Assembly (NCBI GenBank): GCA_044220955.1
Contig: JBGAQA010000039.1
Span: 1-56,298 of the forward strand
DNA length: 56,298 nucleotides
From: Sandaracinaceae bacterium
Lineage (GTDB): Bacteria > Myxococcota_A > Polyangia > Polyangiales > Sandaracinaceae
Direction: 5' to 3'
This document shows, one piece after another, positions 1 to 56,298 of the stretch (its first letter is position 1; each line of letters starts with the position of its first letter). A program made the position numbers and the translations under genes. The notes beneath the pieces were generated by a model that saw only the letters and a list, made by a program, of their open reading frames with translations, ran no database searches and had not been told where the DNA came from.

Positions 1-2
1 GC

Positions 3-3000
3 CTGGGGTCGCGGATCTTCGTGCGCGCCACCGCGCCGGACGGCGCGCCCCGGGCGGGCGTGGCGGTCGCGCTCGAGGCGGGCGCGCTCGGTCCGGCGCG
101 CACGACGACGACGGACGCGGACGGCGTGGCCGCGCTCGACGTCACGCTCGCGGCCACACACGCGGACGCGAACGGATGCGGCGGACCGACCGCCGTGATG
201 GCGGCGCTCACCGTCGACGGGGCGCTGCGCGAGGCGTGCCTCCCGATCGAGCCCGATGCGCTGCTCACCGTCCGCGCCGCGCGGGTCGCCTCCGCGCTGG
301 AGATCACCCTCGCGCGGCGTCCCGAGGCGAGCGGACGCCCCGTCTCGCTCGTGCTGCTGGCGCGCGAGGGCGATGCGTGGGAGCCGCTCGCCCGCGCCGT
401 GATCTCCGGGCGTGCGTCCAGCGCCACACTCGCTCTTCCTCCCCTGGGTGCGGTCCCCCTCTGGGTGCGCGCGCGGGTGGTGGTCGACGGGCAAGAGCTC
501 GTCGGTGGCGGCACGGTGATCTTCTCGGCGCTCGGGCCTCCCATCGCCGCGTTCCGCGCGTCCGCGGAGGGGGCGCACGTCGAGGGCGCGACGAGCGTGG
601 CGCTGCTCGGGCTCGACGCCCCCCTCGCGCCCGCGTTCGAAGCGCGCGTCGACGCGCTGACCACGCCCCTCGGCGGCGCGGTGGCGCGGGGGCGCTCGGC
701 GCTCTACGTGGCCGCGATGGCCGGCGTCATGGTCCCGCGCGACACGGCCGCCGCCGGGGTGCTCCGCGAGGGTGCGGTCGCCCCGCTCTCCATGCCCGAC
801 GACGCGGTGTCGCAGGGCCTGCTGCGCGATCCCTGGCGAACGCGCGCGCGCTTCGTGCGAGGCCGCCTCGGCGCCATGATGCGCGCCGTCGAGAGCCTCG
901 TGGACCAGCGCGTGCCCGACGCGATCGATCAGGTCGGCGTCCTGGAGCACGGCGCATGGCGCTTCGATCGCGAGATGCTCGAGGCCGCGCTCGCGGAGGC
1001 GGGGCTCGGCGACGAGCGGGCCGCCGCGCTCGACGGAGAGCCACTCGACATCGCCGCCCTGACCGCGCTCGACCCGAGCTTCACCTACGACCACGTCGCC
1101 CGCCGGATCACGCGCGAGCGCCTCTTCCGGATGCTCTGGTTCCTCCGTCAGCTCGTGCGCGAGCGTCAGCTCGACCTCGCGTGGGCCCGGCGTGGCGATC
1201 CCGCGGAGTACCCGGTGAGCCTGCTCGACAGCGACATCGGCTGGCAAGACGAGTACCCCGAGCGCGCGCACCTCTTCGACGCTTGGGGACATCCCTTCGT
1301 GCTGGTCCCGGTGCGCGGGCACCCGCGCTTCGACCGCTTCCAGCCGGTTCCCGGCTACGAGCTCGTGAGCGGCGGCCCCGATGGTCGCGTCGGCGACGCC
1401 GACGACGTCTTCGACCCCTTCGCGAGGGTGCTCGCGAGCGGCAGCGTGTACGCGGAGGCCGTGCAGGAGGACGAGCTCGTCGCGCGGCTCGGATCGGTCG
1501 AGCTCGGGCGCGCCACGGTGGAGACGCTCGCGGAGGCCTTCGCGTACTCGCCCGCCGTCGAGTACGACGTCAGCGTCGCGTCCGCGGTGCTCTCGTGGGG
1601 CCGCGAGCCCACCCCGCTCGCGGCCACTCCGGCGCCGCTCGCGCCGCTCCCCACGGTCGCGCGAACCCTCTTCGGCAGCGGCGTGGGCGCGGCCACCGAC
1701 GTCGCCTGGACGCCGCCGCTCGAGCGTCGCGCGTACGTCGCGTACGCGTTGGCGTTCGATCCCTCGGGCGCGATCTCCGCGCGCGCGCTCCCCTTCGAGG
1801 CCGGCTCGCCGATCATCGCTCACGTGGACACGCCGGCGCTCTTGCGCGTGGGCGACGCGCTCCGCGTACCGATCCGGCTGGTGCAGCTCACGGGCGGTAC
1901 GCTCGCGCCGCCGACGGTCCAGGCGACGGCGTCGGGCGTGGCCCTGCGGGCGCACGTCGAGGGAACGGAGCTCCTCGTCGAGGGCGTTCGTCCGGGCACG
2001 TCGTCGGTCGAGCTCGTCGTGCGCGCCGGTGATGCGCCCGTCTATCGCCTCTCGACGTCGCTGCGCGTGCTCCCGACCGGCGCGCTCCGCGCCGCGCACG
2101 TGGGCGCGATGGGCGCGAGCGCGCTCGGCCTCGAGCTGCCCGTGCCGGCGGGAGCCTCCGCGTGGCGCTCGCGCTGGGTGATCGGCGCGCCGACCGCGCT
2201 TCGTCGAGATCCGCTCTTCGCCGAGGGTCCCGGACACGACGCGGCGCTCTCCGCGTGGGCCGACGTGCTGGCAGGCGCCACGCCCGCCGCCGACGACATG
2301 GCCGCGCTCGAGCGCGCCGTCTCGAGCGCGCCGGCCGGGCTGCACACCGCGTGCGCGCTCGTGGCCTGGGCGAGCGCGGGCGATCCCGACCACGATCCAC
2401 ACTTCTGGGCAGCCTCGCGCAGCCTCGCGGACCGCCTTCCGAGCGAGCTCGCGTCTCGCGCCGCGATGCTGGCGGCCCTCGCGCCCACCGCACCGGCGAT
2501 GGGCGACACGAGCGCGGGGATCCCCGCGGTGGTCGCCGAGCTGCGCGAGGACGCATGGCGCGCCCTCGCCACGGAGCGCGATCACCCGGCCACGCTCGCG
2601 GCGATGGCGGCAGCGCTCTTGCTCGTGGATCGCGACGACGCGGTGGCGCGAGCCCTCTTCGAGCGCGCGCGCGCGGCCGCGAGCCCGACCGAGGGCTTCG
2701 ACGACGCGACTGCGCAGGGGCTCGCCGGCACCTTCGCCCTGATCATCGCCGCGCGGCAGATCGACCAGGACGCGCTGGCCGACGCGCTCGCGGATCGCGT
2801 GCTCGCGCGCCTCTACCTCGCCCCGCGGCTCGGCGTGGAGACGGAGTTCTGGGCGCTCGCGGCCTCGAGCTTCGGCGCGCTCGGCGCGGGCACGAGCGCC
2901 ACGGCCACGGTCGAGGTCGACGGGACCCCCCGCGAGGTCTCGCTCGTGAGCGGCGCGGCCGTGCTCGACGACGTCCGCGCAGGCGCGGCGGTGCGCGTCA

Positions 3001-3458
3001 CGGTCCCGGGACGCATGTGGGCCCGTGGTGAGCTGCGCGCCATCGCGCCCTACCAGCGGGAGGACGCCCTGGCGGTCGATCCGCGGATCGAGGGCGAGGT
3101 CGGCCTCCTGGGCGAGCGCGCGGCCCTCGAGCTCGTGCTCGAGTCGACGGGCGACGAGGAGCTGAGCTCGCCGATCGTGGAGATCGCTCTGCCTTCGGGA
3201 GCGCTCCTCGACCCCTCCGCGCGGGCGTCGATCGCGGGCGCGGCAGCCGTGCAGTCGGTGGAGGGGCCCGACGGGGCCGGTGTGCTCCGGCTCCGGCTCG
3301 CCGCGCTGCGCGCGCGCGGCACCTACCGCGTGCCCCTCCCGCTGCGCTGGCGCGCCAGCGGAGTGAGCCACGGCCTGGGCGTGGTGGTCTACGATCGCGC
3401 GGCGCCGTGGGCGATGACGATGCGCGAGGAGCGCGAGATCGAGGTGAGGACGCCATGA
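3..3458 (+). CDS. Alpha-2-macroglobulin-like large secreted protein, 5'-partial, with an internal GspG-like segment
   Basis: The frame is open from the window start. It has A2M-like segments (VDTPALLRVGDALRVPIRL; C-terminal PIVEIALPSGA) and a helical TED-like region. No CxEQ thioester motif is visible. An internal DAWG...LVSGGPDGRVGDADD motif is present. Confidence 0.6.
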   Translation: MGSRIFVRATAPDGAPRAGVAVALEAGALGPARTTTTDADGVAALDVTLAATHADANGCGGPTAVMAALTVDGALREACLPIEPDALLTVRAARVASALEITLARRPEASGRPVSLVLLAREGDAWEPLARAVISGRASSATLALPPLGAVPLWVRARVVVDGQELVGGGTVIFSALGPPIAAFRASAEGAHVEGATSVALLGLDAPLAPAFEARVDALTTPLGGAVARGRSALYVAAMAGVMVPRDTAAAGVLREGAVAPLSMPDDAVSQGLLRDPWRTRARFVRGRLGAMMRAVESLVDQRVPDAIDQVGVLEHGAWRFDREMLEAALAEAGLGDERAAALDGEPLDIAALTALDPSFTYDHVARRITRERLFRMLWFLRQLVRERQLDLAWARRGDPAEYPVSLLDSDIGWQDEYPERAHLFDAWGHPFVLVPVRGHPRFDRFQPVPGYELVSGGPDGRVGDADDVFDPFARVLASGSVYAEAVQEDELVARLGSVELGRATVETLAEAFAYSPAVEYDVSVASAVLSWGREPTPLAATPAPLAPLPTVARTLFGSGVGAATDVAWTPPLERRAYVAYALAFDPSGAISARALPFEAGSPIIAHVDTPALLRVGDALRVPIRLVQLTGGTLAPPTVQATASGVALRAHVEGTELLVEGVRPGTSSVELVVRAGDAPVYRLSTSLRVLPTGALRAAHVGAMGASALGLELPVPAGASAWRSRWVIGAPTALRRDPLFAEGPGHDAALSAWADVLAGATPAADDMAALERAVSSAPAGLHTACALVAWASAGDPDHDPHFWAASRSLADRLPSELASRAAMLAALAPTAPAMGDTSAGIPAVVAELREDAWRALATERDHPATLAAMAAALLLVDRDDAVARALFERARAAASPTEGFDDATAQGLAGTFALIIAARQIDQDALADALADRVLARLYLAPRLGVETEFWALAASSFGALGAGTSATATVEVDGTPREVSLVSGAAVLDDVRAGAAVRVTVPGRMWARGELRAIAPYQREDALAVDPRIEGEVGLLGERAALELVLESTGDEELSSPIVEIALPSGALLDPSARASIAGAAAVQSVEGPDGAGVLRLRLAALRARGTYRVPLPLRWRASGVSHGLGVVVYDRAAPWAMTMREEREIEVRTP

Positions 3459-3619
3459 GGTGGCTCGTGTGCGTGGTCGTCCTGGTGGCGGCGACGGCCT
3501 GCGGCGGCGCACCCGCCGTCTCCCCCGCCGCACGCCCTCGACAGGGCCCGGACGTCGTGAGCGCGGAGTGGACGAGCGGAGACGACGCCGTGCTGGAGGC
3601 CCCGCCCTCACCGAAGTGA
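3455..3619 (+). CDS. Small lipoprotein (54 aa)
   Basis: ATGA overlap with the upstream stop; signal peptide MRWLVCVVVLVAATAC ends in a lipobox-like Cys. Confidence 0.5.
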   Translation: MRWLVCVVVLVAATACGGAPAVSPAARPRQGPDVVSAEWTSGDDAVLEAPPSPK

Positions 3620-3682
3620 GCCGAGGCGCGATCGGCGGCAGGCCCTTGGCCTTCCGCCCGCGGCGTGCGATCAACACCGGCG

Positions 3683-5212
3683 ATGTCCGAGCCCACGGCC
3701 CCTCCGCGCGCCTACACGCTCGGCCTGCTCGCCGCGACGTTCCTCGCCGGTCTCGTCGTGATGGCGCTCGAGCTCGTCGCGTTCCGGCTCTACGCGCCGC
3801 ACTTCGGCTACTCCGAGGACGTGTGGGGCTCGATGATCGGCGTCGTCCTCGTCGCGCTGACGCTCGGCTACGCGCTCGGCGGGCGGCTCGCCGACCGGAG
3901 CCGGGACGCGGCCCCGCTCTTCGTGGCCATCGCGGCGAGCGCGATCTACCAGGTGGTGCTCCTCGGGGTGGTGATCGACTTCCTCGAGTGGTGCGCAGAG
4001 CTGCCCCCGCGCACGGGCCCGGTGGTCGCGACGCTCGTGATCTTCACGGCGCCGATGACGCTCCTCGCGATGACCGGGCCCTACGTCACGCGTCTTCTCG
4101 CGCGCGCGTCCGCGCTCGGGACGGTCGCAGGCAACGTCTCGGCCATCTCGACGGTCGGGAGCATCGTCGGGGTGTTCGGCACGAGCTTCTGGTGCGTGCC
4201 GACGTTCGGTGTGCGCGCGACGCTGATCGCCTGCGCCGCCCTGAGCGGAGCGATCGCGCTCGCGGGCCTGGCCCTCATGCGCCGCAGGACGGCGCCGCTC
4301 GCGCTGCTGCCGCTGGTGCTGGTCCCGTTCCTTCCGCCCTTCGGCTGGGGGGAGAACACGATCTACGTGCGCGAGTCGGAGTACAACCTCGTCCGCGTCT
4401 TCGAGCGCAACGGTGTCCGCTTCCTCGCGCTCAACGACGAGCGCACCGCGCAGACCATCCGGCCGGTCGACGGGGGCCTGGGCCACCGCTACTTCGACCT
4501 CTTCATGTTCGGCCCCGCGCTCGCGCACGGCGATCGCACGCTGGTGCTCGGGATGGGCGCTGGCGGCAGCGTCTGGGCCACGCGTCTGGCCGCGCCGACC
4601 GCCGAGATCGACGCGGTCGAGATCGATCCCGAGGTCGTGCGCGCCGCCACGCGCTTCTTCGAGCTGCCGACCGACGGTCGGATGCACGTCCACGTCGCCG
4701 ACGCTCGGCGCTACCTGCGGGACACGCGCGCGACGTACGACGTCGTGCACGTGGACCTCTACCAGGGCGGCAACGTCCAGCCCTTCTATCTGGTGACCGC
4801 GGAGACGTTCGCGCGCATCCGCGCCGTGCTGCGCGACGACGGCGTGATGGTGATGAACGTCTACGACGGCGCGAGCTCGCTGCGCCTGCTCGCGTCGGTC
4901 GCGCGGACCATCCACGAGTCGTTTCCGTCGCTCTACGTCATCGACGCAGGCCTCCGCAACCACGTGGTGTTCGCGTTTCCGCGGGAGACCAGCCCCGACG
5001 ACATCGAGGCGCGGCTCTCGCGCGACCTCGAGCTCGAGGGCATGCCGCACGTCGCGGCAGACTTCGTCCACAAGGAGCGCGGCGACTTCGAGGCGATCTC
5101 GATCGACCGGACCGCACCGATCTTCACGGACGATCTCGCGCCCGTCGAGCAGATCACGCGGCAGATGATCGACGAGCAGCGCCGCGAGTCGCCCCCGCGG
5201 CCCCGCACCTGA
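3683..5212 (+). CDS. Fused membrane domain / spermidine synthase-like SAM-dependent transferase
   Basis: N-terminal multi-TM region (LVVMALELVAFRLYAPHFG), followed by LVLGMGAGG, VEIDPEV, HVADARRYL and IFTDDLAPVE. Confidence 0.85.
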   Translation: MSEPTAPPRAYTLGLLAATFLAGLVVMALELVAFRLYAPHFGYSEDVWGSMIGVVLVALTLGYALGGRLADRSRDAAPLFVAIAASAIYQVVLLGVVIDFLEWCAELPPRTGPVVATLVIFTAPMTLLAMTGPYVTRLLARASALGTVAGNVSAISTVGSIVGVFGTSFWCVPTFGVRATLIACAALSGAIALAGLALMRRRTAPLALLPLVLVPFLPPFGWGENTIYVRESEYNLVRVFERNGVRFLALNDERTAQTIRPVDGGLGHRYFDLFMFGPALAHGDRTLVLGMGAGGSVWATRLAAPTAEIDAVEIDPEVVRAATRFFELPTDGRMHVHVADARRYLRDTRATYDVVHVDLYQGGNVQPFYLVTAETFARIRAVLRDDGVMVMNVYDGASSLRLLASVARTIHESFPSLYVIDAGLRNHVVFAFPRETSPDDIEARLSRDLELEGMPHVAADFVHKERGDFEAISIDRTAPIFTDDLAPVEQITRQMIDEQRRESPPRPRT

Positions 5213-5242
5213 CCGGCCCCGCACCTGACCGGCCGCGCACCT
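5198..5242. repeat. 16-bp tandem repeat CGGCCCCGCACCTGAC, about 2.8 copies, spanning the stop codon
   Basis: Exact copies at 5198-5213 and 5214-5229, and a degenerate third copy from 5230. Confidence 0.8.
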
Positions 5243-5265
5243 CGGCGTGCCGGGCCCCTGTGTGC

Positions 5266-5279
5266 TTGCGCCGCGTCAA
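5266..5279. promoter_or_regulatory. FNR/FixK-type box TTGC-GCCGCG-TCAA upstream of the GMC oxidoreductase
   Basis: Matches TTG(A/C)-N6-(T/G)CAA; centred 40.5 bp before ATG 5313; CAAGCT lies 6 nt before the ATG. Confidence 0.7.
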
Positions 5280-5312
5280 CCGTCACGCACGCCCCGCGCG
5301 CAAGCTCACGTG

Positions 5313-7181
5313 ATGTCGCGTCGTGTCGCACTCGCCCTCGTGGAGGCGATGTTCCCGTCCGGGCAGCTCGTGCAAGGGGCGGATGAAGCCACGCTGCGCC
5401 ACGTCGAGGCGGTGATCGGGGCCTCGGGCCTCGCGCCAGCGCTCCTCTTCCAGCTGGCGGTACGCGCGCTCGACCTCTCGGCGCGGGCACGGACGGGCCG
5501 CTCGTTCGCCGACCTCGACCGCGCGCGTCAGCAGGCCTTGCTCGAGGCGTGGGCGTCGGGTGGGCCGATCGGGCCGGTCGCCTCGCTGGTCGGGATGATC
5601 GTGAACCTCGCGCACCTCGACCGTCCGCCGATCCGCGCCGCGCTCGAGTCGCGCGCCCGCGAGCCGCGTCCCGTGGCGGACGAAGCAGCGCCGCGCGGCA
5701 TCATCGACGCGACGGAGCTCCCCGAGGACGAGATGGAGTGCGACGTCGTCGTCGTCGGCACCGGTGCGGGCGGCGCCGTCGCGGGGACCGAGCTCGCTCA
5801 GCGCGGACACGCGGTGGTCTTCATCGAGGCCGGCCCCTACCGGGGCCGCGCCGCGTTCGGGGGCGCGGCCCTCGAGGCGTACGGGTCCCTGTACGCGAAG
5901 GCCGCCATCGCGATCGGCGATCCGCCGATCCCGATCATGTCGGGGAGCCTCGTCGGTGGCTCGACCGCGATCAACACGGGGACCTGCTTCCGTCCCCCGG
6001 ATTGGGCCCACGCGCGTTGGGTCGCGCAGGCGGGGGACCCCGCGCTCTCGCTCGACGCCCTCGCGGCCGACTACGACGCCGTGGAGCGGACGCTCGACGT
6101 CGTGCCTTGCACGCGGGGCCTCGCCGGGCCCATCGCCGACGTCCTCGGGCGAGGCTGCGAGGCGCTCGGCCTGCCGCACGGGCCGACGCGACGCAACGCG
6201 CGCGGCTGCGACGCCCAGGGCTTCTGCGACTTCGGCTGCGCGCGCGGGGCCCGCCGGTCCGTGGATCTCGCGTACCTGCCCGCTGCGCTCGCGCGCGGTG
6301 CGGTCGTGCTCACGGGCGCCTCCGCGGAGCACGTGATCATGGAGGGCGGCCGTGCCGTCGGCGTGCGAGCGCGCACGCGCACGGGGCGCTCGATCTCCGT
6401 GCGTGGGAGGGCCGTGCTCCTGGCGGCCGGCGCGCTCCGGACGCCCGGCGTGCTGGGGCGCTCGGCGCTGGCCAGGCCGCTCCCCGCCCTCGGCCGGCAC
6501 CTGCGGCTGCAGCCGAGCGCGGGGATCGTCGGCGTGATGAAGGAGCGCATCGACGGGTTCTCGCGCGTCGCTCAGGGCTGGGCGTCGGACGGCCTGCTCG
6601 CGGCAGGCATCCTGATCGTCGCGGCACAGCACGACGCGAGCCTCGCGGCGACGGTCCTCGGGCTCACCGGGGAGCGGCTGCAGTCCGCCCTCGACGAGGC
6701 ACCGCACGCGGCGTCGCTCGGGGTGCTCGCCGCCGATCTCGACTCGGAGGGCACCATCGCTGCGGTCTGGAGCGGACATCCCGTCGTGCGCTACCGCCTC
6801 TCGCGCGAGGATCGGCGGCGTCTCGAGCAGGGCCTCGCCAGCGCCGCGCGCGTGCTGCACACCGCGGGAGCTTCGCGGCTCGTCCCGCTCGTCGACGGTG
6901 CCCAGGTCTTCGACGGGGCGCGGGGCTATCGCGCCCTCGTCGGCGGAGGCCTCGCGGGGCGTCGCATGCGCCTGGTGAGCTTCCACCCGATGGGGACCGC
7001 GCGCATGGCCCGGCGCGCGCGAGACGGCGTCGTGGACGCCGAGCATCGCGTGTTCGGGGCGCGGGGCCTCTACGTGGTCGACGCGAGCGCCATCCCGGGC
7101 CCGCTCGGCGTGAACCCTCAGCTCGCGATCATGGCGATGGCGCGTCGCGCGTCGCGCGTCGTCGACGCCGAGATCCGCTGA
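5313..7181 (+). CDS. GMC family FAD oxidoreductase (long-chain alcohol oxidase-like architecture)
   Basis: DVVVVGTGAGG, VGGSTAINTG, CDAQGFCDFGC, HPMGTARM, GLYVVDAS, GVNPQLAIMA. Confidence 0.9.
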   Translation: MSRRVALALVEAMFPSGQLVQGADEATLRHVEAVIGASGLAPALLFQLAVRALDLSARARTGRSFADLDRARQQALLEAWASGGPIGPVASLVGMIVNLAHLDRPPIRAALESRAREPRPVADEAAPRGIIDATELPEDEMECDVVVVGTGAGGAVAGTELAQRGHAVVFIEAGPYRGRAAFGGAALEAYGSLYAKAAIAIGDPPIPIMSGSLVGGSTAINTGTCFRPPDWAHARWVAQAGDPALSLDALAADYDAVERTLDVVPCTRGLAGPIADVLGRGCEALGLPHGPTRRNARGCDAQGFCDFGCARGARRSVDLAYLPAALARGAVVLTGASAEHVIMEGGRAVGVRARTRTGRSISVRGRAVLLAAGALRTPGVLGRSALARPLPALGRHLRLQPSAGIVGVMKERIDGFSRVAQGWASDGLLAAGILIVAAQHDASLAATVLGLTGERLQSALDEAPHAASLGVLAADLDSEGTIAAVWSGHPVVRYRLSREDRRRLEQGLASAARVLHTAGASRLVPLVDGAQVFDGARGYRALVGGGLAGRRMRLVSFHPMGTARMARRARDGVVDAEHRVFGARGLYVVDASAIPGPLGVNPQLAIMAMARRASRVVDAEIR

Positions 7182-7219
7182 CACTCGTTCCGGCGCTCGG
7201 GTCTGCCCCGGCCCACGCT

Positions 7220-10213
7220 TCAACGCAGATCGACGGGATCGGTCAGCCGCGCGCGATCGGTCGAGGCTCCGCTGATCACGTCCAGGGACACGGCGACGTC
7301 CAGCTCGCGACCGCTGATCGAGCCGTGGCAGCCGCCGCAGAGGCCGTTGAAGAACTGCCGCGGGACCGAGCGGGTGATGCGCTCCCCCGGGTAGTACTGC
7401 TCGGCCTCGCGCTGCACGAGCCGTCCCGTGAAGGGCATGTTCACGTCGAAGTCGAGCGGGTGACCGGCCGCGTCCGTCGGCGCGAACATCAGGGGCGTGC
7501 CGCCGGGCAGACGGATGCGCGCCGAGCCGTCTTCGAGCAGCATCACGACACCGAGGCTGCGCCGGTCTCGCCAGAAGCGGCCGCGCGTGTCCGTCACGAC
7601 GCGGTCGGGCGGCAGGTCTTCGAAGCGCGTGATCCCGGCCGGCGGTGGCTGCGGCGTGAGGATCTCGATGCCACCGATCCGGTCGTCGATCGGCCGGAAG
7701 GTTCGCGTGTTCGTGAACATCAGCGACTCGATCATCGGGAAGTCGGTGAAGCGGACGACGGCGTCGGTCGCGCCCGGCTCCATGATCGGGTGGTCGATCT
7801 CGCGTCCGTCGCTCCGCGCGATCGATCGATGCGAGCGCGCGAACAGTGCCACGGCCTCGATCTCGGCGCGGCCGGGCACGGCGGCGAGCGTGCGGACGTC
7901 GCCCGTCTGCGGATCGAGCTCGCACAGGTCGAAGTCGCTGGGTGCCGCCGCACCTGCGCAGGAGACGAGGATGCGCCGGTTCGGCAGGGGCGAGGGTGAG
8001 CGGAACACGCCCGCGGGCATCATCCGCAGCGAGTGCACGTACGCGCGGTCGGCCGGATCGCGATCGGCCTGATCCGGACCGATGCTGCGGTCGAACACGG
8101 CGATCGCTCCGGCACCGTCGGCGGTGTCGAGCTCGGCCGCGACGAAGGCGAAGCGGCCGTCGATCAGCTCGACGACCTCGGTGGCGCTGTCGAACCCGAG
8201 GCTGTCGCGCGACGCGTAGAGAGGATGGTAGTCGCCGCCGTCGAGCAGCTGGCGTCGGAGGGCCAGGACGTGGAAGTCGTCCGCGCGCTTCTCGGTGGTG
8301 TAGATGACGTGCCCGTCGCCCATGAACGAGGGCGCGAGCTCCTGATCGAGCAGGAAGGTGAGCTGTCGGACGCTGCCGCTCGCGGGATCGAACACGAAGA
8401 GGTTGGCGTTCGGCTCGAGGCGCGCAGGCGTACGGGTCGGCCCGGGCGAGACGAGGTCGGCGCGGTCGAGGTCGCCGCGCGTGGAGACGAAGACGATCGT
8501 CCCGTCCGGCGCGAAGGCCGGGTCGAGATCGTGGGTGAGGATCCCATTCGCGCGATCGACCGCGGCCGCGACGCCCGGGATGGGCTCGCAGCCTCCGCCG
8601 GTCGCGTCGGCCCAGTAGAGGCGCGCAGGTGCCCCCTCCGACGTCCGCACCGAGAACGCGATCCGGCTCCCGTCCCAGGAGGTCGCGGGCCCTCGCACGT
8701 CCGCGCTCGCCACGTCGAGGCCGCAGCCGGCGAGCAGCGACGTGCTCGGGCCGAGCGAGAGCGCGCCCGTGGCGTCGAGGCTCGCGTCGGCGAGCCGCAG
8801 ATCGGCGCCGGGCCGGTAGACGTCCACTTCGGTCGGTCGACCGACGCCCGAGGGTCGCTCGACGTAGAGCACGCCGTGCGGCGCAGGGCTCGCCTGCACC
8901 TCTCCGCGGGCGATCGCCTCCGCGCGCTCCAGCGCGTGCCATCGCGCGATGACGCAGTACGACGGGACCACGTCGAGATCGCCGTGCTCGACGTCGAAGT
9001 CGGCGCAGCGGTCCCGGCCCTCGTCCTCGAAGAGCGCACCGCCGCGGTGCGTGATCCCCTCGCCCGCGCCGCCGGCGCCCGGGGGGAAGAGGTTCTTCTC
9101 CACCAGGCGACTGTGCCGCGGGTCGTCGGACTCGAGCGATAGGAACGCACGCGCGAGCGCGTAGTTGCGACGCCGAGCGAAGGTCGAGAACGCTCCGCCC
9201 GAGCCGCCGCGGAGCTGGAAGCGCAGGCCGATCGGCGAGTGGCACCCGAGCACCATGCAGCCCTCGCGCACGAACACCGGGATCACCCGGTTGGCGAAGA
9301 AGCGATAGCCGGGGCTCGCGTCCGCCTCGCGGTAGTGCGCGGGATCGCTGGCCACCGTGCTCGCGGCCCAGTCGCGGATGTGCATCCAGGCCGAATCGCT
9401 CGTGCCCTCGAAGATCGCGCCGCCGCCGTGGAACGTGCCGCCTCGATCGGCCGGGAGCGGCCGCCGGAGCAGCTCGCTCCGCTCGACGGGATCGCCGAGG
9501 AACTGCGTCGCGATGAACCAGTTCCAGCGCTGCTCGGTCGTGTCGTCGCCGCACGCCAGGTGGAAGTCGGCCAGCGCCGCGCCGTGGCAGGCCGCGCTCG
9601 AGCAGCGCGCGCGGAGGATGGGGGCGACCTCGCTCTGGAAGCGGTCGAACGACGCGGCGTCGCTCGGCGCGGTCCCCGGGTCGAAACCCGCGGCGGTTCC
9701 CGCCCCGGCGACGCACGACCCGTCGCCCGTGGTCGCGCGGGCGCGCGGCACGCCGGTCCGCGTGTAGCCCGCGGCCAGCCACTGCCGGAGCAGGCGGTCC
9801 GTCGTCGAGCCCTGATCGATGATCCGGCCTCCGGCGTGCCGGATGTCGACCGTCACCCGGACGGAGCGCTCGTCGGGGCGGAGCGGATCCGGCGCGTCCA
9901 GCGTCTCGACGTACACCTGCGGCGCGGGCCCCGTCTTCAGCAGCAACGTCGGGACCGGGTAGGGCCCGTAGGTCGCGAGCAGATCCTGCCGACGCATGAG
10001 CGCGTCGTAGCTGGTGAGGTCGAGGTTGCCCGGCGCCTGGCCGCCATCGTCACCGACGTGGCAGCCGCCAGCGTTGTGCAGGCAAGATCCTTCGATGACC
10101 GGCGCGATCTGGTCGTCGAAGTACGACCCGTCCGGCGGCAGCTCCGGCTCGCACCCTGTGATCAAGAGCCCGCTGACGGCGAGCCAGGCGAGACCCCGCG
10201 GCAAGCGCTCCAC
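7220..10213 (-). CDS. Lipoprotein with cytochrome c-like motifs, a TolB/PD40 propeller and a hydrazine synthase alpha-like C-terminal domain
   Basis: Lipobox LLITGC; CX6CH, CX4CH, CX4CH and CGGCH motifs; PD40 repeats (SWDGSRIAFS, DLDPAFAPDGTIVFVSTR); EDGSARIRLPGGTP...PGE...CGGCH. Confidence 0.7.
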   Translation of the reverse strand: MERLPRGLAWLAVSGLLITGCEPELPPDGSYFDDQIAPVIEGSCLHNAGGCHVGDDGGQAPGNLDLTSYDALMRRQDLLATYGPYPVPTLLLKTGPAPQVYVETLDAPDPLRPDERSVRVTVDIRHAGGRIIDQGSTTDRLLRQWLAAGYTRTGVPRARATTGDGSCVAGAGTAAGFDPGTAPSDAASFDRFQSEVAPILRARCSSAACHGAALADFHLACGDDTTEQRWNWFIATQFLGDPVERSELLRRPLPADRGGTFHGGGAIFEGTSDSAWMHIRDWAASTVASDPAHYREADASPGYRFFANRVIPVFVREGCMVLGCHSPIGLRFQLRGGSGGAFSTFARRRNYALARAFLSLESDDPRHSRLVEKNLFPPGAGGAGEGITHRGGALFEDEGRDRCADFDVEHGDLDVVPSYCVIARWHALERAEAIARGEVQASPAPHGVLYVERPSGVGRPTEVDVYRPGADLRLADASLDATGALSLGPSTSLLAGCGLDVASADVRGPATSWDGSRIAFSVRTSEGAPARLYWADATGGGCEPIPGVAAAVDRANGILTHDLDPAFAPDGTIVFVSTRGDLDRADLVSPGPTRTPARLEPNANLFVFDPASGSVRQLTFLLDQELAPSFMGDGHVIYTTEKRADDFHVLALRRQLLDGGDYHPLYASRDSLGFDSATEVVELIDGRFAFVAAELDTADGAGAIAVFDRSIGPDQADRDPADRAYVHSLRMMPAGVFRSPSPLPNRRILVSCAGAAAPSDFDLCELDPQTGDVRTLAAVPGRAEIEAVALFARSHRSIARSDGREIDHPIMEPGATDAVVRFTDFPMIESLMFTNTRTFRPIDDRIGGIEILTPQPPPAGITRFEDLPPDRVVTDTRGRFWRDRRSLGVVMLLEDGSARIRLPGGTPLMFAPTDAAGHPLDFDVNMPFTGRLVQREAEQYYPGERITRSVPRQFFNGLCGGCHGSISGRELDVAVSLDVISGASTDRARLTDPVDLR

Positions 10214-10257
10214 GCGGCACCTCCACCTGCACCATGCTCGCTCTGGTCTGGCGGCGG

Positions 10258-10271
10258 TTGACGCCGATCAA
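10258..10271. promoter_or_regulatory. FNR/FixK-type box TTGA-CGCCGA-TCAA upstream of the HzsA-like gene
   Basis: Close to the canonical TTGAT-N4-ATCAA; centred 51.5 bp before GTG 10213; overlaps the stop codon of the upstream gene. Confidence 0.7.
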
Positions 10272-11335
10272 GTGCGTGAACGCCGCGCGCGGGACCAGAG
10301 CACGGCCATCAGGAACGAGGCGAGCGCGAGCGCGTTGAGGGCGGCCCCCGCCCGCCGCAGGTCGGGCAGCCCCCCGAGATCTCCGCCAACGCGCGCGACC
10401 AGGCCGAGGTGCAGGACTGCGAGAGGCACGTAGAGCGCGCGGTGGTAGGGCACCTCGATGCGCGCCACCGCCGGCAGGATGATCGGCGCGTGGGCGAAGA
10501 CCATCGAGAGGACGAAACCGACCAGGACGGCGTGCAGGACGGCGTCGTACATGGGACCGGCGGGCTCGAGCCCATGGCGCACGAGGAGCGCGCCCGACAC
10601 GATCAACCAGAGCGTGCCGCCGAGCACGCCGAGCGCGGTGAACCGCGGCAGGCCGGGGCGCTGCAGCAGGCGGCGTGCGAGGTCGAAGCGCAGCTGCCAG
10701 AGCCCGAGCAGGGTCAGGCACGCGCCGAGAGCCGCGCTGGCGTGCGGGACCGCGACGCAAAGGGCCGCGCTCGCCGAGGCCAGAACCAGGGCCAGGGCCA
10801 CGAAGAGCCTCGAGGCCCAGCGGGGCGTGGGCGCGAGGCGCGAGAGCTCGAGGCGCTCGGCCAAGATGGTGAGCACGAAGAAAGCGAGCCAGGCGGGCAC
10901 CACGTCGGCGACAGGGCGGCCGAGCGCCCACGCCGTCGAGCCGCCCGCGAGCAGCAGCGAGCCGAGCAGCATGATCCAGGTGAACGCCAGCGACTGGCGC
11001 CGGACGATCGCGACGTTGGCGAGCACGAGCACCACGCTCCCCGCGACGCTCGACCACGCGGCACCAGCGACCTGCAGCATCGTGCCGACGCCGCCGAGCG
11101 CGCTCGCGAGGGGCGCCGCGAACGCCCAGCGCGTGCCCAGCGCGACCGCCCGCTCGAGCGCGATGACCGTGCCGAACACCCCCAGGACGAAGAGCGGCCC
11201 GTGATCCAGCGCGCGATCCGCGGCCGGCACCCGGAATCCGATGCGGCCCAGGCCGGCCAGGACCGACACGAGCGCCATGGCCGCGACCACGAGCAACGTG
11301 GCGCGCCGGACCCAGGGTGCGGCCGGCTCGCTCAA
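10268..11335 (-). CDS. Polytopic membrane protein with conserved His residues (NnrS-like or heme-copper-related, uncharacterised)
   Basis: About 11-12 hydrophobic segments; DHGPLFVLG, ERLEL, DAVLHAVLVGFVLSMVFAH; TTG start overlaps the DUF59 stop. Confidence 0.65.
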   Translation of the reverse strand: MSEPAAPWVRRATLLVVAAMALVSVLAGLGRIGFRVPAADRALDHGPLFVLGVFGTVIALERAVALGTRWAFAAPLASALGGVGTMLQVAGAAWSSVAGSVVLVLANVAIVRRQSLAFTWIMLLGSLLLAGGSTAWALGRPVADVVPAWLAFFVLTILAERLELSRLAPTPRWASRLFVALALVLASASAALCVAVPHASAALGACLTLLGLWQLRFDLARRLLQRPGLPRFTALGVLGGTLWLIVSGALLVRHGLEPAGPMYDAVLHAVLVGFVLSMVFAHAPIILPAVARIEVPYHRALYVPLAVLHLGLVARVGGDLGGLPDLRRAGAALNALALASFLMAVLWSRARRSRT

Positions 11336-11658
11336 CCGTCCCAGCCGAGCTCTTGGCGGGTCGAGGCGCTCATCCGGTCGGGGCTCCAGGGCGGATCCCA
11401 GACCAGGCGTACCGCGACGTCGTCGACGCCAGGCAGCGCCAGCACGCGCTCGCGGGCGTCGCTCGCGATCTGCTCGCCCAGGGGACAGGCGGGCGTCGTC
11501 ATCGTCAGGTCGATCTGGACGCTCCCACCGTGGATCTCCACGCCGTAGACCAGCCCCAGCGCGACCACGTCGATGCCGAGCTCCGGATCGAGCACGCCGC
11601 CGAGCGCCTCCATCACCCGCGCGTGCTGCACGCTCGTCGCGCTCTGGTCGTCACCCAC
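11332..11658 (-). CDS. DUF59 / SufT-PaaD-like metal-sulfur cluster assembly factor
   Basis: VLDPELGIDVVALGLVY, MTTPACP, VWDPPWSPDRMS. Confidence 0.9.
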   Translation of the reverse strand: MGDDQSATSVQHARVMEALGGVLDPELGIDVVALGLVYGVEIHGGSVQIDLTMTTPACPLGEQIASDARERVLALPGVDDVAVRLVWDPPWSPDRMSASTRQELGWDG

Positions 11659-11706
11659 ACCGGCCTGTCTAGGCCCGGCGGGCTCCCCAGCGTGTGCGAA
11701 TTCCCA

Positions 11707-11720
11707 CTGATCCCGATCAT
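11707..11720. promoter_or_regulatory. Degenerate FNR box CTGAT-CCCG-ATCAT in the DUF59 / Crp-Fnr divergent promoter
   Basis: 8 of 10 positions match TTGAT-N4-ATCAA. Confidence 0.5.
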
Positions 11721-11786
11721 GTCATTCGGGCTTCGGGCGCATATCTGCCACTCAACGTGGCTGCCAAGACGAGCAAGTCGAGCGCG

Positions 11787-12482
11787 ATGGAAACGAGCGG
11801 GGACCCGAAGGCCCGGTTTCCGGTGGCCTGCCTGGACTGCCCGGCGGCGCGGGTCGGCTGCTTCGACGTCGCGGTCGGGCTGGGAACTTCTCCCTGTAGG
11901 TTCGTGAAGGGAGCGTTGAGCGCTCGCGCGCCCGTCCCGACGTCGTGGGCGGACGGCTATGGTCTCTTGCTCGTCAGGCGCGGCGTCGTGGTGCGGACCC
12001 GCGCGCCGAAGAACGGCCCGTCGGTGGCGATCGACTGCGTCGGGCCCGGCGCCGTCCTGCCGCTCACCTCCGACGCGGTGGAGATCGGCTACGCCGCCAC
12101 CGAGGTGCTCGTGTGCCTCTACCCGCGCGGCGGCCTGGAGGAAACGCTCGCGCAGGAGCCGGCCACGGCGCGCGATCTCATCGTGGCCCTGACCGGCGCG
12201 CTCGAGCGTGTCGAGCTGCTCGCCGAGGCGCGCGGGCAGCGGAGCGCCGACACGCGGGTGGCCCGCGTCCTGTCCGTGCTCGCCGACAAGCTCGCGCCGC
12301 CGCAGCGGCGAGACAGGCTCCCCGCGGGCCTGCAGCAGCGCGACCTGGCCCGTCTGGCCGGCGTGCGCCACGAGTCGTTCTGCCGGGCGCTCGGCAAGCT
12401 CGAGCGAGCGGGCATCGTGCGTCGGCTCCCCGAGGGCCTGCACATCGAGCAGTACGACCAGCTCGCGACGTTCGACGGTTGA
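11787..12482 (+). CDS. Crp/Fnr family transcriptional regulator with an N-terminal Cys cluster
   Basis: CLDCPAARVGC near the N-terminus; C-terminal HTH QRDLARLAGVRHESFCRALGKLERAGIV. Confidence 0.85.
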   Translation: METSGDPKARFPVACLDCPAARVGCFDVAVGLGTSPCRFVKGALSARAPVPTSWADGYGLLLVRRGVVVRTRAPKNGPSVAIDCVGPGAVLPLTSDAVEIGYAATEVLVCLYPRGGLEETLAQEPATARDLIVALTGALERVELLAEARGQRSADTRVARVLSVLADKLAPPQRRDRLPAGLQQRDLARLAGVRHESFCRALGKLERAGIVRRLPEGLHIEQYDQLATFDG

Positions 12483-12539
12483 GCCCTCGGGCGCGCTGCG
12501 CCGACGCCACCGCGTAGCGGGCCGCGCCTCGGCCGGCGC

Positions 12540-12553
12540 TTGCCGCGGGTCAA
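12540..12553. promoter_or_regulatory. FNR/FixK-type box TTGC-CGCGGG-TCAA upstream of the acyltransferase
   Basis: Centred 40.5 bp before GTG 12587; CAGGAT lies 6 nt before the start. Confidence 0.7.
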
Positions 12554-12586
12554 CCAGGAGCGGGCGCTCGAACGCAGGATCCGACG

Positions 12587-13522
12587 GTGGCACCGCTCAC
12601 GCGCTACGACGTCGACGGCCTCGACCACCGCGACCCCGAGCGCATCGAACGCTTCGTTTCGTCGATCGAGCCGCTGCTCGAGGCGTGGTTTCGGCCGGTC
12701 GTCCGCGGCACGGAGCGGGTGCCGGAGGGACCCGCGCTCTACGTCGGGAACCACAACGGCGGCACGGTCAGCGCCGACTCGTTCATCTTCGGAGCCTCCG
12801 TCTACCGTGCGCACGGGATGAAGGCCGTGCCCTACGCGCTGGCGCACGACCTCGTCCTGCGGACGCCCGGGATGAACCAGCTCCTCATGCCGCTCGGCGC
12901 GGTGCGCGCGTGTCCTCGCAACGCGCACGCGCTCTTCGATCGCGGCCACAAGGTGATGGTCTACCCGGGCGGCGACATCGACTCGATGCGACCGTTCGCG
13001 ATGCGCGACCGGATCGTGTTCGGGCCACGACGCGGCTACGTCCGGCTCGCGCTGCGGGCGGGCGTGCCGATCGTCCCCGTCGTGGCCGCCGGTGCGCACG
13101 TGACCTCGATCGTCCTGACGGATGGGCGGCGGCTGGCGAAGCTGCTGGGGCTACCGCGTCGGTTCCGGATGGAGGTCTGTCCGGTGACGCTCAGCATTCC
13201 GTGGGGCCTGGTCGTCGGCATCACGCCGCTCCACATCCCCCTGCCGACGCGCATCTTCCTCGAGGTGATGGCGCCCATTCGCTTCGATCGCCAGGGTGCG
13301 GCGGCCGCCGAGGATCGCGACTACGTCGAGCAGTGCCACCGGCGAGTGCACGGCGCGATGGAAGCACGTCTGGCTCAGCTCGCCGCCGAGCGAGCGGGGA
13401 GGCTCTCCCCGCCGGCGCCCCCCGCGCCGACGAGGATGGACCTGGAAGCCGCGCGTGCTCAGGAGATGACGGGGAGCTGCACCGAGCGCTCCTTGCCCTT
13501 GGGCACCGCCTGGACCCACTGA
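12587..13522 (+). CDS. Lysophospholipid / DGAT2-type (PlsC superfamily) acyltransferase
   Basis: ALYVGNHNGG...D, VMVYPGG, GYVRLALRAGVPIVPV. Confidence 0.9.
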   Translation: MAPLTRYDVDGLDHRDPERIERFVSSIEPLLEAWFRPVVRGTERVPEGPALYVGNHNGGTVSADSFIFGASVYRAHGMKAVPYALAHDLVLRTPGMNQLLMPLGAVRACPRNAHALFDRGHKVMVYPGGDIDSMRPFAMRDRIVFGPRRGYVRLALRAGVPIVPVVAAGAHVTSIVLTDGRRLAKLLGLPRRFRMEVCPVTLSIPWGLVVGITPLHIPLPTRIFLEVMAPIRFDRQGAAAAEDRDYVEQCHRRVHGAMEARLAQLAAERAGRLSPPAPPAPTRMDLEAARAQEMTGSCTERSLPLGTAWTH

Positions 13523-14706
13523 CCGAAGCTGCGCTGCTCCTCGAGCCGGCACGACCACACGAGCTTGCCGTCGTGCACGGTCATGTCCGGGCAGCCGTCG
13601 CACATGTTGGCGCTCCCGTCCGGCAGCAGGTCGATCGGCTGGATCACCAGGACCGTCTGCAGGTACTGCTTGTCGAAGAGGCTCGTGGGCTTGCGGACGA
13701 TCGATCGCAGCCAGTTCCTGCGCGCGCGCCGCACGCCTCGGTCGAAGAGCGCGGTCGACATCACCGTCCGGCCCGTCCCGAGCGTCCAGTCCGGAGCGTA
13801 CGAGAGGTAGCGCCCCTTCATCATGTGATAGCCGGTCTGGGCCAGCTCCATGAACTTGGGGCCGAGGTAGCCGTGCACCTTCCCCGGGGAGCCGACGCGG
13901 AGCGCGGCGAGCCACTTGAAGGAGTCCGGCTTCTCGGTGCCGTTGAGGTACGCGCAGGGCTCGAAGTCCGGCTCGAGCTCGCGCATCTTGCCGACGATCT
14001 CGCGGGCGTCGATGTCGGTGCGCCGCTCCGGCTGTTCGGTCTCGGTGTAGACCAGCTTGCCCATGTCGACCTTCTTGCCGCCGGCGAAGTAGTCGTACTC
14101 GGCGAGCTTGGCCGCGCGGAACAGGATGAACACCACCGTGTGGACCTTGCCGATGTTCTTCGTCGCCCACGAGAGCACGTCGGGCACCTGATCGATCGTG
14201 TCCTCGTACACGGTGGAGTTGAAGGCGCAGGCGAGGCCGCCGACCGAGGCGACCAGGTCCGCGTACTCCTGGCGCAGCTCGTTGGTCTCCTTCTCGGTCT
14301 TGTTGCGCCAGCCGGGACGACCCTGGCGAGAGTCGACGTGGAAGGTGACGCCCATCAGGCCGGCTCGCTTGAGATCCTCGAGCAGCGCCCGCGTGATCGC
14401 CTTGCCGTTGGTGTTGACGATCGCCTTGCGTCCCATCGAGCGCACGTGGCGGATGATGTCCGGCAGGTCCGGATGGAGCAGCGGATCACCGCCGGCGATC
14501 GAGACGCCGTCGAAGTTGCGCAGCGAGGCGAACACGTCGAGGTCGGAGCGCACCTCCGGCATCGAGCGGTGGGACTTGACGTTCTCGCGGTAGCATCCGT
14601 CGCAGGACAGGTTGCATTGCTGCGTGGGCTCCAGCCACGCGATGGGGTTGTCGGACAAGCTCCACGGCAGTCGGTAGAGCGCACGATGATCGAGGTTGGC
14701 TCGCAT
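13459..14706 (-). CDS. Radical SAM protein with additional C-terminal Cys residues
   Basis: CNLSCDGC, IAGGDPLLHP, NTNG; C-terminal CDGCPD...SC. Confidence 0.9.
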   Translation of the reverse strand: MRANLDHRALYRLPWSLSDNPIAWLEPTQQCNLSCDGCYRENVKSHRSMPEVRSDLDVFASLRNFDGVSIAGGDPLLHPDLPDIIRHVRSMGRKAIVNTNGKAITRALLEDLKRAGLMGVTFHVDSRQGRPGWRNKTEKETNELRQEYADLVASVGGLACAFNSTVYEDTIDQVPDVLSWATKNIGKVHTVVFILFRAAKLAEYDYFAGGKKVDMGKLVYTETEQPERRTDIDAREIVGKMRELEPDFEPCAYLNGTEKPDSFKWLAALRVGSPGKVHGYLGPKFMELAQTGYHMMKGRYLSYAPDWTLGTGRTVMSTALFDRGVRRARRNWLRSIVRKPTSLFDKQYLQTVLVIQPIDLLPDGSANMCDGCPDMTVHDGKLVWSCRLEEQRSFGQWVQAVPKGKERSVQLPVIS

Positions 14707-14741
14707 GGCCCGGCTGATACACGGTCGGCGAGGGCGAGCTC

Positions 14742-14755
14742 TTGCGGCCGATCAA
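14742..14755. promoter_or_regulatory. FNR/FixK-type box TTGC-GGCCGA-TCAA upstream of the radical SAM gene
   Basis: Centred 42.5 bp before ATG 14706 (- strand); TATCAG lies 7 nt before the ATG. Confidence 0.7.
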
Positions 14756-14811
14756 CTCGCCCACGCGACGCGGGGCAAGCGCACGCGCCGACCGCGCTCG
14801 CGGGGTGCCTC

Positions 14812-16110
14812 TCAGAACTGGATGGTGCGCTCGCGCTGCGCGAGCTTCGCGAGCGTCTTGCGCGAGCGGTAGAAGCCGCGCCAGAGCTCGAGGTAGCCCT
14901 CGAGGAGCCGCTCCGGCGACATGTTCTTCGGCTGGAAGACCACGTTCGCGTCGTTGTAGCGCGACCAGTCCTGGTGCAGGAGCCGCCCCTCGGCCGAGAG
15001 CGACGCGAAGTCGGGGGTGCCCGGGTACGGAGTGCGGATCGCGAACTCGGCCTTCTTGAGCCGCACCGCGTCCGCGACCTCCAGGATGCGATCGAAGGTG
15101 CCCTCGTCGTCCTCCTCGTTGCCCACGAGGAAGGAGGTGTACGGCTCGACGCCCTCGTCCATGCAGCGCGTGAGCGCGTCGATCGCCCGCTGGCGGTTCT
15201 TGGGATCGCGGCCGGTGTAGGCGCCCCGCGTGATCGGGTCGAACCCACCGACGAGGTAGAACATGCTGATCCCGGCGCGGCGCAGGCGCGCGAAGAACGC
15301 TGGCGTCTGCGCGAGGACCAGCGGCATGCTGATCCCGACGTAGCTCACGCCGATCTTCTTGCCGCGCTCGGCGATCGCGTCGAGGAGCGTGCCGAAGGCC
15401 CGCTGGGCGCCCGACCCCGGGAAGAAGCTCGTGTCTTCGGTGAGGGAGGCCAGCTTGCCGTAGCGCTCGAGCTGCTCGATCTGCGCGAGGGCGTGCGCGA
15501 CGGGGAAGGTGCGCAGCGTGCGCCCCATGCTCACCGGCAGGATGCACGCCGAGCAGTGCAGCATGCAGCCGCGAGAGAGCTGGACCGGGTAGTCGTCGGG
15601 CCGGTAGACGTCGTTCTCCTTGGCCACGTAGAGGTCCACGCGCGGCAGGCGCAGCGTGCAGGGGTCGACGGCCTCGCTCGCCTGGTAGCGGGGCCGGAGC
15701 TCGCCGCGCGCGGCGTCCCGCAGGACCTCCGGCCACACTGCCTCGCCCTCGCCGACGACCACGGCGTCGCAGTGCGCGCCGGCCTCGTCGGGGCGTGCCG
15801 TCGGGAAGATGCCGCCCATGACCACCCGGGCGCCCGCAGCGCGGAACGCGTCGGCCAGCGCCATCGCGCGGGTGGCCGCGGGCGTGAAGCACGAGATCGC
15901 GACCAGGTCCGGCGGATCGTCGAGCCCGACGTCCTCGACGCGATCGTCGCGGAAGTCGATCGCCCAGTCGGCGGGCGTCACCGCGGCGAGGCACGCGATG
16001 CCGAGGGAGGGCGGCCCGAAGTACTCGTCGCAGGGCACGTCGTCGCGCAGCTCGGGGTGCACGTCGGCGTGACGCTGGAATCGGGCATAGACGAACCGCA
16101 AGCGCTTCAT
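14812..16110 (-). CDS. B12-binding domain radical SAM protein
   Basis: PPSLG, DLVAISCFT, VVMGGIFPT, VVVGEGE, SRGCMLHCSAC, TPYPGT; ATGA overlap with the ACAD stop. Confidence 0.9.
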   Translation of the reverse strand: MKRLRFVYARFQRHADVHPELRDDVPCDEYFGPPSLGIACLAAVTPADWAIDFRDDRVEDVGLDDPPDLVAISCFTPAATRAMALADAFRAAGARVVMGGIFPTARPDEAGAHCDAVVVGEGEAVWPEVLRDAARGELRPRYQASEAVDPCTLRLPRVDLYVAKENDVYRPDDYPVQLSRGCMLHCSACILPVSMGRTLRTFPVAHALAQIEQLERYGKLASLTEDTSFFPGSGAQRAFGTLLDAIAERGKKIGVSYVGISMPLVLAQTPAFFARLRRAGISMFYLVGGFDPITRGAYTGRDPKNRQRAIDALTRCMDEGVEPYTSFLVGNEEDDEGTFDRILEVADAVRLKKAEFAIRTPYPGTPDFASLSAEGRLLHQDWSRYNDANVVFQPKNMSPERLLEGYLELWRGFYRSRKTLAKLAQRERTIQF

Positions 16111-17600
16111 GCGAACACCTCTTCGATCGAGCCGGCCGACGTGAGCAGGGCGACGACGTCGCCGTCCCGGACTTCGGAGACGCCGGTCTCTCTCGCGAGC
16201 GAGAGGGCGCGGGCGGCGCGCGTCAAGGCCCTGTCGGCCGCGTGCTCGAGCAGCGGAACGCGCTGCGGGACCGCCGTCGCCCTCGCGGCCAGGCACGCGC
16301 CGGCGGCGTGCAGCGCGACGTCGGCGCTCGCCAGCTCGAGAAGGAGCGGCTGGTGCTGGATCGCCGAGACGCCGAGGTCGCGACGCACGTCGGCGACGAG
16401 CGCGCCGAGCTGCGCGACGAGCTCCGCGCGTCGCTGCTCGAGGGCGCCCCCTGCGGCGCCGTCGTGCGGGAGCCCCCGACCGGCGGTCAGGGCGCTGCCG
16501 AGACGGACGAGGAGCACGTCGTTCGCGCCCTCGAAGATGCGCGTCACGCGGCAGTCGCGGGCCAGGAGCGCGACGCCGGCATCCTCGAGGAACCCGAGCG
16601 CCCCGTGCACCTGGATGGTGCGGTCGCACGCGTCGTACGCGAGCTCGCTCGCCAGCACCTTGAGCGCAGCGGAGCGCATCGCGATCGACTCGCCTCGCGC
16701 CTCGGCGCTCGCCGTCGCGTCGAGGAGCGCCTCGATGGTCGTCACCGCCGCCGCGATCGACGCCACGTGCGCGCGGACCGCGCCGTGCTCGATGAGCGCC
16801 CGGCCCGACTGCCGGCGGTCACGCGCGTGGGCGAGGGTGTGAGAGAGCGCGGCGCGCGCCGTCCCGAGGCACCCTGCCGCCAGCAACGTCCGACCCCACT
16901 CGAGCGCGCGGTGGGCGTTCTCCGTGCCGTGGCCGCCCCCGTCGAGGCGCTGCGCGTGCGTGAGCGGAACGCCGTCGAGGTGCAGCGAGCAGGTCGAGCT
17001 CGCGCGCAGCCCCATCTTCTTCTCTTCGGCCCCGAGGGCGAGACCGGGGCTGGCTCGGGGCACGAGCAAGAGGGTGGTGACCCTGGCGCCCTCGTCGGGT
17101 GAGCGAGCCAAGACGGTGTACACGCCGGCGAGCGCCGCGTTCGTCACGTACGACTTCTCGCCGTCGAGACGCACGCTCTCCCCCTTCACGCGCGCCGTCG
17201 TGCGGATCGCGGTCAGATCGGATCCGGCGCCCGGCTCGGTCGCGGCGAAGGCGGCGATCTGCTCGCCCTTCGCGAGCCGCGGCAGCCACTCCGCCCGCAG
17301 CGCGTCGCTCCCGTGCTCGATCAGAGCGCGTGTCCCGAGACCGTTGTGCAGGCCGACGGTGGTGGCCAGCGAGCGATCCGCGCGTGCGAGCTCGGCGACG
17401 AGCGTCGCCGTCCCGCCGAGCCCGAGCCCGAGCCCGCCCCATCGCTCGGGCGTGGCGAGGCCGAAGAGGCCGAGCGCGCGCGCACCCTCGAGGAGCTCGG
17501 GGGGGAGGGCCGCTCGGCGGTCGTTCAGCGTGGCGTCGACCTCGCGCCGACAGAACCGCCGCACTTCGTCGACGAGGGGGGCGATGCTTGGATCCGTCAC
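16107..17600 (-). CDS. Acyl-CoA/ACP dehydrogenase with a C-terminal extension
   Basis: AFAATEPGAGSD, LDGEKSYVTNA, KMGLRAS, IQVHGALGF, RIFEGANDV; GTGA overlap with the ACP stop. Confidence 0.9.
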   Translation of the reverse strand: MTDPSIAPLVDEVRRFCRREVDATLNDRRAALPPELLEGARALGLFGLATPERWGGLGLGLGGTATLVAELARADRSLATTVGLHNGLGTRALIEHGSDALRAEWLPRLAKGEQIAAFAATEPGAGSDLTAIRTTARVKGESVRLDGEKSYVTNAALAGVYTVLARSPDEGARVTTLLLVPRASPGLALGAEEKKMGLRASSTCSLHLDGVPLTHAQRLDGGGHGTENAHRALEWGRTLLAAGCLGTARAALSHTLAHARDRRQSGRALIEHGAVRAHVASIAAAVTTIEALLDATASAEARGESIAMRSAALKVLASELAYDACDRTIQVHGALGFLEDAGVALLARDCRVTRIFEGANDVLLVRLGSALTAGRGLPHDGAAGGALEQRRAELVAQLGALVADVRRDLGVSAIQHQPLLLELASADVALHAAGACLAARATAVPQRVPLLEHAADRALTRAARALSLARETGVSEVRDGDVVALLTSAGSIEEVFA

Positions 17601-17863
17601 GGGCGCGCACGAGGGGCGGACGGCCGCGCCCGCGCGACGAACGCGCACGCGTCGTCGACCGTGCGCAGCTCCATCGCCTCTTCCATCGGGAGGTCGACGT
17701 GGAACTCCTCGGAGAGGACCGAGAGCATCTCGAGGCTCTGGAGCGAGTCCAGCCCGAGATCCTCGCGCAGGCGGTCCTGCGGTCGGACGCGGGACGGCTG
17801 CGTCTCCAGGATGTCGGCGAGGATCTCGATCGTTCGGTGCCGGAGGTCTCGTTCTTCGCTCAT
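17597..17863 (-). CDS. Acyl carrier protein
   Basis: Acidic 88-aa protein with the phosphopantetheine site DLGLDSL and LRTVDD; ATGA overlap with the SDR stop. Confidence 0.92.
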   Translation of the reverse strand: MSEERDLRHRTIEILADILETQPSRVRPQDRLREDLGLDSLQSLEMLSVLSEEFHVDLPMEEAMELRTVDDACAFVARARPSAPRARP

Positions 17864-18873
17864 GCTGCTCCTTCGATCCCGCGCACGGCGGGCAGATAGC
17901 GGTGACGGGCGAACCACGCCCAGGCGCGATCGAGGGTCTCGTCGATCGGCCTGAACCGTGCGCCGAGGTCCGTGGCCGCCCGCTCCGAAGACACGGGCTG
18001 CCCGCTCGCGATGAGGTCGACCAGCTCGCGCGGGAAGGGCACGCGTGCGCGACGGGGCTCGGCCTGCCGTTCCTCGAGGTCGGCCCGCACGCGCGCCTCC
18101 TCGATCTCGAGCGGCGTCTCGGGGACGTGGCCGCCGTAGCGCGCGGCGACCTTCTGAAGCAGGGCGCCGACGCGCACGTCGTGGCCAGCGACGCAGTAGC
18201 GCCCGCCGCGCGATCCGCGCAGCGCTGCCTCGACGTGGGCCTCGGCGACGTCGCCGACGTCGACCACGTTCACCGTCCCGTCGACCCACCACGGTAGCGT
18301 GTGCAAGACGACGCCGAGCAGGAGACCGCTCGTGCCGACCCGCACGTCGAGCGGTCCGAGGCACGCGCCCGGCAGGATCGTGACCGCGTCGAGCCCGCGC
18401 GCGACGGCGCGCTCGAGCTCGCGCTCCATCGCCCACTTCGTCGCGCGGTACGTGCTCTCTTCGGGGCACTCCGCGGGCACGTCTTGCTCGTTCGCGCTCC
18501 GGCCGGCCGGCGCAGCGCCCAGCGAGCCGACGCTCGACGTGTAGACCAGGCGGGGGACCCCGGCGCCGAGCGCGGCGTCGCAGACGCTGGCGATCTGGGC
18601 GACGCCTTTCGCGATCGAGCCCGCCCGGTCCACCGAGTAGCGCGGGTAGTGCGCACCCGCGACGAACACGACGTCACAGTCGCGCATCGCGAGAGTGAGC
18701 GCCGCGTGGTCCTCGAGCGCGCCGGGCACCAGCTCGACGGGACGCCGCCGCAGGTACGCCGTGATGCTCCTCGGACGACGCGTCGCGCGGACCGCGACGC
18801 CTCGCGCTAGCAGCGCGTCGACCAGGTTCAGGCCGAGGAATCCGCTTCCCCCGATCACCAGAGCACGCCTCAT
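17860..18873 (-). CDS. NAD(P)-dependent epimerase/dehydratase (extended SDR, HpnA/DFR-like reductase)
   Basis: LVIGGSGFLG, LVYTSS, YRATK, VDVGDVA; ATGA overlap with the FAAL stop. Confidence 0.9.
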   Translation of the reverse strand: MRRALVIGGSGFLGLNLVDALLARGVAVRATRRPRSITAYLRRRPVELVPGALEDHAALTLAMRDCDVVFVAGAHYPRYSVDRAGSIAKGVAQIASVCDAALGAGVPRLVYTSSVGSLGAAPAGRSANEQDVPAECPEESTYRATKWAMERELERAVARGLDAVTILPGACLGPLDVRVGTSGLLLGVVLHTLPWWVDGTVNVVDVGDVAEAHVEAALRGSRGGRYCVAGHDVRVGALLQKVAARYGGHVPETPLEIEEARVRADLEERQAEPRRARVPFPRELVDLIASGQPVSSERAATDLGARFRPIDETLDRAWAWFARHRYLPAVRGIEGAA

Positions 18874-20561
18874 CGAGGACCTCCGCTCGCGAAGCGCTCG
18901 GCGCACTCGGCTCGGCGGACCTTACCGCTCGAGGTGCGCGGGATCGTGCCGATCGGCCAGACGGCCACGGCGTCGGCACGGACGCCCATCACCGCGAGCA
19001 GCTCGCCGCGGATGCGCGTCGAGACCCGGTCCTTGGCCTCGGCGTCGAGCCCGCGCGCCTCGACGACCACGACGAGATCCTCGGTCCCCGTCGCCGCGCT
19101 CCCGCGCGCGAAGGCCGCCGCGCTCGCGACGGACGTATCGCTCTCGAGCGCCACGCGCTCGACGTCCTCGGGGTGAACGTTACGGCCGCTCTGGATGATG
19201 AGCTCGCGAGCGCGACCCGAGATGAAGAGGCGCCCGCCGCGGACGAACCCGAGGTCGCCCGTGCGCAGGGCGCCGTCCTCGAGCGCCGTCGCCGAGGCCT
19301 CCTCATCGTGATAGTAGCCGTCCATCACCGAGGGACCCGAGACGCGGATCTCTCCGATCGTGCCCTCGGGCAGCACGCGGGAGCCCACGTCGCGGATCGT
19401 CACCGAGGTGCCGGCGACGGGGGAGCCGCACGACACGAGCTCGCGCGCCGAGGGATCGGCCGACGCTCGCGCGAGCGCCCCGCGCTCGAGGCTCGCTCGG
19501 TCGACCGAGGTCGTCTGTGCAGGCTCACCCAGCGGGTGCGTCGTCACGGCGAGACTGGACTCTGCCAGCCCGTAGACCGGCGTGAGCGCCGTCGGCCGAA
19601 ACCCGGTGCTCCGGAACCGCTCCGCGAAGCGACGCAGCGTCGCGCCGTGCACCGGCTCCGCTCCGTCGAGCGCGGCGCGCCACGAGCCCAGATCCAGACC
19701 CTCCGGGTCCGCCTTCTTCGCGACGAGCTCGTAGGCGAAGTTGGGCGCGGTGGAGAGCGTCCCGCGATGCTGTGCGATCAGCTCGAGCCAGCGCCGAGGC
19801 CGCATGATGAACGCCTCGGGCGCCATGAGGTGCAGCGTGTAGGGCGCGACGAGCGCGGTGAGCAGCGCGCCGATCAGGCCCATGTCGTGGTGGAGCGGGA
19901 GCCAGCTCACGCCCACGTCCGTGGGCACGATCGCGAGCGCGTGCGCGATGGCGCTCGCGTTCGCCACGATCGCGCGGTGCCCGAGCAACACCCCGCGCGG
20001 CGTGCCCGTCGTGCCCGACGTGTACTGGAGCAGCGCCGGCGTGCGTGCGTCGATCGCGCCGTCCCTCGTGGCGCGCGGCAGCGTCTCGTCCGCCTCGGCC
20101 GGTGTCAGGGAGGCGTCGATCGTGCCCTCGAGGGAGGTCAGCCGCGCGGCCTCGACGATCCGCGGCGTCGCGACGAGGATCCGCGCGCGCGCGTGCCGTA
20201 TCGCGCGCGCACATTGCTCGAGGTATCGGTCGAGGGGCCCGAACGTCATCGGGGTCGCGAGCGGCATCGGCAGCGCACCGAGGAGCAGCGCGCCGAAGAA
20301 CGCCCCGAGGAAGTCCGCCGAGGTCGGCAGCATGATGGCCACGGGGTGACCCGGACCGACCCCGCGCGTGCGCAGTGCCGTCGCCCAGCGTCTCGCGCTG
20401 CCGAGGGTCGCGCGCGCGTCCATCGGTCGCGGCTCGCCGGACCCGTGGAGCACCACGAAGGGGCGATCGTCGTCGGCGTTCGCGATCAGCGCGTCCACGA
20501 GCGTAGCGACGCGCGGAGACGGCGCCGGCGGCCCGGCGAGCTGCGAAGGTCGAGTCGACAT
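18870..20561 (-). CDS. Fatty acyl-AMP ligase (FAAL)
   Basis: LQYTSGTTGTPRG, SWLPLHHDMGLIG, APNFAY, YGLAE, RTGDLG, IPRTSSGKVRR. Confidence 0.92.
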   Translation of the reverse strand: MSTRPSQLAGPPAPSPRVATLVDALIANADDDRPFVVLHGSGEPRPMDARATLGSARRWATALRTRGVGPGHPVAIMLPTSADFLGAFFGALLLGALPMPLATPMTFGPLDRYLEQCARAIRHARARILVATPRIVEAARLTSLEGTIDASLTPAEADETLPRATRDGAIDARTPALLQYTSGTTGTPRGVLLGHRAIVANASAIAHALAIVPTDVGVSWLPLHHDMGLIGALLTALVAPYTLHLMAPEAFIMRPRRWLELIAQHRGTLSTAPNFAYELVAKKADPEGLDLGSWRAALDGAEPVHGATLRRFAERFRSTGFRPTALTPVYGLAESSLAVTTHPLGEPAQTTSVDRASLERGALARASADPSARELVSCGSPVAGTSVTIRDVGSRVLPEGTIGEIRVSGPSVMDGYYHDEEASATALEDGALRTGDLGFVRGGRLFISGRARELIIQSGRNVHPEDVERVALESDTSVASAAAFARGSAATGTEDLVVVVEARGLDAEAKDRVSTRIRGELLAVMGVRADAVAVWPIGTIPRTSSGKVRRAECAERFASGGPR

Positions 20562-20596
20562 CAGAGCCCATTACGCACACCCGAGCCCGCGCTGGC

Positions 20597-20610
20597 TTGA
20601 TCCTCCGCAA
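20597..20610. promoter_or_regulatory. FNR/FixK-type box TTGA-TCCTCC-GCAA upstream of the FAAL operon
   Basis: Centred 42.5 bp before ATG 20561 (- strand). Confidence 0.72.
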
Positions 20611-20628
20611 GCGTGGGCCGCTTGCGCG

Positions 20629-20642
20629 TTGATCTCGCGCAA
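20629..20642. promoter_or_regulatory. FNR/FixK-type box TTGA-TCTCGC-GCAA upstream of heme A synthase
   Basis: Centred 41.5 bp before GTG 20677; embedded in an 11-bp inverted repeat at 20618-20646. Confidence 0.72.
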
Positions 20643-20676
20643 GCGGGCGGTGGCTGCGCGGGCTCACACGGCGCGC

Positions 20677-21597
20677 GTGGGACCCATCTACCTCGCGCGC
20701 GTCACGCTCTTCACCACGCTCTGCCTGATCGGCCTCGGGGGGGTCGTCCACACGACCGGCTCCTCGCTCGCCTGTCCCGACTGGCCGCTCTGCCACGGTA
20801 CGGTGATGCCGCCGATGCGGGGCGGCATCCTCTTCGAGCACTCGCACCGCCTGCTCGCGCTCGCGGTGCTCGTGCTCGTGTTCGCCTCACCCTACGCGTT
20901 CCGAGCGCAACGGAGCGCGCGGAGGCTCGCGTTGATCGCGGTCGGGCTCGTCGTCGTGCAGGCCCTGCTGGGCGCGACGACCGTGCTGCTGCGGCTCCCG
21001 CCGCTCGTCTCGATCGCGCACCTGCTCTGCGCCACGACGCTGCTCGGGATCCAGCTCCGGCTGTCCATGCCCCGGCTGCCGGCGCCCGCGCCCCGCACGG
21101 TGAGCCCGCTCACGCGCCGGGCGGTCGACGTCGCGATCGCGGCCACGTTCGCGCAGATCGGCCTCGGGGCGATCGTGCGGCACCTCGGTGTGGGGCTCGC
21201 CTGTGGCACCGATCCTCTGCTCTGCGCAGGCAGCGCCCTGCCGCCGAACGCCCTGGCTTGGATCCACGTCTCCCACCGGGTGCTCGCCCTCGTGGTCGCG
21301 GCGCTCGTCGCGATCGGCGCGCGCCGCGTGCTGCAGCGCGCGGACGTCCGGCCGGCCGAGCGGCGGCTCGCGCTCGCGGCCGTGGCCCTCGTGGGCGTCC
21401 AGATCGCGCTGGGCATGCTGACCGTGGTGAGCGCGATCGATCTCGCGCTCGTGACCGCGCACCTCGTCGTCGGGGAGGTGCTCCTGCTCAGCCTGCTGGG
21501 TCTACGCTTCCTCCGCGGGCCGACCGACGCGCTCCTCGAGGCGTCGGCCCCGCGCGAGCTCGTCGGCGGGGCAGGCGAAGCGCAGGCGCAGTCCTAG
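20677..21597 (+). CDS. ctaA: Heme A synthase (COX15/CtaA family)
   Basis: GSSLACPDWPLCHG, FEHSHR, second-half HR and AH motifs, about 8 TM segments. Confidence 0.88.
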   Translation: MGPIYLARVTLFTTLCLIGLGGVVHTTGSSLACPDWPLCHGTVMPPMRGGILFEHSHRLLALAVLVLVFASPYAFRAQRSARRLALIAVGLVVVQALLGATTVLLRLPPLVSIAHLLCATTLLGIQLRLSMPRLPAPAPRTVSPLTRRAVDVAIAATFAQIGLGAIVRHLGVGLACGTDPLLCAGSALPPNALAWIHVSHRVLALVVAALVAIGARRVLQRADVRPAERRLALAAVALVGVQIALGMLTVVSAIDLALVTAHLVVGEVLLLSLLGLRFLRGPTDALLEASAPRELVGGAGEAQAQS

Positions 21598-22328
21598 CCG
21601 GAGCGGCCGAAGAACGCGATCATCCGCTCGAACGCGGCGTCGGTCGCGGCGGGGTCGTGGCGGGGCCCCTCGTCGCGCATGAACGCGTGCTCGGCGTCGA
21701 AGGTCGCCGTCTCGTAGCGCGCGCCCGCCGCGTCGAGCGCCGCGTGGATCTTCGCGCGTCCCTCGGGCGGGATGTGCGGGTCGCGCGCGCCCCAGACGAG
21801 CAGGAGCGGCGCGTGGAGCGCAGCCGCGCGCGCGAGCGTGTCGACGCGCTCCGAGGCTCCGAGCGTCTCCGCGTGAACGGTCGTCGGATAGAAGCACGCG
21901 ACGCGCGCGACGCGCGGCTCGTACGCAGCGCGGAAGGCGAGGTGTCCGCCGAAGCAGAAGCCCGCGACGAAGAGGCCCGTCGGATCCACGTCGCTCCGCG
22001 CCGTCAGCCAAGCGATCAGCGCCCGGCGGTCGCCGTCCACCTCCTCGACCCGAACGCGGCTCGCGTCGCTCAGGGCGCGCTGCCGGTCGCGCTCGAAGTC
22101 GAGCACGGTGCCGCCTGGCTCGAGGCGGCCGTAGATCTCGGGCGCGAGCACCAGGTAGCCGCGATCGGCCAGTCGCGCCGCGAGGCGCAGGTGCGGACCG
22201 GTCAGCTGGAAGATGTCCGAGTAGAACAGGACCGCGGGGAAGGGCCCGTCCCCCGCGGGCGCCGACACGCACGCGCGAATGGGGCCCGCAGGCCCGGGGA
22301 CGTCGACGTAGCGGGGGCTCCTCGTCAC
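21594..22328 (-). CDS. Dienelactone hydrolase family protein
   Basis: GFCFGG nucleophile elbow, DPHIP, AEHAFMRDEG. Confidence 0.9.
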   Translation of the reverse strand: MTRSPRYVDVPGPAGPIRACVSAPAGDGPFPAVLFYSDIFQLTGPHLRLAARLADRGYLVLAPEIYGRLEPGGTVLDFERDRQRALSDASRVRVEEVDGDRRALIAWLTARSDVDPTGLFVAGFCFGGHLAFRAAYEPRVARVACFYPTTVHAETLGASERVDTLARAAALHAPLLLVWGARDPHIPPEGRAKIHAALDAAGARYETATFDAEHAFMRDEGPRHDPAATDAAFERMIAFFGRSG

Positions 22329-22346
22329 GTGGTGGGGCTGCGTGCG

Positions 22347-23747
22347 CTACTTGGGGCCGTTCCAGCCACCGACGTCCGCGACGAGCCTGTCGGCCTGCGG
22401 CGGGCCCCAGGTGCCGGGCTCGTACTCGTACATCGGGCTCGGGCCGTGGAGGATCGGATCGACGATCGCCCAGGCGGCCTCCACGACGTCCTGGCGCGCG
22501 AAGAGCGTCGAGTCGCCGTTCATCGCGTCGCCGAGCAGTCGCTCGTAGTCGCCGAGGCGCTCGCCGGGCTCGCTGTCGCGCTTCTCGTCGACCACCGAGA
22601 GCTCGACCGGACGGCCCGCCATGCCCTCGCCGGGGCGCTTGGCGCGCGCGCCGATCGCGATCACGACCTGGGGGCTCAGCCGGAAGCGCACGTAGTTGCC
22701 CATGGACGGCGTCGCCTCGTGGAACACCACCTGCGGCGGGTTCTTCAGCTCGACGCAGACCTCGGTCGTCGTCATCGCGAGGCTCTTGCCCGCGCGCACG
22801 TAGAAGGGCACGCCCTCCCAGCGCCACGAGTCGACGTAGAGGCGCATCGCGGCGTACGTCGCCATGTACGAGTCCTTCTCCACGCCGGGCTCGTCGCGGT
22901 AGCCGCGGAACTGGCCGCGTACGAGGTGGTCCGTGCTGAGCGGACGCACGGTGCGCAGCACCTTGGCCTGCTCGTCCCGGATCGCCTCGCCGTAGGTCGC
23001 GCTCGGCGCCTCCATCGCGAGGTAGCTGACCACCTGCAGCAGGTGGTTCTGGATCACGTCGCGGATGACGCCGGTCTCGTCGTAGAACTTGCCTCGCCCC
23101 TTGACGCCGAAGTTCTCCGCCATCGTGATCTGGACGTTCTCGACGTAGTGCCGGTTCCAGACCGGCTCGAGGAACGCGTTGGCGAAGCGGAAGTAGAGGA
23201 TGTTCTGCACGGCCTCTTTTCCGAGGTAGTGGTCGATGCGGTAGATGCAGTTCTCGGGGAACGCCTCGTGGATCACGTGGTTGAGCTCGCGCGCCGTCGC
23301 GAGGTCGCGCCCGAAGGGCTTCTCGACGATGACGCGCCCGCCCTCGGCGCAGCCGGACCTCTTCAGGTTCGTGACGACGGTCGGGAACATGCTCGGCGGG
23401 ATGGCGAGGTAGTGCGCGGGGCGCTTGGCGTCGCCCAGCTCGCCGCGCAGCTTCGAGAACGTCGACTCCTCGCCGTACTCGCCGTCGATGTAGTGCATGT
23501 GCTCGACGAGGATCTTGAAGCCCTCCTCGTGCAGGCCGCCGTACTCGGCGCAGCTCGCCTTCGCGCGCTCGATCAGCTTGTCGCGCGTGAAGCCGCCGCG
23601 CGCGACGCCGATGACGGGGAAGTCCATCTTGCCGCGGCGCGCGATCGACTGCAGCGCCGGGAAGATCTTCTTGTACGCGAGGTCGCCCGTCGCGCCGAAG
23701 AAGACGAGCGCGTCCGAGCGCTGCCGCGACGTGTCCGCTGCCGCCAT
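22347..23747 (-). CDS. zwf: Glucose-6-phosphate 1-dehydrogenase
   Basis: [40 protein letters not shown]. Confidence 0.97.
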
Positions 23748-23749
23748 GG

Positions 23750-24775
23750 TTACTTCTTCTCCCCGTGCTTCTCGACGTGGCCGCCGAAGCCGAAGCGCAT
23801 CGCCGAGAGCACCTTGTTCTGGAACTGATCGAGGTCGCGCGAGGCGAAGCGCTCGAAGAGCGACGCGGTCAGGACGTGCGCGGGCACGCCGATGTCGTTG
23901 GCGGCGGCGACCGTCCAGCGGCCCTCGCCGGAGTCGGAGACGCGCCCGCCGAACTTCTCGAGCTTGGGATCGGTGACGAGCGCCTGCGCCGTGAGGTCGA
24001 GCAGCCACGAGCTGATGACCGAGCCGCGCCGCCAGAGCTCCGTGACGGAGCCGAGATCGAAGTCGTACTGATAGTGCTCGGGGTTGCGCAGCGGCGTCGT
24101 CTCGGCGTCCTTCGCGTGGGAGCGCTTCCCGATGTCGGCGTTCGCGAGGATGTTCAGGCCCTCGGCGTACGCGGCCATGATCCCGTACTCGATCCCGTTG
24201 TGGATCATCTTCACGAAGTGGCCGCCGCCCGCGGGCCCGCAGTGCAGGTAGCCCTGCTCTGCCGTCCCGCCGAGCGCTTCGCGCCCGGGGGTTCGCGGAA
24301 TGTCACCGCGCCCCGGGGCGAGCGTCTTGAAGATGGGATCGAGGCGCTCGACCACTTCCTTCTCTCCTCCGATCATCAGGCAGTAGCCGCGCTCGAGGCC
24401 CCACACGCCGCCGCTCGTGCCCATGTCGACGTAGTGGATGCCCTTCTCGCCGAGGCGCTTGGCCCGCGCGATGTCGTCCTGGTAGTGCGAGTTGCCGCCG
24501 TCGATGACGACGTCGTCCTTGGACAGGTGCGGCGTGAGCTTGTCGATGAGCCCGTCGACGATGGCGGCCGGGACCATGAAGCAGATGGCGCGCGGCCCCT
24601 TCATGAGCTTGGGCAGCTCCTCGAGCGAGGTCGTCCCGCCCTTGGCCCCCTCCTTCACGAGCGCGTCGACGGCGTCCTTCGAGACGTCCTGCACGTAGAG
24701 CTCGTGCCCCGCGCGCATGAGCCGGCGCACCATGTTCGCACCCATTCGACCGAGACCGACCATTCCGAGCTGCAT
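23750..24775 (-). CDS. gnd: 6-phosphogluconate dehydrogenase, decarboxylating (short type)
   Basis: [45 protein letters not shown]. Confidence 0.97.
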
Positions 24776-24858
24776 CGCCCCTCCAGAGGTTCGCGTGGAA
24801 GCGGGAGCGTATCGCTTGTGGTGTCGCGATCGGAAGCGGGGTCGTGTAGATCGGCGCA

Positions 24859-25542
24859 ATGGCCTTCCAGGTGGTGATCGACGAGCGCCCGGCGGACGTC
24901 CTCGTGCCCCGGGTGGTGGCGCTGGCGCACGACGCGGTCGCGGCGCGCGGGAGGTTCTCGATCGCGCTGCCCGGTGGATCCGTCGCGACGACGTGCTTTC
25001 CGCGCCTGGCCGAGGCGGCCATCGACTGGGGGCGCGTCCACTTCTTCTGGGCCGACGAGCGGGCGGTGCCGCCGACGCACGAGGAGTCGAACTACGGAGC
25101 GTGCGAGCGGCTCTGGCTCGAGCGGATCGTGGCGCACGCGCCGGTGGTGCACCGCATGGAGGCCGAGCACGCCGACCTCGACGACGCCGTCGCGCGCTAC
25201 GAGCGCGCCGTGCGGGCCAACGGGCCGATCGATCTGGTGCTCCTCGGCATGGGCCCGGACGGGCACGTCGCATCGTTGTTCCCGGGCCACGGGCTGCTGG
25301 AGGAGAAGGAGCGCGGGGTCGCCGCGGTGCTCGACTCGCCCAAGCCGCCGCCGCGCCGGATGACGCTCACGCTGCCGGTGATCTGCGCGGCGCGCGACGT
25401 CATCGTGGTCGCGACGGGCGCGGCGAAGGCGGGCGCCGTGAGGGCGATCCGCGACGATCCGGCATCGCGGCTGCCCGCGGCGCTCGCGCTGCGCGGGGCG
25501 GCGCGGGCGATGCTGATCGTGGATCCGGCGGCAGCGGGGTAG
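24859..25542 (+). CDS. pgl: 6-phosphogluconolactonase
   Basis: [15 protein letters not shown]...[31 protein letters not shown]. Confidence 0.95.
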
Positions 25543-25561
25543 GGGCCAGAGAGCGAGAGCG

Positions 25562-26788
25562 CTACTCCCCGAAGAGCGCCCGCCGCATCCCCCGGCTCGC
25601 GTCGCTCGCGACGTACGCGATCGCCGCGGCGTTCGTGCTCACCGCGCGCGTCGGCGCCTTGCCCTCGGCGATGCGTGCGATCTGCGCGACGTAGAAGCCC
25701 GTCTCCGCGGCACCCTCGAGGAGCTCGAGGCTCGCCTTGGGCCGCTCGATCCTCTCCGCGCCCTCGCACGCCCCGGCCAGGAGGCGCCTCGGCAGGTCGG
25801 GCTCGAAGCAGATCGGGCGCGCGAGCCCGATCACGTCGACGCCGGCCTCCTCGAGCGCCTGCTCCATCCCCGCGCGCGTGCGGAAGCCGCCCGTCAGCAT
25901 GATGGGCACCCTGGTGTGAGCGCGCGCCTCGGTCGCGTACTCGAGGAAGTACGCCTCGCGCTTGCGCGTCGACTCGCGCGGGGACTCGAGGCCGAGCAGC
26001 GCGAGGCTCTCGTAGTTGCCGCCGCTCAGCTCGAGCAGGTCGATGCCCGCACCGTCGAGCATCTCGACGACCCTGGCCGAGTCCTCCGGCGAGAACCCGC
26101 CCTTCTGGAAGTCCGACGAGTTCAGCTTCACCGCGACGGTCTTGCCCGCGCCGATCCTCGCGCGCACGCGCCGCACGGCCTCGAGCAGGAAGCGCGCGCG
26201 GTTCTCGATCGGGCCGCCCCAGCGATCGACGCGGTGGTTCACCCGCGGCGAGAGGAACTGGCTCGCCAGGTAGCCGTGGGCTGCGTGGACCTGCACTCCG
26301 TCGAAGCCGGCCTCCACGACCATCGCGGCCGCGCTGGCGAACGCGTCGAGGATCGACTCGATCTCGTCCTGCCCCAGCGCGCGCGGTCGCGCGAATCCGC
26401 CCGCGATCGCCACGGCGGGCCCCGCGCTCGGTGCGACCGGATCGGCCGCGACGTGCCGCATGACCTGCCGCCCCGGGTGGCTGATCTGCACGAGCGACGC
26501 GTTGCCGGCCGTCTTCGCTGCCGCGCCCATGCGCGCGAGCGCCGCGCGGTCGGTCTTCTCGTCGAGGACGACGTTGCCCATCCGCTCGCGATACCGGCGG
26601 CTCACCATCATGTTGCCGGTGAGCACGAGGCCCGCGCCGCCCTCGGACCACGCGCGGTAGACGCGCTCGAGCCGCGGCGTCGCGTCACCGCGCTCGCCGA
26701 GGCTCTCGCTCGTCGACGCCTTCGCGATCCGGTTGCCGAGCACGAGCCCCGAGCGAAGCGTCAGCGGGCGCGCGAGCGGCGAGGTCAT
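25562..26788 (-). CDS. NADH:flavin oxidoreductase (old yellow enzyme family)
   Basis: NRIAKAS, QISHPGRQ, GFDGVQVHAAHGYL, NRARFLLE, ELSGGNYE. Confidence 0.92.
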   Translation of the reverse strand: MTSPLARPLTLRSGLVLGNRIAKASTSESLGERGDATPRLERVYRAWSEGGAGLVLTGNMMVSRRYRERMGNVVLDEKTDRAALARMGAAAKTAGNASLVQISHPGRQVMRHVAADPVAPSAGPAVAIAGGFARPRALGQDEIESILDAFASAAAMVVEAGFDGVQVHAAHGYLASQFLSPRVNHRVDRWGGPIENRARFLLEAVRRVRARIGAGKTVAVKLNSSDFQKGGFSPEDSARVVEMLDGAGIDLLELSGGNYESLALLGLESPRESTRKREAYFLEYATEARAHTRVPIMLTGGFRTRAGMEQALEEAGVDVIGLARPICFEPDLPRRLLAGACEGAERIERPKASLELLEGAAETGFYVAQIARIAEGKAPTRAVSTNAAAIAYVASDASRGMRRALFGE

Positions 26789-27408
26789 GCGCCGGGCTTG
26801 GCCTGCTTGGCGCGCTCGAACCACTCCTGCCGCGTGTTCGTCTTCGGGAAGGGCGTCTTCGGGATCGGCACGCCGAGCGCTTTGCAGAGCGGCGCCCAGC
26901 CGTCCGATGCGGTCCACTCGACGAGGCGCTCCTTCGGCGCCGTCCTGCGCACGTGCTCGACGTGCGCGTTGAACGCGGCGATCGCCTCGTCCTTGTCGTG
27001 ACGGTTCGCCGTGAAGCGCTTCGCGCCGAGGATCGCCTCGATCATCTCCTCGAAGCCGGGGATCGGCGGTGGACCGTCGCGCTCGGCGAAGATCGTCTCG
27101 CTCGCGCTCTCCCACCATCGCTCGGGATCACGCGTCGACAGCAGGATGATCGCGTCGGGATTCGCCGCGGCGAGCTCCTGCCAGAAGGCGGCGGCGGGCC
27201 AGTCGACCGCCGCCGCGTAGCCGTCGAGGAACGCGCCCCAGTCCGGCATCGCGCCGTTCGCGGCGTCGCGCCAGACGGTCGTGTCGGCGGGGCGCATGAA
27301 CACCTCCATCATGTGATAGCAAGGCGCCCGGAGCAGGATCTCGAGCGCCGCCTTCAGCGACGCCGTGCCCGTTCGTCCCAGCCCCGCACCGACCACGCGT
27401 AGCGCCAC
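26785..27408 (-). CDS. Sulfotransferase-family P-loop protein
   Basis: VVGAGLGRTGTASLKAALE, PCYHM, VDWP, GWAPLC, PFPKTN. Confidence 0.88.
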   Translation of the reverse strand: MALRVVGAGLGRTGTASLKAALEILLRAPCYHMMEVFMRPADTTVWRDAANGAMPDWGAFLDGYAAAVDWPAAAFWQELAAANPDAIILLSTRDPERWWESASETIFAERDGPPPIPGFEEMIEAILGAKRFTANRHDKDEAIAAFNAHVEHVRRTAPKERLVEWTASDGWAPLCKALGVPIPKTPFPKTNTRQEWFERAKQAKPGA

Positions 27409-27486
27409 CGCCGCCTCCGCGTGGGATCATAGGGCCTGCGTGGGATCGCGTGGGAGGCCAGATCGCGCGCGAGCCTCGCGCCGGCC

Positions 27487-28002
27487 TCAGGGCCGGTTTC
27501 CGGGGAGCTCGGTCACGAAGAGCGTGCCGCGGATCAGCTCGCCCGCGCGGTAGCTGCCCACCCACACGTCGTACTGCCCGCCCGGCGGGCCGCTCAGGTC
27601 GATCATCGGATTGCGATCGCCGCCCTCGTCGTCCGAGCACCACCAGTGCCCGCGCGCGTCGTTGATCACCAGCGTCGTGTCGCCGGGGGCGCGCACGTAG
27701 AACCGAACCCATCCCGCCGGGTTGGCGTAGCGAACGATCACGTCGGGCTGGGCGGTCACGTACCCACGGCAGTTGGGCGCGAGGCCCAGCGACGACGCGT
27801 CCAGGCCTCCGCCAGACGTGACCGAGTACGCGGCGGGGTCCGGCACGAAGCCGCCGAAGAGATCGAAGACTCCGAAGTTCGCGGTGCTGCCGCCGATCCG
27901 AAGCCCACCCTGCGCCCGCGTCCGAGCCGCTGGAGCCGCCAGCGCGAGGGCGGTCAGTGTCACCACGAGAACCAGGGCTGCGGGGGAGAGTTTCTCTCTC
28001 AT
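27487..28002 (-). CDS. Secreted protein with a PPC-like (pre-peptidase C-terminal-like) domain
   Basis: Signal peptide; GFVPDP, CRGYV...PD, GDTTLVIN, CSDD, GQYDVWVGSY. Confidence 0.7.
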   Translation of the reverse strand: MREKLSPAALVLVVTLTALALAAPAARTRAQGGLRIGGSTANFGVFDLFGGFVPDPAAYSVTSGGGLDASSLGLAPNCRGYVTAQPDVIVRYANPAGWVRFYVRAPGDTTLVINDARGHWWCSDDEGGDRNPMIDLSGPPGGQYDVWVGSYRAGELIRGTLFVTELPGNRP

Positions 28003-28121
28003 GCTTGCTCCATCGTCGCTCGGCGCGACGTGCGCCGGGTGTCCTCACGTCGGGACGACCCACGCGCTGACGGAGCCGAGCGCAGTTCTATTTGCGCGGT
28101 CGCGCCCTCGCGATCCGTGCG

Positions 28122-28135
28122 TTGACTGGACGCAA
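28122..28135. promoter_or_regulatory. FNR/FixK-type box TTGA-CTGGAC-GCAA upstream of the DAO / B12-rSAM unit
   Basis: Matches the consensus; centred 62.5 bp before GTG 28191. Confidence 0.6.
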
Positions 28136-28190
28136 TCGGGAGGCGGACGTGTGCGGGAGATCGCACGCGCGCCCGGCGCCGGAGCAGCTC

Positions 28191-29306
28191 GTGGAGACAG
28201 CCGACATCGTGGTCGTGGGTGGTGGGATCGCGGGGCTCGCGGTGGCGCACCAGCTCGCGAGCGCGGGCGTGCGTCGCGTCGTCCTGCTGGAGACGGAGCC
28301 CTCGCTCGCCTCGCACGCGAGCGGCCGGAACGCCGCGATCTTTCTCCCCATCGGGCACGGCCCGACGTCGACGTGGCTCGCGGCCCGCCAGCAGATCCTG
28401 CTCGACGCGCTCTTCGACGGCGAGGCCTCGTGGCTGCGGCGCACGGGCGCCGTCGTCGTGAGCTCGGACGCGGCCGCCCTCGACTCGGTCGCCGCCGACG
28501 CGCGCGCGCAGGGGCATCGCGCCGAGATGCTCAGCGCGGCAGAGCTCCGTCGACACGTCCCGGTGCTCGACGGGGGTGACGCGCCGGGCGGAGCTCTGCT
28601 GCCCGAGAGCGGCGTCCTCGACACGCACGCGCTGCTCTCGGCGCTGACGCGCGGCGCGCGGGACTGCGGGGTCGCGGTGCGGACCGGCACCGGCGTGGCC
28701 GGGTTCCTCTCGCATCGCGATCGCGTCGAGGGCGTCGTGCTCGAGGGCGGGGCCAGGCTCGCGTCGGGTCAGGTCGTGCTCGCGGCGGGCGCGTGGGCGC
28801 GCGCGCTGGGAGAGCTCTGCGGAGCGAGCCTGCCCCTCGTCTCCTACCGCCGGCACCTCGCGTGGCTCGCCGGCACGGGTGGCGGTCCGGGCGGCGGGCC
28901 CGTCGTGTGGCGCCTCGAGGACGAGGTCTACTTCCGGCCCGAGTCGGCGGGAGTGCTCGCGAGCCCCTGCGATCAGGAGCCGTGGCCCGCGGGCGTTCCG
29001 CCGGTCGAGCCCCGATCCGTCGAGGCGCTCGGGCGCAAGCTCGCGCGGACCGCGCCCGTGCTCGCCACGCTCCCGCTGAGGCGAGCCTGGGCGTGCCTGC
29101 GGACCTTCGCCTCCGATCGCGCGCCGGTCGCCGGTCGCGATCCTGGGATCGAGGGCCTCTCGTGGCTCGCCGGGCTCGGCGGCCAGGGGATGACGGTCGG
29201 CGTGGCGGCGGCCGAGGTGACGGTCGCGAGCGTGCTGGGTCGCGCGCACGGGCACGCGGATGCGCTCTCGCCGGCACGCTTCGGGGCGTCGCGTCCGGGC
29301 CGATAG
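28191..29306 (+). CDS. FAD-dependent oxidoreductase (DAO / sarcosine oxidase beta-like)
   Basis: DIVVVGGGIAG, ASGRNAA, VVLAAGAW, WACLRT, GLGGQGM; start codon uncertain (28149 is an alternative). Confidence 0.88.
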   Translation: METADIVVVGGGIAGLAVAHQLASAGVRRVVLLETEPSLASHASGRNAAIFLPIGHGPTSTWLAARQQILLDALFDGEASWLRRTGAVVVSSDAAALDSVAADARAQGHRAEMLSAAELRRHVPVLDGGDAPGGALLPESGVLDTHALLSALTRGARDCGVAVRTGTGVAGFLSHRDRVEGVVLEGGARLASGQVVLAAGAWARALGELCGASLPLVSYRRHLAWLAGTGGGPGGGPVVWRLEDEVYFRPESAGVLASPCDQEPWPAGVPPVEPRSVEALGRKLARTAPVLATLPLRRAWACLRTFASDRAPVAGRDPGIEGLSWLAGLGGQGMTVGVAAAEVTVASVLGRAHGHADALSPARFGASRPGR

Positions 29307-29405
29307 GCCGAGCGCAACCGGAGCCCCACAGGCTGGAGTACGAGGCATCAGGTGTCACGACGAACCCTCTCCACCGCCGTGCAGACGCCGGTCGACTGAG
29401 CTCGG

Positions 29406-30737
29406 ATGCGCATCGCCTTCGTCGCCGGGAATCGCGAGCGGCTCCCCGACCCGGTGATTCCCCTCGGCGTGCTCTCGGTCCTCGCGGCATGTCCGCCCGA
29501 GCACGAGCGCATCTTCGTCGACCTCTGCTTCGAGGCCGATCCGCACGCGGCGCTCGCCGTGACCCTCGCGGACTTCCGTCCCGATCTGGTGGCGATCGGG
29601 ATCCGAAACCTGCAGGACAACGCCTACGGACCGCTCGACGCGGCGATCGACTACTACCGCTCGCTCGTCGCCGTGGTCCGCGCCCACGCGCCCGAGGCCC
29701 GCGTGGTGCTCGGCGGCGGAGGCTTCAGCATCTTGCCCGAGGCGCTCCTGGTCGAGATCGGCGCCGACGTGGGCATCGCGGGCGAGGGCGAGGTCGCCTT
29801 CGCGGCTCTGGTGGAGGCGCTCTCGCGCGGGACGGCGCTCGCGCGGGTCCCCGGCATCGTGCGGCTCGACCGGGGGCGCGCGGTCCGCAGCCCGCGTCCC
29901 GCGGGGCTGGCGTCGCTCGACACCCTGCCGCTCGTCGACCGCAGGCTGGTGGATCGCCGGCACTACGAGCTCTGCGGGACCGACTCCGTGCAGACCAAGC
30001 GCGGCTGTCCGATGCTCTGCAGCTACTGCTCGTACCCGCAGATCGAGGGCCGCACGCACCGCCTGCGGGACCCCGAGCGTGTCGTGGACGAGCTCGCGCT
30101 CGCGCTCGAGGCGGGCGCCCGCCACGTCTTCGTCGTCGATGCCGTGTTCAACCTTCCGGCGCGCCACGCCCGCGCGGTCTGCGACGCGATCGTGCGGCGG
30201 GGCCTCTCGACGCCGTGGACCGCGTACGTGAACCCCGTCTGCTTCGATCCGCCGCTCGCCGAGGCCATGCGCCGCGCGGGCGCGGTCGGCATGGAGGTGG
30301 GGAGCGACTCCGGGGACGACGCGGTCCTGACGCGTCTCAGCAAGGGCTTCGACGTGAAGGCGATCCGCCGGCTACGCGCGGTCGCTCGCGGCGCCGGCCT
30401 GAAGGACTGCCACACGTTCATCCTCGGCACGCCGGGCGAGACGCTCGACAGCGTGCGTCGGACCCTCGACCTCGTGGTCGACATGGATCCACCGGCCGCG
30501 ATCCTCATGCTCTGGAACGACGAGCGCGAGTCCCTCGACCGGGCGCTGGCCGAGGGTCGTCGCGCGCTCCGCGAGGCCATCCTCGAGCTGCTCGATCGCG
30601 AGAGGGGCCGCCACCCGCGCTGGGTCATCCCTCAGCTCGGCGTGAACTTCCGGCCGCGGATGTTCGCCCTCCTCCGGCGTCGCGGGCTCACCGGCCCGCT
30701 CTGGCAGCACCTCGATCGCGTCGACGGGACCGCGTGA
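29406..30737 (+). CDS. B12-binding radical SAM protein resembling the lipid-biosynthesis (TIGR04072-like) family
   Basis: PDPVIPLG, PDLVAIGIRNL, VLGGGGFS, GEGE, QTKRGCPMLCSYCSYPQIEGR, VDAVFN. Confidence 0.88.
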   Translation: MRIAFVAGNRERLPDPVIPLGVLSVLAACPPEHERIFVDLCFEADPHAALAVTLADFRPDLVAIGIRNLQDNAYGPLDAAIDYYRSLVAVVRAHAPEARVVLGGGGFSILPEALLVEIGADVGIAGEGEVAFAALVEALSRGTALARVPGIVRLDRGRAVRSPRPAGLASLDTLPLVDRRLVDRRHYELCGTDSVQTKRGCPMLCSYCSYPQIEGRTHRLRDPERVVDELALALEAGARHVFVVDAVFNLPARHARAVCDAIVRRGLSTPWTAYVNPVCFDPPLAEAMRRAGAVGMEVGSDSGDDAVLTRLSKGFDVKAIRRLRAVARGAGLKDCHTFILGTPGETLDSVRRTLDLVVDMDPPAAILMLWNDERESLDRALAEGRRALREAILELLDRERGRHPRWVIPQLGVNFRPRMFALLRRRGLTGPLWQHLDRVDGTA

Positions 30738-30761
30738 GCCCGACGTGAGGGCGCGGCCCGC

Positions 30762-32039
30762 TCAGGCGTGCAGCGGGTGGACGTGCTGGAAGCAGCTGAG
30801 CGCCTCGTCGACCGGGACGCGCGCGTAGAACTCGTTCCAGCAGCGCCTGAAGCCCGCGAGCAGCTGCTCCTCGGTCATGTGCTTGGGCCGGAACACCACG
30901 TGGCCGCCGTTGTACTCGGACCAGCGCTCGTGGTGCAGGCGTCCCTCCGCCGAGAGCCGCTTCCACATCGGGGTGTTCGGGAAAGGCGCGACGACGAAGA
31001 ACTCGGCCGTGACGACCCCGGCGCGCTCGCAGAACTCGAGCACGCGGTCGAAGACCTCCGGGGGGTCCTCGTCGAAGCCGAATCCGAAGGCACCGAAGAA
31101 GCGGATGCCGTGATCCTGGATGCGCCGCGCGATCTCGACGGCGCGGGTGGTGAGGGCCGGGTCGCCCTCGTACATGCCCCGCGAGATCGGATCGAAGCCC
31201 GTGGTGACGTAGAGCGATCGCGTGCCCGCGCGCGCGAGCAGATCGAGGAATTCGGGCGTGTTCCGGAACGAGAGCGAGCTCGTGAGGAAGATGTTCGCGC
31301 GCTCGGCGGTGAGCGCTCCGAACAGGGAATCGGCGTATCGCGCGATCGGGCGCGACTGCGTGAGCACGACGTCCTCGGTGATGTAGAAGTCCTTGCCCCC
31401 GAGCTGCCGCACGTTCTCCACCACGCGCTCGACCGGGCGCAGGCGCACGCGGCGGCTCTGGAGGATCGGCAGGTTGCAGTAGTCACACTCCCACGGGCAA
31501 CCGCGCGCGACCTGCACGAGCTGGGCGTTCCAGTCGTAGCCATCGAGCTTCGGGAAGAGGTTGGGGATCGGCGTGACCATCTCTTCGGGCGCCGCGGGCT
31601 CGCCCTGATAGCGCGGCGCGAGTCGGCCGCTGCGAGCGTCCTGGACGATGCGTGACCAGATGCGCTCCCCTTCTCCGACGCACACGGAGTCGCAGTGCGG
31701 CACGGAGTCCTTCGGGTGCATCGACGGGTGCATTCCGCCCATGATCACCGTCTTGCCGCGCCGCCTCAGCTCGTCGCCGATCGCGTTGGCGGACTCGGCC
31801 TGGGGCGTGAAGAAGCTGATCGCGAAGAGATCGGCGGGCTCGTCGTAGTCCACCGGCTCGACGTTGGCGTCCGTGATGGCCCACTCGACGTCCGGGGGCG
31901 TCAGCGTGGCGAGGATCTGCAGGCCGAGCGCCGGCGGCATGCGGTAGCGCCAGAGGCCCGCGACCGTCGGGATGCTCGCGAGATCCGGATGAGCCTCCAT
32001 GTAGCGCTGGAAGCGCGGGTAGATGAAACGAATGCGCAT
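30762..32039 (-). CDS. B12-binding radical SAM protein, paralog of 14812-16110
   Basis: PPALG, AISFFTP, MGGMHPS, VGEGE, ARGCPWECDYC, APFPNTP. Confidence 0.9.
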   Translation of the reverse strand: MRIRFIYPRFQRYMEAHPDLASIPTVAGLWRYRMPPALGLQILATLTPPDVEWAITDANVEPVDYDEPADLFAISFFTPQAESANAIGDELRRRGKTVIMGGMHPSMHPKDSVPHCDSVCVGEGERIWSRIVQDARSGRLAPRYQGEPAAPEEMVTPIPNLFPKLDGYDWNAQLVQVARGCPWECDYCNLPILQSRRVRLRPVERVVENVRQLGGKDFYITEDVVLTQSRPIARYADSLFGALTAERANIFLTSSLSFRNTPEFLDLLARAGTRSLYVTTGFDPISRGMYEGDPALTTRAVEIARRIQDHGIRFFGAFGFGFDEDPPEVFDRVLEFCERAGVVTAEFFVVAPFPNTPMWKRLSAEGRLHHERWSEYNGGHVVFRPKHMTEEQLLAGFRRCWNEFYARVPVDEALSCFQHVHPLHA

Positions 32040-32091
32040 CGCGCTCAGCCAATCGGCATCCGACAGCATCACGGACCCGCGCGCGTTGCGC

Positions 32092-32105
32092 TTGCGCGGG
32101 CGCAA
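32092..32105. promoter_or_regulatory. FNR/FixK-type box TTGC-GCGGGC-GCAA between divergent B12-rSAM genes
   Basis: Matches the consensus; lies in the 141-bp divergent intergenic region. Confidence 0.6.
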
Positions 32106-32180
32106 TCCACGCCCCCAGCGCCGTTGCAGTCTCACCGCTCGCCGTCGTGTTCCTAACCGCGCGCGGCCCAGGGGGGACCG

Positions 32181-33824
32181 ATGCGCAAGCTCGGAACCGG
32201 AAGAGTTCGTTGCCTGCTCGTGAGGCCGGAGTTCCTCGAGAACACGTTCTACAACCCGCGAGCCGTCTTTCGCTTGCTGGGTGGCTGCTCCGCGGCGCCA
32301 CCGCTCGGCCTGCTCGTGGTCGCAGCTCACCTGCCGAAGAACTGGGAGCTGAAGTTCGTCGACGGGGACGTCGAGCCCATCACCGACGCCCACATCGCCT
32401 GGGCCGACGTGCTCTTCATCTCCGGCAAGGGTCCCCAGGAGATCCCGATCCGCCGCCTGTGCGAGCGCGCGCACGCCGTCGGAGTCTCGGTCGTCGTCGG
32501 CGGGGCAGGTCCGACGCTGCAGCCCGAGCTCTTCGTCGGGATGGCGGACTACGTCGTCGCGGGGGAGGCCGAGCCGGTGCTCCCGCGCCTGCTCGCGGAC
32601 CTCGCGCGAGGCGAGTCGGCCGGCATCTACCGGTCGAAGGAGACGTTCGACCTCGCACACGCGCCGGTCCCCCGCTACGACCTCGCCAGGCTCGACAAGT
32701 ACCTCTTCGTCGGCATGAACTTCACGCGCGGCTGCCCGTTCGCGTGCGAGTTCTGCGCCCAGATCGAGATCTTCGGCCGCAAGCCGCGGACCAAGCCGGT
32801 GGCGCGCATCCTCGCGGAGCATCAGGCGCTCTACGACCTCGGGTTCCGCGGGCAGATCGACTTCGGCTACGACAACCTGATCGGCAACATCGCGCGCACC
32901 GAAGAGGTGCTCACCGCCATGCGCGAGTGGAACCAGGCCCACGGCCACCCCTTCTGTTACAGCACCGAGGCGACGATGAACCTCGCGCGGCTGCCGAAGA
33001 TCCTCGGGCTGATGCGGGACAACGACTTCCGCTACATCTTCATGGGCATCGAGAGCGGCGACGAGAAGGTCCTCGAGAAGACCCACAAGGGCCAGAACAC
33101 GGCGATGCCCGCCGAAGAGGCCGTCCGCATCGTCAACTCCTACGGCATCGTCGTGAACACCGGCCTGATCCTGGGCTTCGACGGCGAGGACACGAGGTCC
33201 GCCGCGAAGATGCTCTCGATGGTCCAGAGGACGGGCGCTTTCCCGACGCTGGTGCTTCCCCTTCACGCGCTGCCGAACACCGACCTCTCCAAGCGGCTCG
33301 AGCGCGAAGGCCGGCTCTTCCGCGAGGGGATCGTGCAGAACCCGGACGAGGATCGCACCGACACGGCGACGTCGGGGCTCAACTTCGTCACGCAGCGCCC
33401 GCGCACCGAGATCCTGAGCGACCTCGCGGACGTTCTCGAGCAGCTCTACGCGCCGAAGAACCACTTCGCGCGGGTGAAGGTGACCACCGAACAGCTCGAG
33501 ACGGCTCGCAAGCATCGGCCGCCGCTGCACCGCATCGCGCACATCGTGAGCGCGCTGCCCGAGCTGATGCGCCTGGTCGGCGTCGATCGCGAGACGGCGC
33601 CCCACTTCTGGCGCGCCGTGCTGCGCGCGCTGGTGAAGAACCCCGGCGCGCTGGAGATGGTCGTGGGCCTGGCGGTGATGAACGCCAACTACGATCGGCA
33701 GTCGCGCTCGTACGTGAAGGCGCTGCGCGAGCAGGTCGCGCTCGTCCAGCGCATGGGCGAGGACGCCTACAACCGCAAGATGCGGGGAGGCCTCGCGCCA
33801 GGGGCCGCCGCCGGGCGCGCGTGA
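32181..33824 (+). CDS. B12-binding radical SAM protein with a DUF4070-like C-terminus (HpnP-like superfamily)
   Basis: PPLGLLVVAAHLP, GEAE, RGCPFACEFC, DNLIGN, TEATMNLA, ILGFDGE, LHALPNT, LNFV. Confidence 0.9.
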   Translation: MRKLGTGRVRCLLVRPEFLENTFYNPRAVFRLLGGCSAAPPLGLLVVAAHLPKNWELKFVDGDVEPITDAHIAWADVLFISGKGPQEIPIRRLCERAHAVGVSVVVGGAGPTLQPELFVGMADYVVAGEAEPVLPRLLADLARGESAGIYRSKETFDLAHAPVPRYDLARLDKYLFVGMNFTRGCPFACEFCAQIEIFGRKPRTKPVARILAEHQALYDLGFRGQIDFGYDNLIGNIARTEEVLTAMREWNQAHGHPFCYSTEATMNLARLPKILGLMRDNDFRYIFMGIESGDEKVLEKTHKGQNTAMPAEEAVRIVNSYGIVVNTGLILGFDGEDTRSAAKMLSMVQRTGAFPTLVLPLHALPNTDLSKRLEREGRLFREGIVQNPDEDRTDTATSGLNFVTQRPRTEILSDLADVLEQLYAPKNHFARVKVTTEQLETARKHRPPLHRIAHIVSALPELMRLVGVDRETAPHFWRAVLRALVKNPGALEMVVGLAVMNANYDRQSRSYVKALREQVALVQRMGEDAYNRKMRGGLAPGAAAGRA

Positions 33825-33828
33825 GCCC

Positions 33829-34521
33829 TCAGGGCGCGCGGCGCTTGCGCCCGCGAAGAGCGAGCGCGGGCATGCCCTCGACGCGCTGCGCCGAGGCGTC
33901 GACGAGCGCGAGGGGCTCGAGCAGCCCGCGCGCCTCGTCGAGGTCGAGCGACTGACCTGCCACCCACGTGCGAAACGCCGCGAGGGCGGCGGGGCGCAGG
34001 GCGCGTGGGACGCCCCAGCCCTCGACGAAGCGCCGCGCGTCCGCCAGGCGGCAGCCGCGATCCGCCTCGATGACGAGCAGCGCGCCTCCGGGGGCGAGCA
34101 CCCGGACGCACTCGGCCAGGCCGCGCGCGGGGTCGGGCCAGTGCTTGATCGACGCGACGCTCAGGACCACGTCGAAGCTCGCGTCGGCGAACGGCAGCTC
34201 GAGCGCCGAGCCCACGACGAACTCGATCCGCTCGCCCTGTCCGGCGGCGCGACGCCGCGCGCGCGCGATCTGCTCCGGCGAGAGGTCGAGGCCCGTGATC
34301 GAGAGGGCGGGCCGCCGTGCGGCGAGCAGCAGAGCGACCTGGCCGCCCCCGCAGCCCACGTCGAGCAGGCGACCCGTGTCGGGAAGCACGCTGCCGATCT
34401 CGTCGAGCAGTCGCCGTCCCTGCCGAGCCACGGCGGGCGCGATGACCCGGTCGTAGAACCAGGACTCGAGCGGCGCATACGGGGCGGTGAAGTCGCGGGC
34501 GACCGACGTGACCGAGGCCAT
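33829..34521 (-). CDS. Class I SAM-dependent methyltransferase (UbiE-like)
   Basis: LLDVGCGGG, GLDLSPEQ, LPFADASFDVV, RVLAPGG. Confidence 0.9.
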   Translation of the reverse strand: MASVTSVARDFTAPYAPLESWFYDRVIAPAVARQGRRLLDEIGSVLPDTGRLLDVGCGGGQVALLLAARRPALSITGLDLSPEQIARARRRAAGQGERIEFVVGSALELPFADASFDVVLSVASIKHWPDPARGLAECVRVLAPGGALLVIEADRGCRLADARRFVEGWGVPRALRPAALAAFRTWVAGQSLDLDEARGLLEPLALVDASAQRVEGMPALALRGRKRRAP

Positions 34522-34581
34522 GCCCGCCTTGTACCGCGCCCGCCTCGGTCACGCAGCCGGCGGCGTCGCGGGAGTCGGAGT

Positions 34582-34845
34582 CTGTCCCCGGATCGACGAC
34601 GGACTCGGGAGGCGCATCCGGTTCCGCCAGCGCGTCGAGGGGGCGGCTCACGCTCAGGATTCCACACATCCCGAGCGGCTCACGCCCACTGGAAGCTCAA
34701 GGGCTGTCCCAAAATCGACGACGGCCGCGGGCAGGATCCGGTGGCCGCGCGTGACGAGCGGTGTGCCTCGCGAGGAGCGAAGCGACGAGTCGGAGCGAGG
34801 GGTGAGACGCATCCGGCTCCGCTGGTGCGTCGAGGGGCCCGCTCA
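34582..34845. repeat. Two degenerate copies of a bipartite intergenic element (REP/MITE-like)
   Basis: Block A at 34582-34602 and 34704-34724 (18/21 identical); block B at 34613-34650 and 34808-34845 (32/38 identical). Confidence 0.65.
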
Positions 34846-34859
34846 GGGCCCCTGCAAAC

Positions 34860-35603
34860 TCAGCCTGGCGGCAGCGCGAGCGGAGTCCGGAAGAGCGAGT
34901 GCATGACGCGCCGGAACATCAGCCGCGTGTGCATCTTGCTGATCAGCCAGTTGTCCTCGATCGCGCGCCAGTGCGTCACGCCGCCCTCGGCGCGGGTGAA
35001 GTAGCGCACGCGCGTCGGCACGTGGACGATGGGCACGCCCATCCACGCCAGGCGCACGGCGATCTCGGGGTCGAAGTCCATGCGGTCCCCGATCGTGTGC
35101 GTCTCGATCGCCTGCCGGAGCGGGTAGACGCGGAAGCCGCAGAGGGGATCCCCCACCGCGTCGCTGCCCACCTCGCGCCGGGTCCAGAAGATGGTGAGCT
35201 GCCGCAGCAGCATGCGATGCCTCGGCGCCGTGTGGTCGAAGATGGGCTGGCCGAGCACCAGCGCCTCGGGGCGCTCGGCCGAGATCGCGAGGAACTTCGC
35301 CACGTCCGCGAGCGCGTGCTGGCCGTCGGCGTCGACCTGGATCGCGTGGGTGAAGCCGTGCTCGAGGGCGAACCGAAAGCCGGTCTTCATGGCCGCGCCC
35401 TTGCCGCCGTTGACGGACCTGTGCGTGACGAGCGCGAGCCCTTCCTGTCCGAGCCTCTCGACCTCGAGACGGTTCGGCTCGGCGCTCGCGTCGTCGACGA
35501 CGACGACCGCGGGGACGACCGAGCGAACGGCGAGCACGACGTCGCGGATGGTTCGCGGGTTGTCGTACGTGGGGATCAGCACGCAGGGGCGGAAGGTCGT
35601 CAT
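34860..35603 (-). CDS. Glycosyltransferase family 2 (similar to the GT2 of aryl-polyene-type clusters)
   Basis: LIPTYDN, VVVDDAS, NGGKGAA, QVDADGQH, CGFRVYPL, RMDFDPE. Confidence 0.9.
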   Translation of the reverse strand: MTTFRPCVLIPTYDNPRTIRDVVLAVRSVVPAVVVVDDASAEPNRLEVERLGQEGLALVTHRSVNGGKGAAMKTGFRFALEHGFTHAIQVDADGQHALADVAKFLAISAERPEALVLGQPIFDHTAPRHRMLLRQLTIFWTRREVGSDAVGDPLCGFRVYPLRQAIETHTIGDRMDFDPEIAVRLAWMGVPIVHVPTRVRYFTRAEGGVTHWRAIEDNWLISKMHTRLMFRRVMHSLFRTPLALPPG

Positions 35604-35620
35604 GCTCGAGTGCGCCAGGA

Positions 35621-37126
35621 CTAGGGCCGCAGCACGCAGCGGCCCGCCTCGCAGCGGGCGGTGGGGGGCGGGCCTTCCATGCAGCTGATCGCGCAGGCGC
35701 CCGGGCGCGCGTCACAGATCGCCTCGACGCGCGCGGCCCACGCGGGTGTCGCGGCGACGTACTGCGCGCACATCGGGCAGCAGCCGTCGTCGAGCTTCTG
35801 CACGCGCACGCAGTCGCGGTCCACGGCGCACGTGTCCTCGACGGGCGGGAAGGTGACGGGTGGGGGCGGCGCGGCGATCACGGGCGCGCTCGGGTCGGGG
35901 CGCGCGTCGAGGCGCACGGGCGCCGGGCCGAGACCGGTCGCACGACCCCAGTAGAGGAAGCGCGGGGCGCCCACGTTGTCGACCACGACGTCGGCGAAGC
36001 CGTCGCCGTTCACGTCGCCGACGCCGCGCACGCGGTACATCCAGGGCACCTCGGGGTAGATCGGCGGCAGGCGCTGCGGCTCCGGGGCCAGGCCCGCCGG
36101 CGAGCCGCGGTAGAGGAACGCACCATCGCTCGAGTACCCGCCGGTGACCACGTCGTCGAAGCCATCGCCGTCGACGTCGCCGGCGGCCGAGACCCAGAGC
36201 GACCACCCCGCTGGCTCCGCGGCGCCCAGCGAGGTCGGGGTCGGGCCGAGGCCCGTGCGGCTGCCGTAGAAGATCCACCCACCGTTGCCACCGTAGCCGC
36301 TCGTCACCACGTCGGCGAGCCCGTCGTGGTTCACGTCGCCGGCCATCGCGACGTCGTCGCCCATCTGCTGCCCGCCGCCGTCGAGGCGGATCGCGGCGCC
36401 CAGCGTGCGTCCGTCGCCGAGGTGGACGTAGATCGCGTGCTCTTCGCTCGCGCCCACGACGACGTCGGCGTGTCCGTCGCCGTTCACGTCGCCCCCGCCG
36501 CACACCGACGCGCCGTACCCGCCGCTGCCGGCAAACCGCGTCGGCGTCGCAACCAGGCCGCTCGCGCTGCCGAGGTGGAGATAGATCGCGTTCGCGCTGC
36601 CGACGACGAGATCGCCGAAGCCGTCCTCGTTCACGTCGCCCGCCGCCGACGCGTGGACGCGAGCGATGGGCGCGCCCTCCGTCGGGACGTCCAGCGCCTG
36701 CGGCGCGGCGACGCCCTCCGGGCCGACCAGGTACACGAGCACGTGATGGTACAGCTCGTCGGCGATCGCCACATCGGACCAGCCGTTGCCGTCGAGGTCG
36801 CCGACACCCATCGCGTCCCGCCCGAACGCCGGGGCGGCGTCGGGCCCCGAGAGGACGAACGGGGCGAGGCGCGGGGCTGCGCCGCCGAGGTGGACGCCGG
36901 CGCCCTGGTCGCCCGCGGACTCGACGATCACGTCCGCGCGGCCATCGCCATCGAGGTCGACCGACTGGCGCGGCGAGCGGGCGCCGAGCGGCGTCGGCCG
37001 AGCGGGCGCCGCGGCCGTCGGTGAGGCCGAGGTCGCGGGCGGCTCGGACGGTGTCGCGCTCCCGCACGCGGAGGCGAGCGAGACGACGAGCAGCGCGAGC
37101 GTGGGGACGACGCGAGTGACGCGCAC
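35621..37126 (-). CDS. FG-GAP / integrin-alpha-like repeat lipoprotein with a Cys-rich C-terminus
   Basis: LASAC lipobox; about 7 GD(V/L)(N/D)xDGxxD repeats; C-terminal Cys-rich module. Confidence 0.85.
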   Translation of the reverse strand: MRVTRVVPTLALLVVSLASACGSATPSEPPATSASPTAAAPARPTPLGARSPRQSVDLDGDGRADVIVESAGDQGAGVHLGGAAPRLAPFVLSGPDAAPAFGRDAMGVGDLDGNGWSDVAIADELYHHVLVYLVGPEGVAAPQALDVPTEGAPIARVHASAAGDVNEDGFGDLVVGSANAIYLHLGSASGLVATPTRFAGSGGYGASVCGGGDVNGDGHADVVVGASEEHAIYVHLGDGRTLGAAIRLDGGGQQMGDDVAMAGDVNHDGLADVVTSGYGGNGGWIFYGSRTGLGPTPTSLGAAEPAGWSLWVSAAGDVDGDGFDDVVTGGYSSDGAFLYRGSPAGLAPEPQRLPPIYPEVPWMYRVRGVGDVNGDGFADVVVDNVGAPRFLYWGRATGLGPAPVRLDARPDPSAPVIAAPPPPVTFPPVEDTCAVDRDCVRVQKLDDGCCPMCAQYVAATPAWAARVEAICDARPGACAISCMEGPPPTARCEAGRCVLRP

Positions 37127-37170
37127 GCGCGCAGGATAGCGCGGAGCGCGCGGGCGTCCGCTCGCCTCGG

Positions 37171-38424
37171 TCAGGCCCGGATGGCCCGTCGCGCCCGCCG
37201 GCGCCGGGTGGTCGCGATCGCGAGGGCCGCGAGGCCGGCGACGAACGCGGCGCGCGCGGGGCGGGCCCCTGCGCTCGCTCCCACGCGGCAGCTGCAGCCC
37301 CCGGCCAGCGCTCCGCGTCCTCGTGCCCCGTCGAGCCCGAGCGCCGCGTCGCGCGATCCCCCGTCTGCGCCCGGCGGCGCGCCGTCCGGTCGCGCGCCGT
37401 CGGGGGGCGACGCCGCGGCATCGACCCCCGGGACCACGGCGGCATCGACCCCCGGAACGGTGGCCGCGTCGAGGCCGGCATCGCCGGGGGGGCACGCGAG
37501 GTCGCCGCCCGTGCAGTCCTGGTCGACGCCGTCGCCGCACGTCTCGCTCGCCCCCGGATGGACCGCCCCGGCGTGATCGTCGCAGTCGCCCTCGTCGGTG
37601 GCGAAGCCGTCGCCGTCCGCGTCGCAGACGTCGTCGGTGCCGACCGGGCGGCTCTCGCAGCTGCCCGGGCTGCAGTCGTCCATCATCGTCACGCCCGCGA
37701 CGCAGCGCCGACGCGCACCACCCGAGCACGTCCAGACGTCGAACCAGCCGGAAGGGCACGTCGGCGGCGGCGGCGTGCCGTCGCACGTCGGCGCGGGCAT
37801 CGCTCGGTGAGCGCCCTGCGACACCCAGCGCGACGGAGACGTCGCCGAGCAGCTCCCGGCGAAGGGGTCGAACGCGGTGAGGTACGCACCCGCGAGGGGC
37901 CGCGGCTCGAAGTGGGTGTGGGCCCCGGTCGTGCAGCCCGAGCTTCCGATCTGTCCGATCACCTGGCCGCACGTGACCCTCTCGCCCGGCGACACACGCA
38001 CCGAGCCGGTGCGCATGTGGGCGTAGTAGACGGTGTAGGAGCCGTGATCGATCGCCACGTGGTTGCCGAAGCCGCCGCCGAACCCGAGACCGCACGTGGT
38101 CGACGCGCCCGAGGCGGGACACGCCGTGCAGTGGTCGAAGAAGCCGTCGGCGGTGCTGCGGACGACTCCGTCGGCGGCGGCGACGATGTCGTAGCCCGTG
38201 TCGATGGCGCCGTTGCCACCGGCCAGCGAGAAGTCCGAGCCGCGATGCCCGTCGTACGTCGAGCCGCTGCAGTTCCAGTCCTCGGTGCCGCCCGACGCGT
38301 CGTGATCGAAGTAGTACCAGCCTGCGATGCACGAGTCGCAGGCGACGGGGCGGCGGAACAGCTGCGCGTGCGCGGGCGCGGCGACGGCGAAGAACAACGT
38401 GGTGGCGAGCGCGAGGCGCGTCAC
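37171..38424 (-). CDS. M23 family peptidase with a metal-binding repeat and MYXO-CTERM-like anchor
   Basis: Signal peptide; HRGSD, YAHM, IGSSG, HTHFE; DADGDGF...DCDD...HPGASETCGDGVDQDC; GGCSCRVG + TM + RRRR. Confidence 0.88.
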   Translation of the reverse strand: MTRLALATTLFFAVAAPAHAQLFRRPVACDSCIAGWYYFDHDASGGTEDWNCSGSTYDGHRGSDFSLAGGNGAIDTGYDIVAAADGVVRSTADGFFDHCTACPASGASTTCGLGFGGGFGNHVAIDHGSYTVYYAHMRTGSVRVSPGERVTCGQVIGQIGSSGCTTGAHTHFEPRPLAGAYLTAFDPFAGSCSATSPSRWVSQGAHRAMPAPTCDGTPPPPTCPSGWFDVWTCSGGARRRCVAGVTMMDDCSPGSCESRPVGTDDVCDADGDGFATDEGDCDDHAGAVHPGASETCGDGVDQDCTGGDLACPPGDAGLDAATVPGVDAAVVPGVDAAASPPDGARPDGAPPGADGGSRDAALGLDGARGRGALAGGCSCRVGASAGARPARAAFVAGLAALAIATTRRRRARRAIRA

Positions 38425-39128
38425 GGCGCGATCCCCCGGATCACGCGGGGCTCGCCGCGTGCGTCGACGAAGCGCAGTGCGTCGCCGTCGATCTCCAGCG
38501 TGTCGAGCTCGACCGGCGGCGGCACGAAGGCATCCCCCCAGGGCTCCCCGGTGCGGAGCGAGCAGTTGGTGAGGCAAGACGCACGTGCGTCGCCCGCCAC
38601 GCGCGCGATCCAGAGCCCGGCGACGCCGCCGGATCGCGCGCCGACGAAGACCAGCGTCGCGGGATCGACGAAGCGGAGCGCGCCGATCGACGCCAGGCCC
38701 TCGGCCAGCACGAGCGAGCCCTGGGCGCCCTGGACGACGAGCGCGTGGGCGAGCCCGTCGCCGGTGCGCGCGTACGCGAACGCGCTCGCGTCGGGCGCGA
38801 GCACGGGCACGAAGTCGACGCCGGTGTCGATCGCCTCGGCGCCGTCCGGGCCGACGCTCAGGCGCGAGAGCGAGCGGTCCTCGAAGAGCACGAGCGCCCC
38901 GTCACCGAAGGGCTCGGCGCCGATCGCACGGACGGCTCGCCTGGCGTCGCCGCGCGTGATCTCCAGCTCCACGATGGTCGGCCCGTCGCCGCCCGGCGGT
39001 GGCTCCGACACCGTGCGCAGCACCGTGATGGTGGCGCCGCGCTCGAGCGCGGCGCGCGCCGACGGCGTGCTGGAGGCCGAGCAGGCGGCGAGCGCCAGCG
39101 AGAGAGCCACGACGACCTGCCGCACCAT
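38421..39128 (-). CDS. Hypothetical lipoprotein (TolB-like partial propeller)
   Basis: LALAAC lipobox; PVLAPDASAFAY; GTGA coupling to the M23 gene. Confidence 0.6.
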   Translation of the reverse strand: MVRQVVVALSLALAACSASSTPSARAALERGATITVLRTVSEPPPGGDGPTIVELEITRGDARRAVRAIGAEPFGDGALVLFEDRSLSRLSVGPDGAEAIDTGVDFVPVLAPDASAFAYARTGDGLAHALVVQGAQGSLVLAEGLASIGALRFVDPATLVFVGARSGGVAGLWIARVAGDARASCLTNCSLRTGEPWGDAFVPPPVELDTLEIDGDALRFVDARGEPRVIRGIAP

Positions 39129-39241
39129 CCGGCGAGGATACTCCGCCCGGCGCTCGGGCACGCGTCGGGTGAACATGCCGCGGACGCCGCGGGGCGAGGT
39201 GTCGCGGAACGTCGGCGGGGCCGCACTCGCGAGGCGAGCGC

Positions 39242-40366
39242 TCAGGGATGCGTCGCCTCGTCCATCCACACCGCGATTGCGCGGCGCACGGCGCTCGGCG
39301 CCGGCGTGATACGCAGCGTCGCGAGGGCGTCGGCGCTGGACGAGGGCAGCACGTAGAGCACCGACGTCGTGACGCTCGGCGGCGCAGAAGGCGAGGCCGT
39401 CGATGGGATCGTGGTCACCGTCGCGCTGACCTCGGCGGTGGCCGCTGCGGCGACCGCGGTCGGACCGAAGAGGGTCGCGTCCCACGAGCGGCGGAACGCA
39501 GCGACCTCGTCGTCCGTCATCCCGGCCGCGCGCAGGGAGGCGGCGAGCGCCTCGGCCGCCGTGGCCAGCGTGCCGGCCGGCGCGGCGATCGTGATCGAGG
39601 CGCCTGGGGCGGGCGGATCGGCGACCTCGGCCGCGTCCACGATCCCCGGGACGCCGCCCGCGCGCCGCACGCGGAGGATCCGGCCTGGCACGGGATCGCT
39701 CCCCGTCGCGGTGACGCGCAGGGTGCCGTCGGGCTGCGGCTCGAAGCGCAGCGGCAGCGCGGGCGCGCTCGTTCGCTCGCCTCGATAGAAGAGGTGAGCC
39801 CACGCCTCCGTCGGCCCGTCGTCGTCCGGCGGGCGCGGCCACGAGAGGCAGTCGGAGTCGGGCGTCTCGACCGAGCCGAGCGAGGCCGCCTCGCACTCGC
39901 TTCCGAGCGAGCGACAGGGCTCGTCGGCGAGGGTGGGGTAGCGGCCGCCGTGGCAGCTGCCGTCCTGCACGAGCACGCCGTGCCACGAGACGCGGCCCGT
40001 GGCCTCCGCTCCCGAGCCGGCATCGGACGAGGGCGGCCAGTGCTCGACCACCCGCCCACTGGCGATCTCGACGTCGACGTCGACGACGAGCGCCGCCTCG
40101 CCGGGGCGTGCCGCGTCGCGATGGAAGTACAGCACCGGCTTGGCCATCACCACGACCGGCGCCTGCCCGAGCGGGCCCGAGATCACCACGTGGTCGTCCA
40201 GGGTGCCGCGCACGAGCCCCCACTCGTGGACCTCGAACGCGGGGATCGTCGGCGGTGTCGGCGCGCCGGGAGTCGCGGGCGCCGCCAGTGGCGGAGCGCC
40301 GCACGCGCAGGCCGCCAGACCGCTGATCGCCCAGAGAGAGAGGTACGCGCGGCTCGGCATCGCCAT
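39242..40366 (-). CDS. Hypothetical lipoprotein (HEWG...KPVLYF type)
   Basis: LAAC lipobox, FEVHEWG, MAKPVLYFH, LFYRG, AGMTDDEVAAF. Confidence 0.65.
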   Translation of the reverse strand: MAMPSRAYLSLWAISGLAACACGAPPLAAPATPGAPTPPTIPAFEVHEWGLVRGTLDDHVVISGPLGQAPVVVMAKPVLYFHRDAARPGEAALVVDVDVEIASGRVVEHWPPSSDAGSGAEATGRVSWHGVLVQDGSCHGGRYPTLADEPCRSLGSECEAASLGSVETPDSDCLSWPRPPDDDGPTEAWAHLFYRGERTSAPALPLRFEPQPDGTLRVTATGSDPVPGRILRVRRAGGVPGIVDAAEVADPPAPGASITIAAPAGTLATAAEALAASLRAAGMTDDEVAAFRRSWDATLFGPTAVAAAATAEVSATVTTIPSTASPSAPPSVTTSVLYVLPSSSADALATLRITPAPSAVRRAIAVWMDEATHP

Positions 40367-40446
40367 CGGACTCTCGCACAGGCCCGGGGCTTGGCGGTGG
40401 GGACGCGGGAGCGAGGCGCCCGCGGATGAGGCATCATGCCGCTCGC

Positions 40447-40941
40447 ATGAGCGCGAAACCTTCCTCGCAGGCGGGGCTCTGGTGGGCAGGCGTCGTGGTC
40501 GCCGTGGTGGTCGTCGCCGTCGGGTGGCTCCGGGGCCCCGACGGGTCGTCGCCGACGGATGCGTCGAGCGACGGGGTCGCCGCCACCGGTGCAGGCCCTG
40601 CGCCCTCCGGCGACGATCCTGGCGACGTCGCGCCGTCCCACGCCTGTAGCACCGACGAGCGCGCGCGGGTCGCGGGGCTGGAGCCGGGCACCACGCTCGC
40701 GACCGAGTGGCGGCTCGACGCCATCACCTGCCACGACGGCGAGCCGTGCACGCGCCTCGGCTTCTCGCACGCCGAGGAGCGGCTGGTGATCCGCGTCTGC
40801 GCACACGTCGAGGGCGCCCCGCTGCCCCCGACGACGGTCCACGGGCTCGACGTGTTCTTCGATCTCCCTCGGTCGGACGTCGGCGACGCGCGCGTCCGCG
40901 CCCTCGTCGAGGCCGTCGCGGCGACGCTCGGCGCGTCCTGA
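40447..40941 (+). CDS. Hypothetical membrane-anchored protein
   Basis: N-terminal TM segment, four Cys, protein-like composition. Confidence 0.55.
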   Translation: MSAKPSSQAGLWWAGVVVAVVVVAVGWLRGPDGSSPTDASSDGVAATGAGPAPSGDDPGDVAPSHACSTDERARVAGLEPGTTLATEWRLDAITCHDGEPCTRLGFSHAEERLVIRVCAHVEGAPLPPTTVHGLDVFFDLPRSDVGDARVRALVEAVAATLGAS

Positions 40942-40961
40942 GGAAAGGAGCAGGGCGAATC

Positions 40962-41252
40962 ATGGAGGCCGATCCCGAGCCGCGCCGCTTCGAGGGCACC
41001 GTCCGCCGCTCGTACGCGATGGAGGCGACGAGCATCGTGCTCGTCATCGACCGCTACGCAGGCGACATCGAGGCCGGCGACGTCCTCGCCGTCGTCCACG
41101 AGGGCCGGACGCAGCGCGCGAGGGTCGCCACCGTGGCGTGGGGCTCCTCGTTCGGAGCGGACGCCGTGCCGCTGACGCTCGTCGTCGCCGGCATCGACGC
41201 CGACGCCGACTACGCGGGGGCCTCGCTCACGGGCGCCGACGCCCCCGGCTGA
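40962..41252 (+). CDS. Hypothetical protein (96 aa)
   Basis: AAGGAG upstream; beta-rich composition. Confidence 0.55.
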   Translation: MEADPEPRRFEGTVRRSYAMEATSIVLVIDRYAGDIEAGDVLAVVHEGRTQRARVATVAWGSSFGADAVPLTLVVAGIDADADYAGASLTGADAPG

Positions 41253-41277
41253 GGGGCGCCGAACCCTACGCGCGCCC

Positions 41278-42174
41278 CTACGCGGCTTCCTGCGCCACGC
41301 GTGCGCCGCGCAGCCAGAACGACGGCTTGAGGAGCACGGAGTAGTCGGGCTTCTCGACGGCCTCGAACGCCTCGCGCGTCCGCTCGCCGCGCGCGACGGC
41401 GCAGCGCGCGCAGACGCACTCGGCGGGCCCCGCGTCGTAGGTGCTGCCCGCGAGCTTGTCCCAGAGCTTGAAGAAGAAGCCCGTGTGGATCGGCTTGTTC
41501 ACGGTCGACTTCGCGTGGTGCAGGTAGTGCTGGAAGCTCGTGTTGATCCACGGGTGGTGCGCGTCGGGCCAGCGCACCTCGAAGCCCCAGTGCAGGTACA
41601 CCCCGTACCCGTAGAAGAACGCCCCGTAGGTCAGGAAGAGCAGGTCCATGTTGATGGGCATGATCATCGGGATGACCAGCATCGGCAGCGACCGAATGAG
41701 CTGGTCGAGGTGGTCGTCGGCGATCACCGAGAAGGGCGAGGGGTTCGCGAACGCGTGGTGCGGCTTGTGCTGCGACCACCAGAACGCGCGCGTGTGTCCG
41801 AGGCGGTGGTAGGCGAACTCGTAGAGATCGGACGCGATCCACACGAAGAAGAAGGTGAACACCAGGTAGGGCACGCCGTACCCGCCGAGTCCCCCGTAGG
41901 CATGCGACCAGCCCGCGTCCACCAGGTGAAGCGCGAGCGCCGGGCAGAACGTCGCCGTGTAGATGCCCTTGAGCATCTGCAGCACCTCGCGGCGCACCAT
42001 CGCGGGCTTGGGGAACTGCGGGTTCGACTTGTGCTGCCAGGTCTCGAACGTCGGGTGCGCGTAGTACCGATAGAAGAGCGCGCCGGACATCGCCATCGTC
42101 AGCCCGAAGGCGACGACCGTGAGCACGAGCCAGGTCAGCAGGAAGTGGCCCTCTTGGGCGAGCGCGTACAGCAT
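41278..42174 (-). CDS. Sterol desaturase / fatty acid hydroxylase family protein (C-5 sterol desaturase-like)
   Basis: His boxes YHRLGH, HKPHH, YLHWG, HYLHH; NPSPFS; LWDKLAGS. Confidence 0.88.
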   Translation of the reverse strand: MLYALAQEGHFLLTWLVLTVVAFGLTMAMSGALFYRYYAHPTFETWQHKSNPQFPKPAMVRREVLQMLKGIYTATFCPALALHLVDAGWSHAYGGLGGYGVPYLVFTFFFVWIASDLYEFAYHRLGHTRAFWWSQHKPHHAFANPSPFSVIADDHLDQLIRSLPMLVIPMIMPINMDLLFLTYGAFFYGYGVYLHWGFEVRWPDAHHPWINTSFQHYLHHAKSTVNKPIHTGFFFKLWDKLAGSTYDAGPAECVCARCAVARGERTREAFEAVEKPDYSVLLKPSFWLRGARVAQEAA

Positions 42175-42271
42175 CCGGGCAGCTTACCCCGCGCGGGGCC
42201 GTCGCGTCGCGGGGTGCGAGGCCCGAGGGGGTCGGGATCTCGCCGCCGCCATCGGCTAAGCTCCGCGCCCG

Positions 42272-42904
42272 ATGCCGCCCACGCTGGCCCTCCGCACCGT
42301 GATCCGGAAACAAGGCTTCTGGATGCTCGGCGTGAGCTTCGCCGGACTGCTCGTCGGAGCCGTCTTGCTCGGGATCGGCCTCGTGACGGGCTTCGTGCTC
42401 TGCATCGCCATCCCGATCCTCTTGATGGCGCCCTTCGGGATGCTCTGGGGCCTGGTCCTCATGATCTATCCGGACATCCAGCTGGGTCATCTCGGTGACG
42501 GCGCGCGACGCGATCAGGCGCTGGCGCACATCGACTCCGAGCTGCGCGATCCGCGCACGATGTACCAGCCGACCAAGCGTGGATACGTGTGCGTCACGCC
42601 GACCTGGGTCGTGCTCCACGCGGACGACGCGCTCGTCGTCGAGCCGCGGCGGGACATCTTGCTCGTCTACAAGAAGACGACCACGCGCCGCCGCGGCGCG
42701 GCGACCGAGGAGATCAAGATTCGCTCGCGCGCGAAGGACTACACGTGCCCGACGGAGCACCCGGAGAACGACTGGCTCGTCGGCGTCCTGTCGGGGGCGG
42801 CGCCCTGGGCGATCTTCGGCTACCGGCCGGACCTCGCCGACGTCGACCGGCGCGTGCTCGCGCAGCAGGTGGACCAGCGCGCGATGAGCCTGCCCCAGGG
42901 GTAG
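42272..42904 (+). CDS. Hypothetical membrane protein
   Basis: Two N-terminal TM segments followed by a soluble domain ending APWAIFGY. Confidence 0.65.
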   Translation: MPPTLALRTVIRKQGFWMLGVSFAGLLVGAVLLGIGLVTGFVLCIAIPILLMAPFGMLWGLVLMIYPDIQLGHLGDGARRDQALAHIDSELRDPRTMYQPTKRGYVCVTPTWVVLHADDALVVEPRRDILLVYKKTTTRRRGAATEEIKIRSRAKDYTCPTEHPENDWLVGVLSGAAPWAIFGYRPDLADVDRRVLAQQVDQRAMSLPQG

Positions 42905-42994
42905 GCCTCGAGGCGCATGCCGCGCGCGAGCCTCGTCTCCGGCGGAGCGGTACCGGTCTTTACGCGCGGCGCGAGGCGGGCGGATAATCGCCCG

Positions 42995-44239
42995 ATGCAA
43001 AGAGCCAGCATGGCGTTGGCGCTCGCGACCACGCTCGTGCTCGCCGGCGCGCCCGGCGCTCTCGCCCAGCCCGAGACGCGCGGTCCGCTCTCGTTCACGA
43101 CCTGGGACGCCGGCTCGATCACGCTCGACGCCGCGAACATCCGCGTCCTGGTCTACTACCCGACCGGCGCGACCGCGCCGATGCCGGTCGTCGCGGTCGT
43201 CCACGGCTCGTCGCGCACGGGCGCGAACATGGCCGAGATGGCGCGCACGCTCGCGTCCCGCGGCTTCGTGGCGCTCGTGCCCAACATGCCTTGCAACTTC
43301 GTCGCGTGCGATCACGCCGCGAACGCCCGCCAGATCCGGGCGCTGCTCGACTGGGGCGTGGCCCGGAGCGCCGAGGCGGCCTCGCCGATCGCGGGGCTCG
43401 TCGACGGGGAGCGACGCGGCGTCATCGGCCACTCGTACGGGGGGCTCGCCGTCTTCCTCGCCGCCCAGGGACACCCCGAGATCGACGCGGTCGTCGTCCT
43501 CGATGGGCAGGACGACACGGGCGTCGCGGCCGCCGCGGCGCCCACGCTCACGCAGCCGACCGCGCACGTGCTGGCCGAGGACGTGGGCGCCTGCAACGGG
43601 TCGAACTGGAAGGACACGGTGTACCCGCTCACGCCGGCGCCCCACATGCGCGTCGTCGTCACCGGCTCGGCTCACTGCGACGCCGAGGAGCCGGGCGACG
43701 CCATCTGCCCGACGGTGTGCGGCCGCGGTGATGCGTCCCTCTCGGTCTACTTCCGCCGGTACACCGTCGCGTGGATGAGCTGCGCCCTGCAGGCGGACGC
43801 GTCCGTGGCAGACTGGATCGGCGGCACCGAGCTCGACCTGGACCAGGCCGCGTCGCACGTCTCCCTCGTGGCGACGGGCGGCCTCGACGCGCTCCCCTGC
43901 AGGTCGGGGATGCCCCTTCCGGATGCCGGCACCGTCGACGTCGACGCGGGTGGTGCGAGCCCCGACGCGGGCGCGCTCGTCGACGCGGGCGCGCCCCCTG
44001 ACGCTGGCGGTGTGGGCCCCGATGCGGGCGCCGACGCGGGGTCGACGACGACGGGCGACGCGGCGAGCAGCGCGGGCACGGACGGAGGCGTCACCGACGC
44101 CGGGCGCCTGGTCGAGCCGACGAGCGGCGGCTGCGGGTGTGCCGCGGCCGGGCGCCGAGATCGAGCTGCGTCGCTCACCGTGCTCGCGCTCCTGGCGCTC
44201 GTCGCACGCCGCCGTCCGCGAGCCGCCGCCTTGGGGTGA
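42995..44239 (+). CDS. Secreted alpha/beta hydrolase (chlorophyllase/cutinase-like) with MYXO-CTERM-like anchor
   Basis: Signal peptide; VVHG, LASRGF, IGHSYGG, LDG, GSAHC; DAG-rich linker; GGCGC + TM + RRR. Confidence 0.85.
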   Translation: MQRASMALALATTLVLAGAPGALAQPETRGPLSFTTWDAGSITLDAANIRVLVYYPTGATAPMPVVAVVHGSSRTGANMAEMARTLASRGFVALVPNMPCNFVACDHAANARQIRALLDWGVARSAEAASPIAGLVDGERRGVIGHSYGGLAVFLAAQGHPEIDAVVVLDGQDDTGVAAAAAPTLTQPTAHVLAEDVGACNGSNWKDTVYPLTPAPHMRVVVTGSAHCDAEEPGDAICPTVCGRGDASLSVYFRRYTVAWMSCALQADASVADWIGGTELDLDQAASHVSLVATGGLDALPCRSGMPLPDAGTVDVDAGGASPDAGALVDAGAPPDAGGVGPDAGADAGSTTTGDAASSAGTDGGVTDAGRLVEPTSGGCGCAAAGRRDRAASLTVLALLALVARRRPRAAALG

Positions 44240-44842
44240 TCAAGGACAGGAGAACACGGGAGCGAGGGGCGACGCCTCGACGCACGCCATCGTGTTCGAG
44301 CACCCCATCGTCATCGTGCACGTGCGCGCGGCCTCTACGTCCGCTTCGCGCATCATCATCGTGGTCCCGAGCGTGTACGAGGGCAGGTCCATGTCGCAAT
44401 TCGGCTCCGGCGTCGCGCTGCACGCGCAGATCGCCGCGCCGAACGCGCGATCGGCCGCGGTCGCGCGCGAGGCGATCAGCGCCTCGACGCAGGCGCGCGC
44501 GCCCGAGGGGTCGGACGGCGTCTGACACGCGTCCATCTGCAGGCACTCGAACACGGCCTGCACGTAGTCGGTGCGCCCGGTCGTGCAGAGCGGCCGGAGC
44601 GCGTCGTAGAAGCAGATGCGAGGGTGCGTCGGGTCCTCGGCCACGCAGGCGGCCCGCACCGCGTCGACGGCCGCCTCGCACGCGGCGACGCTGCTCGTGC
44701 CCGTATCGGTCGCGCCGCCGCCCGTGTCGGCCCGACCGCCGTCGGTGGCGCCGCTCCCGGCGTCCGCGCCGGAGGTCGGCGACGAGCACGCGAACAGAGC
44801 CAGCGCGAGAAGGAGGTGGGCGCTCGAGGTGCGGATCTTCAT
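44240..44842 (-). CDS. Cys-rich lipoprotein
   Basis: LFAC lipobox, DAG/DTG linker, many Cys in the C-terminal domain. Confidence 0.7.
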   Translation of the reverse strand: MKIRTSSAHLLLALALFACSSPTSGADAGSGATDGGRADTGGGATDTGTSSVAACEAAVDAVRAACVAEDPTHPRICFYDALRPLCTTGRTDYVQAVFECLQMDACQTPSDPSGARACVEALIASRATAADRAFGAAICACSATPEPNCDMDLPSYTLGTTMMMREADVEAARTCTMTMGCSNTMACVEASPLAPVFSCP

Positions 44843-45003
44843 CCGGCCGACGCTACCTCTCCGGGGCCCGAAGATCGCGCGGAAAGTGCAGGGAGGTGTT
44901 GCCCGGCGATCAGCAACTGTGTCGGCTCGCCGCGCCGGCCCCTCCCGTCCGCGGTGCGCGGCGCTTCCGTCCGGGACCTCCGTGGCGAGCTCTCTTGTCG
45001 TGA

Positions 45004-46836
45004 TCACCGCTCCGGGCGGCCGGCGGCCGGGCGCGGCCCATCGAGCACGGCGCGCAGCTTCAGCCCGAGCCCGCGTGGCGTGATCGGCTTCTCGAGGAAT
45101 GCGACCTCGTGGTCGGGCATCGCGTGGCGCAGCACGACGTCGCCGGTGTAGCCCGACATGAAGAGCACACGGATGCCGGGGTGGAGCGCCCGCACGCGCG
45201 TCGCGAGCTCGGCGCCGTCGAGCTCGGGCATCACCACGTCCGTGACGAGCGCGTCGATCCGCTCGGGATGCTCCTCGACGATGCTCAGGGCCTCGGTCGG
45301 GGAGCGCTGCTCGAGGACGTGGTAGCCGAGGTCGCGCAGGATGCGCATCGCGACACGCCGGACCGCGTCGTCGTCCTCGACGAGCAGCACCGTCTCGTCC
45401 CCGCCCACCACCTCCGCGTGCACGGGGAGCGAGGCGCGCAGCCCCGCCGGCTGATCGGCGCGCGGCAGGTAGACGTTGAACGTGGTGCCGGCGCCGAGCC
45501 TGCTGTGGACTCCGATCGCCCCCGCGGCCTGCTTCACCACGCCGAAGACGGTGGCGAGCCCGAGCCCCGAGCCCCGGCCTGCCTCCTTGGTCGTGAAGAA
45601 CGGCTCGAACATCCGAGCCTGGGTCGCCGCGTCCATCCCCGTGCCCGTGTCGGTGACGGCGAGCAGGACGTAGGGCCCCGGGGCGAGGTCGAGATGGACC
45701 CGCGCCTCGGCGTCGTCCACCTCCACGCGGGCGATCTCGACGGTCAGCGTGCCGCCGTGCGGCATCGCGTCGCGCGCGTTGACCACGAGGTTCATCAGCA
45801 CCGACTCGAACTGGCTCCGCTCGATGTGCACGCTCGCGGACCCGGGCGCGAGGATGAACGCGAGCTCGACGTCCTCGCCCAGGACGCGGCGGAGCAAGGA
45901 CTCGATCTCGCGCGCGATGTCGAGCACGTCGACCGCGCGGGAGTCGACGACCGAACGACGGCTGAACGTGAGCAGCTGCTGCGTGAGCTCGGCCGCGCGG
46001 AGCCCGGCGTCGCGGATGTCCATGACGTCGGGCCGCAGCTTCTCGGGCAGCGCCGGATCCGACAGGAGCGTCTGGCCGAAGCTGATCACGACGGAGAGCA
46101 GGTTGTTGAAGTCGTGCGCCACCCCGCCGGCGAGGCGCCCGATCGCGTCCAGCTTCTGCGAGCGGTGGAGCTGCTCTTCCGTGGCGCGCAGCGCCGCCTC
46201 GGCTCGCTGGCGCTGCGCCATCTGCGCCGAGAGGTCGGCGTTCGCGCGGACGAGCTCCGCCGTGCGCTCCTCGACGCGGCGCTCGAGCTCGGAGCCGAGC
46301 TCGCGGAGCCTCTGGTTGGCCTCCTGGATGTCCCGAGCGCGCCGGTAGATCTCCGACTCCATCGCCCCCGCGCGCGTTCGGAGCTCGTCGACGGCCTTGG
46401 CGTGCGTGCTCTCGAGATGCCGTGCCGTGAGGTACTCGGTGACGTCCTCGACGGAGTGGAGGATGAACGCGAGGGTCCCGTCGGACCGCAGCACGGGGGA
46501 GTTGAGCGGGCTCCAGAACCGCCGCTCGAAGGCGCCCGCGCCTCCCGCGCTCCGGACGGGATACTCCTGCACGGCCATCGCGTCGGCGCGCCTCTCGGCC
46601 ACCACGCGGGCGAGCGAGGCGCGCAGGCTGGCGACGGCGCTCGCCGCGGGGTCGGCGGGGTCGTCCGGAAAGACGTCGAAGACGGGGCGCCCCACGATCG
46701 CCTCGCGCGCCGTCATCGTCGCGCGCAGGTACGCGTCGCTCGCCGCGGCGATCTCGAGGTCCGGCGTGAGCACGAGATGCAGGCCCGGCGCGGACTCGAA
46801 CAGGAGGCGGTAGTCGTCGGGGGAGAATGGGCTCAT
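45004..46836 (-). CDS. Hybrid sensor histidine kinase (PAS-HisKA-HATPase-REC)
   Basis: GGVAHDFNNLL, NLVVNARDAM, DTGTGM, FEPFFTTK, GLGLA, LLVEDD, TDVVMP, FLEKP. Confidence 0.95.
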   Translation of the reverse strand: MSPFSPDDYRLLFESAPGLHLVLTPDLEIAAASDAYLRATMTAREAIVGRPVFDVFPDDPADPAASAVASLRASLARVVAERRADAMAVQEYPVRSAGGAGAFERRFWSPLNSPVLRSDGTLAFILHSVEDVTEYLTARHLESTHAKAVDELRTRAGAMESEIYRRARDIQEANQRLRELGSELERRVEERTAELVRANADLSAQMAQRQRAEAALRATEEQLHRSQKLDAIGRLAGGVAHDFNNLLSVVISFGQTLLSDPALPEKLRPDVMDIRDAGLRAAELTQQLLTFSRRSVVDSRAVDVLDIAREIESLLRRVLGEDVELAFILAPGSASVHIERSQFESVLMNLVVNARDAMPHGGTLTVEIARVEVDDAEARVHLDLAPGPYVLLAVTDTGTGMDAATQARMFEPFFTTKEAGRGSGLGLATVFGVVKQAAGAIGVHSRLGAGTTFNVYLPRADQPAGLRASLPVHAEVVGGDETVLLVEDDDAVRRVAMRILRDLGYHVLEQRSPTEALSIVEEHPERIDALVTDVVMPELDGAELATRVRALHPGIRVLFMSGYTGDVVLRHAMPDHEVAFLEKPITPRGLGLKLRAVLDGPRPAAGRPER

Positions 46837-46870
46837 CGGCTGGCAGCGGCGGACCGGACCGTCGCGGGTG

Positions 46871-48079
46871 TCAGGCTCCGCACGACGAGAGCGGCCAGAG
46901 GAAGGACGGGAACGCGGGCCCGGGGCGCGCCAGGGCGAACCCCTGGAAGAGGTCGCACCCGAGATCGCGCGTCGTCCGCAGCTCGGCCGCCGTCTCGATG
47001 CCCTCCGCGACGACGCGCATCCCGAGGTCGTGGCTGAGGCTCGTGAACGACGCGATCACCTTCTGCTTCGTGGTGTCCGTGTCCACGTCGCGCACGAGCG
47101 TCATGTCGAGCTTGACCACCTCGGGCTCGAGCAGCGCGAACGACGTCAGACCGGCGTAGCCCGCGCCGAGGTCGTCGACCGCGATGCGGTACCCGAGCTC
47201 GCGCAGCTGCGCGACGCGGGCGCGCACGCCCTTGTTGCCGGTGAGCGAGCTCCGCTCGGTGATCTCGAGCACGACGCGGCTCGCCATGGATCCGAGCGGC
47301 GTCTCGGCGTCCATCAGGCTCGGGTGGTCGAGATCCCGCGGGTGCAGGTTCACGAAGAGGACCCCGGCGTCGGCCGTCCCGAGGACCGCCTCCGCGGAGA
47401 GGTCGCGCATGCGTGTCCCGAGCTCGTCGAGCATGCCGAGCCGCTCGGCGGCGTCGATCACCGCACCCGGATGGGGGAGCGAGGGCTCGCGGGCACGCAG
47501 CAGCGCCTCGTGGCCGAAGAGCAGACCTTCGCGGTCGATGATGGGCTGGTACGCGGGCCAGAGCGAGCTCATGGCGCGACCGAACGCCGAGGTGAGCTCC
47601 GCGAGGTCCAACGCAGCGCCCGCGCGCGCCCCGGCGGCCTCCATGGCCGCCCGCTTCAGGCGACCGAGCCGGCTCAGCCCGACGGCCCGCGCGGTGGTCT
47701 CGGCGAGGCGCTCGAACATCGGCTTGGTCACGTAGTCGAAGACCCCGTACGCCATCGCGCCGACCGCAGTGTCCAGCGTCGGAGCACCCGTCACGAGGAT
47801 CACGGGCACGTCGCCGTCTCGCTCCCGGATGGCCGCGAGCAGCTCGAGGCCCGACATGCCCGGCATCGTGATGTCGGACACCACGGCGTCGACGTTCCCC
47901 GATGCGAGCACGCCGAGGGCCGCCGCGGCGCCGTCCACGGCGACCACCTGCTGGCCGCTGCGCTCGAGGACGCGGGTGATCGCGCGTCGGACGAGATCTT
48001 CGTCGTCGACCACCAGCACGGACCCCCTCGTGCTCGCGGAGCCCTGCTTGCCAGGCGACGCCAAGAGATCGATCGCCAT
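46871..48079 (-). CDS. Response regulator with EAL domain (c-di-GMP phosphodiesterase)
   Basis: VLVVDDE, SDITMPG; YQPI, HEALLR, LEITE, AVDDLGAGYAGL, KLD, VAEGIE, QGF. Confidence 0.93.
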   Translation of the reverse strand: MAIDLLASPGKQGSASTRGSVLVVDDEDLVRRAITRVLERSGQQVVAVDGAAAALGVLASGNVDAVVSDITMPGMSGLELLAAIRERDGDVPVILVTGAPTLDTAVGAMAYGVFDYVTKPMFERLAETTARAVGLSRLGRLKRAAMEAAGARAGAALDLAELTSAFGRAMSSLWPAYQPIIDREGLLFGHEALLRAREPSLPHPGAVIDAAERLGMLDELGTRMRDLSAEAVLGTADAGVLFVNLHPRDLDHPSLMDAETPLGSMASRVVLEITERSSLTGNKGVRARVAQLRELGYRIAVDDLGAGYAGLTSFALLEPEVVKLDMTLVRDVDTDTTKQKVIASFTSLSHDLGMRVVAEGIETAAELRTTRDLGCDLFQGFALARPGPAFPSFLWPLSSCGA

Positions 48080-48206
48080 CAGCGCGCCCCCCGTGCGCAG
48101 GGCCCGTCGCTGCGGTCGTGCGCCGCCGTGTCCCCCGCGCCGTCCACCACGCGTCCAGTGTTCTCGGGTTCTGCCGCCGCTGTCAATCCTGGGTGAGGTG
48201 CCCCGC

Positions 48207-48887
48207 TCAGAACGCCCCGAGCAGCACCTCGAGCCCGACGCTGATCTGCACGGCGATGTTCGGCCCGAACCCGTCGCTCCGACGCACCCCGTCCCGGGTG
48301 GAGAAGTAGCCGGTCGCGAGCGCCCACAGCTCGGCGTCGACGTCGAGCACCAGCACGTCGGTGAGCTCGATCTCCGCGCCCGCGCCGGCGGTCACCGAGC
48401 CGCCCGCGGACGCGACGGTGGTCGTGTCGCCGAACGCGAGGAAGCCCGCGAGCGCCTCGAGATAGGGGTGCACGATCGAGGACTGATCGATCACGTAGCG
48501 CGCGCCGATGCGCGCCGAGTGCATGATGCCGATCTCGTAGAGCGAGCTCGCGTCGATGATCCAGGCGTCGTAGCGGGACAGGAAACCCCAGCCGTCCGGC
48601 CAGCGGCGCTCGACGCCGACGCCGACGCCGACGCCGGCGTTGAAGACGCACTGGTGACCGCCGGGGCAGAGCGCGTCGCGATACGCCGGGATGATCGCAG
48701 CCCCGCGGATCTCCAGCGTCACGTCCGGGGGCAGCGCCTCGGGAGGCGGCGGCGGCGTGACGTGGTGCGTCCCGGCGGGGTCCGCGTCGTTCTCCGTCTC
48801 CGCGGCGAGCTGCGCGCGGGCCGGCCCGGCGCCGAGCGCCAGCGCGAGCGCGAGCGCGAGGGCGGAGGTCAGACGTCGGTCGCACAC
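48207..48887 (-). CDS. Putative small outer-membrane beta-barrel protein
   Basis: Signal peptide ending ARA-Q, alternating beta strands, terminal Phe. Confidence 0.6.
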   Translation of the reverse strand: MCDRRLTSALALALALALGAGPARAQLAAETENDADPAGTHHVTPPPPPEALPPDVTLEIRGAAIIPAYRDALCPGGHQCVFNAGVGVGVGVERRWPDGWGFLSRYDAWIIDASSLYEIGIMHSARIGARYVIDQSSIVHPYLEALAGFLAFGDTTTVASAGGSVTAGAGAEIELTDVLVLDVDAELWALATGYFSTRDGVRRSDGFGPNIAVQISVGLEVLLGAF

Positions 48888-49027
48888 CCCGGGGACTCTA
48901 CCGGGGGGGCCAGGCGAGGGCGAGCGCGGCGCTCGTCCCGCGCGGGCGCACGCGAGCGATGCGAGTCGACTAGGTCGTGGGTGCGCTGCCCCGCCGGGGA
49001 CACGGCGCGCTACGATGCGACGGCTCG

Positions 49028-49772
49028 ATGAGCGCCTACCGCGACGATGCCGAGACCCTGCGCGCGCGCGTCGACGAGCTCGAGCGCGAGCTCGCCGCGC
49101 TGCGCGCCGGCGGCCCCGCACCGGTGCTCGACCGGTCTTCGCTCGCCGCCCGGGTGTTCGGCGCCCCCATGGCCCTCTCGACCGAGTGCGTGATCGATGC
49201 CCCGCTCGACGATGCGCGCCTCGAGGAGATCCTCGAGACCCTGCGCGAGCGGCTTGCGATGGTTGGCACGGTCACGCGCACGACGGCCCAGGGTGCGGTC
49301 GTGTGGCAGTCCGGCCCGCCCGCCGTGCAGCGCATCATCGAGGTCGTCGTCCGACCGGACGGGGACCGCACGCGGGTCCGCATCGTCGAACGTCTCGCGC
49401 AGCTCGTCGGCGGGCTCTTCGGCGGCGTCGTCGGGGGCGTCGGAGGTGGCATCGGCATGGGACTCGGCGTGCCGCTGATGATCGCGCTGCACGCGGCCTG
49501 GCTCCTGCCCGTGACGATCCCCCTGACGGTGCTCGGCGCCTGGCTCGCGGTGCGCGCCGGGTTCGCGGCGCTGGCGCGCGGGCGGCGGCGCGAGCTGGAG
49601 GCCCTGACGTCGGAGCTCGCGCGCTTGGGTGAGGTCGTGCCCAAGACGCGGGTCGCCGACGTCGAGCGCGAGGACGCGCGCGAGCGCGAACGCGACGACG
49701 CGCACGCCCGCGACTCGCGGCCCGGCGAAGGGCGCTCGGCGGCGCGGATCGGGAGCCCCGGGCGGCGGTCGA

Positions 49773-49786
<14 letters not shown>
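49028..49786 (+). CDS. Hypothetical membrane protein (coiled coil plus Gly-rich TM hairpin)
   Basis: N-terminal coiled coil; [18 protein letters not shown]. Confidence 0.65.
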
Positions 49787-50654
<868 letters not shown>

Positions 50655-50678
50655 GCGGCGAGCCTACGCGAGCCGCGC

Positions 50679-51092
50679 TCACTTCGCGCGCATGCGGTTG
50701 TTCTTGGGCGCGTGCTCCAGCTCCGCGAGCCCGAGGTGCTCGAGGACGGGCGGCACGTACATGCCGAAGCGGCCCCGCAGGCCCTTCTTCGTTCCATACC
50801 AGCCGGCCACCGGGTTCTTCGTCGAGCGACCCCAGGCCTCCACGGTTCCCTCGGCCGCAGGCTTCTGCTCGTCGGCGCTGCCGAGCGGCATCCAGTCCCC
50901 GTGCGCCTTCAGCATCGCGTGCAGGTCGTCGATGCAGCGCAGCTGGTAGCGAAGCTGGGTCTTGCCGACCTGCACGACGAGCGCGTCGTCCTCCGTCCAG
51001 ACCTCGTACTCGGAGGTCCCCGGCGGCGTCCGCAGCGAGAGGGGCGCCTTCGCGGTGTAGCTCGACAGATCGCTCTTCTTCTTCGTCGCCAT
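50679..51092 (-). CDS. Conserved hypothetical protein (DUF6855-like, from recall)
   Basis: LRTPPGTSEY, LGSADEQKPA, GLRGRFGMY, NNRMRA. Confidence 0.75.
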   Translation of the reverse strand: MATKKKSDLSSYTAKAPLSLRTPPGTSEYEVWTEDDALVVQVGKTQLRYQLRCIDDLHAMLKAHGDWMPLGSADEQKPAAEGTVEAWGRSTKNPVAGWYGTKKGLRGRFGMYVPPVLEHLGLAELEHAPKNNRMRAK

Positions 51093-51097
51093 GGTCT

Positions 51098-51550
51098 TCA
51101 CCCTTTCTCCGCTGCGCGCTTGAGGTCGGCAGCGTACTGATCGAACACGGGCCGGAAGTCCGGCAGGGAGCCCTTGATCATGGGGAGCATCAGGCCCGCG
51201 AAGGTCTCGACCATCGAGAAGGTCGTGGTCTTCCCGTCGGGCCCCGGCGCCAGCGTGAACGTGCGCTCGCCGCGGAACATCGGCGCCATTCCGTCTGCCC
51301 AGACCATCCGCGTGCCGGCCTCGAGCTCCACCACGCGCGGCGTGAAGGTGCGGTCCGAGATCGGGACCTTGATCGCGAGCTTCTCGCCCTTGGCGATCGT
51401 CCCGTCGATCGACTTCACCGTCGAGTTCCACGTCGGGAACGACCTGGCGTCCGTGAGACGCGACCACACGGCCGCGGCGGGCGCCGCGATGTCGATCGAG
51501 ACGGCGTAGGACATCCGGAACGTGGACTCGGTCTTCTGCGCTGCGCTCAT
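51098..51550 (-). CDS. SRPBCC / polyketide cyclase-like protein
   Basis: IDIAAPAAAVWSRLTD...WN, ADLKRAAE; GAGGAG ribosome-binding site. Confidence 0.88.
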   Translation of the reverse strand: MSAAQKTESTFRMSYAVSIDIAAPAAAVWSRLTDARSFPTWNSTVKSIDGTIAKGEKLAIKVPISDRTFTPRVVELEAGTRMVWADGMAPMFRGERTFTLAPGPDGKTTTFSMVETFAGLMLPMIKGSLPDFRPVFDQYAADLKRAAEKG

Positions 51551-51700
51551 GAAATCTCCTCGGTGTTTCCAGGCTCTCGACCCGACGACGGACGACCCGG
51601 GCGAAAGGATGCGCTCGCCCGCGCGTGTTTTCACCGCCGGCCGCGCTCGCCGAGGCCCGACGGCGTTGCAAGCGCGCGGGGGCGATGCCACAACGCCGCG

Positions 51701-52762
51701 GTGGACGCGCGCGATCTCGACTACTCGCTCCCCGAGGAGCTGATCGCCCAGGAGCCCCCTGCCGAGCGGGACGGCGCGCGCTTGCTGGTGCTCGACCGCG
51801 AGCGCGGGACCTTCACGCATCGCCGCGTGCTGGACCTGGCCGAGCTCGTCCTGCCCGCGCTCTTCGTCGTGAACGACACGCGGGTGCTCCCCGCCCGCAT
51901 GTTCGCGCGCAAGCCGACCGGTGGCCGCATCGAGCTGCTCCTGATCGAGCGCCTCGAGAGCGACGCGGGCGGGACGCGCGAGGTGTGGTCGGCGCTCGCG
52001 CGCGGGAGCAAGGCGCTCCGGCCGGGGATCGTGCTCTCGATCGAGGGCGCGGAGCTGCGCGCCACCCTGCGCGCGCTGCGTGAGGGCGGCGAGGTCGAGC
52101 TCGAGCTCGCGGCGGAGGGCGGCGTTCGGGCGGCCATCGGCGCCGCGGGCCACGTCCCGCTCCCGCCCTACGTGCGACGCGAGCCCGACGCGCGTGACGC
52201 GGAACGCTACCAGACGGTCTTCGCGGCGCGCGAGGGCTCGGTGGCGGCGCCGACGGCGGGGCTGCACTTCTCGGATCGCTTGCTCTCGGCGCTCGGCAAG
52301 GCCGGTCACGGCATCGCCCGCGTCACGCTCCACGTCGGGCCCGGTACGTTCGCGCCGCTGCGCTCGGACGACCTCGCCGAGCATCGCATGCACGCCGAGC
52401 GCTACGAGGTGCCGCGCGAGACGGTGCACGCGATCACGGCCGCCCGCGCCGAGGGACGCCCAGTGATCGCGGTCGGCACGACCACGTGCCGCGCGCTCGA
52501 GAGCGCCGCGGAGCAAGACGGATCGGTGCGCGTCGGCCCGGGGGAGACGGCGCTCTTCATCCATCCGCCGTACCGCTTCCGCGTGATCGACGCCCTGATG
52601 ACGAACTTCCACCTGCCGCGCTCGACCTTGCTCGCGCTCGTCATGGCGTTCGGCGGCGTCGAGAGCGTGAAGGCCGCTTACGCCGAGGCCGTGCGCGAGA
52701 AGTACCGCTTCTACAGCTACGGCGACGCGATGCTCGTGCGCTCCGCGCGCCACGCGCGATAG
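51701..52762 (+). CDS. queA: S-adenosylmethionine:tRNA ribosyltransferase-isomerase
   Basis: DYSLPEELIAQEP, NDTRV, PLPPY, YQTVFA, GSVAAPTAGLHF, TNFHLPRST, FYSYGDAM. Confidence 0.97.
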   Translation: MDARDLDYSLPEELIAQEPPAERDGARLLVLDRERGTFTHRRVLDLAELVLPALFVVNDTRVLPARMFARKPTGGRIELLLIERLESDAGGTREVWSALARGSKALRPGIVLSIEGAELRATLRALREGGEVELELAAEGGVRAAIGAAGHVPLPPYVRREPDARDAERYQTVFAAREGSVAAPTAGLHFSDRLLSALGKAGHGIARVTLHVGPGTFAPLRSDDLAEHRMHAERYEVPRETVHAITAARAEGRPVIAVGTTTCRALESAAEQDGSVRVGPGETALFIHPPYRFRVIDALMTNFHLPRSTLLALVMAFGGVESVKAAYAEAVREKYRFYSYGDAMLVRSARHAR

Positions 52763-52871
52763 GGCGAAGGAGCGCGTCCGCGCCGAGCGGGCGATGGACG
52801 CTCGCGTCCTCGACCGAGACGAGCGCGCAGCGCGCGCCTCGGCCGACGACGGCGAGACGTGAGCACGTCGG

Positions 52872-53165
52872 TCAGTTCTTGGGAGGCTCGGTCGACCACT
52901 CGCGCATCGCCTGATCGCCGGGGCGATCGGCGTGGATGCGGTCGTCGACGCTCGCGATCCACGCGAGCGGGATGTAGTGGTGGACGCCCTTGTCGTCCTT
53001 CTTGAGCTTGATCGTGGCCGGGCCCTGCATGTGGTCGACGACGCCGAACGCGACGTCGTTCGAGCAGACGACCTTCATCTCGGGCTTGATCTGGGCGGGC
53101 GTGATGCTGCCCTTCGTGGCGGTCGGGGGCGTCTTGACGGGCTGCTTGTTCTCGTTCGGATTCAT
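52872..53165 (-). CDS. DUF2171 family protein
   Basis: IKPEMKVVCS...GVVDH...IKLKKDD...HHYIPLAWIASVD. Confidence 0.8.
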   Translation of the reverse strand: MNPNENKQPVKTPPTATKGSITPAQIKPEMKVVCSNDVAFGVVDHMQGPATIKLKKDDKGVHHYIPLAWIASVDDRIHADRPGDQAMREWSTEPPKN

Positions 53166-53422
53166 CGGAGCTCCTATCGCGCCGGCATGTCGGCGCCCGG
53201 CGTCCGAAGCAGCACGCGTGCCACGAGCGTCGCGCCCAGAGACCACGGCATCGCACGCACGCGCGCGCGCCCGCGCCCTCGCCGCGCTCCGAATGCCCTC
53301 CGCGGATGTCTCACTGGGACACGCGCGCACCCCGCGCGAGCATCCCGCCCGTGGCACGCGATCTGCTGCTCACGCGAGTGCCTCCAGGTCTCCCCGATCG
53401 CGCGAGGCGAGGGAGCCGAGCC

Positions 53423-53752
53423 ATGACCTCACCACTCAGCCGTTTGCTTCGATGGACCGCGACGAGCTGCGTGCTCGCAGCGTGCGGCGCGAGCGCGCCA
53501 CCTCTGCCCGCGCCGCCCCGGCTCGCGGCGCTCGCCGCGATCGAGGTCGCGGAGGCGCACGGCGCCCACGACACGCGCGCGAGCCTGATCCAGCTCGCGC
53601 TGGCCAACGAGGAGCTGCAGCTCGCCGACGAGCAGGCCGACGCGGGGAACATGAGGGAGGCGGCGCTCCTGCTCGACAAGGCGGAGGCCGACGCCGAGCG
53701 CGCGACCGATCTGATGATCGCGCTGCATCGAGCGGACGCTGGGGTCGAGTAG
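53423..53752 (+). CDS. DUF4398-like lipoprotein
   Basis: LAAC lipobox; AEAHGA...LALANEEL...KAEADAERA. Confidence 0.7.
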   Translation: MTSPLSRLLRWTATSCVLAACGASAPPLPAPPRLAALAAIEVAEAHGAHDTRASLIQLALANEELQLADEQADAGNMREAALLLDKAEADAERATDLMIALHRADAGVE

Positions 53753-53808
53753 GCGCGCCGTGCGACCCCGTGGCGCTCGCGCTCGATCCGTCGCACCTTG
53801 CGCCGCGC

Positions 53809-54993
53809 ATGCGCAGCGCCGGCTTCTCGTTCACCGAGCTCGCCTCGGACGGCCACGCGCGCCGCGGGCGCTTCGTCACCCCGCGCGCGACCATCGAGAC
53901 GCCGGTGTTCATGCCCGTGGGCACCCTCGCGAGCGTGAAGTCGCAGACGCCGGACGAGGTCGCCGCGACCGGCGCGCGCATCATCCTCGCGAACACCTAC
54001 CACCTCTGGCTGCGCCCGGGCGCCCAGCGCATCGCGCAGCTGGGCGGCGTGCCGAGGTTCATGGGCTGGCCGCACGCGATGCTCACGGACAGCGGGGGCT
54101 TCCAGGTCTTCTCGCTCTCGGGCCTGAACGCGATCGACGACGACGGCGTCACGTTCAAGTCGCACCTCGACGGCCGCAAGCTGCGCCTCACGCCCGAGGA
54201 GTCGATGCGCGTGCAGGCGCTCCTCGGCGCGGACGTCGCGATGGCGTTCGACGAGTGCCCGCCCGGTGACGGCGCGCCCGAGGTGATCGACCGCGCGCTC
54301 TCGCGCACGACCGAGTGGGCACGGCGCTGCCTTCGCGCGCCCTGGCGCGAGGGGCAGGCGCGCTTCGGCATCGTGCAGGGCGGCACGGACGTGGACCGCC
54401 GGCGGGCGCACCTCGAGACGATCGCGACGATGAGCGAGGACGGGCGCGACTTCGACGGCATCGCGATGGGCGGCTTCTCGGTCGGCGAGCCCATCCCCGA
54501 GATGTACCGCGCGCTCGACGTCGTCGGGCACGAGATGCCCCGCGATCGCCCCCGCTACCTCATGGGCGTCGGCACGCCCTACGACCTGCTGCAAGGCATG
54601 GGGGCGGGGATCGATCTCTTCGACTGCGTGCTGCCCACGCGCAACGCGCGCAACGGGCAGGCGCTCACGTGGTCGGGGCGCGTGAACCTCAAGCAGGCGC
54701 GCCACGGCACGGACGAGCGGCCCCTCGACGCGCGCTGCGAGTGCCCCTGCTGCACGCGCTTCACGCGCGCGTACCTGCACCACCTCGTGAAGGCCGAGGA
54801 GATGCTCGGCGCGCGGCTCGTCACGCAGCACAACCTGCACTTCTACGGGGCGCTCACGCGCGCGGGGCGCGAGGCGATCGAGGCCGGGCGCTACGCGAGC
54901 TTCGCGGACGAGACGGTACGCGCGATGCGCGAGGGCGACGAGATCGGCACGGCCGACCCGCGGACGAGCGCGTGGAAGCCCAAGAAGAGGTAA
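53809..54993 (+). CDS. tgt: Queuine tRNA-ribosyltransferase
   Basis: ETPVFMPVGT, LANTYHL, TDSGGFQVFSL, GIVQGG, YLMGVG, FDCVLPTRNAR, CECPCC, HNL. Confidence 0.97.
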   Translation: MRSAGFSFTELASDGHARRGRFVTPRATIETPVFMPVGTLASVKSQTPDEVAATGARIILANTYHLWLRPGAQRIAQLGGVPRFMGWPHAMLTDSGGFQVFSLSGLNAIDDDGVTFKSHLDGRKLRLTPEESMRVQALLGADVAMAFDECPPGDGAPEVIDRALSRTTEWARRCLRAPWREGQARFGIVQGGTDVDRRRAHLETIATMSEDGRDFDGIAMGGFSVGEPIPEMYRALDVVGHEMPRDRPRYLMGVGTPYDLLQGMGAGIDLFDCVLPTRNARNGQALTWSGRVNLKQARHGTDERPLDARCECPCCTRFTRAYLHHLVKAEEMLGARLVTQHNLHFYGALTRAGREAIEAGRYASFADETVRAMREGDEIGTADPRTSAWKPKKR

Positions 54994-55003
54994 CGTCCCG
55001 CGG

Positions 55004-55885
55004 ATGAACGGACGTGCGTGGGCGCTCTGCGTGGCGGGGCTCGTGGGCGGATGCAGCGGCAGCGCGGGGGGTGCGGACGCCGGAGGGCGCGGGGACTCCG
55101 GGATGGCGGATGCGGGCGCGGGCGAGGATGCGGGCGCGGGCGAGGATGCGGGCGCGGGCCAGGATGTGGGCGCGGGCGGGGATGCGGGAGCGGGCGGGGA
55201 TGCGGGAGCCAGCCAGCTCACCGGCACGATCGTCCCGCTCTACACCGACCCGAGCGACGCGACGTGGACCGAGATCAGGACGGCGGCGGGCGCACACCCG
55301 AGCGTGCGGGTCGTCGCGATCATCAACCCGAGCGACGGGCCGACCGCGACGCGCGACCCGGCGTACGCGAGCGGCATCACCGCGCTGCGCGCCGCGGGCG
55401 TCGTCGTGATCGGCTACGTCGCGACCGGCTACGGCGCGCGCGCGACGTCCGCCGTGAACGCCGACGTCGATCTCTACGTCGCGCAGTACCCGGATCTCGA
55501 TGGCATCTTCTTCGACGAGGCGGCGATCTACGAGACGGGCCACGAGACGACCTACACGGAGGAGTCGACGCACGCGCGCGCCGCCGGGTACGGCCTGCTC
55601 GTCGCGAACCCGGGCACGACGCCCGACGCCGCGTACGACGGGCTCTTCGACGTCGCGATGGTGTACGAGACGGACGGAGCGCCGGCCGAGAGCGCGCTCG
55701 CTCGGTTCGCGTCGCAGCGGGAGCGCTGCGCGATCATCCCGTACGCGGTCGCGTCGCTCGACGCGGCGTACGTGGCCTCCATCCGCCCCGACGTCGCGTA
55801 CGTGTACCTGACCGACGACGACCTGCCGAACCCCTGGGACACTCTGCCCTCGTACTTCGACGCGCTGCTCGCCGCGCTGGAGTAG
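55004..55885 (+). CDS. Spherulin-4 / GH135-like lipoprotein
   Basis: VGGC lipobox; IVPLY, AIINPSDGP, IGYVATGY, DGIFFDE, NPGT, YVYLTD, NPWDTLPSY. Confidence 0.85.
   Translation: MNGRAWALCVAGLVGGCSGSAGGADAGGRGDSGMADAGAGEDAGAGEDAGAGQDVGAGGDAGAGGDAGASQLTGTIVPLYTDPSDATWTEIRTAAGAHPSVRVVAIINPSDGPTATRDPAYASGITALRAAGVVVIGYVATGYGARATSAVNADVDLYVAQYPDLDGIFFDEAAIYETGHETTYTEESTHARAAGYGLLVANPGTTPDAAYDGLFDVAMVYETDGAPAESALARFASQRERCAIIPYAVASLDAAYVASIRPDVAYVYLTDDDLPNPWDTLPSYFDALLAALE
55109..55210 (+). repeat. 18-bp in-frame tandem repeat encoding a DAGAG(E/Q/G) linker, about 5.7 copies
   Basis: Units begin at 55109, 55127, 55145, 55163, 55181 and 55199. Confidence 0.9.
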
Positions 55886-55932
55886 GCCCGATCGTTCTGG
55901 CAATCGCGCGCCCGCCGCCCTACACCCGGGGC

Positions 55933-56298
55933 ATGGATGCCATGGAGCTGCTCGCGTCGCGTCGCTCGGTCTCGAAGCTGAAGGAGCCGGCGGCCGGCGC
56001 GGACGTGCTCGATCGCGTGATCCGCGCGGCGCTCCGCGCGCCCGACCACGGCGCGCTGCGGCCCTGGAAGATCCTGCTCTTCCGCGGCGAGGCGCGCAGC
56101 AAGCTCGGAGCGCTCTTCGTCGCCTCGGCGCAGCGTCGCAACCCCGCGGCGAGCGAGGGCGAGCTCGAGAAGGAGCGGAACAAGGTGCTGCGCGCGCCGC
56201 TCATGATCGCCGTCGCTGCCACGATCAAGCAGAGCCCGAAGGCCCCCGAGATCGAGCAGATGCTCTCGGCCGCGTGCGTGATGCATGGGCTCCTGCTC
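55933..56298 (+). CDS. Nitroreductase (YdjA-like), 3'-partial
   Basis: My translation gives MDAMELLASRRSVSKL...RAPDHGALRPW...LRAPLMIAV; the frame runs off the window end. Confidence 0.9.
   Translation, partial: MDAMELLASRRSVSKLKEPAAGADVLDRVIRAALRAPDHGALRPWKILLFRGEARSKLGALFVASAQRRNPAASEGELEKERNKVLRAPLMIAVAATIKQSPKAPEIEQMLSAACVMHGLLL

Follow-up and report, generated by a model that had tools for sequence, protein, structure and literature searches.

A conserved myxobacterial five-gene operon predicted to tailor carrier-bound fatty acids under low oxygen with a B12-type radical SAM enzyme

Analysis of a 56,298-nt stretch of DNA from a Sandaracinaceae bacterium (GCA_044220955.1, contig JBGAQA010000039.1; hereafter the window; region studied 12540..20610) revealed that the conserved unit of the locus is a five-gene operon, encoding a FAAL, an SDR, an ACP, an ACAD and a B12-binding-type radical SAM enzyme, which is found in dozens of myxobacterial genomes. 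The cassette very probably carries out carrier-bound fatty-acid tailoring under low oxygen; with less assurance, we favor the fuller reading that the five enzymes tailor a ready-made fatty acid on their own ACP at low oxygen, with radical C-C bond formation. No description of the cassette or of its predicted radical tailoring step was found in a targeted literature search.

Conservation of the five-gene operon

The first-pass annotation had assigned seven genes to this locus, and all of them were found with the domains and at the positions it gave (Table 1). The junctions of the five genes are indeed overlaps (ATGA, ATGA, GTGA and ATGA), the acyltransferase gene is convergent with the second radical SAM gene (their 3' ends overlap by 64 bp), and a Pfam scan of 57 window ORFs revealed no NRPS domain.

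Table 1. Positions of genes and Fnr-type boxes in the window
Feature	Position	Strand	Basis or remark
FAAL-like enzyme	18870-20561	-	PF00501
Extended SDR	17860-18873	-	PF01370
ACP	17597-17863	-	PF00550
ACAD with C-terminal extension	16107-17600	-	PF02771/PF02770/PF00441
B12-binding-type radical SAM	14812-16110	-	PF02310
Second radical SAM, Tes-like fold	13459-14706	-	predicted structure; own transcription unit
PlsC/DAGAT-like acyltransferase	12587-13522	+	PF01553
Crp/Fnr-family regulator, cysteine-rich N-terminus	11757-12482	+	PF13545, weak FixK/FnrL matches
Fnr-type box TTGATCCTCCGCAA ahead of five-gene operon	20597-20610	.	TTG-N8-CAA
Second Fnr-type box, between operon and divergent heme A synthase gene	20629-20642	.	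TTG-N8-CAA
Fnr-type box ahead of second radical SAM gene	14742-14755	.	TTG-N8-CAA
Fnr-type box ahead of acyltransferase	12540-12553	.	TTG-N8-CAA

In 43 of the 54 orthologous loci the SDR, ACP, ACAD and B12-type radical SAM genes are grouped, which supports a conserved gene order, and all five genes including FAAL are grouped in 31, in two gene orders. Individually, FAAL is present in 34 of the 54 loci, SDR in 46, ACP in 45 and ACAD in 48, and the ACAD gene lies immediately before or after the B12 radical SAM gene. In 11 cassettes unaffected by contig ends there is no FAAL, locus L307 carries neither ACP nor FAAL, and at loci L213, L215 and L233 the B12 gene is present with no partner gene detected. 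Two of 301 Planctomycetota-group genomes encode FAAL, ACP and the B12 enzyme together with ACAD (truncated at the contig end in one of them), with the SDR gene not adjacent to the cassette in either copy. The distribution is patchy, with the cassette present in 2/6 genomes of the host's own genus; the orthologues P0009 (B12 enzyme) and P0282 (SDR) are named as proteins of the cultured Sandaracinus amylolyticus. Genes for exporters, receptors or additional tailoring enzymes are not conserved next to the cassette, and the same holds for acyltransferases and head-group enzymes: an acyltransferase gene adjoins it in only 1/54 loci. The acyltransferase, which has a 56% paralogue elsewhere in the host genome, is a local neighbor and not a conserved cassette member.

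The earlier claim that the system has no ketosynthase holds for the window, where tblastn with four FabF-like proteins found no FabF-like ketosynthase, but not as a general trait, since an intact FabF with Cys-His-His heads the operon at L230, L237, L308, L309 and L365. This arrangement ties the cassette to acyl-ACP chemistry, although most cassettes lack FabF.

Fnr-type boxes and low-oxygen control

The window contains nine TTG-N8-CAA palindromes against 0.83 expected, a number reached in 0/100 shuffles. Each transcription unit has its own box, as originally described, ending 34, 36 and 36 nt before the starts of the acyltransferase, second radical SAM and FAAL genes, respectively. Across relatives, 17 of the 38 cassettes that could be tested have a box upstream, compared with 89/6112 genes genome-wide (1.5%), and the remaining 21 cassettes have no exact box; genes neighboring cassettes carry one at 31/304, indicating that the enrichment is partly regional. 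In the host genome 53 of 118 boxes are intergenic, while 9.5% of the DNA is intergenic, and boxes also stand ahead of a quinol NO reductase, a benzoyl-CoA reductase operon and a PlsA/Ger-type gene.

The Crp/Fnr-family regulator encoded in the window is the likely candidate for reading these boxes. Its cassette-linked homologues share an RHES(F/V)CR helix (6/6) and mostly an N-terminal CxxC (4/6), and an orthologue is encoded in 10/12 cassette genomes versus 10/49 others. The signature of an Fnr/FixK-type regulon, a palindrome enriched before anaerobic genes together with an encoded cognate regulator, is present. The predicted low-oxygen-type control of the cassette, which the first-pass annotation had proposed, is therefore well supported by the boxes shared among cassettes and the NO reductase and benzoyl-CoA reductase operons.

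Cassette enzymes and the predicted tailoring pathway

The FAAL has PRK09192 as its best NCBIfam match, under the cut-off (424 bits vs 600), and the E. coli FAAL 3PBK as its best solved relative (E 2e-83); its other PDB matches are PKS FAAL domains and FadD23/FadD32, and its nearest relatives are FAALs, not CoA ligases. In a phylogenetic tree 24/25 cassette FAALs fall on one branch (support 93/92), and the FAAL of the cassette at L216 comes from a different branch, suggesting that the FAAL function was recruited twice. The SDR is an HpnA/dihydroflavonol-reductase-like NAD(P)H reductase (TIGR03466 200 bits, under the cut-off of 368) whose nearest structures are 3WJ7 and 2X4G, followed by cinnamoyl-CoA reductase, and the nearest structures of the ACAD include very-long-chain ACAD. 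The catalytic residues of the cassette enzymes are intact: Y142 and K146 of the SDR are kept in 37/37 sequences, D39-S40 of the ACP in 38/38 (and in 41/41 of a second set), and Glu357 in the IFEG motif of the ACAD in 38/38.

The B12-type enzyme possesses the class B signature, an N-terminal B12-binding domain (PF02310, 45.6 bits, above the cut-off of 32.1) plus CxxxCxxC, with PF04055 under its cut-off (26.1 vs 29.5 bits). The radical SAM cysteines C182, C186 and C189 are kept in 40, 39 and 40 of 40 sequences, and the enzyme carries the variant motifs CxxxCxAC, TEDT and GFDP. Its predicted model (pLDDT 94.3) is closest to AprD4 (Z 29.4, rmsd 3.3, 384 aligned), followed by the cobalamin enzymes MgmA (Z 24.8), CysS, OxsB and TsrM. 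Orthology to AprD4 was rejected (NF033070 21.7 bits vs cut-off 500; 19% identity), as were the ladderane-type family TIGR04072 (35.9 bits vs 360), HpnJ (24 vs 578 bits) and HpnR (23 vs 650 bits); the enzyme matches no characterised family. Excerpts of PMC12931638 describe AprD4 as a dehydratase that binds no cobalamin despite its B12-binding-type domain, and a hydrophobic lower axial residue as typical of radical methylases; the AprD4 precedent and the variant motifs make methyl transfer by the B12-type enzyme a tentative prediction.

Several known systems resemble parts of the cassette. The MbtM/MbtL/MbtN module for the mycobactin lipid tail comprises a FAAL, a dedicated ACP and an acyl-ACP dehydrogenase that makes enoyl-ACP, and the cassette likewise encodes a FAAL, an ACP and a dehydrogenase with intact catalytic residues; it differs in having no NRPS or conserved acyltransferase and in adding the B12-type radical SAM enzyme, the SDR and the low-oxygen box. 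Orthology to MbtM (261 vs 621 bits) and MbtN (64 vs 700 bits) was rejected. The pyrrole module CloN3-N6 of clorobiocin biosynthesis similarly combines an adenylating enzyme, a carrier, an ACAD-like enzyme and a B12 radical SAM methylase, but activates proline instead of a fatty acid and lies within a large antibiotic cluster. AprD4/AprD3 shares the closest fold and the pairing of a radical SAM enzyme with an NAD(P)H reductase, but acts on a sugar without a carrier protein. GrsA/B, Gmm, HpnP/HpnR/HpnJ and the proposed ladderane enzyme all combine B12-binding and radical SAM domains and act, or are proposed to act, on hydrocarbon chains, as suggested here, although all their family models score far under cut-off. 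ElbD unites FAR, ACS, ACP and acyltransferase domains in a single protein, as described in part of PMC9131029, and like the cassette combines a ligase, an ACP and a reductase for work on a fatty acid; in the cassette these are encoded by separate genes, the SDR is not of FAR type, ACAD and radical SAM are additional, and no acyltransferase is conserved. The ElbD analogy drawn at first pass thus breaks down at the reductase (PF07993 19.7 bits vs 20.1; TIGR01746 40 vs 213) and at the acyltransferase, given its linkage in a single locus. True PF07993 proteins are encoded elsewhere in the host genome. The broader proposal of a carrier-based tailoring unit outside characterised pathways is supported by the conserved gene order, the intact catalytic residues and the absence of a pathway match.

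In the proposed pathway, a long-chain fatty acid would be adenylated by the FAAL and loaded on S40 of the ACP, and the ACAD would remove two hydrogens to give 2-enoyl-ACP without any need for O2. The radical SAM enzyme would then abstract a hydrogen from the chain and, with the help of cobalamin, may methylate the resulting radical or allow its addition to the enoyl double bond. Radical addition to an ACAD-made double bond would account for the adjacency of the two genes in either order, and excerpts of PMC13459092 report that an olefin has been proposed as the radical acceptor of the Grs B12 ring synthases. The likely outcome is a new C-C bond made by the B12-type enzyme, most probably a methyl branch and, failing that, a ring. 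The SDR would reduce the product, converting the thioester into an aldehyde or alcohol or, in operons with a chain-extending FabF, acting on the 3-oxo group. Incorporation of the chain into lipids would fall to general acyltransferases or to ether-lipid enzymes whose genes lie elsewhere. The acyltransferase of the locus and the Tes-like enzyme would belong to this low-oxygen regulon as well, without being part of the cassette.

An alternative, which we hold to be rather unlikely, keeps the same carrier-bound pathway and lets the radical enzyme replace an O2-dependent step without C-C bond formation, giving unsaturated or deoxygenated chains through migration of a double bond, desaturation, or a dehydration like that of AprD4/AprD3 with subsequent reduction by the SDR. 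The leading structural match speaks for it, AprD4 being, in excerpts of PMC5461906, a dehydratase that works with an NADPH reductase partner, but its low identity and profile score weigh against this, and similar size may drive the rank. Anoxia would disable the six O2-type desaturases of the host genome, the L307 cassette adjoins a boxed desaturase gene, and the FabF of five operons could move a double bond to mid-chain; against these stand the B12-binding domain above its Pfam cut-off and the rarity of FabF among cassettes. A further point against it is that known enoyl isomerases do without radical SAM chemistry.

It is improbable that the cassette makes a small molecule for release (a fatty aldehyde, an alcohol or a signal) instead of a membrane lipid, with the SDR as terminal thioester reductase. 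The resemblance of the SDR to 3WJ7 and cinnamoyl-CoA reductase, the patchy distribution and the want of a conserved acyltransferase or head-group enzyme would fit such a product, but conserved neighboring genes for export, reception or additional tailoring are lacking, the SDR gene is non-adjacent in two copies, and the regulon includes PlsA/Ger-type and Tes-fold lipid candidates.

The second radical SAM enzyme and implications for membrane lipids

The second radical SAM enzyme is predicted to fold like the archaeal tetraether lipid synthase. Its model (pLDDT 92.6) is closest to GDGT-MAS/Tes 7TOL (Z 26.2, rmsd 3.2, 310 aligned), with the next unrelated structure at only Z 17.5; residues 1-396 superpose on 45-481 of the Tes chain, the region after the barrel included, and three methods gave Tes as the closest fold. 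Residues C369, C372 and C386 are kept in 56, 55 and 56 of 63 relatives, respectively, and the last two lie 14 residues apart, as in Tes-like proteins, a resemblance to Tes/GDGT-MAS and bacterial Mss that adds to that of the fold. The three cysteines are candidate ligands of a C-terminal auxiliary [4Fe-4S] cluster. Unlike Tes, it has no N-terminal rubredoxin or N-terminal Fe-S domain, its radical SAM motif starting at C31 with no cysteines upstream. The sequences are distant (Tes family model 49.4 bits vs cut-off 450; E 3e-7 to 7TOL; 16% identity), the C-terminal halves have no profile similarity (probability 0.15%), and the enzyme fails the published thresholds for Tes homologues (E<1e-50, >20-30% identity). 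The Tes-fold family comprises 312 clusters at E<=1e-30, and some relatives are fused to lipid enzymes.

This enzyme is an optional, co-regulated accessory, not part of the core. The original proposal that all seven genes form one pathway is not supported, because the acyltransferase is confined to one locus, and the second radical SAM gene adjoins the cassette in 10/54 loci and is present in 15 of 41 genomes with a B12 orthologue (absent in 26). A version in which the acyltransferase attaches a chain, modified by both radical enzymes, to a glycerolipid or wax ester is accordingly most doubtful, even with the identical box type on all three units, the position of the second radical SAM gene immediately after the co-oriented B12 gene at L223, L226 and L232, and its presence in 8/12 cassette genomes versus 2/49 other close relatives: 22/29 phylum-wide genomes with a B12 orthologue lack it, four genomes of other phyla have it without a B12 orthologue, and across 92 loci it is mostly a lone gene. 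Least credible is a role in feeding sphingolipid or ether-lipid synthesis, by 2-enoyl-ACP for serine palmitoyltransferase (SPT) or an ElbD-like reductive route, which the similar ligase-SDR-ACP order of the Caulobacter sphingolipid operon and the boxed PlsA/Ger-type operon of the host (within 8 kb of the cassette in genome G032) would favor, but SPT-like matches occur in 6/39 cassette genomes (one model, all under cut-off), with none in the host genome (88% complete) or beside any cassette, DUF2229 proteins occur in 61/78 genomes whether the cassette is present or absent, and the SDR differs in type from the FAR of ElbD.

Carrier-bound tailoring by the five enzymes would bear on a hardly explored field, radical SAM chemistry on straight-chain lipids, for which a 2026 review names just ladderanes and jawsamycin (plus Mss) and gives no demonstrated B12 enzyme acting on acyl-ACP (PMC13459092). 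The cassette is small, consists of five soluble proteins and is carried by the cultured Sandaracinus amylolyticus; it makes this chemistry directly testable and could serve as a model for ladderane synthesis. New here are the predicted Tes-like model of the second radical SAM enzyme, its C-terminal three-cysteine motif and its relatives fused to lipid enzymes. The widespread Tes-fold family may include the missing bacterial enzymes that couple lipid tails in the branched tetraethers used as climate proxies; Acidobacteria were concluded to use an unknown alternative (PMC13159169), and Myxococcota are listed among possible producers (PMC11868695). More speculatively, and with little expectation that all of it holds, facultatively anaerobic Myxococcota may possess a whole low-oxygen membrane-remodelling regulon, in which radical-branched or cyclised acyl-ACP, Tes-fold tail coupling and PlsA/Ger-type ether bonds lead to branched membrane-spanning lipids. 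If so, a new Tes-fold family, so divergent that published Tes/Mss searches miss it, would join lipid tails by C-C coupling, and these Myxococcota would be unrecognised makers of brGDGT- or OB-GDGT-like lipids in sludge, soil and sediments.

Conservation and composition of the cassette

The FAAL, SDR, ACP, ACAD and B12-type radical SAM genes constitute a real, conserved and undescribed five-gene cassette. The window is an entire contig (G000:C234) of a 7.5-Mb genome that is 88% complete with a G+C content of 73%, and all seven genes assigned to one lipid pathway by the first-pass annotation were seen there in their places with the domains claimed; checking of the junctions likewise bore out the four 4-bp overlaps between cassette genes. 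The locus survey followed the B12-type gene, for which 43 of 401 genomes from the phylum gave a match (E ≤ 1e-60, paralogues included), as did 13 of 49 further relatives. The resulting set of 54 loci comprises the window, 51 loci with a match of at least 46% identity, an additional half of a split gene, as well as L255, which is cut before its B12 gene yet was counted. Four loci (L021, L022, L133 and L139) were excluded for double counting, and 18 (L241-L250, L261-L266, L268 and L269) were treated as paralogues and kept outside the set; the latter match the window's B12-type protein at about 35-47% and none has the cassette. Three further B12-binding radical SAM genes lie in the window itself (table), and similar pairs in other Myxococcota are found beside PlsC-type acyltransferases (L263, L320) or a ketosynthase (L318).

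Across the 54 loci, which come from kindred genomes and are not independent trials, ACAD is present in 48, SDR in 46, ACP in 45 and FAAL in 34, with SDR, ACP, ACAD and B12 together in 43 and all five genes in 31. Eleven loci lack the SDR-ACP-ACAD-B12 set, seven of them being cut by a contig end; no partners of the B12 gene were detected in L213, L215 and L233, and the cassette of L307 is without ACP and FAAL. Two gene orders were seen, ACP-ACAD-B12 and ACP-B12-ACAD, and no further neighbour family recurred in more than nine of 43 loci. Within its own genus the cassette occurs in two of six genomes. Outside the phylum, two among 301 genomes sampled around a Planctomycetota record carry FAAL-ACP-B12, one copy having ACAD next and the other a contig end, with no adjacent SDR; a search run without a positive control found the cassette in none of 251 genomes around a Gemmatimonadota record.

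The claim that the system has no ketosynthase is correct for the window, which has no FabF-like gene, but not in general: in five of the 54 loci (L230, L237, L308, L309 and L365) the operon begins with a FabF-like ketosynthase gene, and in L211 and L212 such a gene is divergent from the cassette. Ketosynthase absence is therefore a trait of the window copy, and elongation is optional. All four operonic FabF copies aligned possess the Cys-His-His triad, and the copies of L230, L308, L309 and L365 have a loop about 11 residues shorter than that of two other FabF-like proteins; the choice of chain length may be affected.

Coordinates of features in the window and in other loci
Feature	Location	Strand	Remark
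FAAL	18870-20561	-	cassette
SDR	17860-18873	-	cassette
ACP	17597-17863	-	cassette
ACAD	16107-17600	-	cassette
B12-type radical SAM	14812-16110	-	cassette
Second radical SAM	13459-14706	-	Tes-like fold
Acyltransferase	12587-13522	+	
Fnr-family gene	11757-12482		cysteine-rich N-terminus
SufT-like gene	11332-11658	-	
Membrane protein	10268-11296	-	without Pfam family
PD40-repeat protein, 997 aa	7220-10213	-	boxed; homologues beside several cassettes
GMC oxidoreductase	5349-7181	+	boxed; homologues beside several cassettes
B12-binding radical SAM	29406-30737	+	244/360 bits on ladderane-type model
B12-binding radical SAM	30762-32069	-	41% paralogue of cassette B12-type enzyme
B12-binding radical SAM	32181-33824	+	
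Boxes near these three genes	28122, 32092		
Box spacers	12553-12587, 14706-14742, 20561-20597		box centres ~41-43 nt 5' of start codons
PlsA/Ger-type gene (L282)	G000:C264:28115-32529		two BcrAD_BadFG + DUF2229; behind two boxes
Boxed operon (L285)	G000:C99:29959-38711		anaerobic benzoyl-CoA reduction and ring opening
Second stand-alone FAAL	G000:C222:19799-22002		then two ACP genes; FAAL of another tree branch
DesA-like fatty acid desaturase gene	L307:4715-5827		boxed; directly 5' of cassette

The second radical SAM protein

Relatives of the second radical SAM gene number 522 in the genome collection, mostly as a lone gene; no neighbour is common to more than 21 of 92 loci, and various B12 radical SAM genes lie near it in 12 of the 92. 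Among relatives of the window's genome it occurs in 8 of 12 cassette genomes versus 2 of 49 others; across the phylum the frequency is 7 of 29 genomes where a B12 orthologue is present, 2 of 12 where there are just paralogues and 1 of 10 where both are missing. In other phyla, four genomes carry the gene but no cassette. (The unpublished genome G026 enters the tally among relatives and the DUF2229, SPT and Fnr-regulator tallies as a negative only.) Because the gene is patchy in cassette genomes and present without the cassette elsewhere, we regard it as accessory. With the second radical SAM gene in 10 of the 54 loci and the acyltransferase gene in one, a single pathway of all seven genes, neighbours though they are in the window, is very improbable, and the seven-gene framing should be dropped.

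The structural model of the second radical SAM protein (pLDDT 92.6) is closest to GDGT-MAS/Tes in Foldseek (E 1e-11) and in VIA-align (Z 26.2, rmsd 3.2, 310 aligned; next entry 17.5), as is the protein in a profile search (E 2e-12). Passages of PMC9433317 and PMC13459092 describe two N-terminal metal domains in Tes, which the second radical SAM protein lacks. Its C369, C372 and C386 are kept in 56, 55 and 56 of 63 sequences, and bacterial Tes-like proteins have a near-C-terminal cysteine pair with identical 14-residue spacing. Comparison of the C-terminal halves of the two groups gave a profile probability of 0.15%, no better than two controls, and the profile alignment was limited to residues 24-220 of the second radical SAM protein. 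Its membership of the Tes family was rejected by the tests run. Among its distant relatives, P0132 is fused to a PAP2_3 membrane domain and P0215 has an acyltransferase stretch; these architectures, single records each, point to a lipid substrate, and the protein plausibly acts like a lipid C-C coupling enzyme.

A search of 151 genomes from the phylum for full-length bacterial Tes homologues (E ≤ 1e-40; L345-L352) found them in 22, every score being under the cut-off; the window's genome has none at that threshold. The membrane protein gene and the SufT-like gene are again paired in L025, close to the second radical SAM gene, and in L251, close to the cassette.

Fnr-type boxes and probable low-oxygen control

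The palindrome TTG-N8-CAA occurs nine times in the window versus 0.83 expected, in agreement with the boxes reported by the first-pass annotation. A box lies within 350 nt upstream in 17 of 38 testable cassettes, the figure being 89 of 6112 for genes of the window's genome at large and 31 of 304 for the cassettes' neighbours within their loci, and 53 of the 118 genomic boxes are intergenic, intergenic DNA making up 9.5%. Boxed units in the genome include quinol NO reductase, a ScdA/hemerythrin gene, a PlsA/Ger-type gene, heme A synthase and a benzoyl-CoA reductase operon whose subunits B and C are over the cut-off; many other boxed genes have no obvious oxygen link. The window's Fnr-family gene has an orthologue in 10 of 12 cassette genomes versus 10 of 49 others, and in G032 a nosZ operon and a PlsA/PlsR-type pair lie next to the cassette. 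From these sequence data we infer, with good support, that the cassette is under low-oxygen control. A single RNA run from sludge had 0.09 of the words in common, which has no bearing on expression either way. Class II activator sites follow the -41.5 rule and, if the transcripts are almost without leader, the spacing of the window boxes would fit such a site.

The PlsA/Ger-type gene of L282 has a partner gene 3' of it, along with an ABC transporter, and a related pair lies less than 8 kb from the cassette in G032. The boxed operon of L285 belongs to a sandaracinacean genome, a group usually considered aerobic.

Proposed carrier-bound chemistry and its alternatives

Catalytic residues are kept in the cassette enzymes: ACAD Glu357 in 38 of 38 sequences, SDR YxxxK in 37 of 37, the ACP serine in 38 of 38, and C182, C186 and C189 of the B12-type enzyme in 40, 39 and 40 of 40. 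The last enzyme has a variant CxxxCxAC motif and invariant TED and GFD motifs, and no NCBIfam model reaches its cut-off. Its model (pLDDT 94.3) is closest to AprD4 (Z 29.4, rmsd 3.3, 384 aligned, 19% identity), followed by MgmA (Z 24.8), CysS (23.3), OxsB (22.4) and TsrM (21.6). Since AprD4 binds no cobalamin, according to a passage of PMC12931638, "B12" in the enzyme's name is a domain label and not proof of a cofactor. An ESM Atlas search matched uncharacterised clusters only, and longer proteins included no informative fused form, a distant 872-aa match being weak evidence. Complex predictions of ACP with the B12-type enzyme (0.11, 0.48 and 0.02 against a mark of 0.32) were counted neither way. 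A TonB receptor 3' of the cassette in L306 scores best as a B12 receptor (179/600 bits), but HmuY comes next, and the receptor is not taken as a sign of cobalamin use.

The nearest structures to the cassette FAAL are FAALs, and all but one of the 25 cassette FAALs (24) group together in the FAAL tree (support 93/92, not starred), that of L216 having been recruited from another branch. FAAL is missing from 11 cassettes with room upstream; the genomes searched (5/11) contain FAALs, all of other branches, so loading in trans may occur there.

By family chemistry, a fatty acid would be activated and loaded onto the ACP, dehydrogenated at the 2,3-position by the ACAD, acted on by the radical enzyme and then reduced. 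ACAD and the radical enzyme are fixed neighbours, which suggests that the latter probably needs the enoyl group; this would either make the allylic position reactive towards methylation or serve as the acceptor when a ring closes. An olefin acceptor role is proposed for Grs in PMC13459092 (section 11). We lean towards the radical enzyme forming a C-C bond on the carrier-bound chain. That it instead performs an O2-independent isomerisation, desaturation or dehydration is unlikely, and a released small molecule as product is less likely still. A sphingolipid- or ElbD-specific role is hardly credible: SPT co-occurs in 8 of 75 genomes, which lends the former little support; the ElbD likeness seen by the first-pass annotation fails on reductase type and acyltransferase linkage, going by passages of PMC9131029; and PlsA/Ger co-occurrence does not discriminate (DUF2229 in 61 of 78 genomes). 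A CarF-family search of the window's genome scored neither its proteins nor the controls and carries no weight.

MbtM/L/N is a known FAAL-ACP-dehydrogenase module, to which the cassette is not orthologous by family models, and B12 radical SAM lipid modifiers are already known. The full-text literature searched, with most subscription papers lying outside it, gave no description of FAAL-ACP tailoring combined with a B12-type radical SAM enzyme and no lipid profile of Sandaracinus; supplements of PMC13159169, PMC8941075 and PMC11868695 may include these proteins as distant homologues. The only ketoacyl lipids that a 2026 review gives as proposed targets of radical SAM modification are ladderanes and the Jaw5 product (PMC13459092). 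The boldest reading, and a long shot, is a route to branched membrane-spanning lipids. The cassette is of the FAAL-ACP tailoring kind and is new in carrying an uncharacterised radical enzyme.
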